64,000 nucleotides of DNA from an uncultured Alphaproteobacteria bacterium (GTDB taxonomy: Bacteria > Pseudomonadota > Alphaproteobacteria > HIMB59 > GCA-002718135), in assembly GCA_902602695.1 (NCBI GenBank), contig CACKRO010000001.1, positions 96,833 through 160,832 of the forward strand. Direction: 5' to 3'. The notes under the pieces are model-generated. The model saw nothing but the letters and a program-made list of their open reading frames with translations, searched no databases and was not told the origin of the DNA. Below, in pieces: positions 1 to 64,000 of this stretch. The position numbers were made by a program, and so were the translations under genes. Each line of letters opens with the position of its first letter. Positions within the stretch are counted from its first letter, which is position 1.

Positions 1-1
1 A

Positions 2-490
2 GGTGAAAAAATAATATCTGGAGAAAATGTAGCAATTAAAAATGGAAACTGCTTACCAATCAATAATATTCCAGTTGGTACAAACATTCATAATATAGAG
101 CTTAAACCAGGAGCAGGTGCGCAATTAATAAGATCAGCAGGTGCATCAGCTCAAATTGTATCAAAAGAACAACCTTATGTTCAAATAAAATTAATTTCAG
201 GTGAAATCAGGCATATAAATAAAAATTGTAAAGCTACCATCGGTGAAGTTTCAAATTCCGACCAAAAAAATATTAAATTGGGTAAGGCAGGGAGAAAAAG
301 ATACTTAGGTTTTAGACCAAAAGTAAGAGGAGTAGTAATGAATCCGGTTGACCATCCACATGGTGGAGGTGAGGGAAGAACTTCAGGCGGAAGAGATCCT
401 GTCACACCTTGGGGTGTATCTACAAAAGGAAAAAAGACAAGAAATAATAAAAAAACAGATGTATTCATAATTAAAAGGAAGAAAAAATAA
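2..490 (+). CDS. rplB: 50S ribosomal protein L2, C-terminal part (5' end outside window)
   Basis: Frame is open from the window edge. Translation contains [17 protein letters not shown] and [14 protein letters not shown], hallmark L2 C-terminal motifs. rpsS follows, as in the S10 operon. Track ORF 278..490 is only the part after an internal Met. Confidence 0.95.
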
Positions 491-771
491 TGACTAGATC
501 GATTTGGAAAGGCCCATTTGTTGATATTACACTTATGAAAAAAGCAAAGAAATTATCCCAATCTGGTAGGAAAGAAGTTTTAAAGACTTGGTCAAGAAGA
601 TCAACAATACTTCCTGAATTTGTTGGTTTAACCTTTGGAGTATACAATGGTCAAAAATTTGTACCTGTTACTATAAATGAGCAAATGGTAGGACATAAAT
701 TAGGAGAGTTTTCACCAACAAGAACTTTTAAAGGTCATACAGCGGCCGACAAAAAAGCGGAACAAAAATGA
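490..771 (+). CDS. rpsS: 30S ribosomal protein S19
   Basis: 93 aa. [29 protein letters not shown] and [16 protein letters not shown] are S19 signatures. 1-nt overlap with the rplB stop. Confidence 0.95.
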
Positions 772-1136
772 ACGAGAATCTTACAGCAATAGCTAAGGAT
801 AATATGGTTAGAACAAGTCCGTTGAAACTTTCTTTTTTAGTAAATAGTATTGTAAATTTAAAAGTAAGCTCAGCAATTAATCAACTAAAATTTTCTCAAA
901 AAAGGGTTTCAAGAGTTATCCTTAAAGTTTTAAATGCAGCTGTTGCAAACGCTGAAAATAATAAACAACTAGATATTGATAAACTTTTTGTAAAAGAAGT
1001 TTTTGTAGGAAAAAGTCTAAGAATGAAAAGATGGAGACCAAGAGCTAAAGGTAGAGCTGGTTCAATTATAAAACCATTTAGTAAGGTTACAATTATTGTA
1101 GAAGAAAGATCTGAAATTGAAAAGGAAAAGATATAA
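768..1136 (+). CDS. rplV: 50S ribosomal protein L22
   Basis: 122 aa between S19 and S3. Basic C-terminal [24 protein letters not shown] is typical of L22. ATGA overlap with rpsS. Confidence 0.9.
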
Positions 1137-1814
1137 TGGGACAAAAAGTTAATCCGTATGGAATTAGACTAGGTATTAATAAAACATGGTCTTCAAGATG
1201 GTTTTCAAAAAAATGAATATACAAAACTACTTCATCAAGACCTTAGTATAAAAAAATATGTGGAAAATAAACTTAAGAATGCTAGCATTTCAAAAATTAA
1301 TATTGAGAGAGCTGCAAAAAAATTACGACTTTCAATTTACAGTTCAAGACCTGGTATAATTATTGGCAAAAAGGGTGCAGATATCGAAACCTTAAAAAAT
1401 GATTTATCAAAGATGTCAAATCTTGAAGTATTTCTTGATATAAAAGAAGTTAGAAAGCCTGAAGTAGAGGCTAGATTGGTTGCTGAGAACATTGCTTCAC
1501 AACTAGAAAAACGTATTTCTTTCAGAAGGGCAATGAAAAAAGCAGTACAATCAGCAATGAGGTTAGGTGCAAAAGGTGTTAAGGTAGTTTGTAGTGGAAG
1601 ATTAGGTGGAGCGGAAATCGCTAGAACAGAAAAATATCACGAAGGAAGTGTTCCATTACATACATTAAGAGGTGATATTGATTATTCAACAGCAGAAGCT
1701 GAAACAACTTATGGAATATGTGGGATTAAAGTTTGGATTAATAAAGGTGAAATTCTTCAAAAAGATCCATATGCAAGTGAAAAAAAACAAATTGACCAAG
1801 GGAGTATTAGATAA
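1136..1814 (+). CDS. rpsC: 30S ribosomal protein S3, reading frame interrupted in an A7 tract (1207-1213)
   Basis: ATG at 1136 gives the conserved S3 N-terminus [26 protein letters not shown], then TGA at 1214-1216. The +1 frame continues [21 protein letters not shown]...[13 protein letters not shown]...VWINKGE to the stop at 1814. The track only shows the GTG-initiated part 1260..1814. Confidence 0.85.
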
Positions 1815-2230
1815 TGAACATGCTGTCCCCTAAAAAAACTAAGTATAGAAAACAATTTAAGGGAAGAATACATGGTAAATCAAAAGGTAATTATGCTCTT
1901 AATTATGGAAGTTTTGGTTTAAAAGCAATGGAACCAGAAAGAGTTACTTCTAGACAAATAGAAGCTGCAAGAAAAGCAATTACAAGATATTTAAAAAGAG
2001 CTGGAAGAATGTGGATACGAGTATTTCCTGATGTGCCTGTATCTAAAAAACCTGCTGAAGTTAGAATGGGTAAAGGTAAAGGATCAATAGAATATTGGGC
2101 ATGTAGAATAAAGCCAGGCAGAATTATGTTTGAAGTTGATGGTGTAAATATTAACGATGCAAGACATGCTCTGACTTTAGCTGCAGCAAAGCTGCCAATA
2201 AAATGTAAATTTGTAGAAAGAAATATATAA
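1814..2230 (+). CDS. rplP: 50S ribosomal protein L16
   Basis: 138 aa. [17 protein letters not shown]-terminus and [13 protein letters not shown] motif. 1-nt overlap with the rpsC stop. Confidence 0.95.
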
Positions 2231-2418
2231 TGTCAAAAAAATTAAACTTAGATAATAAAAAAATTCAAGAAGAAATATTAGGTTTGAAAAAAACAATTTT
2301 GAATTTAAATTTTCAGAAATTTTCTGGTCAATTAGAAAAAACATCTCAAATTAAAATTTCAAAAAAACAAATAGCAAGATTAAAAACTAAGCTTACATTA
2401 GATAAAGGAGTAGAATAA
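2230..2418 (+). CDS. rpmC: 50S ribosomal protein L29
   Basis: 62-aa helical, Lys-rich protein in the canonical slot between L16 and S17. 1-nt overlaps on both sides. Confidence 0.85.
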
Positions 2419-2663
2419 TGCCTAAACGTTTATTATCTGGTGTAGTAGTTTCTTCTAACTCCAACAAAACAATTACAGTTAGTGTTACAAGAAGAATTAA
2501 ACATAAACTTTATAAAAAAATTATTAGACAAACAAAGAAATATCATGCTCATGATGAAAACAACGAATTTAATATTGGCGATAATGTTTCAATAATAGAA
2601 TCAAAGCCTATATCAAAACTTAAAAAATGGAGAGCCATTTCTAATTCTGGAGGTGGATCATGA
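2418..2663 (+). CDS. rpsQ: 30S ribosomal protein S17
   Basis: 81 aa. [16 protein letters not shown] and [16 protein letters not shown] match the S17 pattern. Canonical position. Confidence 0.92.
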
Positions 2664-3028
2664 TACAAATGCAATCTAATCTTTTTGTTGCCGATAACTC
2701 TGGTGCAAGAAAAATTCAATGCATTAAAGTTTTAGGTGGTTCAAAAAGAAGATCAGCATCAATAGGTGATATTATAGTTGTTTCCATAAAAGATGCATTG
2801 CCAAGAGCTAAAGTGAAAAAAGGAGATGTTTACAAAGCAGTAATTGTCAGAACTTCAAAAGACTTTAAAAGATCTGATGGTTCTGCCATTAGATTTGATA
2901 AAAATGCCGCTGTAATTTTAGACAAGCAGGAAGAACCTATTGCAACTAGAATATTTGGCCCTGTAACTAGAGAACTTAGAAGTAAAAAATTTATGAAAAT
3001 AATTAGTCTTGCTCCAGAGGTACTTTAA
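2660..3028 (+). CDS. rplN: 50S ribosomal protein L14
   Basis: 122 aa. [27 protein letters not shown] is the L14 N-terminal signature. Confidence 0.95.
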
Positions 3029-3342
3029 TGAAAAATAAATTTAAACTAAAAAAAGGTGATGAAGTGATTGTTTTAGCAGGTAAAGATAAAGGTAAAACTG
3101 GAAAAATTATCAAAATGCTTCCTGATAAAATGAAAGCTATAGTTTCAGAAATTAATAAAGTAAAAAAAAATACAAAACCTGATAATAACCAGCCAGGAGG
3201 AATAATTGATAAAGAAATGCCATTGCATATTTCTAATATCGCATACTATGATCCTGTTTTAAAAAAGGGTGTAAAAATTGCTTATAAAATTAACAAAGAT
3301 AAAAAAATAAGAATTAACAAGAACTCAGGCAAGGAAATTTAA
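3028..3342 (+). CDS. rplX: 50S ribosomal protein L24
   Basis: 104 aa. KOW motif KKGDEVIVLAGKDKGKTGKI. Canonical position. Confidence 0.92.
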   Translation: MKNKFKLKKGDEVIVLAGKDKGKTGKIIKMLPDKMKAIVSEINKVKKNTKPDNNQPGGIIDKEMPLHISNIAYYDPVLKKGVKIAYKINKDKKIRINKNSGKEI

Positions 3343-3894
3343 ATGAGTAGATTATTACAACAATATAATAATGAAATTAAAGAAAATCTAAAAGCAACTC
3401 TTGGACTAAAGAATATTTTTGAAGTCCCAAAGCTAAAAAAAATTGTTTTAAATATGGGAGTTGGAGAAGCCAAAGATGACTCGAAATTAATTGAAAGTGC
3501 CTTAGAAGATCTTACACTTATTTCAGGCCAAAAAGCAGTTAAAACAAAATCTAAAAAAGCAATATCTGGTTTTAAAATTAGAGCTGGAATGCCTTTAGGT
3601 GTAAAAGTAACATTGAGAAATAAAATTATGTACGAATTTCTTGATAGATTAGTAAATATAGCTATTCCAAGAATAAGAGATTTTAGAGGTTTAAATTCAA
3701 ATAGCTTTGATGGTAATGGCAATTTCTCTATGGGTATTAAGGAGCATGTAATATTCCCAGAAATAAACTTTGATAAAGTTGATAAAATGAGAGGTTTGGA
3801 CATCACAATTTCAACTTCAGCAAAAAATAATAAAGAAGCTATTGAGCTATTAAAGAGTTTCAATATGCCTTTTAAAGATAAGAACATTAATTAG
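3343..3894 (+). CDS. rplE: 50S ribosomal protein L5
   Basis: 183 aa. NMGVGEA and [17 protein letters not shown] motifs. Canonical position. Confidence 0.95.
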
Positions 3895-3901
3895 GAGGAA
3901 A

Positions 3902-4207
3902 ATGGCTAAGTTAAGTTCAATTCAAAAAAATTTATTTAGACAAAGATTAATTGAGAAATACAAATCTAAAAGAAAAAATCTTAAATCAAAAATAAAAGAT
4001 AAAAATATTTCATTAGAAGAAAGAATTTCACATCAAAATAAATTAAATGATCTACCTAGAAATGGATCATCAATTAGACATAGAAATAGATGTGAGCTTA
4101 CTGGAAGACCAAGAGGCAATTACAGAAAATTTGGTTTATCTAGAATTAAATTAAGAGAACTTTCAATGTCTGGCGACCTACCAGGTGTTGTAAAGTCCAG
4201 TTGGTAG
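3902..4207 (+). CDS. rpsN: 30S ribosomal protein S14 (long form)
   Basis: 101 aa. C-terminal [26 protein letters not shown]...W. GGAGGA precedes the ATG. Confidence 0.93.
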
Positions 4208-4216
4208 GAGAATATT

Positions 4217-4615
4217 ATGGCTTTTAATGATTCACTTTCTGATATGCTTGCTAGAATAAAAAATGCTCATCAAGCTAAGAAAGTATCAACTTCATGCTTT
4301 AAGTCTAAACTTAATATGAATGTCTTAAGTGTTCTTAAAGATGAAGGTTATATAAGAGATTTTAAAGATATAGAGGTAAGAAAAGGTATTAGCTCTATAA
4401 AAATAGAATTAAAATATTTTAATGGTAGCCCAGTTATTAAAAAAATAAAAAGAATTTCAAAACCTGGAATAAGAAAATATTCTAAAATAAGTGACCTCAG
4501 TAAACCTTATGGAGGCTTAGGTATTTCTATATTATCAACTCCTAAAGGTGTTATGTCAGACAACCAAGCTAAAAAAAATAATGTAGGTGGTGAAGTTTTG
4601 TGTGAGGTATTTTAG
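4217..4615 (+). CDS. rpsH: 30S ribosomal protein S8
   Basis: 132 aa. DSLSDMLARIKNA N-terminus and ILSTPKGVMSD motif. Confidence 0.95.
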   Translation: MAFNDSLSDMLARIKNAHQAKKVSTSCFKSKLNMNVLSVLKDEGYIRDFKDIEVRKGISSIKIELKYFNGSPVIKKIKRISKPGIRKYSKISDLSKPYGGLGISILSTPKGVMSDNQAKKNNVGGEVLCEVF

Positions 4616-5146
4616 ATGTCAAGAATTGCAAAAAATCCGATTAAAATTTCTAAAGATATTAATTGTAGCTTTAATGATGGAATTTTTTTAGCAAAAGGTA
4701 AATTAGGTGAAGCTCAAATTGTAGTGAACTCAAATTTTAATGTTTCTATAAATCAAGATGAAGTTTCTGTTATTCCTATAAAAGATATAAAAAATGATCC
4801 TAATTGGGGCACAACAAGAGCTTTAGTAGCTAATACTATAAATGGCGTAACTTCCGGTTTTACAAAGACGCTAGAACTAAATGGTACTGGTTATAGAGCA
4901 AGCGTATCTGGTTCAAAACTTAAGTTAGAATTAGGATATAGTCATGATATAGATTTTGATATACCAAAAGATGTAAAAATAGAGTGTCCGAAACAAAATT
5001 TAATAAAACTTACAAGTATTAACAAAGAAAAATTAGGAGCTGCTGCAGCAAAAATTAGATCTTTCAGGAAACCTGAACCTTTTAAAGGTAAAGGGATAAA
5101 ATACTCTGATGAATATATTTTTAGAAAAGAAGGTAAGAAAAAATAA
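4616..5146 (+). CDS. rplF: 50S ribosomal protein L6
   Basis: 176 aa. SRIAKNPIKI N-terminus and RKPEPFKGKGIKY C-terminal motif. Confidence 0.95.
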   Translation: MSRIAKNPIKISKDINCSFNDGIFLAKGKLGEAQIVVNSNFNVSINQDEVSVIPIKDIKNDPNWGTTRALVANTINGVTSGFTKTLELNGTGYRASVSGSKLKLELGYSHDIDFDIPKDVKIECPKQNLIKLTSINKEKLGAAAAKIRSFRKPEPFKGKGIKYSDEYIFRKEGKKK

Positions 5147-5149
5147 GTT

Positions 5150-5482
5150 ATGAAAGATAGACAGCAAAGAGTTAGATATAAATCAAAAAAAATTTCTAAT
5201 AGAAAAAGACTTTCAGTTTTTAGATCAAATAATCATATTTATGCTCAGCTTATTGATGATAATAAAGGTCTTACTTTAGCAAGTTCCTCGTCAACTGAGG
5301 AGTCAATTAAAAGTAAAAATTTATCTAGAAAAGACACAGCTGAATTAATAGGAAAAAATATAGCAAAAAAAATAATTTCTAAAGGAATTGAAAAAGTTGC
5401 TTTCGATAGAGGTAAATACAAATATCATGGCTTAATTAAAATTCTTGCTGAAGCAGCTAGATCAGAAGGACTAAATTTTTAG
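5150..5482 (+). CDS. rplR: 50S ribosomal protein L18
   Basis: 110 aa. [18 protein letters not shown] and [26 protein letters not shown]. Confidence 0.95.
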
Positions 5483-5490
5483 AGGTAAAT

Positions 5491-6000
5491 ATGTTTAACG
5501 ATGAAAATAATGAATTAACTGAACATTTAGTAACTATTAATAGAGTAGCTAAAGTTGTTAAGGGTGGTAGAAGGTTTGGTTTTGCAGCAATTATGATTGT
5601 TGGTGATAATAAAGGAAGAGTTGGAATAGGAACTGGAAAGGCAAAAGAAGTTCCTGAGGCTGTGAGAAAAGCTACTGAAAATGCTAAAAGTAAAATGATT
5701 AGAGTTCATTTAAAAGAAAATAGAACTATACATCATGATACAATTGGACGTTTTGGTGCTGGTAAAGTTATACTTAGATCAGCGGCTCCAGGAACTGGTA
5801 TCATAGCTGGAGGACCAATGAGAGCTTTGTTTGAATCACTAGGTATTAAAGATGTTGTAGCTAAATCTACAGGAACTTCAAATCCTCATAATATGCTCAA
5901 AGCTACATTAAATGCATTTAAAATGTCAGAGTCACCAAAATCTGTTGCTTTAAAAAGATCAAAAAATATTAATGAAATTAACAAAAATAGTAAGAGCTAA
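5491..6000 (+). CDS. rpsE: 30S ribosomal protein S5
   Basis: 169 aa. [24 protein letters not shown] motif. Confidence 0.95.
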
Positions 6001-6002
6001 AT

Positions 6003-6458
6003 ATGAAAATAAATGAAATAAAATCTTTAACTTCAAATAAAAAAACAAAAAGAAGAGGTAGAGGTTCTGGTTCTGGTTTAGGAAAAACTTCTGGCAGAGG
6101 AGTAAAAGGACAGAAGTCACGATCAGGTGTTTCTATAAATGGTTTTGAAGGTGGTCAAATGCCACTTTATCGAAGATTACCTAAAAGAGGTTTTAAAAAT
6201 CGTTTTAAAACTAAAATACAAAAATTGAATTTCAATATGATTAATGATTTTATTAAAAAATATGATCTTGATCCTAAATCTTTAACAGAAAAAGAATTAT
6301 TTGAAAAAAAAATTTTTAACAAATCTAAAGGGGGTTTAAAACTTCTTAACGTAGGAGAAATTAAAAATATTTTCAATTTAGAAATTTCATTTGCTTCTAA
6401 AAAAGCTATTGAAGCTTTAGAAAAATTTGGTGGCAAGATAACATTAATAAAGAAATAA
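6003..6458 (+). CDS. rplO: 50S ribosomal protein L15
   Basis: 151 aa. [26 protein letters not shown] glycine-rich N-terminus. Begins 2 nt after the rpsE stop, so no L30 gene lies in between. Confidence 0.93.
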
Positions 6459-7799
6459 ATGGCTACAGCTGCAGACAGACTAGCAAATAATTTAAATTTT
6501 GGTGCTTTAGGTAAAGCAACTGAACTTAGGCAGAGACTATTATTTACTTTAGGAGCATTAATAGTTTTTCGTCTAGGGACTTTTTTACCTATTCCAGGTA
6601 TTAATCCTTTAGCTTTGCAGCAATTCTTTGAGCAACAATCATCAGGAATATTAGGTATATTTGATACATTTTCTGGAGGAGCTTTAGGAAGAATGGGTAT
6701 ATTTGCGTTGGGTGTAATGCCATATATTTCATCATCTATAATTATGACATTAATGCAATCTGCCATACCTTATCTAAAATCACTCAAAGAGCAAGGTTCA
6801 AAAGGAAGAAGGCAGTTACTTCAATTTACAAGATACGCAACAGTTTTGATAGCTGCAATACAAGGGTATGGTGTATCTATAGGTTTAGAGTCGATGCAAA
6901 CTGCATATGGAAATATAGTTTTTGATCCTGGTATTTTTTTTAGACTTACTACCGTTATTACTCTAGTTGGAGGAACAGTTTTTTTAATGTGGTTAGGTGA
7001 ACAAATATCTTCAAGGGGAGTTGGAAATGGTATTTCTCTCATAATAACAGCAGGTATAATTGCTAATTTACCAAGTGCATTTGTCAGCACTTTACAGCTC
7101 GGCAGAACTGGTGAATTAAGCATTGCTTTTATACTAGGTATATTAATACTTATATTATTGTTGATTATTTTTATTGTATTTATTGAGAAAGCCCAAAGAA
7201 GGTTACCTGTACAATATCCAAAAAGACAGGTAGGAAATAAAATTTATGGAGGACAAAGTTCTCACTTACCTCTAAAAATTAATACAGCAGGTGTCATACC
7301 TGTAATTTTTGCTTCTTCAATATTACTTCTTCCTAATACAATGTCAGGTTTTGGTGCCGGCTCCTCTAGCGATATATTTATATTAATATCGAGCTATTTA
7401 GGTAGAGGTCAGCCTCTTTATTTAGGGTTATATGCTGCAATGATAATATTTTTTGGATTCTTTTACACATCTATAGTTTTTAATCCAGACGAACAAGCTG
7501 AAAATTTAAGAAAATATGGAGGATTTATACCTGGAATAAGACCTGGAGAAAATACAGCAAAATATATAGAGTATGTACTTGTTAGACTAACAACAGTTGG
7601 AACTATATACTTAACATTTGTAGCTTTATTACCAGAATTCCTTTTATCAAGAACTTCAATACCGTTTTATCTGGGAGGAACTGCATTGTTGATAGTAGTT
7701 GTTGTAATGATAGATTTTATAACACAGGTACAATCTCATCTATTTCAACATCAATATGAAGGTCTTCTTAAAAAGACTAAATTAAAAGGTAGAAGATAA
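6459..7799 (+). CDS. secY: preprotein translocase subunit SecY
   Basis: 446 aa, multi-TM. GINPLALQQFF...GGALGRMGIFALGVMPYISSSII and GISLIITAGI motifs. Canonical position after rplO. Confidence 0.95.
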   Translation: MATAADRLANNLNFGALGKATELRQRLLFTLGALIVFRLGTFLPIPGINPLALQQFFEQQSSGILGIFDTFSGGALGRMGIFALGVMPYISSSIIMTLMQSAIPYLKSLKEQGSKGRRQLLQFTRYATVLIAAIQGYGVSIGLESMQTAYGNIVFDPGIFFRLTTVITLVGGTVFLMWLGEQISSRGVGNGISLIITAGIIANLPSAFVSTLQLGRTGELSIAFILGILILILLLIIFIVFIEKAQRRLPVQYPKRQVGNKIYGGQSSHLPLKINTAGVIPVIFASSILLLPNTMSGFGAGSSSDIFILISSYLGRGQPLYLGLYAAMIIFFGFFYTSIVFNPDEQAENLRKYGGFIPGIRPGENTAKYIEYVLVRLTTVGTIYLTFVALLPEFLLSRTSIPFYLGGTALLIVVVVMIDFITQVQSHLFQHQYEGLLKKTKLKGRR

Positions 7800-7800
7800 A

Positions 7801-8373
7801 TTGAAAAACATAATTTTTTTTGGCCCGCCAGGTGCAGGTAAAGGAACTCAAGCCAAAATAATTTCTGAACATCTAAAAATATCTCATCTTTCAACTGGGG
7901 AAATATTAAGAAATAAAATATTACAAAAAGATGAATTAGCTAATCAGTTGAAAGAAATAATGTCTGCAGGTAAACTTGTTTCTGATGATATACTTAATAA
8001 AATTGTTTTAGAAAGATTAACAAATGAAACTAATAAGGGATATATCCTAGATGGTTATCCTAGAACAATAGTACAATCAGAGTTTCTAAATACGTTTTTA
8101 AAAAATTCATCAAGTAAAATTGATTATATATTCAATATAAAAATAAATTTTGAAATTCTAAGAAATAGAATTATTAAAAGGTCATCAGAAGAAAGTAGAG
8201 AAGACGACAATTTAGAAGTTATTCAAACAAGATATTCTGAATATTTAAATACTACTCAAAAAGTTTCCAACTTATACAAAGATACACATAAAGAGATATT
8301 TCATGAAATAGACGGTTCATCTGAAATTCAAGAAATAACAAGTAATATTATAAAAATTTTAAAAAAATCATGA
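7801..8373 (+). CDS. adk: adenylate kinase (short-lid type)
   Basis: 190 aa, TTG start 1 nt after the secY stop. P-loop GPPGAGKGTQA. GYILDGYPRT motif. Confidence 0.93.
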   Translation: MKNIIFFGPPGAGKGTQAKIISEHLKISHLSTGEILRNKILQKDELANQLKEIMSAGKLVSDDILNKIVLERLTNETNKGYILDGYPRTIVQSEFLNTFLKNSSSKIDYIFNIKINFEILRNRIIKRSSEESREDDNLEVIQTRYSEYLNTTQKVSNLYKDTHKEIFHEIDGSSEIQEITSNIIKILKKS

Positions 8374-8402
8374 AAATCGGCCAAAATTTAAAATATCTTC
8401 CC

Positions 8403-8432
8403 TTGACTAAATGCGCTATTATCATGTATTCA
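8403..8432 (+). promoter_or_regulatory. candidate sigma70-type promoter for rpsM-rpsK-rpoA-rplQ
   Basis: TTGACT (8403-8408), 18-nt spacer, TATTCA (8427-8432) preceded by TG. Lies in the only sizeable gap (87 nt) of the ribosomal region. Confidence 0.3.
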
Positions 8433-8460
8433 CGCTCATTCGTTTTTTTCGGATTTCTTT

Positions 8461-8841
8461 ATGGCTAGAATATCAGGCGTTAATATACCCACAAATAAAA
8501 AGGTAAATATTGCTTTAACCTACATATTTGGAATAGGTAAAAAAATAGCATTAGATATATGTAATAATGCATCGATAGATATGTCTAAGAGAGTTAGTGA
8601 ATTAAAAGATGATGAAATTAATAAAATAAGAGACATAATTGATAATGATTATTCAGTAGAAGGTGATTTAAGAAGAAAAATATCTCTAGATATTAAAAGA
8701 TTAAATGACTTAGGCTGTTATAGGGGGCTAAGACATCGAAAAAAATTACCAGTAAGAGGACAAAGAACACATACTAATGCTAGAACAAGAAAAGGTAAGG
8801 CAGTTGCAATTGCTGGAAAGAAAAAGGTTACTAAAGGATAA
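8461..8841 (+). CDS. rpsM: 30S ribosomal protein S13
   Basis: 126 aa. [11 protein letters not shown]-terminus and [24 protein letters not shown]. Confidence 0.95.
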
Positions 8842-8842
8842 T

Positions 8843-9223
8843 ATGGCTGAGAAAAAAAAATCCAAAGTTAAAAAAAAGATCTCATCTGGTGTCGCTCATA
8901 TAATTTCTTCTTTTAATAATACCATAATTACAATTACTGATGAAAAAGGAAATGCTATAGCATGGTCTTCCTCAGGTCATAAGGGTTTCAAAGGCTCAAG
9001 GAAATCTACTCCTTATGCCGCTCAAATTGCTGCAGAAGATGTTGGAAATAAAGCAAAAGAACATGGTTTAAAAAATCTTAAAGTAGAAGTTTCTGGTCCA
9101 GGATCAGGAAGAGAGTCTGCTCTTAGATCACTACAATCTATTGGTTATGTTATTACATCTATTAAAGATGTAACTCCTATACCTCACAACGGTTGTAGAC
9201 CAAGAAAAAGAAGAAGAGTTTAA
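8843..9223 (+). CDS. rpsK: 30S ribosomal protein S11
   Basis: ATG at 8843, 1 nt after the rpsM stop, gives [12 protein letters not shown]...[20 protein letters not shown] and [13 protein letters not shown]. The track start at 8777 would overlap rpsM by 65 nt and is rejected. Confidence 0.9.
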
Positions 9224-9240
9224 AAAAAAGGAGCATTTAA

Positions 9241-10263
9241 GTGTTACAAAAAAATTGGAGCGAATTAATAAAACCTACTAAAATGGAAGTAAATGTTGAG
9301 GAAACTAACGGCAGAACTGGGAAGCTTACAGCAGAGCCACTTGAACGAGGTTTTGGTCTAACTTTAGGAAATTCAATACGACGAATCTTACTTTCATCAC
9401 TTCAAGGTGCTGCAATCACTTCATTAAAAATTAAAGGTGTAGTTCATGAATTTGCTACAATACCTGGGGTTAAAGAAGATTTAACAGATATTTTATTAAA
9501 TTTAAAGTCAGTTGCCATAAAGGTTCATTCACCAGGTTTAAAAAAAATGTATCTTAAATCAACTGGATCTGGAGAGTTAAGGGCAGGTAATTTTGAAACT
9601 GACTCTGAAACTGAAATAATGAATCCAGATCAACTAATTATGACACTGGACTCAAATGCGGATATTGAAATAGAAGCCAATGTAGAAACTGGTAAAGGTT
9701 ACGTAACTGCTGAAGTTGCTGATGATGAAAATAAAATCATAGGTGAAATTAAATTAGATGCCATGTTTAGTCCTGTAGTTAAAGCTACTTATAAGGTTGA
9801 AAATAGCAGAGTTGGTCAAGTCACAGATTTTGATAAATTAGTTTTTGAAGTTGAAACTAATGGAGCAATCACACCAGATGATGCAATAGCTTTAGCTGCA
9901 AGAATATTACAAGACCAGTTGCAACCATTTATTAATTTTGATGAGCCAGAAGTACTACCAGATCAATCACAGGCTGAAGCTTTATCATTTAATTCCAATT
10001 TACTTAAAAAAGTTGAAGAATTAGAATTGTCAGTTAGATCTGCAAATTGTCTTAAAAATGATAACATTATTTATATTGGTGACCTTGTTCAAAAATCTGA
10101 GTCAGAAATGTTAAGAACACCAAATTTTGGTAGAAAATCTCTAAATGAGATCAAGGAAGTCCTCCAACAAATGGAGCTTAATTTAGGAATGTCTGTTCCT
10201 GACTGGCCCCCTGAAAATATTGATGAACTTGCTAAAAAATACGAGGATCCTTTCAATAAATAA
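9241..10263 (+). CDS. rpoA: DNA-directed RNA polymerase subunit alpha
   Basis: 340 aa, GTG start after [28 protein letters not shown]-terminal domain. [23 protein letters not shown]-terminal HhH domain. Confidence 0.95.
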
Positions 10264-10271
10264 TATAATTT

Positions 10272-10709
10272 ATGAAACATAATATTAAAAATAAAAAACT
10301 AAACAAAACATCTTCACATAGAAAAGCGATGTTTATGAATATGTCTAATGCGCTTATAAAACATGAGCAAATAACTACAACATTAGCTAAAGCTAAAGAA
10401 CTTCGAAGATTTGTGGAAAAAATTGTTACTTTAGGAAAAAAAGGTGACTTATTATCAAGAAGAAAAGCTGTATCTATTCTTCAAGATCAAAAAATGTCGA
10501 AAAAAGTTTTCGATGTACTTGCTCAAAGATACAAAGAAAGAGCTGGAGGATATACCAGAATTATAAAGTTGGGTAATAGGTTTGGCGATAATGCTCCGAC
10601 AGCTATTATCGAGTTTGTTGACCGAGACGAGGCAGCTAAGGGATTAGATAGTGGTCCAGTTATTGAAAAAAAATCTACTGAAGAAGTAGAACAACAACCT
10701 CAAATATAA
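10272..10709 (+). CDS. rplQ: 50S ribosomal protein L17
   Basis: 145 aa. [38 protein letters not shown] and [18 protein letters not shown]. Confidence 0.95.
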
Positions 10710-10715
10710 AAAATT

Positions 10716-11084
10716 TTGTTTAACATAATGCTTGTAGCAACAGGTGGAGCAACTGGCGCAATATTAAGATATATTCTAACAAACTTAAATAAAACTTTAT
10801 TTATGTCCAGTATTTACGGAACTCTTACGGTAAATATTTTAGGCTGTTTTTTGATTGGATATCTCATAACTTCAGATTTCTCGAAAAACATTAACGAAAA
10901 TTTTGTCAAATTTTTTTTAATAATAGGTTTACTTGGGTCTTTTACTACTTTTTCAGCATTTTCCTTTGAAGTTGTTAATTTAATTATTTCTAAAAAAATT
11001 TTTATAGCATTTATATATATTTCTGTTTCAATATTCGTCTGTATTTTATTTGCATACTTAGGAATGTTAATTAATAAGCTTTAA
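10716..11084 (+). CDS. crcB: fluoride channel CrcB/FluC
   Basis: About 120 aa, four hydrophobic segments. ATGGATGAILRY N-terminus and GLLGSFTTFSAFSFE motif are typical of CrcB. Start is either TTG 10716 or ATG 10728. Confidence 0.8.
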   Translation: MFNIMLVATGGATGAILRYILTNLNKTLFMSSIYGTLTVNILGCFLIGYLITSDFSKNINENFVKFFLIIGLLGSFTTFSAFSFEVVNLIISKKIFIAFIYISVSIFVCILFAYLGMLINKL

Positions 11085-11085
11085 T

Positions 11086-12000
11086 TTGATAAAAAAAATA
11101 AACATTAAAATAGATTATGGAGTTAGGCTTGATAAGTATTTAAAGAACTTATTTAATACACTAACACAAAGTTTTATTGAAAAAAATATAAGAAAGAAAA
11201 ATATTTTAATTAATAACTCTCGGACAAAAGCAAATTATGTAGTTAAATTAAATGATAATTTAATTATATTAAATTTCCATCAAGAACTATATAAAAATAA
11301 AATAGTTTATAAAAAAAATATTAAAATCACAGATTATGATCTAAAAAAATTTAACAAATCAATTATTTTTCAAAATAATGATTTTTTAGTTATCAACAAG
11401 TGGGCTGAGATTGCAACACAAGGAGGTAGTAAAGTAAATGTTTCAATTGACCATATAATAAAAAATATTAACTCCGATTATAGACTAGTTCACAGACTTG
11501 ATAAAGAGACTTCAGGTTTACTTTTGATTTCGAAAAATTTAAAATATGCAAGATATTTTTCAACTCTTTTTAAGCAACATTTAATTACGAAGTTTTACAT
11601 TGCTTTATGTGAGGGAAGTCCTAAAAATAAAAATTCTAAAGTTCATTTAAATATAAAAAATAAAAATCAGGAAATTGAAAAAACTATAACCAATTACATT
11701 ATTATTGGTAACCAAAATAACATAACACAAATTCTATATAACCCTGAAACTGGCAAAACTCATCAATTAAGAAAAGTTTCTAAAAATCTCGGTTGCTCAA
11801 TAATAGGTGATCAAAAATATAATATCAATTCTAAGTACAATAATGAAAAATTAATGTTACATGCCTTTGCTCTAAAATTTACAATTAATGAAGAAAGATT
11901 TAGTTTTATTTCAGAATTACCCAATTATTTTCTTACTTTTATTAAAAAAAATAAATTAAAATTTAAAGATAATTTAGAAAAAGAATTAAATAGTTTTTAA
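11086..12000 (+). CDS. RluA-family 23S rRNA pseudouridine synthase (RluC/RluD-like, with S4-like N-terminus)
   Basis: 304 aa, TTG start. Catalytic motif HRLDKETSGLLLISK and C-terminal GKTHQLRKV. N-terminal RLDKYL S4-like segment. Confidence 0.8.
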   Translation: MIKKINIKIDYGVRLDKYLKNLFNTLTQSFIEKNIRKKNILINNSRTKANYVVKLNDNLIILNFHQELYKNKIVYKKNIKITDYDLKKFNKSIIFQNNDFLVINKWAEIATQGGSKVNVSIDHIIKNINSDYRLVHRLDKETSGLLLISKNLKYARYFSTLFKQHLITKFYIALCEGSPKNKNSKVHLNIKNKNQEIEKTITNYIIIGNQNNITQILYNPETGKTHQLRKVSKNLGCSIIGDQKYNINSKYNNEKLMLHAFALKFTINEERFSFISELPNYFLTFIKKNKLKFKDNLEKELNSF

Positions 12001-12642
12001 TTTTTTTAAAAAAATTTTTTTAAAATCTTCATCAAATTCATTTTGATCTATTTTTATTCCTAATTCATACAATGAAGTATTTGAATATTCTTTTAAACCA
12101 CATGAGTGAATAAATTTGTAATATTCTAAATTAGGATTAATATTAAAACTCATTCCATGATATGTTACCCATTTTTTTACTCTAAGGCCAATAGCGCCAA
12201 TTTTTTTTTCTTTATCAAATGTTATTTTGTTATTCTTAATTACCCAAATACCTACTCTATCTTTAAATGCTCTTGCCTCAACATTATAATTTTTTAAAAA
12301 ATCAATAACAGAATTTTCAATTATAGAAATAAACTTTCTTATATCTTTTTTTTTATTGTTTAAGTTTAACATAAAATAAACAATTCTTTGTCCAGGTCCA
12401 TGATAAGTTGTTTTGCCTCCACGATTTGTCTTTAAAACTTCTATAACATTTGGATCTAATATTTCCTCATTCGAAGCACTTGTTCCTTGAGTGAAGATAT
12501 GATTATGACTAAGAAACCATAGTAATTCTTTGGAATGATTTTTACTTATTTCTCTTACTTTGGACTCCATAAACAACATTGACTCTCTATAACTTATTTC
12601 TTCATTAGATATTTTAATTTCAATCTGATTCATTTCATTCAT
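11986..12642 (-). CDS. lipB: octanoyltransferase LipB
   Basis: 218 aa. RGGKTTYHGPGQRIVY and KIGAIGLRVKKWVTYHG motifs of lipoate-protein ligase B. 15-nt convergent overlap with the pseudouridine synthase gene. Confidence 0.88.
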   Translation of the reverse strand: MNEMNQIEIKISNEEISYRESMLFMESKVREISKNHSKELLWFLSHNHIFTQGTSASNEEILDPNVIEVLKTNRGGKTTYHGPGQRIVYFMLNLNNKKKDIRKFISIIENSVIDFLKNYNVEARAFKDRVGIWVIKNNKITFDKEKKIGAIGLRVKKWVTYHGMSFNINPNLEYYKFIHSCGLKEYSNTSLYELGIKIDQNEFDEDFKKIFLKKLKTI

Positions 12643-12650
12643 ATACTTTA

Positions 12651-12679
12651 TTGATAGTTAATATCCTATCTGATATTTA
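12651..12679 (+). promoter_or_regulatory. candidate promoter for tRNA-Leu (and mgtE)
   Basis: TTGATA (12651-12656), 17-nt spacer, TATTTA (12674-12679), about 15 nt upstream of the tRNA 5' end. AT-rich background makes chance matches likely. Confidence 0.3.
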
Positions 12680-12693
12680 ATTCTACTATATAT

Positions 12694-12780
12694 GCGGCTG
12701 TGGCGGAATTGGTATACGCGCAGCGTTGAGGTCGCTGTGGGATTTATCCTGTGGAAGTTCAAGTCTTCTCAGCCGCACCA
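12694..12780 (+). tRNA. tRNA-Leu (anticodon GAG), type II with long variable arm, CCA encoded
   Basis: Manual fold. Acceptor GCGGCTG/CAGCCGC (7 bp). Anticodon stem CAGCG/CGCTG with loop TTGAGGT. 15-nt variable arm. T arm GGAAG-TTCAAGT-CTTCT. 3' ACCA. It is a GC-rich island in AT-rich DNA. Confidence 0.9.
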
Positions 12781-12786
12781 ATTAAT

Positions 12787-14154
12787 ATGGAAGAAATAAT
12801 AATTAAAAAAGACGATGACAATTCTAATAAATCAATTCGATTAGTAACTGATTATCTAGAAAATTATAAATATGATAACATTTTATCTATTTTAAAAGAT
12901 ATTCATAATGCAGACATAGCAGAAATTCTTCAAAATTTAGACCCAGTTTTAAGATTAAGTCTTCTTAATATAATGGATAAAAATTTTGATCCCGAAATCT
13001 TAACTTATCTGAATGATAGTCTTAGAGAAGAGATAATTGAAACTTTAGATATAAAACAGTTAGCTAATAACGCAAAAAGTTTAGACATAGATGATGCTGT
13101 AGATTTAGCAGAAGATTTAGAAGAAGAAAATCAAAATATTTTTTTAGAAAACCTAGACAAAAAAGAAAGAACTTTAGTTGAAGAAGGTTTAAATTACCCC
13201 GAAGATTCCGCTGGAAGATTAATGCAAAGACGATTTGTTTCTATCGATCAATCATGGAATGTTGGCCAAGCAATTGATTATTTGAGAAATAATAAAGATA
13301 ATTTACCAGAAGATTTCTACGATATTTATTTAATCAATCAAAATAAAGAAGCAAAAGGGATAGTTCCATTAGGAAGATTAATGGGCTCAAAAAGAGAAAT
13401 AGAATTAAATTCAATAATAAATAAAGAATTAAGATTAATTAATGTAAATACAGATCAAGAAGATGTAGCCCTATTATTTAATAAATATGGATTAGTAAGC
13501 GCTCCTGTTATTAACGATCAAAAAAAAATTATTGGCTCGATTACAGTTGATGATGTTGTCGAAGTTATTGAGGAAGAAAGAGAAGAAGATATTTTAAAAC
13601 TTGGAGGAGTAGATCATACCGATTTGTATGAATCAGTTATTAGTACAACAAAATCAAGAATTTCATGGTTAATTGTAAATTTAATGACAGCTGTTGTAGC
13701 TTCAATAGTTATAGGTTTGTTTGAAGCTGCAATAGAAAAAGTAGTTGCTCTAGCTATATTAATGCCAATAGTAGCTTCTATGGGTGCTAACGCTGGTACT
13801 CAAACCTTAACTGTTGCAGTGAGAGCTATTGCAGTTAAAGAACTAACTACTGGTAATGCAATAAAAATAATAACCAAAGAAACTTTAATTGGTGGTATAA
13901 ATGGAATCATATTCGCTATCATAATATCTTTAATTTCTATTTATTGGTTTGAAGATTTGATGTTGGGTTTGATAATAGGTCTTGCTATGATACTAAACTT
14001 ACTAATCGCTGGTTTTTCAGGAATTGCAATTCCACTAGTTTTAGATAAGCTAAAAATTGATCCTGCTTTAGCATCTGCAGTAATTTTGACTACAATAACA
14101 GATGTATTTGGATTTCTTTCTTTTCTTGGATTAGCAACTTTATTTTTAATATGA
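12787..14154 (+). CDS. mgtE: magnesium transporter MgtE
   Basis: ATG at 12787 gives MEEIIIKKDD.... Acidic N-domain, CBS pair region and a C-terminal 5-TM domain with PIVASMGANAGTQ and TDVFGFLSFLG motifs. The track GTG start at 12751 lies inside the tRNA and is rejected. Confidence 0.88.
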   Translation: MEEIIIKKDDDNSNKSIRLVTDYLENYKYDNILSILKDIHNADIAEILQNLDPVLRLSLLNIMDKNFDPEILTYLNDSLREEIIETLDIKQLANNAKSLDIDDAVDLAEDLEEENQNIFLENLDKKERTLVEEGLNYPEDSAGRLMQRRFVSIDQSWNVGQAIDYLRNNKDNLPEDFYDIYLINQNKEAKGIVPLGRLMGSKREIELNSIINKELRLINVNTDQEDVALLFNKYGLVSAPVINDQKKIIGSITVDDVVEVIEEEREEDILKLGGVDHTDLYESVISTTKSRISWLIVNLMTAVVASIVIGLFEAAIEKVVALAILMPIVASMGANAGTQTLTVAVRAIAVKELTTGNAIKIITKETLIGGINGIIFAIIISLISIYWFEDLMLGLIIGLAMILNLLIAGFSGIAIPLVLDKLKIDPALASAVILTTITDVFGFLSFLGLATLFLI

Positions 14155-14177
14155 TCCTGCCTATTTAAGATAAAACA

Positions 14178-15518
14178 ATGCTAAAAAAAAATGATCTAAT
14201 AGATTACTTTTATAAAGGAATCAAAAATAAGAATGATTTACGCATAGGAGTAGAACACGAGAAATTTGTACTAAAAAAAGAAAGTTTACATCAATTATCT
14301 TATGAAGAGCCCAAAGGTATAAAAGAAATTCTTTTAAAATTTGTAGATAAGGGATGGAAACCAAAGTATGATGATAAACATACTACAATAATTGCCCTAG
14401 AAAGATTTGGTGAAAGTATAACTTTAGAACCAGGTGGTCAGATCGAATTATCTGGAGCACAATTAAAAAATATCCATCAAACCTGTACTGAAACTAATAG
14501 ACATTTAAAGGAATTAAAAGACATTGGTGAAGAATTTGGCTTTATATTATTAGGATTAGGCGTTGAACCAAGTTTATCTCTTGATGATTTTCCTTGGATG
14601 CCAAAACAAAGATATTCCATAATGAAAAAATATATGCCTAAAGTTGGTACTCTAGGACATCATATGATGAAACGCACATGTACAAACCAAGTAAATTTGG
14701 ATTATTATTCTGAAGAAGATATGATTACTAAGTATCGATTAATGTTAAATCTTGAAGGTATAGCAACTGCAATATTTGCTAACTCACCTTTTGATCAAAA
14801 AGAAGTTTCAAAATATAAGAGTTTAAGATCTCATTTTTGGCATCACACAGACAAAGATAGAACGGGTTTATTGCCATTTGTTTTTAATAAAGATTTTAAT
14901 TTTGAAAAATATGTGGAGTATGCTCTTGATGTGCCAATGTATTTTATAATTAGAAATTATAAATATATAGATATGACCAATTATACTTTTAGAGATTTTA
15001 TGAAAAATAGTATTTCTAAAGATTTAAATATTGAACCTACTATTGAAGATTGGATAAATCATATATCAACTTTATTTCCTCAAGTTAGATTAAAGCAATT
15101 CTTAGAAATTCGTTCTATGGACGCATGTTCATGGAATTTAATATGTTCTCAGCCTGCTTTTTGGATTGGTATTTTATATAATGATGAAGCTATTGATAAA
15201 ACTAATGAAATTGTTGAGGGTTGGACTCAAAATGATAGAAGTTTAATAAATAACTTAGTCCCAGTAGATGGTTTACAAACAAAATTCAAACATGGCTATC
15301 TGTTAGATATTGCACAAAAATTATTTGAAATATCAAAATCAGGTTTAGAGAAAAGAAATATTCTAGTAAAAAATGAAAAATATAATGAAACATTTTATCT
15401 CAAAGATTTAGAACAAAATCTATCAAATGGCCATTCACCAGCTGATTTATTAGTCAGTAAATATAATGATGAATGGGAAAAAAATATTAAAAAAATATAT
15501 GAGGAAGAAATTTTCTAA
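14178..15518 (+). CDS. gshA: glutamate--cysteine ligase (plant/alphaproteobacterial GCS2 type)
   Basis: 446 aa. RIGVEHEKF, TLEPGGQIELSGA and LFPQVRLKQFLEIRSMD motifs of the GSH1-type ligase. Directly followed by gshB. Confidence 0.85.
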   Translation: MLKKNDLIDYFYKGIKNKNDLRIGVEHEKFVLKKESLHQLSYEEPKGIKEILLKFVDKGWKPKYDDKHTTIIALERFGESITLEPGGQIELSGAQLKNIHQTCTETNRHLKELKDIGEEFGFILLGLGVEPSLSLDDFPWMPKQRYSIMKKYMPKVGTLGHHMMKRTCTNQVNLDYYSEEDMITKYRLMLNLEGIATAIFANSPFDQKEVSKYKSLRSHFWHHTDKDRTGLLPFVFNKDFNFEKYVEYALDVPMYFIIRNYKYIDMTNYTFRDFMKNSISKDLNIEPTIEDWINHISTLFPQVRLKQFLEIRSMDACSWNLICSQPAFWIGILYNDEAIDKTNEIVEGWTQNDRSLINNLVPVDGLQTKFKHGYLLDIAQKLFEISKSGLEKRNILVKNEKYNETFYLKDLEQNLSNGHSPADLLVSKYNDEWEKNIKKIYEEEIF

Positions 15519-16456
15519 TGAAAAAAAGTATAGCAATCCAAATGGATAATATTGAAAAAATTGATTATGAATTCGATACATCTTTTTTAATAGGTTATGA
15601 GGCACAAGAAAGAGGTTATGATATTTTTTATTACAATCCAAAAGATTTATTCATCCAAGAAAATACTATTCAAGCATCTGGATATTATCTAGAGTTATTG
15701 TTAGATGAAAAAAATTATTTTAATTTTAAATCTAATAAAATAATTTCCAAATTGGTAGATTTTCAATTTGTCTTTTTAAGACAGGATCCTCCTTTTGATA
15801 TGAATTATATCACATCGACTTATATTTTGGACTTACTTCCATCTTCAACAATTGTTGTAAATGATCCAACAGCAGTTAGAAATTCTACTGAAAAATTATT
15901 TACATTCAATTTTAAAGAATTCATGCCACCTACTTTGGTAACAAAAGATTTAAAAATTATTGAAGAATTTTTAGATAAAGAAGAAGATATTATAACTAAA
16001 CCACTTTATGGTAATGGTGGAGAGGGAATACATAAATTTGATAAAAATAATTTCAATTTTAAAATATTAGAGGAATATTTACACTTACCTATAATGGTCC
16101 AAAAATTTATCAATGAGATAGAGCATGGTGATAGGAGAATTGTTTTTTTTGATGGTGAATATTTTGGTTCAGTTGCTAGAATACCTCAAAAAGGTAACTT
16201 AAAGGCAAATTTTCATGCTGGCGGTAAGGCAGTTAAAACTGGCTTAGTTTATAGAGATAAAGAAATTATCGAAATTTTGGGACCAAAACTAAAAGAACAT
16301 AATCTATTTTTTGTTGGAATTGATATAATCGGAAATTATTTAACAGAAATAAACGTAACTTCGCCTACAGGATTGAAGCAAATTAATGCATTAAATAATG
16401 TAAATTTAGAAAAAGATTTTTGGGATAAGCTTGAAGCAAAATATAAATTAGTTTAA
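15518..16456 (+). CDS. gshB: glutathione synthetase (ATP-grasp)
   Basis: 312 aa. N-terminal DTSFLIGYEAQERGY, FLRQDPPFD, and an ATP-grasp C-half (GDRRIVFFDG, NFHAGG, LTEINVTSPTG). 1-nt overlap with the gshA stop. Confidence 0.88.
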   Translation: MKKSIAIQMDNIEKIDYEFDTSFLIGYEAQERGYDIFYYNPKDLFIQENTIQASGYYLELLLDEKNYFNFKSNKIISKLVDFQFVFLRQDPPFDMNYITSTYILDLLPSSTIVVNDPTAVRNSTEKLFTFNFKEFMPPTLVTKDLKIIEEFLDKEEDIITKPLYGNGGEGIHKFDKNNFNFKILEEYLHLPIMVQKFINEIEHGDRRIVFFDGEYFGSVARIPQKGNLKANFHAGGKAVKTGLVYRDKEIIEILGPKLKEHNLFFVGIDIIGNYLTEINVTSPTGLKQINALNNVNLEKDFWDKLEAKYKLV

Positions 16457-16479
16457 TTACAATAATTAAAGGGAAATAT

Positions 16480-17046
16480 ATGAACGAAGATAGAATTTTA
16501 ATTAACAAATTAAAAAATTTTGAAAATATTAATTCAAATTTTCTTACAATAACATTGATTTTAGTTGGTTCAATTTTACTAGCGATTTCAGCTAAGGTTC
16601 AAGTACCATTTTGGCCAGTGCCAATGACAATGCAGACATTTGTCATTTTCTTAATAGGAATGACTTATAGTATTAGATTATCTTTTGCCACAGTTGCATT
16701 TTACCTTTTTCAAGGAGCTATAGGACTTCCTGTCTTTGCGACAGGTGGAGGAATTGCTTATTTAGTTGGTCCAACAGCAGGATACCTTTATGGTATGTTA
16801 TTTGCATCAATAGTTATAAGTTACTTAGCAAATTTAGGTTTTTGCAAAACATATTTTAAAGCTGCGTTATCTCTATTAATTGGTTCTGTTGTTATATTCT
16901 CATTTGGTATCATGTATCTTGGTTATATTATTGGTTTCGAAAAAGCATTAACAGCCGGTCTTTTACCATTTATTCCTAGTGAGTTATTTAAAATAGCATT
17001 AGCAGTTGCTCTGATCCCGAATTTGCATAAAATTATTAAAAAATAA
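16480..17046 (+). CDS. bioY: biotin transporter BioY (ECF S-component type, solitary)
   Basis: 188 aa, 6 hydrophobic segments. VPMTMQTFVIFLIGM, GLPVFA.GGG and GYLYG motifs are typical of BioY. Confidence 0.8.
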   Translation: MNEDRILINKLKNFENINSNFLTITLILVGSILLAISAKVQVPFWPVPMTMQTFVIFLIGMTYSIRLSFATVAFYLFQGAIGLPVFATGGGIAYLVGPTAGYLYGMLFASIVISYLANLGFCKTYFKAALSLLIGSVVIFSFGIMYLGYIIGFEKALTAGLLPFIPSELFKIALAVALIPNLHKIIKK

Positions 17047-17052
17047 TTATTA

Positions 17053-17943
17053 ATGAAAATAGGTATTGATGTAGGGGGTACCAAAACTGAGGGCATTATT
17101 CTAAATCCAAATGGATCTGAAATAGATAGAAAAAGAATTAATACTGAAAAAAGTTATGATGGAACTATTAGTGGAATACTTTCCATAATAAATCATTTTG
17201 AGGAAAAACATGGTAAAGCAGAATCTATTGGAATGGGAATGCCAGGAGCCATATCAAATGATACAGCTTTAATTAAAAATGCTAATTCTATATGGTTAAA
17301 TGGTAAACCATTTAAGCAAGATTTAGATAAAATTCTCAACAGGAATATTAATATAGAAAATGATGCTAATTGTTTTACACTTTCTGAAGCAGTTGATGGC
17401 GCAGGAAAAGGTTATAAAGTTGTTTTTGGTGTAATTATTGGAACTGGTGTTGGTGGTGGAATAAGTATTAATCAAAAAGTTATAAGAGGACGTAATAGCA
17501 TAGGGGGTGAGTGGGGGCATATTGTATTACCAGGTAGAACTGAAGAAGAAAAAAAATATGTAAAAAAATGTTATTGTGGAAAAAATGGTTGCTTAGAAAC
17601 TTATATATCTGGGCCAGGATTTTCCTCAACTTACAATTTACGTTTCAATAAAAATTATAATTCCCATCAAATATTAGAAGGTTTTTTTAATAATGAAGAA
17701 AATAGTATTTTTGCACTAAATCAATATATTGATCATTTAGCTAGAGGATTATCTGTTGTCTGTAATATCCTTGATCCAGATGTAATTGTTTTAGGTGGCG
17801 GCATGTCTAATATAGATTTTATTTATGCAAATATAAATGATACTTTAAAAAAATATGTTTTTACGGATACACTTGAAACTAAAGTTGTAAAAAATGTTTA
17901 TGGAGATTCAAGTGGTGTGAGAGGCGCTGCTTGGCTTTCTTAA
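17053..17943 (+). CDS. mak: ROK-family sugar kinase (fructokinase/mannokinase Mak-like)
   Basis: 296 aa. MKIGIDVGGTKTE, NDANCFTLSEAVDGAG, GEWGH, zinc motif CYCGKNGCLETYISG, and ILDPDVIVLGGGMSN...GDSSGVRGAAWL, which closely resembles E. coli Mak as I recall it. Confidence 0.8.
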   Translation: MKIGIDVGGTKTEGIILNPNGSEIDRKRINTEKSYDGTISGILSIINHFEEKHGKAESIGMGMPGAISNDTALIKNANSIWLNGKPFKQDLDKILNRNINIENDANCFTLSEAVDGAGKGYKVVFGVIIGTGVGGGISINQKVIRGRNSIGGEWGHIVLPGRTEEEKKYVKKCYCGKNGCLETYISGPGFSSTYNLRFNKNYNSHQILEGFFNNEENSIFALNQYIDHLARGLSVVCNILDPDVIVLGGGMSNIDFIYANINDTLKKYVFTDTLETKVVKNVYGDSSGVRGAAWLS

Positions 17944-19391
17944 ATACCACCCATTGAAATATATTTTACAGTTAAATAATCATCAAGACCGTAACGAGAA
18001 CCCTCTCTTCCCATCCCAGATTCTTTAACACCTCCAAAAGGAACCTCTGCAATTGTTGGCAATCCATTATTTATTGAAACTATTCCATACTCTAAAGCCT
18101 CAGCAACTCTCCAAATTCTTCCAATATCTCTTGAGAAGAAATATGAAGCTAACCCGTATGGAGTATCATTTGCCATTTTAATAACTTCATCATCACTTGA
18201 AAATTTATATAGTGGTGCAACAGGACCAAATGTTTCTTCGAAAGTTATTTTTGCCCTTCTAGAAACATTAGATAAAACAGTTGGTTGATAAAAATTTCCA
18301 CCACTAGAATGTATATCACCACCAATAGCAATTTTAGCACCTGTATTTACTGCATCTTGAACATGATCAATAACTTTTTCTAAAGATGATTTATCAATTA
18401 GTGGGCCAGAAGTAATTCCATCTTCAAGACCATTACCAACAGTAATTTTACCAACTTCTTCGGTGAATTTTTTTAAAAATTCATCGTAAATTTTTTCGTG
18501 AACAAAAATTCTGTTAGTACAAATACAAGTTTGACCACTATTTCTAAATTTACTTTGCATTGCTCCAGCGACTGCTTCATCCATATCTGCATCATCAAAA
18601 ACAATTAAAGGAGCATGACCTCCAAGTTCCATAGAAACTTTCTTTACAGTTGAAGCACTTTGTTCTAGAAGAATTTTTCCAACTTCTGTTGATCCTGTAA
18701 ATGAAATTTTTCTAACTAAAGAATTACTTGTTAATTCCTTTCCGATTTCACTAGCCGAACCTGTTATTACATTAAACACACCATCTGGGAGACCTGCTTC
18801 CTTTGCAAGTACTGCAACTGCTAAAGCTGAAAAGGGTGTTTGACTTGCAGGCTTTACAACAGTAGTACATCCTACTGCCATAGCAGCTGCGCATTTTCTT
18901 GTAATCATCGAGTTTGGAAAATTCCATGGTGTGATTGCACCTACAACACCAACAGGCTGTTTTATAATCACAATTCTTTTACCTGGTCTTGGGTCTGGTA
19001 TTATATCTCCATATACTCTTTTTGCCTCTTCTGCATAGAACTCAATATATGAAGCACCCATTAATACTTCACCCTTTGCTTCAAACAGAGGTTTACCTTG
19101 CTCAATGGTCATTATTTTAGCTAAATCATCTGCATTTTCTGTGATTAGTTCTCCCCATTTTTTTAAAATAACTGATCTTTCTTTAGCAGTAGTTTCTTTC
19201 CAAGTTTGGAAAGCAGTATTAGCATCTTCTATAGCTTTTTTAGTTTCTGAAACTGAGCATTTTGGAACATTACCAATAATTTCAAAAGAGGCTGGATTAT
19301 TTACCTCAAGAGTTTTACCTGAAGAACTGTCAACCCATTCCCCATTTATAAAACATTTTTCTTTAAAGAGTGATTTGTTATTTAATTCCAT
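17940..19391 (-). CDS. gabD: succinate-semialdehyde dehydrogenase (NAD(P)+), ALDH superfamily
   Basis: 483 aa. ITPWNFP, ELGGHAP and GQTCICTNR catalytic motifs. The N-terminal FINGEWVDSSSGKTLEVNNPA pattern is GabD-like. Confidence 0.8.
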   Translation of the reverse strand: MELNNKSLFKEKCFINGEWVDSSSGKTLEVNNPASFEIIGNVPKCSVSETKKAIEDANTAFQTWKETTAKERSVILKKWGELITENADDLAKIMTIEQGKPLFEAKGEVLMGASYIEFYAEEAKRVYGDIIPDPRPGKRIVIIKQPVGVVGAITPWNFPNSMITRKCAAAMAVGCTTVVKPASQTPFSALAVAVLAKEAGLPDGVFNVITGSASEIGKELTSNSLVRKISFTGSTEVGKILLEQSASTVKKVSMELGGHAPLIVFDDADMDEAVAGAMQSKFRNSGQTCICTNRIFVHEKIYDEFLKKFTEEVGKITVGNGLEDGITSGPLIDKSSLEKVIDHVQDAVNTGAKIAIGGDIHSSGGNFYQPTVLSNVSRRAKITFEETFGPVAPLYKFSSDDEVIKMANDTPYGLASYFFSRDIGRIWRVAEALEYGIVSINNGLPTIAEVPFGGVKESGMGREGSRYGLDDYLTVKYISMGGI

Positions 19392-19434
19392 ATGTTTTAA
19401 TTATAATGCATAGTTTTAAATTAAGGAAAATGTA

Positions 19435-20538
19435 ATGACAATAGTTAATTCTTGGAATGAATGGGATCCATTAAAACATGTTATAGTTGGAGCAGTTGAA
19501 AATGCCAACATACCTCCTATTGAACCTGCGCTTGAACCAAAAATTAGTAAAGATAGTGGTATGGCAGGATCACACGGACCGCGTTCAAAGGAGTCAATTG
19601 ATAAAGCAAATTTACAATTAGAAAACTTTGTTAACATTTTAAATTCCCTAAATATAAAAGTTGATAGACCAACACCTATTGACTTTTGTCAGACTATCGA
19701 GACACCCGATTGGTCTAATGATGGTATGTTTGGTTGCATGCCTCCAAGGGATGTTATTCTTACTGTAGGCAATGAGATGCTAGAAGCGCCCATGTCTTAT
19801 AGATGTAGATGGTTTGAGTACCTTGCCTATAGACCACTACTTGAAAAATATTATTCAGAAGATAAAAACATGAAATGGGAATCGGCACCTAAACCAAGAT
19901 TAACAAATCAATCTTATAAGCCTAATTATCTTCCTAAAGGTATAACGGAAGAAGAACGATATAAAAAAATCGAAAACAGAGACATGATATTGACTGAAAA
20001 AGAACCACTTTTTGATGCAGCAGAAATTTTACGCTTTGGAAAAGATCTTTTTTATCATAACAATTTTACATCAAATTTAAGTGGCTTAGATTGGTTAAGA
20101 AGACATTATCCAAATCATCGCGTCCATCAAATTAATTTACCAGGCGATTTAATCCCAACTCATATTGATGCATGTTTTACTCCTATTAAACCAGGAGTTA
20201 TAATTATTAATCCGAATAGAAAAATATCATCTGAGCAAAGAAAAATTTTCGATGATAATAAATGGGAAATTCATGAGGCAGCTCCTTCTATTCATAATAG
20301 CCCACCACCTATGTGCTATTCATCTATTTGGTTATCAATGAATGTTTTGATAATTGATCCTAAAACTATATGCGTCGAGGCAACTGAAAAGAAAATGATT
20401 AAACAAATGGAAAGTTTTGGATTAGATGTTATTCCAGTTCCCTTTAGAGACGTTTATGCATTTGGTGGTAGTTTACATTGTGCAACAACTGATGTTTATA
20501 GAGAAGGTGAGTGTGAGGATTATTTTCCAAATCAATAA
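19435..20538 (+). CDS. amidinotransferase (glycine/inosamine amidinotransferase family)
   Basis: 367 aa. SWNEWDPLKHVIVG N-terminus, PTHIDACF (His) and C-terminal GGSLHCATTDV (catalytic Cys), characteristic of the AGAT/StrB amidinotransferase clade of the guanidino-modifying superfamily. Confidence 0.8.
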   Translation: MTIVNSWNEWDPLKHVIVGAVENANIPPIEPALEPKISKDSGMAGSHGPRSKESIDKANLQLENFVNILNSLNIKVDRPTPIDFCQTIETPDWSNDGMFGCMPPRDVILTVGNEMLEAPMSYRCRWFEYLAYRPLLEKYYSEDKNMKWESAPKPRLTNQSYKPNYLPKGITEEERYKKIENRDMILTEKEPLFDAAEILRFGKDLFYHNNFTSNLSGLDWLRRHYPNHRVHQINLPGDLIPTHIDACFTPIKPGVIIINPNRKISSEQRKIFDDNKWEIHEAAPSIHNSPPPMCYSSIWLSMNVLIIDPKTICVEATEKKMIKQMESFGLDVIPVPFRDVYAFGGSLHCATTDVYREGECEDYFPNQ

Positions 20539-21293
20539 TGGATAGTTTTAATCAAAATAACGTTAACGCCAATTTACATGATACAAACTTTTCTAGAATT
20601 GGTGTAATTACATTATCAACTGATTTTACCATTGAGCAAGATTTTAGAAAAATTTGCCATAATTTACCTGTTGACCTGTTTTTTAATAGGATACCTTTTT
20701 TAAATCCTCTAACTCGCGAAAATTATTTAAAGATGGCTGACCATATTGAAGAAACAACAAACCAAATATTACCCAATGAAAAAATACAAGTTGTAGCGTA
20801 TGGATGTACTTCGGGTACTATTGAAATTGGTGAAAAAAGAATAAGATCTGAAATTTTTAAAGCTAAACCTAATGCTTTAATTACTACACCTATTACAGCA
20901 GCTGTCAAAGCACTTAAATTGTTAAGCCATAAAAAAATTGCTGTTCTTACTCCATACCCAAAAGATGTTAATGTAAAAGTTTACAACTATTTAATCGATA
21001 GCGGATTTGAAATTAAATCATTTAGTTCATTTAATTTAAACTATGACTCGGAAATTGCCAAAGTTACTCAAGACAGTTTATTGCGAACAATTTCTTCAAT
21101 TGACTTAACAGATGTAGATAGTGTTTTTGTATCTTGCACTGCTTTAAAAGTAATTGATATTATTGAAAAATTAGAGTCAAAATTAAGCACAGATATCATT
21201 TCAAGTAACCAAGCTATTATTTGGGATTCATTAAGATTATCTAATATTAATCAAAAAATTGATGGTTTTGGTAATCTATTTAAATTACATTAA
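20538..21293 (+). CDS. Asp/Glu/hydantoin-racemase superfamily protein (arylmalonate decarboxylase/maleate isomerase-like; EutA-like)
   Basis: 251 aa. Two-Cys architecture, AYGCTSGT and FVSCTALK. 1-nt overlap with the amidinotransferase stop. Followed by EutB-like and EutC-like genes. Confidence 0.7.
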   Translation: MDSFNQNNVNANLHDTNFSRIGVITLSTDFTIEQDFRKICHNLPVDLFFNRIPFLNPLTRENYLKMADHIEETTNQILPNEKIQVVAYGCTSGTIEIGEKRIRSEIFKAKPNALITTPITAAVKALKLLSHKKIAVLTPYPKDVNVKVYNYLIDSGFEIKSFSSFNLNYDSEIAKVTQDSLLRTISSIDLTDVDSVFVSCTALKVIDIIEKLESKLSTDIISSNQAIIWDSLRLSNINQKIDGFGNLFKLH

Positions 21294-21305
21294 ATAGGGT
21301 TTAAA

Positions 21306-22268
21306 TTGATTACACTTCAACAGATAAAAGATGCACATAAGAAAATTTTACCTTACGTTAATTATACGCCTTTAATTCATTCTAATTTTCTATCAAAAAA
21401 TACTAAGGTAAAACTAAAATTAGAAAATTTTCAAATCACCGGATCATTTAAGTTAAGAGGTGCGGTTAATAAGCTACTTGCTTTAAGTGAAGATGACAAA
21501 AGCAAAGGAGTCATCGCAGTTTCTACAGGAAATCATGGGAAAGGCGTTGCTTATGCTTCAAAGGTATTAGGCATTCAATCAACAATATATATGTCTTCCA
21601 TGGTTCCAAAATATAGAAAAGAGGCGATTGAAAAATTAGGAGCAAAAGTTGAGATTGTTGGGAAGAATAGTGATGAAGCAGATTTATATGCAAAGCAAAT
21701 TGCGAAAGAAAAAAATATTCCATTAATCCACCCCTTTGATGATAAGGATATTATTATAGGCCAAGGTACAGTTGGACTTGAAATGCTTACTGAATTTCCT
21801 GAAGTTGATACAGTAATTATACCAACATCTGGCGGTGGTCTTATATCTGGAATAGCACAAGCTATTAAACTTCAAAAACCTGAGACAAAAATTATTGCCG
21901 TATCTATGGAAAGAGGTCCTTCAATGTATGAAAGTCTAAAAGAAGGTAGACCTGTTGATGTAGAGGAAACTGAAACTTTAGCTGATTGTTTAGGGGGTAG
22001 TATTGGTTTAGATAATAAATTTACATTTAATATTGTACAACAATACGTTGATGACTTTGTTTTAGTAAGTGAAGAAAAAATAGCTGAGGGAATTAGAATA
22101 AATTTTTTAGAACATAAAATTGTATCTGAAGGTGCTGCAGCAACAAGTGTAATGGTTGTTAAAGAAAAATTAACATCGCACTTAGGAAAAAATATAATTT
22201 GTTTAATTTGTGGTGGAAATATTGACTCGGAACTATTTAACAAAGTTTTAAGCCATGCTCATCCTTAA
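21306..22268 (+). CDS. PLP-dependent threonine/serine dehydratase-like protein (EutB-like)
   Basis: 320 aa, TTG start. PLP-lysine motif GSFKLRGAVNKL, STGNHGKG, glycine loop PTSGGGLISG. Confidence 0.78.
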   Translation: MITLQQIKDAHKKILPYVNYTPLIHSNFLSKNTKVKLKLENFQITGSFKLRGAVNKLLALSEDDKSKGVIAVSTGNHGKGVAYASKVLGIQSTIYMSSMVPKYRKEAIEKLGAKVEIVGKNSDEADLYAKQIAKEKNIPLIHPFDDKDIIIGQGTVGLEMLTEFPEVDTVIIPTSGGGLISGIAQAIKLQKPETKIIAVSMERGPSMYESLKEGRPVDVEETETLADCLGGSIGLDNKFTFNIVQQYVDDFVLVSEEKIAEGIRINFLEHKIVSEGAAATSVMVVKEKLTSHLGKNIICLICGGNIDSELFNKVLSHAHP

Positions 22269-23229
22269 TAAAAATGATATTATTCAATATGTAGATTTGA
22301 ATAAAAATCTCATTCCAATAATAGAAGACGCATTTAATAGTTTATCAAAGGGATTGGTAATGATGCCACCTATAATGAGAATTGATATTGAAAAATATCA
22401 TGGTGAATCAGATGTTAAAGCTGCATACGTTGAAGGTCTTGATAGTTTTGCAATAAAAATTGCTTCAGGTTTTTTTGATAATCCAAAACTTGGTTTGCCA
22501 TCTAGTAATGGACTGATGGTTTTATTAGATTCAAAGACTGGAGTTGTAAAATCTGTTTTATTAGATGAAGGTTATCTTACAGATACTAGAACCGCTATAG
22601 CAGGAGCAATAGCTACAAAATATTTATCAAATCAAAATGCTAATTCTGTTGGTATTATTGGGGCTGGAATTCAAGCCAAATTACAACTTCAAGCAATAAT
22701 GTTAGTTAGAAAAATAAATAAAATTATAGTTTGGACAAGAGATGAGACAAAAGCGAATCAATTTATAGAAAGTTTCAAAAATTTAGATATAGATTTGTAT
22801 ATAGCTTCTTCTTGCAAAGAATTGGCAAGCTTATCAGAAATAATTGTTACAACGACTCCTAGTAAAAAACCGCTTTTGGAATTTGATTGGATAAATAAAG
22901 GAACTCACATAACAGCAATGGGATCAGATGCAGAACAAAAAAATGAATTAGATCCTCATATGTTAAAACATTGCGATCAATATGTGCCTGACAATCAATT
23001 ACAAACAAGTGTTTTAGGTGAATTACATCATGCTTTAAAACAAAATATAATTTCTTCCAAAGAAAAATTTAATGAACTTGGCGATATAATTAACGATCCA
23101 AGCTTAGGAAGAAAAAATAAAGAAGATATAACGATATGTGATTTGACAGGAACTGGCGTACAAGATACTGCAATAGCAAGATTTGCTTATAATATTTGTA
23201 AAAAAAATAATTTAGGCATCAATATTTAA
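22255..23229 (+). CDS. ornithine cyclodeaminase/mu-crystallin family protein (EutC-like)
   Basis: 324 aa. Rossmann motif GIIGAGIQAKLQ and LTDTRTA motif of the OCD family. 14-nt overlap with the preceding gene. Confidence 0.78.
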   Translation: MLILNKNDIIQYVDLNKNLIPIIEDAFNSLSKGLVMMPPIMRIDIEKYHGESDVKAAYVEGLDSFAIKIASGFFDNPKLGLPSSNGLMVLLDSKTGVVKSVLLDEGYLTDTRTAIAGAIATKYLSNQNANSVGIIGAGIQAKLQLQAIMLVRKINKIIVWTRDETKANQFIESFKNLDIDLYIASSCKELASLSEIIVTTTPSKKPLLEFDWINKGTHITAMGSDAEQKNELDPHMLKHCDQYVPDNQLQTSVLGELHHALKQNIISSKEKFNELGDIINDPSLGRKNKEDITICDLTGTGVQDTAIARFAYNICKKNNLGINI

Positions 23230-23232
23230 TTT

Positions 23233-24675
23233 ATGAGTCAAGCAATAATAAAAAAAACGTCTGATTATTTCAAATCAAAAGGAGTTGTCTTACCTAGTAT
23301 AAGTGAACTTCAAGATCCTCAAATTATTAATGATGATATTAAAAATTCTCTAAAAAAAATAAATAACAATGATATCAATCCTCTTAACCTCTTTAGAGTT
23401 CATTGGTTTAATAAAAGAGATCAATCAGGTTTTGGAAATGAGCCTGAATATATTGTACTTCCATCAGAATTCACAGGTGTAAAGGCAAAGATAATTGTAA
23501 ATATGGGACGATATTTTCCCTTAATAACAGCTCATAAAGTTTTGGCAGCTTATGGTTGTTTGCTTCCAAGAATATTGAATGGAACTTTTGATTATGAAAA
23601 ACATAAAGCAGTTTGGCCTTCAACAGGAAATTATTGTAGGGGTGGAGTGGCAATATCTCGGATAATGGGTCTTAATAGTATTGCAATACTTCCTGAAGGA
23701 ATGAGTAATGAGAGATTTGAATGGTTGAATAATTGGGTTGAAGATAAAAAAAATATCATAAAGACAAAAGGCACAGAAAGTAATGTTAAAGAAATCTACG
23801 ATGCTTGTAATGAATTAAAAAAAGATAATCAAAATGATATAATAAATCAATTTGATGAGTATTATAATTACGGTATTCATCGTTCTGTAACTGGTCCATC
23901 GTTTGAAAAATCATTTCTTAAAGTTAAAGGTAATAGTAATTTAACTCCTAGGTTTTACGTAAGTGCTTCAGGATCAAGTGGTACTCTAGCAGCAGGAGAT
24001 TATCTTAAAGATAAATTACAGACGAAGATTGCAGTTGTTGAAGCTTTGGAGTGTCCAACATTGCTTCATGGAGGTTATGGTGAACATAATATACAAGGAA
24101 TTGGTGACAAACATGTTCCCCTTATTCATAATGTAATGAATACAGATTTTGTTGTAGATGTTTCTGATCAAGCTACCAATAATCTAAATATGATTTTTAA
24201 TACTGAAATAGGAAAAAATTTTTTAATTGAGAAAAAAAATTTTGATCCTGATTTTGTTTCTCGTCTTCCTGAATTTGGTTTTTCAGCAATAGCAAATATA
24301 TTGGCATCAATAAAGCTAGCTAAATATATGGATTTAAATAGTGATGATGCAATTATAACGGTTGCTACTGATGGTGCTGATTTATATATGTCAGAATTAA
24401 ACAAGACCATTGCTGATTTTAAAAATAATTATGATGAAATTGTTTGTGCTGAATTATTTGGACAACACTTATCAGGAGTATCTACTGATAATATGCTTGA
24501 ACTCTCTCACATGGATAAGAAAAGAATATTTAATTTAGGTTACTTTACTTGGGTAGAGCAACAAGGTGTTAGTCTTGAAGAATTTGAAAAAAGAAAAGCT
24601 CAAAAATTTTGGAATTCACATTATGATTATATGCTTTCTCTAGACAATCAGATTAAAGAATTTAATAATATGTAG
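23233..24675 (+). CDS. fold-type-II PLP-dependent enzyme (cysteine synthase/CBS-like, long 480-aa form), specificity unknown
   Basis: STGNYCRGG (Ser-x-Gly-Asn loop) and SASGSSGTLAAG (phosphate-binding Gly loop) fit the PALP fold. It has N- and C-terminal extensions compared with about 310-aa cysteine synthases. Confidence 0.6.
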   Translation: MSQAIIKKTSDYFKSKGVVLPSISELQDPQIINDDIKNSLKKINNNDINPLNLFRVHWFNKRDQSGFGNEPEYIVLPSEFTGVKAKIIVNMGRYFPLITAHKVLAAYGCLLPRILNGTFDYEKHKAVWPSTGNYCRGGVAISRIMGLNSIAILPEGMSNERFEWLNNWVEDKKNIIKTKGTESNVKEIYDACNELKKDNQNDIINQFDEYYNYGIHRSVTGPSFEKSFLKVKGNSNLTPRFYVSASGSSGTLAAGDYLKDKLQTKIAVVEALECPTLLHGGYGEHNIQGIGDKHVPLIHNVMNTDFVVDVSDQATNNLNMIFNTEIGKNFLIEKKNFDPDFVSRLPEFGFSAIANILASIKLAKYMDLNSDDAIITVATDGADLYMSELNKTIADFKNNYDEIVCAELFGQHLSGVSTDNMLELSHMDKKRIFNLGYFTWVEQQGVSLEEFEKRKAQKFWNSHYDYMLSLDNQIKEFNNM

Positions 24676-24678
24676 GTT

Positions 24679-25833
24679 ATGAAAACTCAGTCATTACATA
24701 ACCAATTAGTAGAATGGCGCCATGATCTTCATATGCACCCTCAAATAAGTTTTGAAGAAGAATATGCTGCAGCAAAAGTGTCAAAACTTCTAAAAGAGTG
24801 TGGAATAGAAGTTCATACTGGTATTGCCAGAACTGGAGTAGTTGGAATTTTAAAAAAAGGAAATAGTTCAAAATCAATAGGTATAAGAGCTGACATGGAT
24901 GCTCTTCCTATTCATGAAACTAATAATTTTAGTTATAAGTCAAAGTTTGATAACAGAATGCATGCATGTGGACATGATGGTCACACTACAATGTTATTAG
25001 GTGCAGCAAAATATCTATCAGAAAAAGGTAACTTTAATGGAACAGTATATTTTATTTTTCAACCTGATGAAGAGAATACTTTTGGCGCAAGAACAATGAT
25101 AGATGAAGGTTTGTTTGATAAATTTAACATTGATGAAGTTTACGCTATGCACAACATTCCTAATATGGAAATTGGAACATTTGGCACAAGAAAAGGAGCT
25201 ATTACAGCAAGTGAAAATTTATTTGAAATTGAAATAAAAGCCAAAGGTGGGCATGCTGCATTACCTCATATGGGCGTTGATGCAATAACTGTTGGTTCCC
25301 AAATAGCTGTAGCACTCCAATCAATAGTATCTAGAAAATTAAATCCAGCAGATAATGGTATAGTTTCTATTACTGAATTTATAACTGATGGTAAAAAAAA
25401 TGTTTTGCCAGGTATGGTAAAAATGACTGGTGACGCAAGAGCTTTATCAAAAGAAACGAATGAAAAAATTGCTTCAAAAATGTTACAAATTGTTGAAGGC
25501 GTTTGTAATGCACATGGAGTTAATGGCAGTGTAAAATATGAAACAACCTGTCCTGTAACTTTTAATTCAAAAAACCAAACTGAGTCTGCCACAAAAGCTG
25601 CAGTTTCATTACTTGGAAGCGATAAGTGTAATGGTGATATTGAACCGCGTTTATTCTCAGAAGATTTTTCTGTTATGGCAAACGAAAAACCTGGCTGCTT
25701 TGTTTTAATGGGTAACGGTAAATCAGATCAACATTCCAGACCATTACATGCTGATAATTATGATTTTAATGATGAATTATTAGTCATAGGTTCTTCATAT
25801 TGGACAGAATTAGTAGAACAACAATTAAAATAA
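24679..25833 (+). CDS. M20D amidohydrolase (hippurate hydrolase / N-acyl-amino-acid amidohydrolase family)
   Basis: 384 aa. RADMDALPI, MHACGHDGHTTMLLGAAKYL and FQPDEE motifs of the M20D subfamily. Confidence 0.82.
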   Translation: MKTQSLHNQLVEWRHDLHMHPQISFEEEYAAAKVSKLLKECGIEVHTGIARTGVVGILKKGNSSKSIGIRADMDALPIHETNNFSYKSKFDNRMHACGHDGHTTMLLGAAKYLSEKGNFNGTVYFIFQPDEENTFGARTMIDEGLFDKFNIDEVYAMHNIPNMEIGTFGTRKGAITASENLFEIEIKAKGGHAALPHMGVDAITVGSQIAVALQSIVSRKLNPADNGIVSITEFITDGKKNVLPGMVKMTGDARALSKETNEKIASKMLQIVEGVCNAHGVNGSVKYETTCPVTFNSKNQTESATKAAVSLLGSDKCNGDIEPRLFSEDFSVMANEKPGCFVLMGNGKSDQHSRPLHADNYDFNDELLVIGSSYWTELVEQQLK

Positions 25834-26988
25834 ATGTTTTCTGAAAACCTAAATAAACTAAAGAAAAAAATGTCTGAGAATAATATTGATCTCTCAATTA
25901 TAACAGATGATGACTCTATATATTATTTTACAGGATATCACGACTTTCTTCATATGGATTTTAATCGACCAACATTATTAGTTGTTTCAAATGATCATAA
26001 AACTTACTTAATTACACCTCTACTTGATGTTTTATTAGTTCCCGAAACTTGTCCTGTTGACAAAGTCGAAACATGGAATGATGGTATTGGAAATGAATGG
26101 AGAGAATTATTACCACAAACTATAAATCAGCATAAAAATATTTTTATTGAAAAATTTAAAATAAATTCAATGGTTAAAAGTTATTTAGACGAAATACTTC
26201 AACATGATCCTGGCGATTTAACAAAATTAATAAATAATATAAGAATGATTAAATCCAATCATGAATTGAATATTGCTCGCCATGCTGGAGAGGTAGGTAT
26301 GGCTATGATGGAAGCAGCTAAAAAAACAATTGGTAATAATGTTCCTGAATATGAGGTTGCACTTGCTCAATCACAAGCTGGAACAAGAAAAGCTGCAGAG
26401 CTTTTAAAAAAATTTTATCCTGATAATATCAATATGTCTCCAAATATTCACTTTTTACCTGTTATGACATCAGGTCATGATTTACCTAAAACTCACCATC
26501 GTGCTTCAACCAAAATTATAAAAAAAGGTGATCCCGTATTCGTATGTTATTGTGGTTCAACAAATTTCCACAGGTTTAAATTAGGATTTGATAGAATATT
26601 TTGGGTTGAAGAAATTCAATCTAAAGAACAGATAAAAGCTTTTGAAACTGCAGTTAAATCTCAAAAAGCTGCTCTTGATATTCTTGGTCCTGGAGTAACA
26701 GCTGAAGAAGTTCATGCTGCTTATGCTGATGCTATACAGTCTGAAGGATATCCCTATCCTACATTTCGATGTGGAAGAGGAACTGGTTTTAGTTTTTTAG
26801 AAGAACCACAATTAGTAGTTGGAAATAAAACTGTTTTAAAGCCTGGCATGGTATTTGCAGTAGACGGAGGAGCTAGTGCAAATAAATTTAGATCACAGGT
26901 TGGTGATAGTTTTATAATTACAGAGGATGGATATGAGCAAATTACACATCATTCTAAAAAATTTGAAGATTTGATTCTTTCAAATTAA
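25834..26988 (+). CDS. M24 metallohydrolase (Xaa-Pro dipeptidase/creatinase-like)
   Basis: 384 aa. Creatinase-type N-domain (IYYFTGY) plus a pita-bread C-domain (GRGTGFSFLEEP, VFAVDGG). Starts immediately after the M20 stop. Confidence 0.75.
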   Translation: MFSENLNKLKKKMSENNIDLSIITDDDSIYYFTGYHDFLHMDFNRPTLLVVSNDHKTYLITPLLDVLLVPETCPVDKVETWNDGIGNEWRELLPQTINQHKNIFIEKFKINSMVKSYLDEILQHDPGDLTKLINNIRMIKSNHELNIARHAGEVGMAMMEAAKKTIGNNVPEYEVALAQSQAGTRKAAELLKKFYPDNINMSPNIHFLPVMTSGHDLPKTHHRASTKIIKKGDPVFVCYCGSTNFHRFKLGFDRIFWVEEIQSKEQIKAFETAVKSQKAALDILGPGVTAEEVHAAYADAIQSEGYPYPTFRCGRGTGFSFLEEPQLVVGNKTVLKPGMVFAVDGGASANKFRSQVGDSFIITEDGYEQITHHSKKFEDLILSN

Positions 26989-27012
26989 TTGTGACTAAAT
27001 AACTCTTGTTTC

Positions 27013-27045
27013 AATAGTTAAAATATTTTACTCTAATTAACTATT
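27013..27045. promoter_or_regulatory. 9-bp perfect inverted repeat upstream of soxB (candidate operator)
   Basis: AATAGTTAA (27013-27021) and TTAACTATT (27037-27045), separated by 15 nt, in the 75-nt gap before soxB. Confidence 0.2.
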
Positions 27046-27063
27046 CAATAATTAAATAAATAA

Positions 27064-28329
27064 ATGACAAAATTTAATGCATGGAACGTAATTAAAAATG
27101 GATTAAATGGTCAATCATATTGGACTAGGCAATGGCGTGATCCGGAACCAAAAAAAAATTATGATGTTATAATAATTGGCGGAGGCTTACACGGACTTGC
27201 CACTGCATATTATCTTGCGAAAAATCATAATATTAAAAATGTAGCAGTTTTGGAAAAAGGTTGGATCGGGGGAGGAAACGCTGGACGTAACACGACTATT
27301 GTAAGATCAAATTATATGATGCCAGGAAATCATGAATTTTATGAGCACTCTTTAAAATTATGGGAAAATTTAAGTCATGATTTAAATTACAATGTAATGT
27401 TTAGTCAACGAGCTCACGTTTCATTGTTTCACAGTCCTGGTGCTAAAGATTCTGTTTCACGAACGTATAATATTATGAGGCTTCATGGAACAGATGCTGA
27501 GCTTTGGGATTTAAAAAAACTTAAGAAAAAAATACCTCATCTAAATTATAATAATTCCAGATTTCCTATTTTAGGAGCAGCTGTCCAAAAAAGAGCAGGC
27601 AATGCAAGACATGATGCAGTTGCATGGGGATATGCAAGAGCTGCTGATACACTCGGTGTAGATATTCTACAAAATTGTGAAGTAACAGGTTTCACAAGAA
27701 CAAATGGAATGATTGAAAGTGTTCAAACTTCTCGAGGAATAATAAAAGGAAAAAAAATAGGATTTGCTGTTGCTGGTAATACTTCTGTATTATGGCAAAT
27801 GGCAGAATTAGGAAATTTACCAATTGAATCTCACAAATTACAAGCTTTTGTATCTGAAGCAGTTAAACCTCTTTTAGATCAAGTGGTAGTTTATGGAGTA
27901 GGTGGTGCACATTTTTATATCTCTCAGTCTGATAAAGGTAGTATGGTTTTTGGTGGTGATCTCGATTGGTATAAATCGTATGCTCAAAGAGGAAATTTAC
28001 CAATGGTTCAAGATGTTGCTGAAGCAGCCATGGCAATTTTTCCTTCTCTTGGCAGAATAAGATTACTTCGTCATTGGGCTGGCGTTATGGATATGACTAT
28101 GGATGGATCTTTTTTTATTTGTAAAACACCAATATCAAATCTCTATTTAAATGCTGGCTGGAACTATGGAGGTTTTAAGGCTAGTCCAGCATCAGGCTGG
28201 TATTTTGCTGATTTAATTGCAAATGAGAACCCACACAATTATGTGCAGAATCATAATTTAGAGAGATTTGAAAAAGGCATCAACATAGATGAACGTGGTG
28301 CTGGACCAGATCCAAAATTGCATGGTTAG
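27064..28329 (+). CDS. soxB: heterotetrameric sarcosine oxidase, beta subunit
   Basis: 421 aa. N-terminal WTRQWRDPEPKKNYDVIIIGGGLHGLATAYYLAK is typical of SoxB. Followed by the delta, alpha and gamma subunits. Confidence 0.9.
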   Translation: MTKFNAWNVIKNGLNGQSYWTRQWRDPEPKKNYDVIIIGGGLHGLATAYYLAKNHNIKNVAVLEKGWIGGGNAGRNTTIVRSNYMMPGNHEFYEHSLKLWENLSHDLNYNVMFSQRAHVSLFHSPGAKDSVSRTYNIMRLHGTDAELWDLKKLKKKIPHLNYNNSRFPILGAAVQKRAGNARHDAVAWGYARAADTLGVDILQNCEVTGFTRTNGMIESVQTSRGIIKGKKIGFAVAGNTSVLWQMAELGNLPIESHKLQAFVSEAVKPLLDQVVVYGVGGAHFYISQSDKGSMVFGGDLDWYKSYAQRGNLPMVQDVAEAAMAIFPSLGRIRLLRHWAGVMDMTMDGSFFICKTPISNLYLNAGWNYGGFKASPASGWYFADLIANENPHNYVQNHNLERFEKGINIDERGAGPDPKLHG

Positions 28330-28614
28330 ATGATTAGAATAAATTGTCCTTATTGTGGAGAAAGAGATCATAGTGAATTTAGTTATGGGGGAGATGCTAC
28401 AATAAAATATCCATCTTTAGACTCTTCAGAAAAAGAATGGACAGAAGCAATATTTTTTAGAAAAAATATAAAAGGTTTTCAATTAGAAACATGGCATCAT
28501 ACTAATGGATGTAGAATGTGGTTAAAAATTGAACGTTCGACAGTAACTCATGAAATTAGGAGTGTTAAACCCTGCCATCCAGATTTACAGAAAGTTGTAG
28601 AAAATAATAAATGA
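28330..28614 (+). CDS. soxD: sarcosine oxidase, delta subunit
   Basis: 94 aa. MIRINCPYCGERDHSEF zinc-ribbon-like N-terminus. Canonical position. Confidence 0.88.
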   Translation: MIRINCPYCGERDHSEFSYGGDATIKYPSLDSSEKEWTEAIFFRKNIKGFQLETWHHTNGCRMWLKIERSTVTHEIRSVKPCHPDLQKVVENNK

Positions 28615-31568
28615 AAACAAGTAGATTAAAAAATTATGGAAAAATTAATAGAGATAATGATTTATCTTTTACTTGGGATAATAAAAAATACAAAGGTTTT
28701 AAAGGCGATACACTAGCATCAGCATTGTTAGCTAATAATATTGGAGTTGTTGGAAGAAGTTTTAAATACCATAGACCAAGAGGTATATTTTCAAGTGGTG
28801 TTGAAGAATCTGGTGCTTTAGTAACTGTAGGTTCAAAAGATAGAAGAGATCCTAATGTAAGGGCAACGACCCAGGAATTATATGATGGTTTAAAAGCCAG
28901 TGGTCAGAATGCTTTCCCCAATGTAAATTTTGACCTTGCTGGAATTAATAATTATCTAGGTAGGTTTTTTGCATCTGGTTTTTATTATAAAACTTTTATG
29001 GGAATACCACCTTTTGAATGGGGAAAAGGTACAGCTATATGGATGTTTTTTGAAAAGTTTATAAGAAAAGCAGCTGGAATGGGAAGTGCTTCTACGTTAC
29101 CTGATCCAGATTCTTATGAACACGCACACGATTTTTGTGATGTAATTGTTGTTGGTTCAGGGCCATCCGGTATTGCAGCCGCAATTGAGGCAGCGGAGAA
29201 AAAATTAGATGTTATTTTAGTAGAGCAAGACAGTCTTATTGGAGGAGATCAACTTTCAGAATATGAATTTGATAGCTCACATATTGAAAATCAAATTAAA
29301 AACCTTGGTATAAAAGTAATGACTAGGACAACAGCATTTGGATTATACGATAATTGTGTTGTTGGTTTATTGGAAAGAGTAACAGACCATTTATTGTTAC
29401 CAGATAAAACACTACCACGTCAAAGATTTTGGACTATTAGAGCTAAACATATAATTGTTGGTGCGGGAGCGATAGAAAGACATATTGCATTTAATAATAA
29501 TGATATTCCTGGCGTAATGACAGTGAATGCTTCAAAGCATTATTTAAATAGATATGGAGTACTAACAGGTAAAAAAATTGTAATTACTGCAAATAATGAC
29601 TCTGTTTATGAAACTGCAGAACTATTATCTGAAGCTGGAGCAAATGTTACTGTTCTTGACTCACGAACGAATTTTGAAATTGAAACCAACAAAACTTTTG
29701 AAATTAGAAGAGGGTATGTGCCTTATAATATTAACGGTTCAAAAAAAATTGATAGTTTAGACATATCAAAAAGTAAAAATATTAGTAAATCTGAAACAAT
29801 AAATTGTGATCAAGTTTTATTATCAGGTGGTTGGTCTCCTGCAGTACATTTGTTATCGCATAGAGGTGTAAAGCCTAAATGGGATTATGAAAATGCATGT
29901 TTTTTACCGAGTGATACCAAAGAGAATATCACAATGATTGGTTCTTCGAGAGGATTATGGAATAAAAATGATTGTATTGCTTCTGGAGTTGCAGGTGCTA
30001 CTGATGCATTAAATCGTTTAGGTATTTCCAAAACAAATTATTTTTTTCCAAAACCTGGTGGATGGAAGAATCCAATAAAACCACTTTACGAAGTAAAATA
30101 TAATAAATCTAGATCAAAAAGTTTTGTTGATTATCAACACGATGTAACTTCAGATGATGTACGACTGGCACACCGTGAAGGTTTCATTTCAGTAGAACAT
30201 CTTAAAAGATATACAACTTTGGGTATGGCTAATGATCAGGGAAAGATGGGAAACATTATTGGATTATCCTTAATGGCTGATCTTTTAAATAAAGAAATTC
30301 CAGAAGTTGGAACGACTGTATTCAGACCTCCTTACACTCCAGTTTCTATTGGAGCTTTAAGTGGAAGAAATGTTGGAAAACATTTTAGACCATTAAGAGT
30401 TACACCAATGCATCAATGGAATATTGATCATGGTGCTAAGATGATTGAAGTAGGTTTGTATCAAAGACCTTGGTATTATCCTAAAGAAAATGAAACATTA
30501 AGTAACTCTTATATTAGAGAAGCAACAACAGTAAGAAAAACAGTTGGAATTTGTGATGTTACTTCACTAGGTAAGATTGCTATTCAAGGACCAGACTCTT
30601 CCGAATTTTTAAATAGAATCTATTCTAATGGTTTTTCAAAACTAAAAGTTGGGAAAGCTAGATACGGTATCATGTTGCGTGATGACGGCATTGTAATGGA
30701 TGATGGAACATCTTGGAGATTAGCAGAAAATGAATATTTTATGACGACATCTACAGGTGAAGCTGCAAAAGTAATGTCATGGTTAGAAGAATTACTACAA
30801 ACTAGATGGACAAATCTTAATGTTAATGTGACTAGTGTTTCTGAACAATGGGCCGGTGTATCAATTGCAGGACCTAAATCTAGAGAAGTTCTTAATAATT
30901 GTGTCATTGATTCTTCAGTTATAAATAATAATAACTTACCTTTTATGGGTGTTACCTCAACTTTTCTTAAAGGTAAAATTCCTTGTAGAATTGCAAGAAT
31001 TAGTTTCTCAGGTGAATTAGCTTTTGAAGTTTATGTTAAATCAGATTTTTCCAATACAATGATGGATCTACTTTGGGAAAATGCAAAAAAAAATGATGGG
31101 TGTTTGTACGGATTAGAGGCTTTGGGCGCACTTAGAGTAGAAAAAGGTCATGTGACAGCTGCAGAGCTTGATGGAAGGGTAACAATTGATGATGCAGGTT
31201 TAAGCAAAATGGCTTCTTCAAAAAAATCATATATTGGAAGCGCAATGAGAAAACGAGGAGTATTAAAAAATAATGATAGAGAAATTTTAGTTGGTTTTTT
31301 TCCTGCAAACTTAAAGGAAACTTTTAATGCTGGAACTATTGTGTGTGAAAAACATAATATTAAAGGACAGGGTATTGGAAGAATTACTTCAGTCACTTAT
31401 TCTCCAGAACTTGGACATTGGATTGGTATAGGTTTTGTAAAAGGTGGTTTAGATAGATGGAAAGATACTATTTTAGTTGGCGCAGATCCTGTGAGAAATA
31501 AACAAATGAATTTAAAAATTGTTTCGCCACATATGGTAGATCCAAAAGGGGAAAGAATGCATGCTTAG
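28611..31568 (+). CDS. soxA: sarcosine oxidase, alpha subunit
   Basis: 985 aa. N-terminal 2Fe-2S-like/TFTWDNKKYKGFKGDTLASALLAN segment, DVIVVGSGPSGIAAA dinucleotide fold, C-terminal GcvT-like folate-binding domain. ATGA overlap with soxD. Confidence 0.9.
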   Translation: MKTSRLKNYGKINRDNDLSFTWDNKKYKGFKGDTLASALLANNIGVVGRSFKYHRPRGIFSSGVEESGALVTVGSKDRRDPNVRATTQELYDGLKASGQNAFPNVNFDLAGINNYLGRFFASGFYYKTFMGIPPFEWGKGTAIWMFFEKFIRKAAGMGSASTLPDPDSYEHAHDFCDVIVVGSGPSGIAAAIEAAEKKLDVILVEQDSLIGGDQLSEYEFDSSHIENQIKNLGIKVMTRTTAFGLYDNCVVGLLERVTDHLLLPDKTLPRQRFWTIRAKHIIVGAGAIERHIAFNNNDIPGVMTVNASKHYLNRYGVLTGKKIVITANNDSVYETAELLSEAGANVTVLDSRTNFEIETNKTFEIRRGYVPYNINGSKKIDSLDISKSKNISKSETINCDQVLLSGGWSPAVHLLSHRGVKPKWDYENACFLPSDTKENITMIGSSRGLWNKNDCIASGVAGATDALNRLGISKTNYFFPKPGGWKNPIKPLYEVKYNKSRSKSFVDYQHDVTSDDVRLAHREGFISVEHLKRYTTLGMANDQGKMGNIIGLSLMADLLNKEIPEVGTTVFRPPYTPVSIGALSGRNVGKHFRPLRVTPMHQWNIDHGAKMIEVGLYQRPWYYPKENETLSNSYIREATTVRKTVGICDVTSLGKIAIQGPDSSEFLNRIYSNGFSKLKVGKARYGIMLRDDGIVMDDGTSWRLAENEYFMTTSTGEAAKVMSWLEELLQTRWTNLNVNVTSVSEQWAGVSIAGPKSREVLNNCVIDSSVINNNNLPFMGVTSTFLKGKIPCRIARISFSGELAFEVYVKSDFSNTMMDLLWENAKKNDGCLYGLEALGALRVEKGHVTAAELDGRVTIDDAGLSKMASSKKSYIGSAMRKRGVLKNNDREILVGFFPANLKETFNAGTIVCEKHNIKGQGIGRITSVTYSPELGHWIGIGFVKGGLDRWKDTILVGADPVRNKQMNLKIVSPHMVDPKGERMHA

Positions 31569-32124
31569 ACATTCAGCGTTAGATAAAATTTATAAAGTTG
31601 GAAAATATTCATCAAGTGAAAGACAATCATTAACATTTAAAGAATTAAAAAGTTTAGAAATTTTACAAATTACTTGTTGGGCTGACAAAATTGATGAAAT
31701 AAATAATCTATTAATAAATAATTTAAAAATTAAAAATATTCCCGGTTTCAATAAAGGGATTTTGTTTGAGAATAAATCATTATGGAGAATGGAACCTTTG
31801 AAATGGTGGTTATTTAGTAAAGAAATTGAAGTAAGTGAGCAAATTGCTTCAATTTTAGACTTGTCTCATGCTTTCACAGGTATTGAAATTAAAGGAGATA
31901 ATTCATCATTATTTTTAAATAGACATCTTCCGATTGATTTAAGAGCTAGAAATTTTCCAGATTTATCATCCGCTAGCACAGCTATGCATCATGTAAGTGT
32001 TAAGCTATTTAAAATAAACTCGAATAACTACTGTTTATATATACCAAGAGGTTTTGCTTTATCAATTTGGGAGATGCTTCTTGAAACAGCAGATCAGTTT
32101 GGATATGAAGTATTAGAGAGATAG
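31561..32124 (+). CDS. soxG: sarcosine oxidase, gamma subunit
   Basis: 187 aa in the canonical slot after soxA (8-nt overlap). Size and position fit SoxG; the sequence itself is poorly conserved. Confidence 0.75.
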   Translation: MLRHSALDKIYKVGKYSSSERQSLTFKELKSLEILQITCWADKIDEINNLLINNLKIKNIPGFNKGILFENKSLWRMEPLKWWLFSKEIEVSEQIASILDLSHAFTGIEIKGDNSSLFLNRHLPIDLRARNFPDLSSASTAMHHVSVKLFKINSNNYCLYIPRGFALSIWEMLLETADQFGYEVLER

Positions 32125-32143
32125 AAAGATTATCTAAAAAATT

Positions 32144-33319
32144 ATGATATTTTCACAAGATGAATTTAATTCAAGAATTGCAAAAGTAAAACAGTCTATG
32201 AATAAAAGAGGTGTTGATATTCTATTAACTACCGATCCCTCTAATATGAATTATCTAACTGGTTATGATGGGTGGTCATTTTATGTTCCTCAAGGAGTAA
32301 TAATTTCTATAGATGAAGATCAGCCATTTTGGTTTGGAAGAAAGCAAGATTCGAATGGAGCTAGGATTACAACTTTTTTAAATGAAGAAAATATATTTGG
32401 TTATCCTGAGCAACTAATTCAATCACCACCATTACATCCATATGATTATGTAGTTGAATTATTTAAAGACAAAAATTGGTCAAGTAAAAATATTGGCGTT
32501 GAAATGGATAGCTATTATTATACTGCAGAAAATCATAGGAGATTAAAAGATAATTTAACAAATGCTAAATTTATTAATGCGCATCTTCTAATTAATTGGG
32601 TTAGATATGTAAAATCTGAAAATGAAATAAAATTCATGAAAGATGCTGGCACACTTGTGAAAGGAGGAATGGAAACAGCATTTGATTCAATAAAAGAAGG
32701 TGTAAAACAAAGTACAGTTGCAGGAAAAATTCAAAATACTCTCATTGCTGGAAATGACACAACACAAATGGGAGGAGAATATTCAGGCTTAGGTATAATA
32801 CTTGCAAGTGGGAGATCAGCATCAGCATCACACTTAACTCCTAGTGATAAAAAATTTGAAAATAATGAAGGAACAATTATTGAATTAGGTGGCGTGAAAC
32901 ATCGTTATCACTGTGCTTTATCCAGAACTGTGTATATTGGTAAACCTGATCCAAAGATATCGGATACATTAAAAATAACAAATGAAGGTATTGAGAAAGC
33001 TTTAGAACAAACAAATCCAGGTAATAGTTGTCATAATGTTGCTGTTGCTTTTTGGTCAGTATTAGAAAAATATGGATTAGAAAAAGAGTCAAGAGCTGGT
33101 TACTCAATTGGTATTGGTTATCCTCCTGATTGGGGAGAACACACCCTTAGTATACGGAAAAATGAAAAGACACTTTTAGAACCTAATGTTACCTATCATC
33201 TTATGTGTGGAATGTGGATGGATACATGGGGATTAGAACTAAGTGAATCAGTTAGAGTAACAGAGTCAGGTTATGAATTACTTACTCAAGTCCCTAGAGA
33301 TTTGCATATAATAAATTAA
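32144..33319 (+). CDS. M24 hydrolase of the creatinase / ectoine-hydrolase (DoeA/EutD) type
   Basis: 391 aa. N-domain DPSNMNYLTGYDGWSFYV, which I associate with the DoeA/EutD subfamily, plus a pita-bread C-domain (HRYHCALSRT, GYSIGIGYPPDWGE). Confidence 0.7.
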   Translation: MIFSQDEFNSRIAKVKQSMNKRGVDILLTTDPSNMNYLTGYDGWSFYVPQGVIISIDEDQPFWFGRKQDSNGARITTFLNEENIFGYPEQLIQSPPLHPYDYVVELFKDKNWSSKNIGVEMDSYYYTAENHRRLKDNLTNAKFINAHLLINWVRYVKSENEIKFMKDAGTLVKGGMETAFDSIKEGVKQSTVAGKIQNTLIAGNDTTQMGGEYSGLGIILASGRSASASHLTPSDKKFENNEGTIIELGGVKHRYHCALSRTVYIGKPDPKISDTLKITNEGIEKALEQTNPGNSCHNVAVAFWSVLEKYGLEKESRAGYSIGIGYPPDWGEHTLSIRKNEKTLLEPNVTYHLMCGMWMDTWGLELSESVRVTESGYELLTQVPRDLHIIN

Positions 33320-34032
33320 TCATTTGCATCACCACCTCCAGCACCTTTGGCTCTAGATTCCTCTGATTCAGGTACAAAAGTTCTAAAAGCTATCTTAGAT
33401 ATTTGATCCCAAGATTTTTTATCAGGATTTATGCCTTCAGATAGCAAATTATTTATATTTGATGATGGAATATTAATATCTAACTTTTGATCATTTAAAA
33501 TATTTTTTGTAAGTAAAAGATCAAAATTTCTTTGATAATTTGTAGAGATAATATCTCTATTAATACTAATATTTTTATTTGTTATTTGAGCATCAACTTT
33601 TTGATCTAACAAAAACTGTGAATTGATATTTTTTTTTGCATACTTATAAAGCAAAGGTATTAGGAATATGGGATCATTGCAATTTTTTAAAGTTAATTTT
33701 AAATTTTCTTTTTTATCTACTTTTGATATTAAATAATCAATTAATCCTGGCCCTATCATTAATGAAGACTTATTATTACAATCAAACTCATCATTTATAT
33801 TTGATGGATTTATGCTGGCATTAAAAGTGTTATCTAATTCTTTAATTTTTAATGTTAATAATTTGATTCCGTCTAAACCAAGTATTTCAAGCCAAGTTGT
33901 AATAAATGCAGCATCTTCATCTGATCCATATGTGAACCCTAATCCTGAAAAAGCTCGCTGTGAATTAGTGTAAACTTCATAGTAAGAGTAACTCACAGAT
34001 ATTAATATGAATTCATTGTTGCAAAACCCCAT
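33316..34032 (-). CDS. conserved hypothetical protein (possibly DUF3726-like)
   Basis: 238-aa ORF. The N-terminal YEVYTNSQRAFSGLGFTYGSDEDAAFITTWLEILGLDG and C-terminal SEESRAKGAGGGDAND resemble, from memory, the DUF3726 pattern. An alternative GTG start at 33996 lies 5 nt after the upstream stop and avoids the 31-nt overlap. Confidence 0.65.
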   Translation of the reverse strand: MGFCNNEFILISVSYSYYEVYTNSQRAFSGLGFTYGSDEDAAFITTWLEILGLDGIKLLTLKIKELDNTFNASINPSNINDEFDCNNKSSLMIGPGLIDYLISKVDKKENLKLTLKNCNDPIFLIPLLYKYAKKNINSQFLLDQKVDAQITNKNISINRDIISTNYQRNFDLLLTKNILNDQKLDINIPSSNINNLLSEGINPDKKSWDQISKIAFRTFVPESEESRAKGAGGGDAND

Positions 34033-35666
34033 TCATCAACATTTTTATTGTTTAGATCTGATAAATAAGGGGCTCCAGAAAAAAAACTTACTCTTAACCA
34101 TCTATCTGACTTAGGATCATATCGATTGGCACCAAAAAAAGATAATTTAAATCTTAACATATCAATTGGTATTGTTTTTTTATCGAGAACATTATCTTGA
34201 ACTTCCGAATAAGGATAATTTTTTAAAGATTGTATTCTTTTAACAATTCCTCTGTATTGAGGATATGTTAATAAAAATTCACAAATTAATTGATTTTCAT
34301 CTATATTTTTAATTTGCTTAAATAAATCATTAACCATTTTTGCAATTCCTAAATTTTGCTCTAACTCACTTCCTTGTTCATTATATCTTTCACCTAATCT
34401 AGGTTCTAACTTTGCTGCTGAAACATACCAAAATAAATAATCGCTATCTTTGTTATTAAAATCAATATTTTTTATCCAAGAATATTTATCATTGATTATT
34501 TTATTCAAATCTCCAATAGATTGATTTCCATCAATATCCATTATCTCCTCATCTGCCATATCTTCTGCTAATTCCTCTGATACTTGAGGATACAATTCAA
34601 TTAGTTGTACTCTCGCAATTTCTTGAGTATCATTATTAAAATTCGAATCACAATAATCTAAGATATCTAACCATTTAAATTTTTGAGAAAGATCTAAGTC
34701 ACTAATATAAAAAATATATTTTTTTAAATCCTCAGTAGTTACTTTATTTTTATTAATTTGGAATTGATCACTTGTGCTTACTTCTTCAAGATAATTTAAA
34801 GCTTTATTCAAAAGTTTTTTATACTTTTCAAAAACTATATTATCTAAATTAATTTGAGCAATTTCGTGTAATGTCTTTGTGTATTGAATCATCCATTTAT
34901 TAATTAACTTTGGATGTTTAATAATAAAAGGTGCCATGCCTAAACCTGTTGAATTACCAATACCAAAATGTTGTTTAATTTTTCTATCTAATTTTACAGC
35001 CTTTTCTGGATTAATTTGCTTTGCAACATGCTCAACTAATTCTACACTAAATTCTCTGATTAAATATACCGACAACATTTCTGCTCTAAAAGGTTGATTG
35101 AAAACAGTTGTATTTTTTGTATTAGTAAAATCTGATAAACCAAATTTACCGCTACCATAAACAGCAGTAGTTCTTAATAAATACCCAACTTTATTTATTT
35201 CATTTATATCTGGCTGATTACCTTTTGAAAGACAATCAACAACATACTGAAACAATCTAACACTTTTGTTTGCTCTGCTAAGAATCAACTCGTCTGGAGA
35301 GTTTCGTCCAGATTCTTGCAGAGGAATAGTTTTTTTTAATCTGTTTAGATCTTCGTTTGATAATTTACCTATATGTAACGTGTAGGCTGTATCCCATTTA
35401 TCAGCAATAACTCTATCACTTCTATCTTTATCATCTAGAAAAGCAGAGAAGCATACAAGTGAATAAGTATCTTTATTAATAATAATTTCATAAACAACTG
35501 TACCATAACCATCTTTATCTAAATCAAATTTCGATTTATATATTTCCCACTTGTCGTTAATTAATTTTCTTAACATACTTCTAGAAAAACTAAGGCGCGA
35601 GGGATAGCGTGATCCCATTCTTGATAGTTTCATGAAGTTATCGTTATCTCTTACTTTTTGTAACAT
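34002..35666 (-). CDS. hypothetical protein, 554 aa, no recognised motif
   Basis: Long uninterrupted ORF with normal amino-acid composition for this genome. No Walker, Rossmann, metal or TM motif that I can recognise. Tightly coupled to the downstream 238-aa gene. Confidence 0.75.
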   Translation of the reverse strand: MLQKVRDNDNFMKLSRMGSRYPSRLSFSRSMLRKLINDKWEIYKSKFDLDKDGYGTVVYEIIINKDTYSLVCFSAFLDDKDRSDRVIADKWDTAYTLHIGKLSNEDLNRLKKTIPLQESGRNSPDELILSRANKSVRLFQYVVDCLSKGNQPDINEINKVGYLLRTTAVYGSGKFGLSDFTNTKNTTVFNQPFRAEMLSVYLIREFSVELVEHVAKQINPEKAVKLDRKIKQHFGIGNSTGLGMAPFIIKHPKLINKWMIQYTKTLHEIAQINLDNIVFEKYKKLLNKALNYLEEVSTSDQFQINKNKVTTEDLKKYIFYISDLDLSQKFKWLDILDYCDSNFNNDTQEIARVQLIELYPQVSEELAEDMADEEIMDIDGNQSIGDLNKIINDKYSWIKNIDFNNKDSDYLFWYVSAAKLEPRLGERYNEQGSELEQNLGIAKMVNDLFKQIKNIDENQLICEFLLTYPQYRGIVKRIQSLKNYPYSEVQDNVLDKKTIPIDMLRFKLSFFGANRYDPKSDRWLRVSFFSGAPYLSDLNNKNVDEWGFATMNSY

Positions 35667-35720
35667 TTATTAAATATGTATAGTTAATTTTTGTTTTTTC
35701 ATTAATAGAAGTATTAATCT

Positions 35721-36707
35721 ATGTCAAAAATAAGTGAAGATATACTTTTAATTGATGGTCTCGAGTATTGTAATTGGAATAGGGAATTATTTGAAAATGC
35801 GCACCAAGCTAGATTATCTGCAATTCATGTGACATTAGTCTATTGGGAAAATACTGAAGAGTCATTTGAAAAAATTAATTATTGGCACCATCTTTTTAGA
35901 GAGCATCATGACATTATTGCTCACGCAAAAACTACAGAAGATATTTTGGATGCTAAAAAAAATAATAAAGTTGCAATTATTTTTGGTTTTCAAAACTCTG
36001 CTCCAATTGCAAATGATATATTTTTAATTGAAAAATTTTTTGAAGCAGGTGTAAGATTCATGCAACTCACTTATAATAATCAAACTCCACTTGCTGGAGG
36101 ATGTTTTGAGCCAAAAGATTCAGGTGTTTCACGATTTGGAAAAACTGTTATTGAAGAAATGAATCGTCTTGGAATGATTGTAGACTTAAGTCATGCAGGT
36201 AAGCAAACTTGTCTTGATGCCATTGAAGTTTCAAATAAGCCAGTAGCAATTTCTCATGCTAATCCAAGCTTCTTTCACAAATCGAAAAGAAATATTGATA
36301 CTGATATTTTAAAAAAACTTGTTAATAAAAATGGTTTTATTGGTTTAAGTTTGTATCCTTACCATCTTAAAAATTTAGGTGATTGCACCGCAGAAGATTT
36401 TTGTGAAATGATTAAGGAGTTAATAAACTTAATTGGTGAAGATAATATTGGAATAGGGTCAGATCTTTGTTTAAATTGGCCTGACAATGTTGTTATGTGG
36501 ATGAGAAATGGTAAGTGGACAAAAGATATTGATTATGGTGAATCTAAAGATAAAAACCCTAAATGGCCCAACTTACCAAGTTGGTATAAACAACCAAGTG
36601 ACTTAAATAATTTATTTAATTTTATGTGTGAAAATCATATTCCAGAAAAAGTTTCTACAAAAATTATTGGTCAGAATTGGTTTAACTTTATGAAAAATCA
36701 ATTTTAA
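35721..36707 (+). CDS. M19 (renal/membrane dipeptidase) family protein with atypical metal-ligand set
   Basis: 328 aa. GVRFMQLTYNNQTP, FGKTVIEEMNRLGMIVDLSHAG, PVAISHANP and GIGSDL align by eye with M19 motifs. The N-terminal DGHxD is DGLEY and the GxEGG is GFQNS. Confidence 0.7.
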   Translation: MSKISEDILLIDGLEYCNWNRELFENAHQARLSAIHVTLVYWENTEESFEKINYWHHLFREHHDIIAHAKTTEDILDAKKNNKVAIIFGFQNSAPIANDIFLIEKFFEAGVRFMQLTYNNQTPLAGGCFEPKDSGVSRFGKTVIEEMNRLGMIVDLSHAGKQTCLDAIEVSNKPVAISHANPSFFHKSKRNIDTDILKKLVNKNGFIGLSLYPYHLKNLGDCTAEDFCEMIKELINLIGEDNIGIGSDLCLNWPDNVVMWMRNGKWTKDIDYGESKDKNPKWPNLPSWYKQPSDLNNLFNFMCENHIPEKVSTKIIGQNWFNFMKNQF

Positions 36708-37612
36708 TTTCTGCTACTAATAAAAGAAGCAGATAATAAACTTAATATTACAATAGAAGCTCCAACTATTTGATAAGTTTCTAAATTTTCCTTTAATAAA
36801 AAAACAGCACCAAGTACACCCACCAAGGGCTCTAAGTATAAAAATAAAGCTGTATATGATTGACCAATTTTTGGAATAGCAATTAATTGTGACAACAGTG
36901 CCAAACTATAACAAATTGAAGGAATTATAATTAAAAGATAAATGCCGATATCAAAATTAAAATTTAAAGAAAAAAATATTTTTAATATTACAAAAAAGAA
37001 AAAAGTATTAAAAACATTTATAAATATATTTATTGGTATAGGAGATATCCCTCTTAATGACATTTTTTGATTTGTTACAATCATACTTGTAGCTCCAAGA
37101 GAAGCTAGAAAAGCTAAAAAAATACCTACTAAATTTATTACTTTAAAAGATGGACCTAAAACTAAAATAATCCCTAAAAATGTTAAAAAAAAAAGAATTT
37201 TTACAGTTAAATAAATTTTTTCTTTATCAACAATAATTGAATATAGAAGTACATATATTGGATAAAGACAAAAAATTAGGATAGTAAGGCTAACTTCGAT
37301 AAATACAACTGAAATTAATAATCCTAGAGTTAAAAATATTGAACCAACTGATATTGATAAAAAGTAATATATATTTTTTTTAAAATTACTAAGAAGATTT
37401 TTTTGATAAGGTATAAAAGGTAATATTATAATTGAAGCAACTGCATATCGTAAAAATATAGCTAAACCTACTGATGCACCTGCATTATAAGCTATTTTAG
37501 TAGTAGGCCCAATTAAGCCAAATAAAATTCCCGCAACTAAAGCAAAAATAACACCAAATATGAACATTTTTAAAATTAACTTTTGACTATTTGGTTTCGT
37601 CCAGTTATTCAA
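36704..37612 (-). CDS. DMT-superfamily (EamA) transporter
   Basis: 302 aa, about 10 hydrophobic helices in two repeats. Typical EamA architecture. Confidence 0.75.
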   Translation of the reverse strand: MNNWTKPNSQKLILKMFIFGVIFALVAGILFGLIGPTTKIAYNAGASVGLAIFLRYAVASIIILPFIPYQKNLLSNFKKNIYYFLSISVGSIFLTLGLLISVVFIEVSLTILIFCLYPIYVLLYSIIVDKEKIYLTVKILFFLTFLGIILVLGPSFKVINLVGIFLAFLASLGATSMIVTNQKMSLRGISPIPINIFINVFNTFFFFVILKIFFSLNFNFDIGIYLLIIIPSICYSLALLSQLIAIPKIGQSYTALFLYLEPLVGVLGAVFLLKENLETYQIVGASIVILSLLSASFISSRN

Positions 37613-37633
37613 GCATCATTACAAATATTTAAT

Positions 37634-38722
37634 ATGAATAATCCATCCCAAAGTTTCGTAAAATTTGAAAAGATTGATAAAAGTTATGATGGAGAAGTAC
37701 TGGTAGTAAAAAATTTAAACTTGGATATTGCTAAAGGTGAATTTGTAACAATGTTGGGTCCATCAGGATCAGGTAAAACAACAACTTTGATGATGCTAGC
37801 TGGATTTGAAACACCTACAAATGGCGAAATATTTTTAGATACTAAACCAATAAGTAAAATACCTCCTTATGAACGAGAAATTGGAATGGTATTTCAAAAC
37901 TATGCTCTATTTCCTCACATGACAGTTGAAGAAAATTTATCCTTTCCTTTGGAAGTGAGAAAAATACCAAAACCCGAGACAAAAGAAAAAGTACAGAAGG
38001 CACTTGATATGGTTGAGCTTGGTAATTTTGGTACCAGATTTCCTGCACAATTATCTGGAGGTCAACAACAGAGAGTTGCTTTAGCTAGAGCTCTTGTCTT
38101 TGAACCACGTTTGGTGTTAATGGATGAGCCTCTAGGCGCCCTTGATAAAAATTTACGTGAACAAATGCAATATGAAATAAAACATATTCACGACAGAATA
38201 GGAATTACAGTAGTATATGTTACACATGATCAAAGTGAAGCGCTAACAATGTCAAATAGAATAGCTGTTTTTAATGATGGAGTTGTTCAACAATTATCGA
38301 CTCCAGATATTTTATATGAAAAACCTGAAAATTCATTTGTTGCCAAATTTATTGGAGAAAATAATACTCTTAATGGAGTGGTAGCAGATGTTAATGGAGA
38401 TACATGTACAGTCGAACTTGATAATGGATTTGGAAAAGTAAAAGCATTAAAAGTAAACGTAAATGATAAAGGTGACAAAACTCAACTTTCAATAAGACCA
38501 GAAAGAGTTACTATTGACAGTACAAATCCAGAATCAAATAATTTTGAAGGTAAGATTCAAGAACTAATATATTTAGGTGATCATATAAGAGCAAGATTAA
38601 ACGTTTGCGGAAATGATGAATTTATTGTGAAAGTTCCAAACGAAGGAAGTTTTAGTCATAAAGAGGGAGACTTATTAAATTTAAGCTGGAATCCTGATGA
38701 TGTTAGGGCTCTCGACATTTAG
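37634..38722 (+). CDS. ABC transporter ATP-binding protein (PotA-like)
   Basis: ATG at 37634 gives MNNPSQSFVKFEKIDKSY. Walker A GPSGSGKTT, signature LSGGQQQRVALARAL, Walker B LVLMDEPLGALD, C-terminal TOBE-like domain. The track TTG start at 37583 overlaps the EamA gene and is rejected. Confidence 0.88.
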   Translation: MNNPSQSFVKFEKIDKSYDGEVLVVKNLNLDIAKGEFVTMLGPSGSGKTTTLMMLAGFETPTNGEIFLDTKPISKIPPYEREIGMVFQNYALFPHMTVEENLSFPLEVRKIPKPETKEKVQKALDMVELGNFGTRFPAQLSGGQQQRVALARALVFEPRLVLMDEPLGALDKNLREQMQYEIKHIHDRIGITVVYVTHDQSEALTMSNRIAVFNDGVVQQLSTPDILYEKPENSFVAKFIGENNTLNGVVADVNGDTCTVELDNGFGKVKALKVNVNDKGDKTQLSIRPERVTIDSTNPESNNFEGKIQELIYLGDHIRARLNVCGNDEFIVKVPNEGSFSHKEGDLLNLSWNPDDVRALDI

Positions 38723-38852
38723 ATTTAAAAATATCCATATAATTAGCCACTTTTTTTTATTTTTAAGCCTTTTTTTTAATTAAGCTACATGTTATTACTA
38801 AGTCATTACGGACATAATCTTAAGATTAATTAATTAAAATAGGAGGATATAT

Positions 38853-39956
38853 ATGTCTAAATTTACAAAAGCCTTCTTATTCGCATCTATCATTTTTGCG
38901 CCTTTTGCAGCTAATGCTGTAACTGTTGCTTCATGGGGTGGTGCTTATACAGAAAGTCAAAAAAAAGCATATGCTGATACATATTCTGACCCAGGTTCAA
39001 TCGTTTTTGAAAACTATAACGGTGGTTTGGGTGAAACAAGAGCGCAAGTTGAAAGTGGAAACGTAACTTGGGACTTAGTTGATGTATTACCAGCTGATGC
39101 TATTACTGGTTGTGATGAAGGATTATTTGAAGATATTTCAAGTGAAATTGCATCAATGGGTGTACCAGGACCTGACGGAGAATCAATTGCCGAAGATATG
39201 GAAGCTAATGGTCTTAACTACCACTCTGGTTGGGATTGTTGTGTACCACAAATTTTTTGGACTTACGTAGTATTCTATGACCCAGATGCTTTCCCAGGAG
39301 AAAAACCTGATAGTATGGCTGACTTCTTTGACGTGGAAAAATTCCCAGGAAAAAGAGGTATCCACACTTGGGCTGATGGAATAATTCAAAAAGCTCTAGT
39401 TGCAGATGGAGTTGCTCCAAATGCAGTACCTACAGTTTTTGCAAATCAAACAGGTGCAATTGACAGAGCATTTGAAGTAATGGATAAAATTAAAGATCAT
39501 GTTGTATTCTGGTCTGCAGGTTCACAACCTCTTGAGTTAGTTAAAAGTGGTGAAGTTGTAATGGCTGTTGCTTATAATGGTCGTGTTGGTGCAGCTAACC
39601 TTGCTGAAGGAGAAAACTTTGAATATATTTGGGAAGGACAAGTTCTAGACCAAGAATATTTATGTTTAACAACTGGAGCTCCTAATAGAGAAGCAGCTCT
39701 TGATTTTATGATGCATGCATCTAGCCCTGCTTCGCAAGCTGAACAGGCAAAATATATTACTTACGGACCAATGAGAGCTTCTGGTATTCCTATCATTGAA
39801 GCAAATGAGCCTTGGGGTCCTGGAGGAGTAGATATTATGCCTCATATGCCTAACACTCCTGAGCGTCTAAAAGTCTCTATCGTTAATGATCCACAGTGGT
39901 GGTCAGATAATGGTGCAGAAATTAGCGAGCGTTATTCAGCGTGGATGGGTAACTAA
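38853..39956 (+). CDS. ABC transporter periplasmic substrate-binding protein (PotD/PotF-like family)
   Basis: 367 aa. Signal peptide MSKFTKAFLFASIIFAPFAANA. VASWGGAYTESQ pattern of the polyamine/opine-type SBP family. AGGAGG RBS. Distinct, less AT-rich codon usage. Confidence 0.82.
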   Translation: MSKFTKAFLFASIIFAPFAANAVTVASWGGAYTESQKKAYADTYSDPGSIVFENYNGGLGETRAQVESGNVTWDLVDVLPADAITGCDEGLFEDISSEIASMGVPGPDGESIAEDMEANGLNYHSGWDCCVPQIFWTYVVFYDPDAFPGEKPDSMADFFDVEKFPGKRGIHTWADGIIQKALVADGVAPNAVPTVFANQTGAIDRAFEVMDKIKDHVVFWSAGSQPLELVKSGEVVMAVAYNGRVGAANLAEGENFEYIWEGQVLDQEYLCLTTGAPNREAALDFMMHASSPASQAEQAKYITYGPMRASGIPIIEANEPWGPGGVDIMPHMPNTPERLKVSIVNDPQWWSDNGAEISERYSAWMGN

Positions 39957-39987
39957 GCTTGATAATTTAAATTTACTATTTTAATAT

Positions 39988-40020
39988 AAAGGCGAGAATT
40001 TCTCGCCTTTATTTATTTTA
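39988..40020 (+). terminator. intrinsic terminator/attenuator hairpin between the SBP and permease genes
   Basis: AAAGGCGAGA-ATT-TCTCGCCTTT (10-bp stem, 39988-40010) followed by ATTTATTTT. It is the only GC-rich hairpin of this kind I found in an intergenic region of the window. Confidence 0.7.
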
Positions 40021-40030
40021 GGAGGATTGT

Positions 40031-41296
40031 ATTTCTACTTCAGCATTACTTACAACGGACGGAATTCCTTTAAAGCAAAGTTTAAAAAAAGCTGAGCGTA
40101 AAAATAAAATAAGGGCATTTTTATTAGTTTTTCCTCTATTACTTTTTATAATCGTTACATTTGTTATGCCAATTGGTGATATGCTTTTTAGAAGTGTAGA
40201 TGACAGTCAAATCAATGGTGTATTTCCAAATACTTTTAACGAATATAAAAAATGGGATAAAGAAAAAGACGAGCTGCCACCAGAAGAAGTTTATAAAGCT
40301 CTTTTTGAAGAACTTGCTTATGGTGAGAAAATACAAATTGGAAGAGCGTTAACTCGCATGAACTATTCAAAATCAGGTTGGAAAAGTCTGATTAAGACAA
40401 CTTCTAGAGAAATTAAAAAAGCTGTAAAAAAAGATGAACTTCCAAATAATTATAAAGAATTTTTGATTACCGCTAATGAAAAATGGGCCGACCCAACTTT
40501 TTGGTATGCAATGGGGCAGATGGTTAATGATGCTACACCTATTTATTATTGGAACGCTCTTGATAGAACTTATGACCAAGATCAAAATGTTGTCATGCAA
40601 GATGAAAAAAGACGAATTTATATAAAAACTTGGATAAAGACCTTAAAAATAAGCGTTTATGTTACAATTTTTTGTTTAATTCTTGGTTTCCCCGTAGCTC
40701 ATCTTCTTGCAAATTTACCATTAAGATACAGTAATCTTCTAATGATTTTTGTTTTACTTCCATTTTGGACATCACTTTTAGTGCGAACTACTGCTTGGAT
40801 TGTTATGCTTCAACAAAATGGAGTAATAAATGGAATATTGGTATGGTTAGGTATTTTGAGTGATGATGGTCGATTACAATTGGTTTATAATGAAACAGGC
40901 ACTTTAATTGCCATGACGCAAATATTGTTACCATTTATGATACTTCCTTTGTATAGTGTGATGAGAGTTATACCTAAAAGTCATATGAGAGCAGCACAAA
41001 ACTTAGGGGCTAAACCTGCCACTGCTTTCTGGAAAGTATATCTACCGCAAACTATTCCTGGCATGAGTGCAGGTGGATTATTAGTTTTTGTATTAGCAAT
41101 TGGATATTTTATTACTCCTGAATTAGTAGGTGGTAAAGATGGAAAATTAATTGGTCATTGGATTGCTTATCATCTTAAAACAACTTTAAACTGGGGTTTA
41201 TGCGCTGCTTTAGGCGCAATTCTTCTTGGCGTAATGCTAATATTTTATTGGCTTTATAATAAAATAGTTGGCATAGACAATATTAAGTTAGGATAA
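40031..41296 (+). CDS. ABC transporter permease (PotB-like) with a long periplasmic insert; probable non-canonical ATT start
   Basis: Frame is open from 40022. The first TM helix (KIRAFLLVFPLLLFIIVTFVMPIG) is encoded upstream of the first ATG (40166). GGAGGA at 40021-40026, then ATT at 40031. EAA-type loop AAQNLGAKPATAFWKVYLPQ. Confidence 0.7.
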   Translation: MSTSALLTTDGIPLKQSLKKAERKNKIRAFLLVFPLLLFIIVTFVMPIGDMLFRSVDDSQINGVFPNTFNEYKKWDKEKDELPPEEVYKALFEELAYGEKIQIGRALTRMNYSKSGWKSLIKTTSREIKKAVKKDELPNNYKEFLITANEKWADPTFWYAMGQMVNDATPIYYWNALDRTYDQDQNVVMQDEKRRIYIKTWIKTLKISVYVTIFCLILGFPVAHLLANLPLRYSNLLMIFVLLPFWTSLLVRTTAWIVMLQQNGVINGILVWLGILSDDGRLQLVYNETGTLIAMTQILLPFMILPLYSVMRVIPKSHMRAAQNLGAKPATAFWKVYLPQTIPGMSAGGLLVFVLAIGYFITPELVGGKDGKLIGHWIAYHLKTTLNWGLCAALGAILLGVMLIFYWLYNKIVGIDNIKLG

Positions 41297-41299
41297 TTT

Positions 41300-42196
41300 A
41301 TGGCACTACCAAGTTACGCAACTCCAGTACAAAGAACTTACTACTACGCCTATTTATTTTTTTGCGCAGTAGTTTTCTTTTTTTTAATTGCACCTTTATT
41401 TGCTATTATTCCAATATCTTTTAGCGTTTCACCGTTTATGGTTTTTACAGAAGGAATGCTTGCATGGCCTCCTGATCCAGAAGCGTGGTCTTTAAGATGG
41501 TACAAAAACATGATAGGCGATTGTAGTGCTGATGTTGTTTCTTCTACAGTTCCTTGTTCAACAAAATGGATGAAAGGTACAGTAAATAGTTTTTACATTG
41601 GTACTATAGCAACTGTTATTGCAACTGCTTTAGGTACTTTAGCAGCTTTAGGTTTGAGCAGACCTCATATGCCATACAAAGGATTAATAATGGCAATCTT
41701 AATCTCACCTATGATTGTTCCATTAATTATCACAGCTGCAGGCATGTTTTTCTTTTATGCTAGAATAAACCTAGTTTATACATTTACAGGAGTAATATTG
41801 GCTCATGTAGCTCTTGCAACACCATTTGTTGTAATAACTGTAACTGCTACATTAGTTGGTTTTGATATGAACATGGTAAAAGCAGCACAAAGTCTTGGTG
41901 CAAAACCAATTAGAACATTTTTCAAAGTTATTATGCCATTAATTTTGCCAGGTATTATATCTGGAGCTTTGTTTGCTTTTATAACTTCTTTTGATGAAGT
42001 AGTTGTAGTTATGTTTATGGCAAGTATTGATCAATTAACAATACCTAAACAAATGTGGGCTGGAATACGTCAAGAAATAAGTCCCGTTATATTATGCATG
42101 GCAACATGCTTAGTTTTACTCTCAATCTTTTTATTAACTACAGTTGAGCTACTTAGAAGAAGGTCTGAAAAACTCAGAGGTATTAAAGCTCGATAG
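41300..42196 (+). CDS. ABC transporter permease (PotC-like)
   Basis: 298 aa, 6 TM. EAA loop AAQSLGAKPIRTFFKVIMPL. Confidence 0.85.
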   Translation: MALPSYATPVQRTYYYAYLFFCAVVFFFLIAPLFAIIPISFSVSPFMVFTEGMLAWPPDPEAWSLRWYKNMIGDCSADVVSSTVPCSTKWMKGTVNSFYIGTIATVIATALGTLAALGLSRPHMPYKGLIMAILISPMIVPLIITAAGMFFFYARINLVYTFTGVILAHVALATPFVVITVTATLVGFDMNMVKAAQSLGAKPIRTFFKVIMPLILPGIISGALFAFITSFDEVVVVMFMASIDQLTIPKQMWAGIRQEISPVILCMATCLVLLSIFLLTTVELLRRRSEKLRGIKAR

Positions 42197-42200
42197 AATA

Positions 42201-43430
42201 GTGAAGAACATTGCTGTTATTGGTGCTGGAATAGTAGGTATCTGTAGTGCTTATTTTCTGAAAAAATCTGGCTTTAATGTAACTCTTATAGATAGAGAAG
42301 ATCCGGGTACAATGACCAGTTTTGGTCATGCATGTAGTTTTGCTGACTATGCAAATGTTCCAGTAAATTACCCTGGATTAATATGGGACATACCTAAAAT
42401 GCTATTGAGAAAAGATGGTCCTTTAGCTGTTGATTTTTTTTATATTCTTAAAAATTTACCTTGGGCCTTAAGTTTTCTCAAAAATTGCAAAAAAGAAAAA
42501 GTTGATGAGATTGCTAGTTCACTTACAAATCTATTAAAGCATTCACAACTATCTTATGATGAAATTTTCAAAGATATAGATGTGCAGGAGTATATAAGTA
42601 ATGAAGAAAATTTATATTTATTTGACACTAAAAAATCTTTTGAAGATTATGAATACGCAAATGTAATTAGAAAAAACAATAGAGTTAAAGTAAGAAACTT
42701 AAATAAAAATGAGGTTAAAGAATTAGAACCAAACATTGCTGATGTTTATTATGCGGGTCAAGTGTTTACTGGATCAAGACACACAACAAATCCTTTAGCT
42801 ATTAGCACAAAAATTTTCGAAAAATTTTTAGAAATAGGTGGTATTTATATAAAGCAAAATGTTAAAAATATATTTCAAAGTGAAAACAGAATAGAATTAT
42901 TTTTAGAAGATAAAAAAATATACTTTGATAAAGTAATTATAAGTGCTGGTGCTTGGTCGAATCAAATTGCAAATATGCTTGGTGACAAATTTCCACTTGA
43001 TACCGAAAGAGGATATCATATTTTATTTGAAACAAATGAAAAATTGATTAATCGACCGGTTGCTTGGTCTGAATCTGGATTTTATTTAATACAAATTCAT
43101 AATGGTATCAGAGCCGCAGGAACTGTTGAAATTGCAGGATTAACAAAACCTTCAAATACGAAACGTCTTAAAATGATAGAAAGACAATCAAGAAAAGTTT
43201 TACCTCAACTAGGAGATATTAAATCAACATGGATGGGTAGAAGACCAACTTTACCTGACTCACTTCCAATTATTGGAAAATCTAAACAGAGTAATAATGT
43301 TATTTATGCCTTTGGACATCAACATGTTGGCTGGACCTTAGGAGCTGTAACAGGAAAAATTATTGATAGTTTATCAAAGGATCAAGTGCCAAATATTGAT
43401 ATTACTGCTTATTCTCCATCAAGATTCTAG
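42201..43430 (+). CDS. FAD-dependent oxidoreductase (DadA/PuuB-like amine or D-amino-acid oxidoreductase)
   Basis: GTG at 42201, 4 nt after the permease stop, gives VKNIAVIGAGIVGICSAYFLKKSGFNVTLIDRE (DAO-family dinucleotide fold). The track start at 42144 overlaps the permease by 53 nt. Confidence 0.78.
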   Translation: MKNIAVIGAGIVGICSAYFLKKSGFNVTLIDREDPGTMTSFGHACSFADYANVPVNYPGLIWDIPKMLLRKDGPLAVDFFYILKNLPWALSFLKNCKKEKVDEIASSLTNLLKHSQLSYDEIFKDIDVQEYISNEENLYLFDTKKSFEDYEYANVIRKNNRVKVRNLNKNEVKELEPNIADVYYAGQVFTGSRHTTNPLAISTKIFEKFLEIGGIYIKQNVKNIFQSENRIELFLEDKKIYFDKVIISAGAWSNQIANMLGDKFPLDTERGYHILFETNEKLINRPVAWSESGFYLIQIHNGIRAAGTVEIAGLTKPSNTKRLKMIERQSRKVLPQLGDIKSTWMGRRPTLPDSLPIIGKSKQSNNVIYAFGHQHVGWTLGAVTGKIIDSLSKDQVPNIDITAYSPSRF

Positions 43431-43439
43431 TTTAATCTA

Positions 43440-43469
43440 TTGCAACCATTGTAGTAATAGTGATATTAT
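43440..43469 (+). promoter_or_regulatory. candidate promoter of the LLM-monooxygenase cassette
   Basis: TTGCAA (43440-43445), 18-nt spacer, TATTAT (43464-43469). Leaves a leader of roughly 75 nt before the ATG at 43548. Confidence 0.3.
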
Positions 43470-43547
43470 ATCAACAACGATACATAACTCAGCGTATAAT
43501 CATTACGAAAGTGGGATCGGTCGTAACTTAATATAAATTTTATTAAA

Positions 43548-44714
43548 ATGAAATTTGGATATTTTTGTAATACGACTAATTGGAAACATAAACCATTTAA
43601 TCAATTATTAGAAGAAGCAAGAGAAATATCAGCTTTTTGTGATGAAAATAATTGGGAATCAATTTGGTTTACAGAGCATCATTTCAATCATGAAGGCATG
43701 GAGTCTTGTACTAATCCTCTGATGATGGGAACAGATGTTGCCGCAAGAACAAAAAAAATAAAAATTGGACAAGCATGTAATGTAATAACTTTTCATAATC
43801 CTATCCGTCTAGCTGAAGATATAGCTTTTTTAGACCAATTATCTGAAGGCAGAGTAGAGGTTGGAATTGGAAGAGGTGTATACGGAAGAGAAGCAATAAA
43901 TATGAATAAAGAGGCCGATCTCAAAGATCAATCAAAAAACTTTAGACTATTTGAAGAGACATTAAGCATAATGAAAAAAGCTTGGACAGAAAAATTCTTT
44001 AATCACAAAGGAGAGTTTTACACTTATCCTGCACCAAACTTTAAATGGCAACATGATATGAGTCCGCCAAGTGAAGAGTTCTTGGACATAGATACTAATG
44101 AAGTAAAAAAAATTAGCATTGTCCCAAAACCATTTCAAAAACCTCATCCAGCAATCTGGCAAGTTGTTGATAGCCCCTCATCAATAGAGTGGGCAGCCGT
44201 AAATGGAATAAATACTATAATGTGGATACCTACAGTTAAAGCACTCAAGAAAAGATTTCTACTCTACAAGGAAGCAAAATCAAAAGCTGAAAACCGAGAA
44301 GTTCCTCTTGGAGAAGGCATCTGTCTTGTTAGAGATATGTTTATAGCTGATACAATGAAGGAAGCTGAAAAACTCGCTGGAGAACATATAGTAAATTATA
44401 TGCGTTGGGTTTGTCACTGGCGGGGTTTAGGCAATCATATGGACCCAGGTGAAATACTTCCAGAAACTGATCATAAATTAGATTTATTAAATTATGATTT
44501 TTTACATAAAAGAAATTTACTTTTTGGAACACCGGAATACGTTGTTAATAAAATTAATGAATTAAAATCAGAATTAAATCTACAAAATTTACAAGTTTGG
44601 TCAAACTTTCCAGGAATTGATCATGAAGCATGTATGAGAAGTATAAAATTATTTACAAATGAAGTAATGCCAAAAATTAAACTTGATGAATCAAATATTC
44701 AAATTGCCAGTTAA
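43548..44714 (+). CDS. LLM-class (luciferase-like) flavin-dependent monooxygenase
   Basis: 388 aa. N-terminal FGYF...WESIWFTEHHF and LSEGRVEVGIGRG motifs are typical of bacterial luciferase-like monooxygenases. Confidence 0.78.
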   Translation: MKFGYFCNTTNWKHKPFNQLLEEAREISAFCDENNWESIWFTEHHFNHEGMESCTNPLMMGTDVAARTKKIKIGQACNVITFHNPIRLAEDIAFLDQLSEGRVEVGIGRGVYGREAINMNKEADLKDQSKNFRLFEETLSIMKKAWTEKFFNHKGEFYTYPAPNFKWQHDMSPPSEEFLDIDTNEVKKISIVPKPFQKPHPAIWQVVDSPSSIEWAAVNGINTIMWIPTVKALKKRFLLYKEAKSKAENREVPLGEGICLVRDMFIADTMKEAEKLAGEHIVNYMRWVCHWRGLGNHMDPGEILPETDHKLDLLNYDFLHKRNLLFGTPEYVVNKINELKSELNLQNLQVWSNFPGIDHEACMRSIKLFTNEVMPKIKLDESNIQIAS

Positions 44715-44716
44715 TA

Positions 44717-45304
44717 ATGGAATTGAAGTTACGTAAATTTAATAAATTTGTAGATAAAACTTTCATAGAGGGAGGTAAAGAGGCAAAGGATCCAGTGCTT
44801 CTAGTTTCTGTAGCAGCAGTTTTTGAAAACCCATGGAAAGATATGGGATTTGTCGAAGATTTGAAACCTATAATTTTAGATCTTGCTCCTAAATTAGGAG
44901 CTATTCTTGTCCCAGAACTTATAAAAGAAATAGGCTCACCAGAAAAAATTTTAGCTTATGGGAAAGCAGGTATTGTAGGTTTAAATGGTGAAATTGAACA
45001 TGCTTCAGCTTTTATACATACTCTTCGGTTTGGTAACATTTTTAGAGATGCCGTAGGTGGAACTTCTTATTTAAGTTTTACTAATACTAGAGGTCCTGCT
45101 GGATCAAAAATTTCAATTCCTATGATGCACAAAACAGATGCTGGTTTAAGACCTTATTATTTAACACATGAATTTACAATTCACGATGCTCCATTTGATA
45201 ATGAAATTGTAATCGCTATTGGAGGAGCAACAACAGGTAGAGCTCATGCTAGGACTGGTGATAGATATCAAGATATGAAAGAAATGGGTATAGAGCCAAA
45301 ATAA
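44717..45304 (+). CDS. 'amino acid synthesis' family protein (PF06684/DUF1185-like), function unknown
   Basis: 195 aa. The pattern LRKF...VAAVFENPW...AYGKAGIVGLNGEIEHASAFIHT...GGATTGRAHARTGDR matches my recollection of the PF06684 family. Confidence 0.65.
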   Translation: MELKLRKFNKFVDKTFIEGGKEAKDPVLLVSVAAVFENPWKDMGFVEDLKPIILDLAPKLGAILVPELIKEIGSPEKILAYGKAGIVGLNGEIEHASAFIHTLRFGNIFRDAVGGTSYLSFTNTRGPAGSKISIPMMHKTDAGLRPYYLTHEFTIHDAPFDNEIVIAIGGATTGRAHARTGDRYQDMKEMGIEPK

Positions 45305-46087
45305 ATGTTAAAGAATTTTGATAAAAATCAAAATTATTATAAATTTTATAAAAGAAAAAATATTCCTATAGTTTTTATTCATGGTGTTGGTCTGGATCAT
45401 GAAATGTGGTTTCCTCAAATTAGATCTTTTAAAAACAATTCAATTTTAGTCTACGACTTATTAGGACATGGAAAAACACCACTAAATAAAAAAAGTGTTA
45501 ATTTTGAAGATTTTTCAAAACAATTAAATAATTTGTTAAATAATTTAAATATTAAAAAAATAAATCTTGTAGGTTTTTCATTTGGTTCTTTAGTTGCTCT
45601 AAATTTTGCAAAAAAATATCAAAAAAAAGTTAATAAATTAATTTTAATATCTACTGTTTTTAAAAGAGATAATTTGGAAAAATATAACGTCAGAGAAAGA
45701 TACAAAAAAGCAAAGAAAAATATACCAATATCTAATTTGGCTTTAAAAAGATGGTTAAGTCCTAAATTTATTAATAACAACCCAAAGATAAAAAAATATA
45801 TTTTAACTACTCTTAATAAAAAAAATAAAGATCATTTAAATTTTTTAAAATCATACAAACTATTTTCTTATTTCAAAGATAATACAAAAGAAATTAAAAA
45901 AATAAAAGTACCTTCTCTTGTTTTAACTGGTACAAAAGATCAAGGTTCTACAGTGAAAATGTCACAAAACTTATCAAAGGAACTTATTAACTCACAATTT
46001 TTTAAAATTACCAATGCTAAACACTTATGCAGTATTGAGTATTCCTCAAATGTAAATATAATTACTAAAAAATTTCTAAATACTTAA
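45305..46087 (+). CDS. alpha/beta-fold hydrolase
   Basis: 260 aa. HG oxyanion motif FIHGVG, nucleophile elbow GFSFGS, C-terminal NAKHL (His). Confidence 0.8.
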   Translation: MLKNFDKNQNYYKFYKRKNIPIVFIHGVGLDHEMWFPQIRSFKNNSILVYDLLGHGKTPLNKKSVNFEDFSKQLNNLLNNLNIKKINLVGFSFGSLVALNFAKKYQKKVNKLILISTVFKRDNLEKYNVRERYKKAKKNIPISNLALKRWLSPKFINNNPKIKKYILTTLNKKNKDHLNFLKSYKLFSYFKDNTKEIKKIKVPSLVLTGTKDQGSTVKMSQNLSKELINSQFFKITNAKHLCSIEYSSNVNIITKKFLNT

Positions 46088-46088
46088 T

Positions 46089-47564
46089 ATGATACAAGAA
46101 TATAAAATGTTCATTAACGGTGAATGGGTCAATTCATCATCTGATAAAAAAATAGAAACACTCAATCCAGAAAATAATGAAGTTTGGGCTTCTGTACCAG
46201 AAGCAAATGATCAAGATGTTGATTTTGCAGTACAAAGTGCACAAAAAGCTTTTGATAGTTCTTGGTCACAACTACACCCACGTGAAAGAGCTAAATATTT
46301 ACGATTAATAGCAAATGAATTACGAGAGAATGCTGAACATCTTGGTAAAATTGAAACTATTGATACAGGGAAGTTATTTCGTGAAACAAAGACACAAGCT
46401 AATTATATTGCAGAGTATTATGATTACTTTGCAGGACTTGCAGATAAAGTTGAGGGAACTGTTATACCTATTGATAAAGAAGATATGCAAGTTACAACTA
46501 CTAGAGTGCCAATAGGAGTAGTGGCTGCAATTATTCCTTGGAATTCTCAAATGCTTCTTACAGCTGTAAAATTGGCTCCAGCTCTAGCTATGGGAAATAC
46601 TGTTGTCATTAAAGCATCTGAATTAGCACCAGTTACACTATTAGAATTTGCTAAACTTATTGAAAAAACGGGAATGCCAAAAGGAGTTGTTAATATTATA
46701 ACCGGTCTAGGAGATCCTTGTGGCAAAGCATTAACACAACACCATTTAGTCGAAAGGATTGCTTTTACAGGTGGGCCTGAAACAGCAAGGCATATTGTAA
46801 AAAATTCATCATATAATTTATCTCAAGTAAGTCTAGAACTTGGAGGAAAAAGTCCAGTAGCAGTCTTTGATGATGCTGATCAAGAAAATGCACTTAATGG
46901 AATAACTGCAGGTATATTTGGTGCTAGTGGTCAGAGTTGTATTGCAGGATCAAGATTATATATTCAATCATCTATCTACGAGATATTTCTAAACAAACTA
47001 ATAGATAAAGCTAAAAAAATAAAATTAGGACCACCTATGTCAGATGAAACACAAATGGGACCTTTGAATAGTCTTAAACAGCTTGAAGTAATTGAAAAAA
47101 ATATAAATGATACTGTTCAACAAGGCGGAGTAATAAAGTGTGGTGGAAAAAGATCCTCTTTATCTAATAAAGGATATTATTTTCCTGCAACTATCATAGA
47201 ATGTGAAAATCATAATTTACCCACAGCAGAAAATGAATTGTTTGGCCCAGTTTTATCTGTGATGAAATTTGAAAAAGAAGATGAATTAGTAAACCTTATG
47301 AATGATAACAAGTATGGATTATCATCTGGTGTTTATACAAAAGATTTGGGAAGAGGAATGAGAATTTCAAAAGCAATTAGAGCTGGAATAGTTTTTGTAA
47401 ACACCTACCGTTTAATTTCTCCAATGGCACCATTTGGAGGTATGAAAGATAGTGGATATGGCAAAGAGGCAGGTCAAGAATCAATAAAAGAATATACCAG
47501 AGTAAAAACTACTTGGTTTAATGCTTCTCGAAAACCAATGAGTGATCCTTTTACTATGGGTTAA
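46089..47564 (+). CDS. NAD(P)-dependent aldehyde dehydrogenase
   Basis: 491 aa. IPWNSQ, ELGGKSP and GQSCIAGSR catalytic motifs. Confidence 0.88.
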   Translation: MIQEYKMFINGEWVNSSSDKKIETLNPENNEVWASVPEANDQDVDFAVQSAQKAFDSSWSQLHPRERAKYLRLIANELRENAEHLGKIETIDTGKLFRETKTQANYIAEYYDYFAGLADKVEGTVIPIDKEDMQVTTTRVPIGVVAAIIPWNSQMLLTAVKLAPALAMGNTVVIKASELAPVTLLEFAKLIEKTGMPKGVVNIITGLGDPCGKALTQHHLVERIAFTGGPETARHIVKNSSYNLSQVSLELGGKSPVAVFDDADQENALNGITAGIFGASGQSCIAGSRLYIQSSIYEIFLNKLIDKAKKIKLGPPMSDETQMGPLNSLKQLEVIEKNINDTVQQGGVIKCGGKRSSLSNKGYYFPATIIECENHNLPTAENELFGPVLSVMKFEKEDELVNLMNDNKYGLSSGVYTKDLGRGMRISKAIRAGIVFVNTYRLISPMAPFGGMKDSGYGKEAGQESIKEYTRVKTTWFNASRKPMSDPFTMG

Positions 47565-47569
47565 TATTA

Positions 47570-49003
47570 TTAGCTTAAGCTAATACCTACATTCTTAACT
47601 TGAAGATAAGATTTAAGTCCATCTACTCCTTTTTCACGGCTATATCCTGATTGTTTATAACCTCCAAAAGGTGTTGCATGATTTCCGGTGAACCATTTAT
47701 TTACATATACTTGACCAGCTTCTAATTTGCTTGCAGTCCAAGATGCTTTCTTAAGATCTTTAGTAAAAACTCCTGCACCCAATCCGTACTCAGTATCATT
47801 TGCAATATTTATGGCTTCCTCTTGATCTTCATATTCAAGAACTGAGAGTACTGGACCAAATATTTCTTCTCTGGCTACAGTCATATTTTGTTTAACATTG
47901 TTTAGAACAGTTGGTTCCATAAAATATCCTTCACGTTCTAATCTTTTTCCACCGTACGCTGCTTCTGCCCCTTCTTGAATTCCTGATCTTGCATAACCTT
48001 CAACTTTTTGTAGTTGATTTTCTGATATTACAGGAGTTAGGTCTGTATCTTTTTCTATACCAGGTCCAATTTTTAGAGATTTACTCATATCAACAAGCTT
48101 ATCTACTAACTCATCTTTAATTGACTTATGAACTACCAATCTAGACATCGCTGTACAAATTTGTCCTGCAACACTAAATATTCCTGAACGAGCACTTTCT
48201 AGAACTTCATTTAGATCAGCGTCAGGGTAAACAATACCAGCTGATTTACCTCCTAATTCAACTACAGCAGGAATAGCTTTATCAGCACAAGCATGAAGTA
48301 TTTTTTTTCCAGTAGCAACTGAGCCTGTAAATACTACATGATTTACATCTTCATGAGATACAAGATAAGATCCTGCTTCATTGCCATATCCACAAATTAT
48401 ATTGATTAATCCTTCTGGGACATCAGCATTTTGTATTGCTTTTGCAAAAATTGTTGCTGACAAAGGAGTTAATTCTGCAGTTTTAATGATTGTTGAATTT
48501 CCAGTGGCAAATGAACAAGATAGTGATCTTCCAATCATTGATAATGGAAAATTCCAAGGCACAACATGTGCAGATACACCAAAAGGTTCTAAAATTGTGT
48601 AATCAAAAACATTTTTTGCTACAGGTATTGTTTTACCTTCAAGTTTATCAGTTAAGCCAGCATAATAATCAAACATATCAGCTACATCATTGAACTCTTT
48701 AATTGCTGAAGCAATATTTTTTCCATTTTCATAACAAAGAAGCTCTCCTCCTTCTTTAGAAACTTTTCTTGTTTCTTCAGCAATCTTTCGCATAAGTTTT
48801 GCTCTCGAGAGTAAAGGCATATCTACCAGCACTCTGCTGTTATAAGAATTTTTAGCTGCTTCTACTGCAAGATCAACTTCATTTTTTTTTGCACATGAAA
48901 TTTCACCAATGATTTTACCATTTGATGGATCATCAACCTTTATTGTTTCCTTGGACTTACTTTCAATCCATTTATTATTTATAAAATTCTTATATTTTTC
49001 CAT
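47570..49003 (-). CDS. NAD(P)-dependent aldehyde dehydrogenase
   Basis: 477 aa. VPWNFP, ELGGKSA and GQICTAMSR motifs. Convergent with the previous ALDH, 5-nt gap. Confidence 0.88.
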   Translation of the reverse strand: MEKYKNFINNKWIESKSKETIKVDDPSNGKIIGEISCAKKNEVDLAVEAAKNSYNSRVLVDMPLLSRAKLMRKIAEETRKVSKEGGELLCYENGKNIASAIKEFNDVADMFDYYAGLTDKLEGKTIPVAKNVFDYTILEPFGVSAHVVPWNFPLSMIGRSLSCSFATGNSTIIKTAELTPLSATIFAKAIQNADVPEGLINIICGYGNEAGSYLVSHEDVNHVVFTGSVATGKKILHACADKAIPAVVELGGKSAGIVYPDADLNEVLESARSGIFSVAGQICTAMSRLVVHKSIKDELVDKLVDMSKSLKIGPGIEKDTDLTPVISENQLQKVEGYARSGIQEGAEAAYGGKRLEREGYFMEPTVLNNVKQNMTVAREEIFGPVLSVLEYEDQEEAINIANDTEYGLGAGVFTKDLKKASWTASKLEAGQVYVNKWFTGNHATPFGGYKQSGYSREKGVDGLKSYLQVKNVGISLS

Positions 49004-49087
49004 TTTCTGCGTTTTTTAATTAATTATTTTTGTTTCATTCTTTATCATTTAGGATATGAAAATGATACAAATTTAATTTTAAGAAAC

Positions 49088-50446
49088 ATGAGTATTACAT
49101 TCAATCAGTTAAAAAAATTAATAACAAAAAAAGAAATAGATACTGTTTTAGTTTGTGTATCAGATATGCAAGGTAGACTAAATGGTAAAAGAGTTACTGG
49201 AAAAGCCTTTATCGATTATGTTTATAAAGAAACACATATGTGTGACTATCTCTATACTGTTGATATGGACATGTTTACTGTACCTGGATACAAATCTTCT
49301 TCATGGGAAACTGGTTATGGAGATATGACTGTAATTCCAGACCTCAAAACCATAAAGATAGCCAATTGGTTAAATAAAACAGCCATAGTGCTATGTGATT
49401 GTTTAGACCATTCTGGAAAAAAACCACTTATTCATTCAACAAGACAAATATTAAAAGATGTTTTAGCTAAGGCCGACAAAATGGGATTTAAGTCTATGGT
49501 TGGTTCAGAATTAGAATTTTTTCTTTTCAATCAAACTTATGAAGAAATTCATAATAATAATTATACAAAATTTAAAGAATCTTCTTGGTATATTGAAGAT
49601 TACATGATTTTCCAAACTACTAAAGAAGAAGATGTGATGCAGGAATTAAGAAATTCCCTTCTAGATAGTGGAATTTACGTAGAATGTTCAAAAGGTGAGG
49701 CTGCTCCAGGGCAAGAAGAAATCAATGTTGTTTTTTCAGATGCATTAAACATGGCTGACAATCATATTTTAATTAAAAATGCTACAAAAGAAATTGCTTA
49801 TAAACATAACAAGGCTGTAACCTTTATGGCTAAATATAATAAAGAAGTTTGTGGAAGCTCATGTCATATTCATAACTCTTTATTTGATAAGAAAACAAAG
49901 AAAAATATTTTCTATAACCCTAAGGACAAATATGGAATGTCTGATATTTTTAAAAGTTATCTTGCAGGACAAATAAAATTATTACCAGATATTTCTATTT
50001 TTTTAGCACCAAATATTAATTCCTATAAAAGATTCCAAGATGGATCATTTGCTCCTACAAAGTCTGTTTGGGGAATTGATAATCGTACTGCTGGGTTTAG
50101 ACTAGCTGGTCATGAATCATCTATAAGGATTGAATGTCGAGTCCCAGGTGCAGATGTTAATCCCTATCTTTCTTTTGCCGCTTTAGTTGGTGCTGGTTTA
50201 TATGGAATTAAAAATAAACTTAAATTAGATAAGCCTTATTCAGGAAATATTTATGAGAAAAAAGTAAATGAAGTTCCTAAAACTCTTAATGAAGCAATTC
50301 AACTTGCTAAAAAATCTAAATTTTTAAATGAGATATTTCCACAAGATGTACTAGATCATTATATTCATGCCGCTGAATGGGAGCAAAAAGATTATGATGT
50401 TTCAGTTAATGATTGGCAATTACGAAGATACTTCGAAAGAGGCTAA
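49088..50446 (+). CDS. glutamine-synthetase-family gamma-glutamyl-amine ligase (PuuA/GmaS/GlnA4-like)
   Basis: 452 aa. GS beta-grasp N-domain (DTVLVCVSDMQGRLNGKRV) and catalytic domain (GSELEFFLF, GSSCHIHNSL, NRTAGFRL, ECRVPGADVNPY). Confidence 0.78.
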   Translation: MSITFNQLKKLITKKEIDTVLVCVSDMQGRLNGKRVTGKAFIDYVYKETHMCDYLYTVDMDMFTVPGYKSSSWETGYGDMTVIPDLKTIKIANWLNKTAIVLCDCLDHSGKKPLIHSTRQILKDVLAKADKMGFKSMVGSELEFFLFNQTYEEIHNNNYTKFKESSWYIEDYMIFQTTKEEDVMQELRNSLLDSGIYVECSKGEAAPGQEEINVVFSDALNMADNHILIKNATKEIAYKHNKAVTFMAKYNKEVCGSSCHIHNSLFDKKTKKNIFYNPKDKYGMSDIFKSYLAGQIKLLPDISIFLAPNINSYKRFQDGSFAPTKSVWGIDNRTAGFRLAGHESSIRIECRVPGADVNPYLSFAALVGAGLYGIKNKLKLDKPYSGNIYEKKVNEVPKTLNEAIQLAKKSKFLNEIFPQDVLDHYIHAAEWEQKDYDVSVNDWQLRRYFERG

Positions 50447-50455
50447 TTTTATTTC

Positions 50456-51832
50456 ATGTTTGAGACTATCACTCCAATAGACAACTCTGTCTTACTTAAA
50501 AGAGAATATGCAACAGAAGAAGATATTGAAACAAGTCTCAGCAATTCTTTTTCTGTTAGAAAACATTGGAAAAATATATCTCTAGAAGAGAGAAAAAAAT
50601 CAGTTTTAAATTTTGTAGAAATATTTTTAAAGAACAAGAATGTTTCTAGTAATTTATGTAAACAAATAGGTAGGCCAATAGCGCAGTGTCCAGGTGAGAT
50701 GCGAGGTTTTGAAGAAAGAGCTCGTTATATGATTAAAAATGCTGAAAGGGCATTATCAAGAGTAGTTTCAATCAAAAATGACGAATTTGATAATTACATA
50801 AAAAAAGAACCACTGGGAACTATATTCGTAATTGCGCCGTGGAATTACCCTTTCAACACTTCTGTTAATTCAATTGTACCAAGTTTACTTGCAGGTAATG
50901 CAGTTATATTAAAACATTCTTCTCAAACCCCACTCTGTGCTGAAGAATTAAATGAGGCAGCTAAACAATCTTCATTACCAAAAAATATTTTTCAGTATTT
51001 ACATTTAGATCATGATCAAACATCAAGAATTATTTCAGATTCAAGAATTAATCATGTTTTATTTACAGGTTCTGTAAGTGGAGGAAAACAAATAAAAAAA
51101 TCTATAGGCACCAGATTTATTGGAGCTGGTTTAGAGTTAGGTGGAAAAGATCCTGCTTATGTTAGAGCTGATTGTGACTTAGATCATGCTGTTGAAAATT
51201 TAGTCGATGGATCATATTTTAATTCTGGTCAATCTTGTTGTGGTATTGAAAGAATTTATGTTGATAAAAAAATATACAATACATTTGTAGAAAAATTTAA
51301 AGATGTAACTGAGAAATATATTTTAGGAAATCCACTAGAGATGGAAACAAATTTAGGTCCAGTAGTAAAGCAATCTGCTGCAAATAATATTAGATCTGAA
51401 GTTAACAACGCAATTAGTCAAGGTGGAAAAAACATTATAGATAACAAAAAATTTAACTTAGATGATGGTAATAATTGCTATGTAGGCCCAAGTGCACTCA
51501 TTAATGTCGATCATTCGATGAAATATATGATGGAAGAAATATTTGGCCCTTCGGTTGGAATAATGAAAGTAGAAAATGAAAATGAAGCTTTATCTTTAAT
51601 GAATGATAGCTCTTATGGATTAACAGCAAGTATTTGGACAAAAGATAAGTCTTTTGCAGAAAATTTTGGAAAAAATGTTGAGACAGGAACTTTTTTTATG
51701 AATAGATGTGATTACTTAGATCCTGGCTTAGCATGGACTGGTGTAAAAGATACGGGAATTGGCGTTACCTTATCTGTTTTAGGATTTGATCATTTAACAA
51801 GAGCTAAAAGTTATCATATAAGAAATATTTAA
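50456..51832 (+). CDS. NAD(P)-dependent aldehyde dehydrogenase
   Basis: 458 aa. APWNYPF, ELGGKDP and GQSCCGIER motifs. Confidence 0.88.
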   Translation: MFETITPIDNSVLLKREYATEEDIETSLSNSFSVRKHWKNISLEERKKSVLNFVEIFLKNKNVSSNLCKQIGRPIAQCPGEMRGFEERARYMIKNAERALSRVVSIKNDEFDNYIKKEPLGTIFVIAPWNYPFNTSVNSIVPSLLAGNAVILKHSSQTPLCAEELNEAAKQSSLPKNIFQYLHLDHDQTSRIISDSRINHVLFTGSVSGGKQIKKSIGTRFIGAGLELGGKDPAYVRADCDLDHAVENLVDGSYFNSGQSCCGIERIYVDKKIYNTFVEKFKDVTEKYILGNPLEMETNLGPVVKQSAANNIRSEVNNAISQGGKNIIDNKKFNLDDGNNCYVGPSALINVDHSMKYMMEEIFGPSVGIMKVENENEALSLMNDSSYGLTASIWTKDKSFAENFGKNVETGTFFMNRCDYLDPGLAWTGVKDTGIGVTLSVLGFDHLTRAKSYHIRNI

Positions 51833-51836
51833 GGTT

Positions 51837-52985
51837 ATGGAAAATATAAATTGGAATTATCCTACTACAATCTGGTTTGGTGTTGATAGAATAATAGAAA
51901 TACAAAAAGCCTGTGAAGAATTAAATATTCAAAAACCATTAATTGTTACTGATAATGGAATTTTAAAAACAAACATTATTAATAAGTTAAATGATTGTTT
52001 AGATAAACAGGCAATTATTTTTAGTGATGTTAAATCAAATCCTACAGGTAAGAATGTTGAAGATGGTGTTAAAGCATTTAATGAAAATAAACATGATGGA
52101 GTAATAGCTGTTGGGGGAGGCTCAGGTATGGATACTGGAAAGGCAATAGCATTTATGGCTAAACAAGAAAGACCAATCTGGGATTTTGAAGATATTGGTG
52201 ACTGGTGGACTAGAGCTAATACAGAATCAATTTTTCCTATAATTGCTCTACCTACTACTGCTGGAACAGGTTCTGAAACTGGCAGAGCATCAGTTTTTAC
52301 TAATGAAAAAACACAAGAAAAAAAAATTATTTTCCATCCAAAAATGCTTCCATCAATTGTTATCCTTGATCCAAATTTGACAATTCCACTCCCTGCAAAT
52401 TTAACAGCCTTTACGGGAATGGATGCACTAGCACATTGCTTAGAAGCATATTTATCGAATATTTTCCATCCGTATTCTCAAGGTATTGCATTAGAGGGAA
52501 TTAAATTAGTAAAAAATAATCTTGTTCTTGCTTTTAATGATGGATCAAATTTAGAAGCTAGATCGCATATGCTAGCATCTTCATCTATGGGCTCAATAGC
52601 TTTCCAAAAAGGTTTAGGTGCTATCCATTCTTTAAGCCATCCTGTTGGTGCAATTTATAATACTCATCATGGATTAACTAACGCAGTATTTATGCCATAT
52701 GTTTTACAATATAATAAAAAAGGCATTGAAGAAAAAATTATTGATATTTCAAGATATATAAATTTAAAAGTAGCAACATTTAATAATTTTATGGATTGGA
52801 TTTTAGAGCTTAGATCTAATTTAAATATTCCTCATACTTTAAGTGAAATAATTGATGACGATAAAAATTTAGAAAAAATGAGTTTAATGGCTTTTAACGA
52901 CCCCTCCACAAGTACAAATCCTATACCAGTTAATGCAGAAGATTTTTTAAAAATGTACATTAATGCCTTTAAAGGTGATTTATAA
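51837..52985 (+). CDS. iron-containing (group III) alcohol dehydrogenase
   Basis: 382 aa. GGGSGMDTGKA, PTTAGTGSE and the His cluster HCLEAY...HSLSHPVG. Confidence 0.88.
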   Translation: MENINWNYPTTIWFGVDRIIEIQKACEELNIQKPLIVTDNGILKTNIINKLNDCLDKQAIIFSDVKSNPTGKNVEDGVKAFNENKHDGVIAVGGGSGMDTGKAIAFMAKQERPIWDFEDIGDWWTRANTESIFPIIALPTTAGTGSETGRASVFTNEKTQEKKIIFHPKMLPSIVILDPNLTIPLPANLTAFTGMDALAHCLEAYLSNIFHPYSQGIALEGIKLVKNNLVLAFNDGSNLEARSHMLASSSMGSIAFQKGLGAIHSLSHPVGAIYNTHHGLTNAVFMPYVLQYNKKGIEEKIIDISRYINLKVATFNNFMDWILELRSNLNIPHTLSEIIDDDKNLEKMSLMAFNDPSTSTNPIPVNAEDFLKMYINAFKGDL

Positions 52986-52987
52986 AT

Positions 52988-54490
52988 CTATAGTGTTGCT
53001 CCAATTATCCAAGGATTAAATTCATCATCACCATAATCATTTATTTCACTCTTTGATTTTTCACCTGATGCAATTGAAACTATTTTATCAAATATTTCTT
53101 TACCAACCTCATTAACACTTGCAACGTTATCCATAATAGTACCAGCATTGATGTCCATATCTTCACTAAGTTTATTATACATATTCGTATTTGTTGCTAT
53201 TTTAATACTTGGAGTGGGTTTAAATCCAAAGCATGAACCTCGACCAGTAGTAAAACAAATAACATTAGCGCCAGAAGCAACTTGACCAGTCACAGACACA
53301 GGGTAGTAACCTGGAGAATTCATAAAGTTCAAACCTTTGGTTTTTACCTGTTCAGCGTAATCAAGGACATCAACCATATTTCTATTACCAGCTTTGGATA
53401 CTGCGCCTAATGATTTTTCAAGAATTGTAGTTAAGCCTCCTTTTTTATTACCAGGACTTGGATTATTATCTAATGTGCTATCGTTGCTAGCAACATATTC
53501 TTTCCACCATTCAATTTGTTTGTTTAGTTTTTCTATATTTTTTTCGTTTGATGATTTTTCAAATAATAAATGTTCTGCTCCATATATTTCTGGAGTTTCT
53601 GATAGTAATGTTGTTCCTCCATGATCAATAATCATATCTGAAGCAATACCTAGTGCAGGATTTGCAGTTATCCCAGAATACGAATCTGAACCACCACATT
53701 GCAAAGCAACTGTAAGTTTTGAAACAGGAATATTTGTCCTGTAAATGCTATTAATTTGATTAAGTTGATTAAGAATTTTTGAAGTTACTTTCGTTATAAT
53801 TTCATTTGTTCCACCTTCATCTTGAATATTTAAATATTCAATATTTCTTTTTTCCTGATCATTATTATACAAACTTATTTGGGCACATTCGCATCCTAGT
53901 CCGATAACAAAAACTTTTCCAAAGTTTGGATGAATTTTAAAACCTTCAATAGTTCTGTTAAACACATTCATAGCGTATCCAGAAGTATTCATCCCACAAC
54001 CTGATGAATGTTTTAAACAAACCGCTCCATCAATATTTTCAAAATTATTATCTTTTAAATAATTATTTATTTTATCTGATATTTTTTTAACAACAGTTGC
54101 AGAACAATTAACTGTACTAATTAAACCTATATAATTTCTAGTGCCTGATGATCCATTATTTCTTTTGAAACCTTTAAAGTATTCTGTTTTTTCATTTTTA
54201 ATAATATGATTTTTAAAGTTTTTACGAGTATATTCTCTTTTGAAATCACTATATCCCATATTATGTGAATGCACATGTTCACCAGGTTCTATATTTTGAT
54301 TAGATATTCCAATTATTTGTCCATACTTAAAAATAAAATCACCACTTTTAATTTTTTTTAAAGAGATTTTATGACCATAAGGAATATTGTTAATTGATCT
54401 AATTCCATAGTTTATATAAATATTTTGAGGAATATCCATTGGAGCAATTCCAATATTATCTTTTTCATTTAATTTGATTATGTTAAACAT
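52988..54490 (-). CDS. UxaA-family sugar-acid dehydratase (altronate/galactarate dehydratase-like)
   Basis: 500 aa. N-terminal SAF domain (NDNIGIA...G..I.KYGQIIG) and a C-terminal dehydratase domain with a Cys-rich region (CSATV, GLGCECAQ). Confidence 0.8.
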   Translation of the reverse strand: MFNIIKLNEKDNIGIAPMDIPQNIYINYGIRSINNIPYGHKISLKKIKSGDFIFKYGQIIGISNQNIEPGEHVHSHNMGYSDFKREYTRKNFKNHIIKNEKTEYFKGFKRNNGSSGTRNYIGLISTVNCSATVVKKISDKINNYLKDNNFENIDGAVCLKHSSGCGMNTSGYAMNVFNRTIEGFKIHPNFGKVFVIGLGCECAQISLYNNDQEKRNIEYLNIQDEGGTNEIITKVTSKILNQLNQINSIYRTNIPVSKLTVALQCGGSDSYSGITANPALGIASDMIIDHGGTTLLSETPEIYGAEHLLFEKSSNEKNIEKLNKQIEWWKEYVASNDSTLDNNPSPGNKKGGLTTILEKSLGAVSKAGNRNMVDVLDYAEQVKTKGLNFMNSPGYYPVSVTGQVASGANVICFTTGRGSCFGFKPTPSIKIATNTNMYNKLSEDMDINAGTIMDNVASVNEVGKEIFDKIVSIASGEKSKSEINDYGDDEFNPWIIGATL

Positions 54491-54520
54491 ATTATCGATA
54501 AATATATACCATAAATAATC

Positions 54521-55291
54521 ATGAACGAAATCGCAACTTATCCATCATTAAAAGATAGAGTAGTTCTTATTACGGGGGGTGCCTCAGGAATTGGGGAAAG
54601 TATCGTCGAACAATTTGTTTCCCAAAAATCAAAAGTAGCATTTTTAGATATAAATGATGAGTTAGGTAATGAGTTATCAAAAAAAATCAAAAATAAATAT
54701 GATGTTGATAGTCTATTTGTAAAATGTGATTTAAAAAATATAGAACAACTCAAAGGCTCATTAGAAAAAGTAAAAAAAGAAATTGGTCCAATTTCAATTC
54801 TAGTAAATAATGCAGCAAATGATGAAAGACATGACCTAGATAGTGTTACTCCTGAATATTGGGATGATAGAATGAATATTAATTTGAGACATTATTTTTT
54901 TGCAACACAAGCTGTCTATAAAGATATGAAAGATTTTGGTAAAGGTTCTGTAGTAAATATAGGAAGTTTTTCATGGATGATTTCTCAAGGCGGTATGCCT
55001 GGATATACCACTGCCAAATCTGCCATTATGGGCTTAACAAGAACTTTAGCAAGAGATTTAGGAGTCTATAATATCAGAGTAAATTGTATTGTTCCTGGCT
55101 GGATCATTACAGATAGGCAAAAAAAATTATGGCTTACTCCAGAAATTAAAAAAACTCAACTTGAGAGACAATGCATTAAGAGAATGCTTATGCCTGAAGA
55201 TATATCAAAACCAGTTTTGTTTTTTGCATCTGATCAAAGTTCTGGTTGTACCGCACAAAATTATGTAATTGATGGCGGCATAGTTAATTAA
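54521..55291 (+). CDS. SDR-family sugar 1-dehydrogenase (XylB-like)
   Basis: 256 aa. YPSLKDRVVLITGGASGIG, LVNNAANDERH...YWDDRMNINLRH and Y..AK, which closely resemble Caulobacter D-xylose dehydrogenase as I recall it. Confidence 0.7.
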   Translation: MNEIATYPSLKDRVVLITGGASGIGESIVEQFVSQKSKVAFLDINDELGNELSKKIKNKYDVDSLFVKCDLKNIEQLKGSLEKVKKEIGPISILVNNAANDERHDLDSVTPEYWDDRMNINLRHYFFATQAVYKDMKDFGKGSVVNIGSFSWMISQGGMPGYTTAKSAIMGLTRTLARDLGVYNIRVNCIVPGWIITDRQKKLWLTPEIKKTQLERQCIKRMLMPEDISKPVLFFASDQSSGCTAQNYVIDGGIVN

Positions 55292-56478
55292 TGAAAAAAA
55301 AATCCAAAATTGCTTTTGGTAGATTAGATTTACTTAGAAATGATACTTTAAATAATAAAAGTAAAATTCGAATTGGTTTTATTGGTGGAGGTCCTAATTC
55401 ATTTATTGGATACACACATAGGCTATCAGCAAGATTTGATAATAAATTTGAATTTGTTGCTGGAATATTTTCAAAAGATAAAAAAAAATCTAAATCTTTT
55501 GGTTCTTCATTAGGATTAGCTGGTGATCGTTGTTATAGCGATTATAAGTCTATGGCATCAGCTGAGTCAAAAAGAAAAGATGGTATTCAAGCTATTGGAA
55601 TTATGACTCCTTCTGGTGATCATTATAAGATAGCAAAAGTATTTATTGAAAAAGGTATACATATTATTTGTGACAAGCCTTTAACTGCAACGGTTGAGGA
55701 TGCAGTTAAATTAAAAAAAGTCATTTTAAAAAATAAAATCGTATTTGCGTTAACACACAATTACTCAAGCTACCCAATGCTAAGAGAGGCAAAAAATATT
55801 ATTTCAAATCGTAAATTGGGAAAAATTAATTTGATAAATGTCGAGTATCCCCAAGGTTATACAGTAGGAGTAAAAAAGAAAGATGAAAAAGCAATATTAA
55901 AATGGAGACTAGATAAAAAACAATCTGGACCCTCAATGATATTATCTGAAATTGGAACTCATGCGTATCATTTGTTGAGATATGTGACTGGATTAGAAGC
56001 AAACGAAATATCAGCAGAAGTAAATTCATTATCCTCTGAAATTTCGGTAGATGATAATGCTTTTGTTTTATTAAGAATGCGCAATAAGGCAAGAGGTATA
56101 ATCTGGGTATCGTCTGCTGCTACTGGTGGAGAAAATGGTTTAAAAATTAGAGTGTATGGAACAAAAGGTTCAATAGAGTGGTTACAGGATGAACCAAATA
56201 ATCTAAAGTTTATAGAATTAGATAAGCCAATGAAAGTTATTACAAGAGCAAGTAAATTAGTATCTAATTTTTCATTTTCATCTTCAAGAATTGCTGCTGG
56301 TCACCCGGAAGGTTTTTTTGAAGCTTTTGCTAATATTTATTCAGAATTTGCTGATCAGATTCATAATAAAAATAAGAAATATTCATTTCCAACAATTGAT
56401 GATGGTGTAGCTGGAATTAAATTTATTTATGCAGCAAAAAAATCTTCTAATTTAAATTCTAAGTGGGTAAAAATCTAA
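55291..56478 (+). CDS. Gfo/Idh/MocA-family oxidoreductase
   Basis: 395 aa. N-terminal Rossmann IGFIGGG and the CDKPL motif. 1-nt overlap with the SDR stop. Confidence 0.8.
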   Translation: MKKKSKIAFGRLDLLRNDTLNNKSKIRIGFIGGGPNSFIGYTHRLSARFDNKFEFVAGIFSKDKKKSKSFGSSLGLAGDRCYSDYKSMASAESKRKDGIQAIGIMTPSGDHYKIAKVFIEKGIHIICDKPLTATVEDAVKLKKVILKNKIVFALTHNYSSYPMLREAKNIISNRKLGKINLINVEYPQGYTVGVKKKDEKAILKWRLDKKQSGPSMILSEIGTHAYHLLRYVTGLEANEISAEVNSLSSEISVDDNAFVLLRMRNKARGIIWVSSAATGGENGLKIRVYGTKGSIEWLQDEPNNLKFIELDKPMKVITRASKLVSNFSFSSSRIAAGHPEGFFEAFANIYSEFADQIHNKNKKYSFPTIDDGVAGIKFIYAAKKSSNLNSKWVKI

Positions 56479-56479
56479 A

Positions 56480-57487
56480 ATGATTAATTTTGCCCTAATG
56501 GGAACAGGAAGAATTGGGAAATTACATGCATCAATTATAAATGATCATCCCGAAGCGAATCTTAAATACGTTTATGATATTGATACAAGCTCTGCTAAAA
56601 AAATTGCAAAAAAATATAGTTGTGAAGTTGCAAAAACAGCAAAGGAAGCAATTTCTTCAGATCAAATTAATGCTATTTTAATTGCATCTGCTACCCCGAC
56701 TCATACAGATTATATTGCTCTAGGAGCTGAATGTAATAAAGCTATATTATGCGAAAAGCCAATTGATTTAGATATAAATAAAGTAAATAAATGTTGGCAA
56801 AAAATTAAGAAATATAAACCAACTATTCAAATTGGTTTTAATCGAAGATTTGATCCTAATCATAATAAAGTTCAAAGTGAGGTTCTATCTGGAAAGATTG
56901 GGAAAATTGAAATGATTGTAATCACAAGTAGGGATCCTTCTCCACCTGGTATTGATTATTTAAAACAGTCAGGAGGAATTTTTAGAGATTGTTCAATTCA
57001 TGATTTTGATTTAGCACGATTTATTCTTAATAATGATCCAATTGTAGAAGTTTTTGCACAAGGTTCTGTAAATGTCTCAAATGATTTTAAGATTACAAAT
57101 GATTATGATACAACTATGTGTTTTATGAAATCTAAAAAAGGGGTTTTAGTTCATATAAATAATTCAAGAAGAGCTGTATATGGTTATGATCAAAGACTCG
57201 AAGTATTTGGAAGTAATGGTATGTTAATTTCTGATAATGTTCCTAATAATGATATCAATTACTATAATCAAAATTTATCTTTTGCAAAAAAACCAATTAA
57301 AAATTTTTTTATCGAAAGATACAAAGATGCTTATCAAATACAATTAGATCAATTTATTAAATCAATAAAAAATAAAAAAAATACATCAGTCACTTTTAAG
57401 GATGGAAAGAATGCTTTAATTCTTGCTAATTCAGCTACTAAATCAGTAGTATCAAATAAAGTTGTAAAACCAAAATTTCAGTTATAG
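56480..57487 (+). CDS. Gfo/Idh/MocA oxidoreductase, inositol 2-dehydrogenase-like
   Basis: 335 aa. ALMGTGRIGKLHA, CEKPI, GFNRRFDP and GGIFRDCSIHDFD motifs are shared with IolG/IdhA-type enzymes. Confidence 0.7.
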   Translation: MINFALMGTGRIGKLHASIINDHPEANLKYVYDIDTSSAKKIAKKYSCEVAKTAKEAISSDQINAILIASATPTHTDYIALGAECNKAILCEKPIDLDINKVNKCWQKIKKYKPTIQIGFNRRFDPNHNKVQSEVLSGKIGKIEMIVITSRDPSPPGIDYLKQSGGIFRDCSIHDFDLARFILNNDPIVEVFAQGSVNVSNDFKITNDYDTTMCFMKSKKGVLVHINNSRRAVYGYDQRLEVFGSNGMLISDNVPNNDINYYNQNLSFAKKPIKNFFIERYKDAYQIQLDQFIKSIKNKKNTSVTFKDGKNALILANSATKSVVSNKVVKPKFQL

Positions 57488-57496
57488 ATAAAATTT

Positions 57497-58327
57497 ATGA
57501 ATGAACAATTTAAAGATAAGGTCATTGTAGTTACAGGAAGTACACAGGGTAGTGGTGCTGAAACAGCGAGATTATTAGCTAGCAGAGGTGCTAAAGCAAT
57601 TACAATTTGCGGTAGACAAGAAAATAAAGGTCTTGAAGTTAAAAATCAGATTGAAAAATTAGGCACTGAGTGTTTGTATATAAAAGCAGACCTTAAAAAT
57701 GTTGATGATTGCAAAAAAATTGTTTCGGAGACTGATAAAAAATTTGGAACCATAAATTCTTTAATTAATGTTGCCGGATATACAGAAAGAGGAACAATTC
57801 TAAGTGCTACTCTAGAAAATTATGAAAATAATTACAATATTAATACCCGTGCACCTTTCATATTAATGCAAGAGACAATTAAGATAATGATTAGAGATAA
57901 GAACAAAGGAACAATTGCAAATGTATTATCTATGGCAATGTATAGTGGTATGCCATTTATTGTTGCTTATAGTGGGTCAAAAGCTGCTTTAGCTACAATG
58001 ACAAAAAATATTGCAAATTCTGTTGCCAGTTATCAAATAAGAGTAAATGCCTTAAATATTGGATGGACAGATACTCCTGCAGAACATGATATACAGACTA
58101 GGGTTCATAAAAAAAATGAAAACTGGTTAAAAGATGAAGAAAGCAAAGTTCCTTTTAAAAAATTAATTAAACCAATTGATGTTGCAAAAGGATTAGCTTT
58201 TATGTGTTCAGATGAATCTGGAATAATGACAGGAAGCGTAATTGATTTTGATCAAACGGTACATGGATGGCATTCTTATTCAGCATATGAAACAAGGGTT
58301 TTAGATGACTCTTTATTGGGGGAATAA
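57497..58327 (+). CDS. SDR-family oxidoreductase
   Basis: 276 aa. VTGSTQGSG cofactor motif and Y..SK catalytic pair (YSGSKAA). Confidence 0.8.
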   Translation: MNEQFKDKVIVVTGSTQGSGAETARLLASRGAKAITICGRQENKGLEVKNQIEKLGTECLYIKADLKNVDDCKKIVSETDKKFGTINSLINVAGYTERGTILSATLENYENNYNINTRAPFILMQETIKIMIRDKNKGTIANVLSMAMYSGMPFIVAYSGSKAALATMTKNIANSVASYQIRVNALNIGWTDTPAEHDIQTRVHKKNENWLKDEESKVPFKKLIKPIDVAKGLAFMCSDESGIMTGSVIDFDQTVHGWHSYSAYETRVLDDSLLGE

Positions 58328-58416
58328 ATTTATAATCTATTTCTCAACTATTTTCTTATTTTTCATCAAACTTTATAATTTACACAAATTTAATTATTAA
58401 TTAAAAAAAACTAATA

Positions 58417-59493
58417 ATGGGAAAAAAGGTAATTAATATTAAAGAAGGAAAATTATCAGAATTTAAACTTCATAGTATTTGGTTACGTGAAAGAATAAAT
58501 GGAGCTGAATTTCTAGATCAAAATAATCTGCAACGTTTATATGAACCAAGTCTTTTAGAAGATAATTTATTAATTAATGCTCATAGTATAAATAAAAATA
58601 TATTAAATGTTGAATTCAGTGATGGAACAAAAGGATCATTCAATATTGATGATCTATATAATGAAATCAAAAACATTGATGTCTTACCTCAAAAAAAAAT
58701 ATGGGATATAAAAAAAGATAATCTAAAAATTTTTGATAATAATCAAATATTTGAGAATGATAGTGAACTTACAAGAATGCTTGAGGTATTTTATCAATAT
58801 GGTTACGTCATAATTAAAAATACAAAACCAGAAGAAAACGAAGTTGTTAATTTTGCAGAAAAATTAGGTCCAGTAAGATCAACAAATTTTGGTAAATTAT
58901 TTAATGTAGTGTCTAAACCAAATCCAAATGATCTTGCTTATACTGCATTAGAATTAACATCACATTCAGATAATCCATATCGAAGACCTGTACCTGGTAT
59001 TCAATTACTTCATTGTATTTCAAATGAATCTATGGGAGGTGATTCAAGTTTAATAGATGGTTTTAGTGTCTCAAATTATCTAAAACAAAATGAAATAGAA
59101 TTCTACAAAGTATTAACTGAAACGAATATTACTTTTAAATTCACCGATGTTGATACAATCTTAGTTGATAAAGCAAAATTAATTGAGTTAGATCATAATA
59201 ACAACTTTAGACAAATTCGTTTTAGTGGAAGACTTGATTATGCCCCATTGTTAGATGAAAAAAAACTTGATCTTTTTTATAGTGCTAGAAAATATATGTT
59301 TAAACTTTGTAATTCTGATACTTTTAAAATCAAGTTTAGATTATCAAAAGGGATGATTGCGATGTTTGATAACTTGAGACTGTTACATGGAAGAACTAAA
59401 TTTGATCCAAATACTGGTTTTAGACATTTACAAGGGTGTTATATTGATCATGATGTAACTGAGGGTAAGCTTAGAAGGTTATTAAAGTCTTAA
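58417..59493 (+). CDS. Fe(II)/2-oxoglutarate dioxygenase, gamma-butyrobetaine hydroxylase-like (DUF971 + TauD fold)
   Basis: 358 aa. DUF971-like N-domain (LHSIWLRER...VEFSDG) and a TauD/BBOX C-domain with HSD facial-triad residues (LTSHSDNPY) and a distal LLHGRT. Confidence 0.72.
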   Translation: MGKKVINIKEGKLSEFKLHSIWLRERINGAEFLDQNNLQRLYEPSLLEDNLLINAHSINKNILNVEFSDGTKGSFNIDDLYNEIKNIDVLPQKKIWDIKKDNLKIFDNNQIFENDSELTRMLEVFYQYGYVIIKNTKPEENEVVNFAEKLGPVRSTNFGKLFNVVSKPNPNDLAYTALELTSHSDNPYRRPVPGIQLLHCISNESMGGDSSLIDGFSVSNYLKQNEIEFYKVLTETNITFKFTDVDTILVDKAKLIELDHNNNFRQIRFSGRLDYAPLLDEKKLDLFYSARKYMFKLCNSDTFKIKFRLSKGMIAMFDNLRLLHGRTKFDPNTGFRHLQGCYIDHDVTEGKLRRLLKS

Positions 59494-60557
59494 TTGACTT
59501 CGAATATCTTTTCAGCTGGATAAAAATTTAATATTTTATTGTACCAATTCATAAAATTATTTCTTTCAATTAATGAAACTGTAAAACCACCAAACCCACC
59601 ACCAGTCAACCTAGCACCTAGAGCACCACATTCAACAGATCTCCGAATAATTAAATCAACATCTAAAGTAGATGCCTCAAAATCTTTAGAATATGATTCG
59701 TGACTCTCATTCATTAATTTTCCAAAATCATAAATGTTATTTTCTATTAAATTTTTTTTCGCATTAATCACTCTGTCATTTTCAAAAACTACATGCTTCG
59801 CTCTTTTTGCTATAGTTTTATTATCAAATTTATCCGTCTGAAAATTTTCTTTTTTAACACTACCCAAATATTCTATCCCAAGTTTTTTTTCAGCTTCTTG
59901 GAGTTCAGCAAATCTATCATTATAAGAACTATCTCTTAAATTTCGCTGTACTTCAGAGTCAACCAAACAAAATTTCCAATTTTCTGGAAAATCAATAAGT
60001 TCGTATTCTAAATTCTTACAATTCATAAAAAATGCTTTGCCATGAATACCAATAGATGAAACCATTTGATCCATTATTCCACCAGAAACACCTATATAAT
60101 TAAATTCTACTTTTTTAGCTAATTTTGCAATTTCTGGATCTTTAATCTTTGTTTCAAAAAAAGTATTAAGTGCTTTTAGTGTGGCAACACACAATGCTGA
60201 AGACGATGAAATACCTCTTTCTAAAGGTATATCAGATGAAATATAAATATTTAAATATCTGGATGAAATTTTATTTTCTTCAAAAAAAATATGCAAACAA
60301 CCTTTTATATAATCAACCCACTCATTATTGGTTGATTTTTTGAAATCATTGAATTCTTTTTTTTCTTTAAAATATTGAGAATAAACTATGAATTCATTGG
60401 TGTTATTTTCAGTTATCTCTATTGTATTTTTAAAAGACAAAAGTGTAGGCATTACATATCCACCAGTATAATCGGTATGTTCACCAATTAAATTTACTCT
60501 AGCATGAGCACTTTCCTTTACTTCTGCTTCTATATTAAATATACTTTTAAAATTCAT
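59490..60557 (-). CDS. galK: galactokinase (GHMP kinase)
   Basis: 355 aa. Galactokinase signature RVNLIGEHTDYTGG and GHMP motif PLERGISSSSAL. Confidence 0.85.
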   Translation of the reverse strand: MNFKSIFNIEAEVKESAHARVNLIGEHTDYTGGYVMPTLLSFKNTIEITENNTNEFIVYSQYFKEKKEFNDFKKSTNNEWVDYIKGCLHIFFEENKISSRYLNIYISSDIPLERGISSSSALCVATLKALNTFFETKIKDPEIAKLAKKVEFNYIGVSGGIMDQMVSSIGIHGKAFFMNCKNLEYELIDFPENWKFCLVDSEVQRNLRDSSYNDRFAELQEAEKKLGIEYLGSVKKENFQTDKFDNKTIAKRAKHVVFENDRVINAKKNLIENNIYDFGKLMNESHESYSKDFEASTLDVDLIIRRSVECGALGARLTGGGFGGFTVSLIERNNFMNWYNKILNFYPAEKIFEVN

Positions 60558-60570
60558 ATAATTATTAGTA

Positions 60571-62433
60571 ATGACCCCTCAAGTTAATATATCTTTTACA
60601 AAAGAAAATAAATTAAAAATTATTCTTGATGATAAATTAATAGTTTCAAATTTTAAATTATGTTTTTCATTAGTTTATTCAATAAAATCTATAACAGGAG
60701 CCCATATAACTAAACAAATTGGACGTTATTATGAGTTAACCTTAGAAAAAAATACAATTTTATTAGATTTACAAATTCCAAGAATTGGTAATTTCAACCT
60801 TTCGTCTGGCCCTGAAGGTATTTTCATTATTGATCAATTAAACAATAGTAAATTAAATATAAATGTTTCAGATTTGATATTTGAAAAACCAATTAAAAAG
60901 AAAATTTATGAAGATTTAGAAACAAAAAAATTTATACCTATTATTCCTGAGCCAGATAAAGTTCATTTACAAAATGAATTTATAGTAATTGAAAATAAAA
61001 CATTTAATCTCAATATGGAAACTGAAATTATTTCTAATTTGCAAAATATTATTTCAAAATTGGATATTAATTTAACTTCAGAAAAAGGATTCCCAATTAT
61101 CTTTCAAAATGATAATCAGTTATTAGAAGATCAATATTCTATTCAAATAACAAAAGATAATATTGAGATTAAATACAATAATTATGGTGGAAAGCTTTAT
61201 GGTCTTATATCTTTAGTTCATTTAATTGATTTCTATCAAACAAAGCTTCCAATTTGCACAATACAAGATAATCCAAAATATCAATGGAGAGGAATGCATC
61301 TCGATTGTGCAAGACAATTTTATACTATGGATGAAATTAAACGTTTGTTTGATTATATGGTATTATTTAAGCTAAATAGATTTCACTGGCATTTAACAGA
61401 TAACGAAGCGTGGAGAATTGAGATTAAAAAATACCCAGATCTGGCATTAAATGGAGGTTACAGAGGTTATAATTTTAAAATACCACCATTGTATGGAAGT
61501 GGTTATGATAAATATGGTGGTTATTATTCTCAGGAAGATATCAAAGAATTAATTATTTATGCAAAAAAACTAAATATTGAAATTATGCCTGAAATTGATT
61601 TGCCAGCACATTCTTGGGCATTACTAGAAGTTATGCCAGAACTTAGAGAGCAATCTTCAAATATAGTTAGTGAGGACGTTGGATCATATAGGAATAATAC
61701 TATTAATCCTTCCTTAGAAAAAACTATAACTTTTTTAAAAGATATGTTGAGTGAAGTAAGTTCAGTTTTTTCATATAATATAATTCATGTTGGTGTAGAT
61801 GAAAGACCAAGTAATGCTTGGGAAGGCTCTCCAGCAATTATCGATTTTATGAAAAAAAATAATATTAAATCTCAAGAAGAATATCAAGATTACTATATGA
61901 ATTTTTTAATAGATTTTCTAAAATCACAAAATAAAAGAACTGCCGCTTGGAATGAGGCGGCAGTGTCACCTCATATTAATCATGGCGTCGGTGGTAGTGC
62001 TGGAAAAATTGATAAATCATGCTTAATCTTTTCATGGGAACACTCAGATGTTGCGAAAGAAACAACAAATAAGGGATTTGAAACAATACTTTGTCCTGGT
62101 CAAAAAACATATTTTGATATGGCTTATAATAATTCAACTGAAGAAAGAGGTATTTGTTGGGCTGCTACAATAGAAGTAAAAGATATTTATGATTGGGACC
62201 CAGTGAAAGATATAAAAAAATCAGAATTAATAAAAGGCTTACAAGGTCAATTGTGGTCAGAGACAATTACAGAAAAAAAATTTTTTGATCAAATGATTAA
62301 TCCAAGATTAGCAACTTTATCAGAAGTTGCATGGAAAGGAAAAATTTCTAGAAAGTGGATAGAATTTCGTTCAGCCCTTCTAAATTCTATGAATTTTATA
62401 AAAAAATTAGGCTGGCGATATCACAATTTTTAA
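60571..62433 (+). CDS. GH20 beta-N-acetylhexosaminidase, no signal peptide
   Basis: 620 aa. RGMHLDCARQF, NRFHWHLTDNEAWRIE and catalytic HVGVDE motifs. The N-terminus MTPQVNISFTKENK is not signal-like. Confidence 0.85.
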   Translation: MTPQVNISFTKENKLKIILDDKLIVSNFKLCFSLVYSIKSITGAHITKQIGRYYELTLEKNTILLDLQIPRIGNFNLSSGPEGIFIIDQLNNSKLNINVSDLIFEKPIKKKIYEDLETKKFIPIIPEPDKVHLQNEFIVIENKTFNLNMETEIISNLQNIISKLDINLTSEKGFPIIFQNDNQLLEDQYSIQITKDNIEIKYNNYGGKLYGLISLVHLIDFYQTKLPICTIQDNPKYQWRGMHLDCARQFYTMDEIKRLFDYMVLFKLNRFHWHLTDNEAWRIEIKKYPDLALNGGYRGYNFKIPPLYGSGYDKYGGYYSQEDIKELIIYAKKLNIEIMPEIDLPAHSWALLEVMPELREQSSNIVSEDVGSYRNNTINPSLEKTITFLKDMLSEVSSVFSYNIIHVGVDERPSNAWEGSPAIIDFMKKNNIKSQEEYQDYYMNFLIDFLKSQNKRTAAWNEAAVSPHINHGVGGSAGKIDKSCLIFSWEHSDVAKETTNKGFETILCPGQKTYFDMAYNNSTEERGICWAATIEVKDIYDWDPVKDIKKSELIKGLQGQLWSETITEKKFFDQMINPRLATLSEVAWKGKISRKWIEFRSALLNSMNFIKKLGWRYHNF

Positions 62434-62452
62434 TGTTAAAGATAAAATATTT

Positions 62453-63598
62453 ATGAAAATAGGCGCAGTAGGTTTTGGGAGTAGGATAGCGGGTGTTTAT
62501 AATGAGTTTTCTAAAATTAATCCAAATTTTGAAATGGTTGCTTATGTAGATCCACAGCCAATAGGTAAAGACTTTGCCGAGAAACATAACTTCTTCCCAA
62601 AAAAAACTTATTCAAGTTTAAGCGAAATGTTAGATCAAGAGAAATTAGATATGCTAATGATTGGATCTCCAAATCACTTACATTTAGATCATATTAAACT
62701 TGGATTAAAAGCTGGTTTGCAAATATTTGCTGAAAAACCTATAGTAATAAGTGAACAACAAACATTTGAGTTAGCAAATCTAATTAAAGTATATGGCAAA
62801 GAAAGAATTATTGTTGGTTTAGTTCTAAGATATTCGCAGCAAGCAAGATCTGTTAGAAAATTATTAAATCAAAAAGCTATAGGAAACATAATATCGATTG
62901 AAGCTTCAGAACATATAGTACCTTCGCACGGTGCTTTTTTTATGAGAAATTGGAGAAGAAAGCAAAAATACTCAGGAGGTTTTATGCTTGAAAAATGCTG
63001 CCATGATATTGATTTTTATTCAATGATTACAGGAAGCAGACCTATTAAAGTTGCTAGTTTTGGCTCAAGAAGATCTTTTATTCCCGATAATCTCCCGACA
63101 GGTTCTCAAGAACAATATACAAAAGATAGACTAAAAGGTTGGGAGTCAAAATCAAATGTTTTTGATAGTGATGCTGATATTGTTGATCACCAAGTGGCAA
63201 TAATAGAATATGAAAATAAAGCAGTATTATCTTTTCATACAAATATGAAAGTTCCAGACGAATTTAGAAGATTTGCAGTCATAGGATCTGCAGGAATGAT
63301 CGAGGGAGATTTTGTTAGAGGATTTATGAAAGCTCATGATGAAAATAATAATGTCCTTATTGACGAAGATTATGGAGCAGCTTTTGGAAAAGAAATAAAG
63401 GGTCACTACGGTGCTGACAGCTTGATGGCAAAAGATATTAACAATTATTTAATAAAAAATAATGAAGAGCTTCCTGTTGGAGTAATAGAATGTATGGAGG
63501 CGGGAATTGTAGCAATGAAAATTGATGAGGCTAGAAATACTGGCAAAGTAATTGACTTAACAAGCACTTGGGATAAATTCGACTCTTTATTAAACTAA
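62453..63598 (+). CDS. Gfo/Idh/MocA-family oxidoreductase
   Basis: 381 aa. MKIGAVGFGSR Rossmann start and the AEKPI motif. Confidence 0.8.
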   Translation: MKIGAVGFGSRIAGVYNEFSKINPNFEMVAYVDPQPIGKDFAEKHNFFPKKTYSSLSEMLDQEKLDMLMIGSPNHLHLDHIKLGLKAGLQIFAEKPIVISEQQTFELANLIKVYGKERIIVGLVLRYSQQARSVRKLLNQKAIGNIISIEASEHIVPSHGAFFMRNWRRKQKYSGGFMLEKCCHDIDFYSMITGSRPIKVASFGSRRSFIPDNLPTGSQEQYTKDRLKGWESKSNVFDSDADIVDHQVAIIEYENKAVLSFHTNMKVPDEFRRFAVIGSAGMIEGDFVRGFMKAHDENNNVLIDEDYGAAFGKEIKGHYGADSLMAKDINNYLIKNNEELPVGVIECMEAGIVAMKIDEARNTGKVIDLTSTWDKFDSLLN

Positions 63599-63601
63599 CA
63601 C

Positions 63602-64000
63602 ATGAAGCAAAAATTAAAATCATATAATTCTCAGACTTATTTAGCATATGCTTTAATTGCTCCAGCCGCACTTTATATTGTTCTTATTGTTGCATGGCCA
63701 TTATTGGAAACAATCAGACTATCTTTCACAAATTCTAGTTTAGCTGGAGAAGATTATGTTGGTTTTGAAAATTATCAAAAAATGCTTTCGAGTAAAAAAT
63801 TTAATGGAATTGTAACCAGAACTTTTGTTTGGATGTTTTTTTCCGTGTCTTTAAAACTCATTATTGGTTTAATTGGTGCTGTCTTACTAAATGCTAATCT
63901 AAAAGGAAGATCAATATTTAGAGTACTAGTTATGCCTCCTTGGGTAGTGCCAATTGCAATTGGAATGCTAGGTTGGTTATGGTTATATAATGGATATTTT
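63602..64000 (+). CDS. CUT1-type sugar ABC transporter permease (MalF/UgpA-like), 3' end outside window
   Basis: ATG at 63602. YLAYALIAPAALYIVLIVAWPLLETIRLSFTN is the typical N-terminal TM of CUT1 permeases. The frame stays open to the window edge. Confidence 0.8.
   Translation, partial: MKQKLKSYNSQTYLAYALIAPAALYIVLIVAWPLLETIRLSFTNSSLAGEDYVGFENYQKMLSSKKFNGIVTRTFVWMFFSVSLKLIIGLIGAVLLNANLKGRSIFRVLVMPPWVVPIAIGMLGWLWLYNGYF

Follow-up and report, generated by a model that had tools for sequence, protein, structure and literature searches.

A candidate ectoine-type catabolic gene array headed by an amidinotransferase gene in an uncultured marine alphaproteobacterium

The 13-gene, single-strand array at positions 19435-33319 of the window (the whole stretch of 64,000 nucleotides that was analysed) would, on the reading that we lean towards, encode a modular, lineage-specific catabolism of nitrogen-rich osmolytes, in which a variant (hydroxy)ectoine-type module is joined by two add-ons, an AGAT-type amidinotransferase and a 480-aa PLP enzyme (PLP480). 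The lineage is probably the SAR11-like HIMB59/AEGEAN-169 and not Pelagibacter proper. The SAR11-type host of the array is a small, abundant ocean bacterium, and ectoine and hydroxyectoine are stress solutes. The genes discussed here are the following:

17940..19391, - strand: SSADH-family NADP-type aldehyde dehydrogenase (ALDH), divergent from the array
19435..20538, + strand: AGAT-type amidinotransferase (gene 1), catalytic residues intact
20538..21293, + strand: EutA-like two-Cys racemase/isomerase-fold protein (gene 2)
21306..22268, + strand: EutB-like PLP threonine-dehydratase-family enzyme (gene 3), TTG start
22255..23229, + strand: EutC-like ornithine-cyclodeaminase/mu-crystallin-family enzyme (gene 4)
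23233..24675, + strand: PLP480, 480-aa fold-type-II PLP enzyme (gene 5)
24679..25833, + strand: M20 amidohydrolase (gene 6)
25834..26988, + strand: M24a, pita-bread hydrolase with Creatinase_N domain (gene 7)
27064..32124, + strand: soxB-soxD-soxA-soxG, heterotetrameric sarcosine-oxidase-type genes
32144..33319, + strand: M24b, ectoine-hydrolase homologue of the DoeA/EutD type, closing the array
37583..42196, + strand: ABC importer in PotA-PotD-PotB-PotC order, candidate uptake system

The original prediction described a seven-gene operon on one strand with spacers from -14 to +12 nt. Coordinates and strand were confirmed (the spacers are, in order, -1, +12, -14, +3, +3 and 0 nt, the EutA-like start sharing one base with the AGAT stop), but the seven genes are only the front of the array, which runs on through soxBDAG to a second M24 gene. 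Spacers of 12 nt or less are also found in 17 of the 33 other co-directional pairs of the whole window, so tight spacing is the norm there and does not by itself mark an operon. In our scans, promoter-like sites were rarer in the array than in shuffled sequences and terminator-like sites were similar in number (11 against 7.5), no site in the array stood out, and no Rfam element was found in it. These observations, together with flanks that are as conserved as the cluster itself, would fit a pure juxtaposition, in which genome streamlining has packed unrelated single-enzyme functions together and no substrate is common to any of the seven. We regard this as very improbable, since an M20-M24a pair, with or without EutA, EutB/EutC or ALDH, is found in three unrelated families with high-GC, non-streamlined genomes, and an EutA-DoeA-like pair is found again in Pelagibacter and in G285.

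Outside the lineage, the genes that remain linked are those for EutA, EutB, EutC, M20 and M24a. The three families with the M20-M24a pair are alphaproteobacterial, their M20 homologues (48-60% identical) lie directly upstream of the M24a homologues, and in two of them an EutA-like gene stands beside the pair: the order is ALDH-M20-M24a-EutA-like in G246, where the ALDH is 38% identical to that of the window, and EutA-like-M20-M24a in G407. The third, G259, has the order EhuD-EhuA-EutB-EutC-CN-hydrolase-M24-aminotransferase-M20-M24a, with EhuD, EhuA and EutB passing their NCBIfam equivalog cut-offs and a DoeA-like gene (580 bits) just upstream of this Ehu-linked cluster. Conservation of the seven genes as one unit fails for two of them, AGAT and PLP480, whose homologues elsewhere never lie beside the rest.

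Within the lineage the whole block is more stable. The seven genes have the same order and the same flanks in L001/L013 and L012, although AGAT is only 63-66% identical there, and this order extends over no fewer than three genera of a single streamlined marine lineage. The position of soxBDAG is kept in L012 and L013 and that of ALDH in L001, L012, L013 and L113; in L001 three other genes lie between M24a and soxB. The locus L113 has the same flanks, yet AGAT, EutA and M24b are contiguous, so the block from EutB to SoxG is an 11-kb indel. AGAT is present in 66 of 79 genomes of the window's family versus 1 of 71 of the sister family, three genomes of which, at least 94% complete, are without AGAT, EutC, PLP480 and M24b. 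PLP480 is also missing in four of the five family genomes that lack AGAT.

All the gene families named in the original prediction agree with the HMM, fold and structure matches. For genes 2-4 the EutA, EutB and EutC models are by far the best matches, but of all seven genes only that for EutC passes an ectoine-specific equivalog cut-off. The EutA-like protein, with the maleate-isomerase/arylmalonate-decarboxylase fold as judged from its sequence, scores 210 bits with TIGR02990 (cut-off 318; next-best family 87 bits), and its C90 and C200 are invariant. It is paired with a DoeA-like M24 in L023 and L113, and with M20-M24a in L114 and L116. The EutB-like protein reaches 379 bits with NF005680 (cut-off 413), and has a full-length PALP match; its identity to the EutB proteins found elsewhere is 46% for a eutABC trio of G242 and 41% for the Ehu-linked cluster of G259. 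The EutC-like protein, 47-50% identical to EutC of the same two genomes, passes NF006141 (452.6 against 408), a model named only "cyclodeaminase", and misses TIGR02992 (412 against 471). The chemistry of EutABC has never been demonstrated biochemically (PMC5924519).

The M24 and M20 hydrolases occupy the places of EutD and EutE in the eut scheme, and the pair as such is found with EutA-, EutB- and EutC-like genes in other families, but it is M24b and not M24a that corresponds to EutD. M24b aligns over its full length to TIGR02993 (462 bits, cut-off 613) and matches the solved ectoine hydrolase DoeA (6twk, E 1.3e-108), and it shares 68% identity with the M24 directly after EutA in L113; judged by sequence, it is the true DoeA/EutD-type homologue of the array. 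M24a has the Pfam M24 and Creatinase_N domains and was rejected as a DoeA orthologue: it scores only 54-61 bits with the DoeA models and lacks the canonical dimetal ligands, the five positions that we take to bind metal in prolidase 1pv9 being Cys, Gly, Arg, Asp and Asp. M20 passes TIGR01891 (323 bits, cut-off 154), scores 315 bits with the DoeB2 model NF038260 (cut-off 550), and is YxeP/ILR1-like (YxeP 1ysj, E 5e-73), which makes it a candidate N-acetyl-diaminobutyrate-type deacylase. ALDH passes the SSADH subfamily model TIGR01780 (721.5 bits, cut-off 646) and is a candidate for an Ssd/DoeC-like last step; an SSADH-type gene is likewise divergent from the eut genes in S. meliloti (PMC5924519). 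Among the sox genes, SoxB passes TIGR01373 (611 bits, cut-off 529), and SoxA reaches 1161 bits with TIGR01372 (cut-off 1164).

We hypothesize that EutA, EutB, EutC, M20 and M24a work with M24b and ALDH as a variant set for degradation of the ectoine/5-hydroxyectoine type. A pita-bread hydrolase, likely M24b, would open the tetrahydropyrimidine ring to give N-acetyl-(hydroxy)diaminobutyrate, with M24a in an accessory or related role at this step, and M20 would remove the acetyl group. The hydroxylated intermediate could then be handled by EutA as a two-Cys epimerase, EutB as a PLP dehydratase and EutC as an NAD(P)H imine reductase or cyclodeaminase, and a transaminase encoded elsewhere would, with ALDH, lead to aspartate. 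No DABA transaminase was found in the array, the best match to the dat model in the genome being 141 bits (cut-off 402). Among the known ectoine importers the search covered the Ehu type and not Ueh/TRAP, and no EhuB-type binding protein was found in the source genome, which is 74% complete.

The two remaining genes behave differently. PLP480 is, by sequence, a lineage-specific add-on with a CysK fold: it has a CysK/CBS-like core with N- and C-terminal helical extensions, a Pfam PALP match of 32 bits that is under the cut-off, and a K102 that is invariant in 17 homologues, and its AlphaFold model (pLDDT 89) has cysteine synthase, beta-cyanoalanine synthase and CBS as its best PDB folds (target TM about 0.8). 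Homologues that are 50-55% identical are present in nine other genomes, and none of the other six genes was found near them in any of the nine.

AGAT matches the human enzyme over its full length (1jdw/1jdx, E 3e-77), with SxtG, HsvA and StrB1 as weaker matches, and has no Pfam or NCBIfam match at E <= 0.001. It ends in GGSLHCATTDV and retains the equivalents of Asp170, Asp254, His303, Asp305, Arg322, Ser355 and Cys407. Most likely it would exchange amidino groups between arginine/ornithine on one side and small guanidino acids, e.g. guanidinoacetate, on the other, and would thereby recover nitrogen and glycine in a route of its own, parallel to the eut-type genes. The original prediction went further and placed it in an undescribed route, the substrate of which would be a guanidino or cyclic-amidine osmolyte. 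In such a single pathway AGAT would be integral, adding or removing an amidino group on an intermediate, e.g. a diamino acid freed by the hydrolases, and EutC would consume the ornithine-like product. In three versions of the locus that have diverged from each other, AGAT is indeed the first gene and its translation is coupled to that of EutA (by a four-base overlap in L113, against one base in the window), the adjacency outlasts the 11-kb indel, and AGAT, EutA and the DoeA-like gene are kept together in the trimmed form. An arginase-family gene adjoins one AGAT homologue (L111) and one PLP480 homologue (L019), and the three best EutA-like matches in the class sample all come from AGAT-bearing genomes. 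Of the six unrelated alphaproteobacterial families that bear AGAT, five also have a DoeA-like gene, compared with about 25 of 200 in a background sample (~12%), a small count that is uncorrected for ecology or phylogeny; this co-occurrence may point to a functional tie between AGAT and the ectoine-type genes. We nevertheless find a single pathway doubtful. All the AGAT-EutA adjacencies share the BioY, ROK and ALDH flanks, so they go back to one ancestral locus and are not independent events. AGAT homologues, 57-63% identical, lie in unrelated contexts in the six other families, and neither there nor at 80 Pelagibacter loci was AGAT ever beside EutA, EutB, EutC, PLP480, M20 or M24. In Pelagibacter, a genome that is 99% complete has AGAT together with an EutA-like and an EutD-like gene but no EutB, EutC, PLP480 or M24a, so AGAT does not need an OCD-type enzyme, and the clusters of G259, G246 and G407 work without AGAT. 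The eut-like genes and their adjacency to an amidinotransferase are real, but nothing that we found requires a route led by AGAT, which looks like a separable, lineage-specific add-on or neighbour and no proven step of one new pathway.

The position of M24a directly upstream of soxB could also indicate a glycine-harvesting island for creatine-type compounds, where M24a as a creatinase-like amidinohydrolase would yield sarcosine for SoxBDAG, AGAT would convert guanidinoacetate and ornithine to glycine and arginine, and the eut-like genes would be incidental. Creatinase is likewise without dimetal ligands, and M24a, with its Creatinase_N domain, matches creatinase 1chm over its full length (E 6e-15), but the prolidases are closer. 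AGAT has a 45%-level similarity to animal AGAT, and its context in Pelagibacter is variable, often with an M24 gene and a glycine-releasing-type PLP aldolase on its two sides; that M24, however, is only 25% identical to M24a. Elsewhere the M24a homologues travel with M20, EutA-like, EutB/EutC and Ehu genes and not with sox or AGAT, and the genes that part M24a from soxB in L001 also speak against such an island, which we consider quite improbable.

The variant ectoine-type module is best judged against the known eut-type (hydroxy)ectoine clusters. These share with the window a long one-strand array, the EutA/B/C-like trio in the alphaproteobacterial A-B-C order, a DoeA-type M24 (here M24b) and a nearby SSADH-family dehydrogenase. 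In the window, however, EutC and the DoeA homologue are 9 kb apart, the latter following soxBDAG, M20 stands in for the absent EutE/DoeB (AstE/AspA-type) deacetylase, there is a second M24 that is very divergent and has no metal ligands, the array has neither a transaminase nor an EnuR/AsnC regulator, AGAT and the 480-aa CysK-fold enzyme are extra, and the eut-like proteins except EutC fall under the equivalog cut-offs. By word search, the term amidinotransferase is absent from the ectoine-cluster survey, which agrees with the earlier view that such a gene beside eut-like genes lies outside the known eut system, and we found no description of the seven-gene cluster or the array in the literature. 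Vertebrate AGAT/GATM (PDB 1JDW) has the catalytic Cys-His-Asp and the guanidinium- and carboxylate-binding residues in common with the window enzyme, but Asn300 and Met302 where the latter has Ile and Thr, and unlike AGAT/GATM, SxtG, HsvA and StrB1 the window enzyme heads a catabolic-looking array and not a biosynthetic cluster. The Ehu-linked cluster of G259 (L115), from a large, high-GC genome, has in common with the window EutB, EutC, the M20-M24a pair (48% and 55% identical) and at least two different M24 hydrolases; it alone contains an Ehu ABC importer and a class III aminotransferase, and it is without AGAT, PLP480 and sox genes. The Pelagibacter locus L023 has no EutB, EutC, PLP480 or M24a and its AGAT is on another contig, but its EutA-like (46% identical) and DoeA-like (49% identical to M24b) genes directly precede an importer in PotA-D-B-C order, the proteins of which are, by tblastn, 69% (ATPase), 38% (binding protein) and 53-57% (permeases) identical to those of the window.

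The seven genes of the finding lie on the + strand exactly where the original prediction had placed them (19435-26988), with spacers of -1, +12, -14, +3, +3 and 0 nt in the ORF listing, and the gene families proposed for all seven held in profile, structure-database and model comparisons. They encode an amidinotransferase (AGAT), EutA-like, EutB-like and EutC-like proteins (here EutA, EutB and EutC), a 480-aa PLP enzyme (PLP480), an M20 protein and an M24 protein (M24a). A self-contained seven-gene operon was not supported: tight packing is the background of the whole window, and the array extends beyond seven genes. The window is coding-dense with about 30% G+C, and all 13 genes from AGAT to a second M24 gene (M24b) are on the + strand. 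Among the window's other adjacent genes on a common strand, 17 of 33 pairs likewise have spacers of 12 nt or less, so spacing was discarded as operon evidence and the operon argument must be carried by comparative data. Between 17000 and 36000, none of the promoter-like or terminator-like sites marks a boundary inside the array; the former are rarer than in shuffles, the latter about as frequent (11 vs 7.5). No riboswitch was found in the window, one tRNA being the sole Rfam match. The features discussed below are:

17940-19391, divergent, aldehyde dehydrogenase (ALDH)
19435-33319, + strand, the 13-gene array from AGAT through soxBDAG to M24b
21306-32124, + strand, the part of the array from EutB to SoxG
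25834-26988, + strand, M24a, the last of the seven genes
32144-33319, + strand, M24b, after soxG
37583-42196, + strand, ABC importer with Pot gene order

For each of EutA, EutB and EutC, a Eut model was by far the top match. EutA keeps the two invariant cysteines and scored 210 bits with the EutA model (cut-off 318) and 87 bits with the next family; EutB reached 379 bits with the EutB model (cut-off 413); and EutC had EutC and cyclodeaminase models on top, passing NF006141 (452 > 408) and missing TIGR02992 (412 < 471). M20 is a YxeP/ILR1-type amidohydrolase, and its 315 bits with DoeB2 (NF038260, cut-off 550) equal its scores with generic amidohydrolase models. PLP480 gave a confident structural model (pLDDT 89) with a cysteine-synthase/CBS-type core and additional terminal helices, and a look-up in the Protein Atlas returned only unnamed PALP clusters.

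M24a combines an M24 and a Creatinase_N domain. When the genome was searched with the ectoine-hydrolase model TIGR02993, it was M24b, outside the seven genes, that was picked. M24b matched over its full length with 462 bits, below the equivalog cut-off of 613, and aligned to the solved Halomonas DoeA (6twk) with E 1.3e-108. Judged by these alignments, the ectoine-hydrolase homologue proper is M24b rather than M24a. On its 54-61 bits with the EutD/DoeA models (cut-offs 575-613) M24a was rejected as a DoeA orthologue, and it was also rejected as a creatinase, since 1chm was matched only with E 6e-15 (58 bits), weaker than the prolidase 1pv9 (E 7e-21). Neither is M24a a substitute for DoeA, because a DoeA homologue co-exists with it both in the window and in G259, a genome of another alphaproteobacterial family. 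When M24a is aligned to the Pyrococcus prolidase, what we take to be the five metal-ligand positions read Cys, Gly, Arg, Asp and Asp, and because of these residues M24a would be expected to hydrolyse a substrate of cyclic or amidine type without metal, partnering the M20 deacylase.

Within the lineage the locus is well conserved. Of the genomes sampled, 66 of 79 in the window's family have AGAT, as compared to 1 of 71 in the sister family, and AGAT, EutC, PLP480 and the second M24 are absent from three sister-family genomes that are at least 94% complete. Two further genera of the family and a MarineAlpha5 bin share the order of all seven genes, with AGAT only 63-66% identical, and the flanks are kept too (MgtE, BioY, ROK and the divergent ALDH, with soxB downstream). 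The conserved order and flanks imply that the locus was inherited once and not assembled repeatedly. PLP480 is also missing in four of the five family genomes that have no AGAT, and in the remaining one it lies at the end of a contig. M24b follows the sox genes in the MarineAlpha5-type genome as well. In that genome (L001:17575-19705), a proline-racemase-family gene, a DUF4396 gene and a thioredoxin-like gene stand between M24a and soxB, none of which is present in the window.

In L113, the genome of a related single cell, the flanks known from window 17940-36707 enclose a trimmed locus (L113:2525-11638) that reads ALDH on the - strand, AGAT, EutA, M24b, DmdA-like, homA/homB and M19, its M24b being 68% identical to that of the window. 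Since AGAT, EutA and M24b are here direct neighbours, the 11 kb from EutB to SoxG must have been inserted or lost between EutA and the DoeA-type gene, which is direct evidence of a modular array. The homA/homB genes next to the array are explained by a 2026 paper on homarine (PMC13236597).

The close homologues carry NCBI names of the kind Pelagibacteraceae bacterium and MarineAlpha5. The order of the window has two families, and Pelagibacter-type genomes are placed in another order. The AGAT of one genome of that other order, G536 (1.3 Mb, 30% G+C), shares 92-96% identity with the enzymes of Pelagibacter HTCC8051, HIMB123, HIMB1748 and others, and as G536 falls outside the window's order we rejected the window as Pelagibacter proper. 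The lineage is SAR11-like, and with genomes of 1.2-1.6 Mb and its G+C it agrees with the published HIMB59/AEGEAN-169 group (PMC10308909), to which it probably belongs rather than to SAR11 sensu stricto.

To see which of the genes keep together in other lineages, four of the proteins were compared with a sample of 400 genomes of the class (class samples overall comprised 200-400 genomes). The three closest M24a homologues from outside the lineage, 50-59% identical, each have an M20 homologue (48-60%) immediately upstream. G246 reads ALDH, M20, M24a, EutA-like, and G407 reads EutA-like, M20, M24a. The longest cluster is that of G259 (L115, C1:1934000-1953999), with EhuD, EhuA, EutB, EutC, a CN-hydrolase, an M24, a class III aminotransferase, M20 and M24a, in which EhuD, EhuA and EutB score above the NCBIfam ectoine-specific cut-offs. 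A 580-bit DoeA-like gene lies just upstream of this cluster, and the cluster has two other DoeA-like M24 genes besides M24a. The pair of an M20 and an M24 lacking the metal ligands, conserved in three unrelated alphaproteobacterial families, thus looks like an accessory module that has gone unrecognised in ectoine-type clusters.

The closest homologue of EutA (44-46% identical) was found in Pelagibacter, directly before a DoeA-like M24, 49% identical to M24b of the window, and an importer with the gene order PotA-D-B-C. The same genome, which is 99% complete, has its AGAT on another contig, and EutB, EutC, PLP480 and M24a are absent from it. The Pot-order importer of the window, 4 kb downstream of the array, is homologous to the one after this EutA-like/DoeA-like pair (L023:3960-10418), with 69% identity for the ATPase, 53-57% for the permeases and 38% for the binding protein. 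We regard the importer of the window as a candidate for the uptake of the same solute.

AGAT had no Pfam or NCBIfam match at E <= 0.001, but over its whole length it can be aligned to human L-arginine:glycine amidinotransferase (1jdw/1jdx, E 3e-77), with weaker matches to SxtG, HsvA and StrB1. In the alignment to 1jdw the equivalents of Asp170, Asp254, His303, Asp305, Arg322, Ser355 and Cys407 are kept, so that the catalytic Cys-His-Asp triad and the guanidinium-binding aspartates are present, residue numbers and roles being those of the AGAT structure work. Asn300 is replaced by Ile and Met302 by Thr, where related marine homologues have Tyr and Ile. AGAT is thereby predicted to be catalytically intact. 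Relatives are encoded in more than 570 stretches of the species-genome collection, and AGAT must therefore have a function; most likely it would carry amidino groups back and forth between arginine/ornithine on one side and small guanidino acids on the other. NCBI records label AGAT homologues as "serine/threonine protein kinase" (P0006, P0010, P0016, P0075 and P0106). The mislabelled family is an annotation gap across hundreds of marine genomes.

Neither AGAT nor PLP480 keeps the company of the other genes elsewhere. AGAT homologues 57-63% identical are found in six other families, where none of the other six genes of the finding lies within 10 kb. In other bacteria the neighbours of AGAT are heterogeneous and include transposases, a cyclopropane-fatty-acid-synthase-type methyltransferase, efflux genes, TRAP together with M20, ArgJ and an arginase-family gene. 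In the variable AGAT slot of Pelagibacter (L009:6946-12663, L030-L109), EamA comes before AGAT, with or without a prolidase-like M24 between them, and a GntG-like PLP aldolase may follow; the M24 and the aldolase are each present in roughly half of the 80 loci. AGAT homologues on metagenomic contigs have yet other, unrelated surroundings. On one such contig (L111:5740-8134) an arginase-family gene is divergent from the AGAT homologue, which is a single case. PLP480 homologues 50-55% identical occur in nine genomes, none of them with other genes of the finding nearby, and the neighbours (a sigma factor, an ABC ATPase, a CoA-transferase, once an arginase-family gene) are too heterogeneous to tell its function. 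The arginase-family gene lies directly upstream of the PLP480 homologue in one genome (L019:9592-12138). Taken together, the L019 and L111 neighbours are a hint of guanidino-compound chemistry.

It could be argued that AGAT and the eut-type genes make up one integrated pathway. AGAT would then be a working member of the eut-like route, in which amidino transfer, and not hydrolysis, acts on an intermediate of osmolyte breakdown, a diamino acid or guanidino compound, and nitrogen is captured directly as arginine; if true, this would be the first catabolic role known in the AGAT family. In all versions of the locus, the trimmed one of L113 included, the AGAT and EutA genes overlap, but this is one inherited arrangement. 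A DoeA-like gene (470-600 bits) is found in five of the six other AGAT-bearing families (genomes G213, G285, G406, G529 and G536) as compared to about 25 genomes of a 200-genome class sample, which is a small count that ignores ecology and phylogeny. Against the integrated pathway stands that the co-occurrence of AGAT with eut-type genes elsewhere, proposed as a check in the original prediction, was not seen as adjacency in any independent lineage, neither in the six families nor in the 80 Pelagibacter loci, and that the eut-type clusters of G246, G259, G407 and Pelagibacter do without AGAT. We find an integrated route rather unlikely, and treat AGAT as a separable add-on to the eut-type genes.

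EutA, EutB, EutC, M20 and M24a, together with ALDH and M24b, belong to a gene set that unrelated bacteria also carry alongside importers and hydrolases of the ectoine type. A variant degradation route of the ectoine/5-hydroxyectoine type would be the most economical explanation, with steps that we infer from the DoeA/EutD, EutE and EutABC proposals; the EutABC part of these proposals has never been biochemically tested (PMC5924519; PMC13188858). The original reading of the operon as an undescribed route for a guanidino or cyclic-amidine osmolyte was right in what it observed and in part of its interpretation; AGAT as an integral step is rather unlikely, given that no independent lineage shows the adjacency.

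Ectoine is a quantitatively important exometabolite of phytoplankton (PMC13012070). SAR11-type cells dominate surface-ocean bacterioplankton, and we found no description in the literature of ectoine degradation in streamlined SAR11-type lineages. Literature on amidinotransferase, guanidinoacetate or hydroxyectoine catabolism in SAR11/Pelagibacter gave nothing on this cluster or on any amidinotransferase of SAR11-type bacteria, and no paper was found on the reason why hundreds of species of these lineages keep an AGAT-type enzyme. The interest is moderate, owing to the abundance of the organism and to ectoine catabolism being undescribed in these lineages. We believe that the recurrent M20-M24a pair in unrelated families, the Ehu-linked cluster included, is new, and likewise the indel that places EutB to SoxG between EutA and the DoeA-type gene, and the genome-level AGAT/DoeA-like count. 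The DoeA-like M24b, the recurring pair of an M20 and a metal-less M24, and the separable amidinotransferase are units that can be tested, and if the enzymes act as proposed, many marine genes that now have no annotation or a wrong one would become easier to assign through the array.

Compared with the canonical ectoine/hydroxyectoine catabolic cluster (eutABCDE-ssd-atf / doeABCD), the array of the window is without several parts. No AstE/AspA-type gene that would be the EutE/DoeB deacetylase was seen in the array, and no diaminobutyrate transaminase either, the best match of the 74% complete genome to the dat model being 141 bits (cut-off 402). Neither an EnuR/AsnC regulator nor an importer is among the 13 genes, and a search of the same genome for the Ehu-type importer protein EhuB gave no match. 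Candidate counterparts of other canonical parts are the EutABC-like trio, of which only EutC passes a model cut-off, the DoeA-type M24b, below its equivalog cut-off, and a divergent ALDH of the SSADH family that passes TIGR01780. With functions read from homology and context, the array is best read as a variant of the ectoine-type catabolic cluster with two unexplained additions, AGAT and PLP480.

Follow-up and report, generated by a model that had tools for sequence, protein, structure and literature searches.

The window, a stretch of 64,000 nucleotides from the genome of an uncultured alphaproteobacterium, carries on its plus strand a gene at 49088..50446 for a protein of the glutamine synthetase (GS) family (Pfam Gln-synt_C, E 6.5e-99), predicted to act as an ethanolamine gamma-glutamylase (glutamate--ethanolamine ligase). 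On the same strand it is followed after 9 nt by a gene for an aldehyde dehydrogenase (ALDH; 50456..51832; Aldedh, E 9e-113), a predicted gamma-glutamyl-aminoacetaldehyde dehydrogenase, and, after a further 4 nt, by one for an iron-type alcohol dehydrogenase (Fe-ADH; 51837..52985; Fe-ADH, E 2.5e-48, and ADH_Fe_C, E 4.6e-39), a predicted gamma-glutamylethanolamide dehydrogenase. These spacers are read from the ORF coordinates, and the reading frames lie exactly where the sequence-only reading of this DNA had described such a triad together with a further, divergently transcribed ALDH gene (47570..49003, minus strand; Aldedh, E 4e-159). Between the divergent ALDH gene and the triad, an AT-rich intergenic region of 84 nt, recognized by reading the sequence (49004..49087), is presumed to house the triad promoter. 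This region is identical in the relative G079; an Rfam search of 47000-53500 returned no match at E up to 1, a scan for promoters and terminators gave fewer matches than were obtained in shuffled sequence, and alignment of the leaders brought out AT-rich sequence only.

The divergent ALDH is of the aminoaldehyde/betaine-aldehyde dehydrogenase type, its top NCBIfam models being betaine-aldehyde and aminobutyraldehyde dehydrogenases, all scoring below cutoff, and it shares 27-30% identity with the triad ALDHs. It stands outside the conserved triad, yet is a fixed neighbor at this site: it is syntenic in three locus architectures (A, B and C), and in a fourth (type D), found in another genus, it keeps its place beside TRAP transporter genes where the triad is absent.

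Several lines of evidence place the ligase within the GS family. In a phylogenetic tree it falls inside an 18-row clade of triad-linked proteins that includes the Phaeobacter and Agrobacterium enzymes (support 100/98), with which it shares 48-55% identity, compared with 29% to PuuA and GlnA. Its strongest structural matches are to Brucella protein 11zs (E 2e-153) and to Csal_0679 of Chromohalobacter salexigens (5dm3, E 1.4e-135). The ligase lies under every NCBIfam equivalog cutoff, and assignment as a type I GS was rejected at 242 bits against the 429 required by the GlnA model TIGR00653; GlnA pairs in the tree with a gene on contig C4, the bona fide glnA of this genome. For GmaS, GlnA2-4 and IpuC, PDB and NCBIfam scores took the place of the tree. 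By these measures the ligase is also not a type III GS-like GmaS, reaching 218 of 470 bits for TIGR03105 and only 125 and 96 bits against the GmaS structures 9qur and 7cql, compared with 456-514 bits for the Csal_0679 clade. Clustering with GlnA or GmaS, which would have spoken against an amino-alcohol ligase, was thus not what emerged: the protein sits outside the GlnA and PuuA groups and far below the GmaS models.

A PuuA assignment was likewise rejected, and with it goes much of the appeal of a Puu-like putrescine gamma-glutamylation route served by genes upstream of the triad. A polyamine-type (PotABCD-like) ABC importer and a DAO-type oxidase gene do lie upstream and are syntenic across the genus, and the substrate-binding protein (SBP) of the importer matches PDB 8jv1, named a spermidine/putrescine-binding protein (E 5e-70). 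However, E. coli PuuA pairs with a different GS paralog of this genome, on contig C18 (99/96), and the ligase reaches 181 of the 650 bits required by the PuuA-type model NF045547; the triad ALDH shares only 29% identity with E. coli PuuC, and an alcohol dehydrogenase has no place in the Puu route. As for the suggestion that the DAO might serve a Puu-like variant, the gene, at 42144, travels with the ABC importer, and nothing ties it to the triad. A putrescine route is consequently most improbable here.

Residue roles in the GS family are assigned from the enterobacterial enzyme. The equivalents of its metal, ATP and glutamate ligands (E129, E131, E212, E220, H269, E357, R321, R339, R344 and R359) are all present in the ligase. 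Two positions depart from the GS pattern: the flap residue Glu327 is replaced by Phe321, a further mark against a true GlnA and a Phe throughout the clade, and N264 is replaced by Cys, as in the whole clade. All members of the clade agree at the pocket-related positions that were examined. Judged by its residues, the ligase has an intact active site and is not a true glutamine synthetase, and it is predicted to be catalytically competent.

The two dehydrogenases tell the same story. The triad ALDH shares 59% identity with the cluster ALDHs of marine relatives and 44-50% with those of Phaeobacter, Agrobacterium and a further locus (L011), but only 26-28% with the two other ALDHs in the window. 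The Fe-ADH shares 52-53% identity with the Phaeobacter and Agrobacterium cluster ADHs and is their sole homolog in the assembly by tblastn. On sequence grounds, both enzymes are co-orthologous with those of the Phaeobacter and Agrobacterium clusters. Other phyla and classes supplied 81 loci with a member of this GS clade; an orthologous ALDH occurs within 8 kb in 65 and an orthologous Fe-ADH also in 65, establishing a triad linkage far beyond chance; a PF05013 (FGase) hydrolase gene is present in 60 of the 81, and a gene for an RpiR-type regulator in 53.

This linkage bears on whether the dehydrogenases might act on free, non-glutamylated substrates, either a free amino-alcohol or 4-hydroxybutyrate oxidized through succinate semialdehyde to succinate, with the ligase a mere neighbor. 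The best NCBIfam models are indeed a 4-hydroxybutyrate dehydrogenase for the ADH (345 bits) and a succinate-semialdehyde dehydrogenase for the ALDH (293 bits), but both scores fall under their cutoffs (500 and 521). Type C genomes, which keep TRAP, SDR, ALDH and ADH genes without the ligase, indicate that the ADH and ALDH may also serve some purpose without the ligase. Against this stand the recurrence of all three genes together across phyla (65 of 81 loci), in most cases alongside an FGase hydrolase gene, the tight spacing of the genes in this strain and the co-induction of the Phaeobacter orthologs on phosphoethanolamine (PMC10132767). A free-substrate role is accordingly very unlikely for the triad as it stands here.

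The pathway to which these genes point is already described. In Phaeobacter sp. MED193, the genes of the Eto cluster (MED193_10021-10056) run ligase-ALDH-ADH, and the cluster responds to phosphoethanolamine by induction (Westermann et al. 2023, Sci Adv, PMC10132767). The three enzyme families and the gene order are the same in the window, the MED193-type ligase (MED193_10046) belongs to one clade with the window ligase, and both hosts are marine Alphaproteobacteria. A Phaeobacter locus with the MED193 layout, an RpiR gene beside the run FGase-DctQMP-GS-ALDH-ADH, encodes proteins 48% (ligase), 44% (ALDH) and 52% (Fe-ADH) identical to those studied here. In contrast to MED193, the locus of this strain lacks the PF05013 gamma-glutamylglycine amidohydrolase, the EtoVWX TRAP transporter and RpiR. 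Gamma-glutamylation of ethanolamine has also been described for C. salexigens and Agrobacterium tumefaciens C58 (Vetting et al. 2015, Biochemistry 54:909, as related in PMC10132767 and PMC9397018), and the protein families of the pathway, PF00120, PF00465 and PF00171, are given in Table 2 of PMC9397018. The window triad is composed of these same families, its ligase is close to Csal_0679, and its GS-ALDH-ADH order recurs in an Agrobacterium locus (FGase-permease-GS-ALDH-ADH); however, the clusters of both species also encode a PF05013 hydrolase along with a transporter, either TRAP or an amino-acid permease, neither of which is found here. The structure of Csal_0678, the neighbor of Csal_0679, contains bound ethanolamine (4UAB; PMC12410723).

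Two further systems share the logic. In Streptomyces coelicolor, SCO1610-1615 encode the GlnA4 ligase, the SCO1611 dehydrogenase and the SCO1612 ALDH (Krysenko et al. 2019, mBio, PMC6529630); the likeness is one of predicted logic, and that cluster also has no ethanolamine permease, but it does include SCO1615, an FGase-family hydrolase without counterpart here. The E. coli Puu system (PuuA, PuuB, PuuC, PuuD) follows the same scheme of gamma-glutamylating an amine, oxidizing it and hydrolyzing the product, although with a ligase of another clade, the oxidase PuuB in place of an alcohol dehydrogenase and a diamine substrate. Ethanolamine goes unmentioned in the AEGEAN-169 paper, and a search of the literature on PDB 5DM3 and 8JV1 found nothing relevant.

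From these comparisons we consider it probable that the products of the operon carry out the three opening steps of the established ethanolamine gamma-glutamylation route. The GS-like ligase would join the gamma-carboxyl of glutamate to the amine of ethanolamine at the expense of ATP, protecting the amine and avoiding free aminoacetaldehyde; the Fe-ADH would then oxidize the hydroxyl group of gamma-glutamylethanolamide, and the ALDH would convert the resulting aldehyde to gamma-glutamylglycine. A hydrolase encoded elsewhere, and not the canonical PF05013 enzyme, would release glycine and glutamate. The earlier proposal, illustrated by the conversion of ethanolamine to glycine, was of an amino-alcohol ligase followed by ADH and ALDH steps that yield a gamma-glutamyl amino acid; it gains support from the orthology of the triad to the published pathway. 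What is unusual is the occurrence of the pathway in a lineage without the usual final hydrolase and, in this strain, also without the transporter. The sequence-only reading saw here another glycine source for a glycine-dependent organism, a dependence that is only presumed; the lineage looks like HIMB59/AEGEAN-169, and the genome contains a SerA-like/SerC-like gene pair.

Comparison with sister genomes indicates that this strain has lost the transporter. Sister genomes whose ligases are 85-91% identical to that of the window carry, at the equivalent place in the chromosome, an EtoX ortholog directly upstream of the ligase gene, thereby resembling MED193 further; in type A genomes, the EtoVWX TRAP genes occupy the position of the triad's divergent intergenic region. 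The sister-genome EtoX proteins are 89-94% identical to the EtoX of locus L012, which in turn matches PDB 4uab (E 1.5e-133). An SDR gene is also present at the site in sister genomes and absent from this strain. The locus studied here is a reduced form of the sister-genome locus, without EtoVWX and SDR. No EtoX-like protein was found in the assembly, where the only TRAP SBP is 20% identical to EtoX, and no HTH_6/SIS protein of the RpiR type is encoded among the twenty ORFs neighboring the triad. With EtoVWX and SDR missing, the substrate must be taken up by a different transporter or be produced intracellularly, and with no PF05013, EtoX or RpiR gene accompanying the triad, the genes as they stand leave both the entry to the pathway and its final step uncovered.

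The absence of the ethanolamine-specific EtoX from this strain raises the question of whether the same chemistry serves other short amino-alcohols (aminopropanols, alaninol or serinol), yielding alanine, beta-alanine or serine derivatives instead of glycine. A relative, G012, carries a different ABC-type SBP gene directly upstream of the triad, and the ligase is just 48-55% identical to members from characterized organisms. PDB 4xf5, a second entry with the same Csal_0678 sequence, presumably contains an aminopropanol ligand. Yet EtoX adjoins the ligase gene in sister genomes with closely similar ligases, and the clade-wide sameness of the pocket-related positions also speaks for a shared substrate. 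A substrate other than ethanolamine seems rather unlikely on this evidence.

The reduced gene content could also mean that the triad is a decaying remnant, rendered non-functional by the loss of transporter, regulator and hydrolase. EtoX, SDR, RpiR and FGase are all absent, the ligase gene is patchy within the genus (63 of 104 species), and in one relative, G122, it contains an in-frame TAG. In this strain, however, the reading frames are intact and the catalytic residues all kept, and dN/dS between transporter-less genomes is 0.025-0.10 (triad ALDH 0.04-0.05, triad Fe-ADH 0.09-0.10), values that exclude the rows for the divergent ALDH and the L138 ALDH, whose alignments were shifted by guessed coordinates or by an indel. 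The triad is under purifying selection. The genes are also covered by contigs from seawater RNA libraries (three studies, four runs), and one such contig spans the GS/ALDH junction, the contigs recording the presence of sequence in RNA libraries and not its level or a single transcript. Decay of the triad is scarcely credible in light of these data.

There remains the last step of the proposed ethanolamine route. No PuuD-type Peptidase_C26 hydrolase is encoded in the window, as the sequence-only reading had remarked, and the only strong C26 match in the genome lies on another contig. That reading was right that no hydrolase is in view at the locus, but it sought the wrong type, the canonical enzyme being PF05013 (FGase) and not C26. 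The genome search that it had called for found no PF05013 protein in the window or elsewhere in this genome (74% complete); across the order, PF05013 is absent from 185 of 187 genomes, including all 22 of high quality, and in the two genomes that have it the gene adjoins a different GS paralog. The near-absence of PF05013, set against a triad that is present in 114 of 187 genomes and under purifying selection, implies that something else performs the last step. Perhaps this is a gamma-glutamyltransferase (GGT) without a signal peptide, encoded on contig C13, or a PuuD-like C26 peptidase on contig C2, a distant PuuD homolog (26% identical, scoring 92 of the 266 bits required). Both belong to the core gene set of the family (GGT in 91 and C26 in 90 of 116), with no specific link to the triad, so that co-occurrence cannot discriminate between them. 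The cluster-adjacent GGT of locus L011 has a signal peptide and is 26% identical to the GGT of this genome. Other candidates were set aside: on visual inspection, what follows the ADH gene in loci of types A and C resembles an aldo-keto reductase of a sugar module rather than a hydrolase, and the M81/MlrC-like family, represented in this genome by a gene at C5:9798-11285, has no member near this ligase clade in 146 loci. A GGACT cyclotransferase was not found.

It is tempting, if decidedly tentative, to extend these observations to the whole HIMB59/AEGEAN-169-like order, which may follow the gamma-glutamyl route for ethanolamine and complete it with a non-orthologous enzyme (the GGT without signal peptide or the PuuD-like C26 peptidase), while transporter-less strains may use the triad mainly to recycle ethanolamine set free inside the cell from phosphatidylethanolamine of their own, for instance when lipids are remodeled under phosphate stress, rather than scavenge it from seawater. 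Phospholipid turnover is believed to make ethanolamine a steady source of nitrogen and carbon in the sea, and EtoX is abundant and highly expressed in the ocean (PMC10132767). The findings leave the understanding of the pathway itself unchanged; they extend it to a very abundant, streamlined lineage in which 114 of 187 species carry the ligase gene. In doing so they expose two gaps, namely which enzyme releases glycine without the canonical hydrolase and where the substrate comes from in strains without EtoX, and the within-genus series of locus variants constitutes a natural experiment for both.

The GS-like ligase, aldehyde dehydrogenase (ALDH) and iron alcohol dehydrogenase (Fe-ADH) genes form a real operon, and this triad belongs to an already described pathway for ethanolamine, which it is predicted to convert to gamma-glutamylglycine; orthology to that pathway supports the route proposed by the sequence-only reading. 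On the plus strand, the ligase gene (49088-50446, 452 aa, Gln-synt_C, E 6.5e-99) is followed after 9 nt by the ALDH gene (50456-51832, 458 aa, Aldedh) and after a further 4 nt by the ADH gene (51837-52985, 382 aa, Fe-ADH and ADH_Fe_C). A second ALDH gene, ALDHdiv (47570-49003, minus strand, 477 aa, Aldedh), diverges from the ligase gene across an 84-nt intergenic region, and the stop codon of a convergent UxaA-type dehydratase gene lies 2 nt from the ADH stop. The ORF list and Pfam families agree in every detail with the arrangement and coordinates first described. In four fetched loci (L138, 13690-14736; likewise L137, L139 and L143), a 348-aa gene that is aldo-keto reductase-like by eye lies between the ADH and dehydratase genes; this gene is absent from the window and probably belongs to the adjoining sugar module.

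None of the three triad proteins reached an NCBIfam equivalog cutoff. The ligase scored 242 bits against the GlnA model (cutoff 429), 218 against the type III/GmaS-type model (cutoff 470) and 181 against the gamma-glutamylputrescine synthetase model (cutoff 650), the ALDH scored 293 bits against the succinic semialdehyde dehydrogenase model (cutoff 521), and the ADH 345 bits against the 4-hydroxybutyrate dehydrogenase model (cutoff 500). Family models alone therefore give these proteins no name. In a PDB search with the ligase, two structures stood far above the rest: 11zs (E 2e-153), by its fold search title a Brucella melitensis homologue, and 5dm3 (E 1.4e-135), an EFI target entitled "glutamine synthetase" Csal_0679 from Chromohalobacter salexigens. 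The third-best match scored 187 bits and a GmaS structure 125 bits. The neighbour of Csal_0679, Csal_0678, is a TRAP solute-binding protein (SBP) crystallised with ethanolamine (4UAB; PMC12410723).

The described pathway draws on four families, PF00120, PF00465, PF00171 and PF05013, with SCO1613 (GlnA4), SCO1611, SCO1612 and SCO1615 as the Streptomyces coelicolor equivalents (PMC9397018; see also PMC6529630). In Phaeobacter MED193, a cluster induced on phosphoethanolamine encodes an RpiR regulator, gamma-glutamylglycine amidohydrolase, the EtoVWX transporter, and the ethanolamine gamma-glutamylase, gamma-glutamylacetaldehyde dehydrogenase and gamma-glutamylethanolamide dehydrogenase (Westermann et al. 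2023, PMC10132767). The Phaeobacter locus that we fetched, RpiR(-)/FGase-DctQ-DctM-DctP-GS-ALDH-ADH, where FGase denotes the PF05013 amidohydrolase, has this published layout, and an Agrobacterium locus reads FGase-permease-GS-ALDH-ADH. The ligase is 48% identical to its Phaeobacter counterpart and 53% to that of Agrobacterium, as against 29% to both PuuA and GlnA of Escherichia coli; the corresponding values are 44% and 48% for the ALDH, as against 29% to E. coli PuuC, and 52% and 53% for the ADH. A scan of named genomes with the ligase returned 80 loci. Neighbours of the ligase were counted within 8 kb at 81 loci: an ALDH and an Fe-ADH each occurred at 65, FGase at 60, RpiR at 53, the transporter's solute-binding protein EtoX at 34, an amino-acid permease at 11, and a gamma-glutamyltranspeptidase (GGT) and a C26 peptidase at one each. 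One locus from a 5.7-Mb genome (L011, 1-14426) carries the triad in the order ALDH-GS-ADH, then a GGT with a signal peptide, and adjoins glycerophosphodiester phosphodiesterase, glycerol kinase and GlpD-like dehydrogenase genes, a glycerophosphoethanolamine-type neighbourhood.

A maximum-likelihood tree placed the window ligase within an 18-row clade composed exclusively of triad-linked enzymes (100/98, stem 1.55), while E. coli PuuA grouped with a paralogue on contig 18 of the genome (99/96) and E. coli GlnA with a contig-4 gene (100/100). The tree sets the ligase apart from both. The genome carries two more GS-like paralogues (G000:C18:13242-14228, L003; G000:C11:2129-3100, L004), the latter of which groups weakly with the paralogue adjoining the order's only FGase genes (G001, G009). 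By the residue roles of enterobacterial GS, the ligase retains all six metal ligands, together with the arginines and the histidine that bind ATP and glutamate. In all clade members Phe (F321 in the window ligase) takes the place of the flap glutamate E327, and Cys, Ala, Val or Gly that of N264. This pattern is as would be expected for a gamma-glutamyl-amine ligase, not a glutamine synthetase.

The locus is a reduced variant of the pathway: the canonical hydrolase is missing order-wide, and the transporter and regulator are missing in this strain. Two families make up the order, which counts 187 species; genome sizes are about 1.0-1.6 Mb, and one genome is closed. Of 104 further species of the genus, 63 have the ligase, as do 50 of 71 genomes from the second family, and none of the 11 genomes from the family's remaining genera does. 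Among eight genomes from which this site was fetched, the gene arrangement takes four forms: type A, ALDHdiv(-)/DctQMP(EtoX)-GS/SDR(-)/ALDH-ADH; type B (the window and relatives G079 and G012), GS-ALDH-ADH lacking the TRAP genes and SDR; type C, TRAP-SDR(-)-ALDH-ADH lacking the ligase; and type D, from another genus, TRAP-SDR-ALDHdiv only. Upstream of type B stands ALDHdiv(-) in the window and G079, and an ABC-type SBP instead in G012. In the type C loci L137 (G057) and L143 (G063), which retain the EtoX TRAP genes, SDR, and triad ALDH and ADH, the ligase is cleanly missing both at the locus and genome-wide (E 1e-100). The EtoX of locus L012 matches 4uab at E 1.5e-133 and shares 89-94% identity with the copies found in the genus. 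With this genome counted, 14 genomes of the genus carry ligase and EtoX, 50 the ligase only and 13 EtoX only, and every ligase with 95% or more identity to the window's is of the transporter-less type. The transporter's absence is seen directly on contiguous loci and is therefore not an assembly gap. The sole TRAP SBP of this genome is unrelated to EtoX (20% identity). ABC-type SBPs at 38853-39956 in the window and at 10005-11138 in L144 match PDB 8jv1 (E about 1e-68 to 1e-70), titled 'spermidine/putrescine-binding periplasmic protein' (four entries); the SBP directly upstream of the G012 triad is of this kind.

The hydrolase gap recognized by the sequence-only reading is real, although a C26 peptidase was sought there, whereas the canonical enzyme is PF05013. 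This genome has no PF05013 gene, and neither do 114 of the 116 genomes in its family or 185 of the 187 in the order, among them all 22 of high quality; the closed, 99% complete genome G116 carries the ligase and lacks PF05013. In the two positive genomes, the gene adjoins a different GS paralogue (26% identity). Two candidate substitutes lie elsewhere in this genome. One is the genome's only GGT (G000:C13:31245-32834, L018), which has an aligned Thr nucleophile, scores 349 bits against a model cutoff of 358 and, unlike the L011 GGT, lacks a signal peptide. Classical periplasmic GGTs carry a signal peptide. The other is a PuuD-like C26 peptidase (G000:C2:124575-125270), in which the expected cysteine lies within a GICGG motif and an HPE motif is also present; its gene adjoins RNA-modification genes. 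Both are family core genes and are therefore available, yet without a specific link to the triad. An M81 peptidase is also present but has no contextual support, and no GGACT was found in this genome.

In comparisons between transporter-less genomes, the ligase had a dN/dS of 0.025-0.04, the ALDH of 0.04-0.05 and the ADH of 0.09-0.10, and the triad genes compared contain no internal stops. For each of the three genes, seawater RNA libraries from three studies yielded matching contigs, of which one crosses the ligase/ALDH junction; these offer weak support for expression. Examples of decay in relatives are an in-frame TAG in a ligase gene (G122:C1:393625-394971) and a fragment of EtoX interrupted by five TAA codons (G005:C1:12476-12820).

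ALDHdiv is an aminoaldehyde-dehydrogenase-type enzyme and a recurrent gene of this site, staying with the TRAP genes even where the triad is lacking; together with the SDR it might, we infer, provide a direct route. Nothing links the DAO gene, whose product the sequence-only reading thought could serve a Puu-like variant, to the triad; it travels with a PotABCD-like importer in every architecture. In the window, a four-gene LLM/AA_synth/hydrolase/ALDH cassette (43548-47564) separates the DAO gene from ALDHdiv; with the two directly abutting in G079 (L140, 6015-8728), the cassette looks like an insertion specific to this strain. SHMT is present in this genome. In this genome (G000:C34:13-1579), G079 (G079:C3:31148-33152) and G116 (G116:C1:1099055-1101045), a short gene for a SerA-like dehydrogenase stands beside one for a SerC-like aminotransferase, and both products score below cutoff. 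The pair hints at a phosphoserine pathway, which, if true, would argue against glycine/serine auxotrophy in the lineage.
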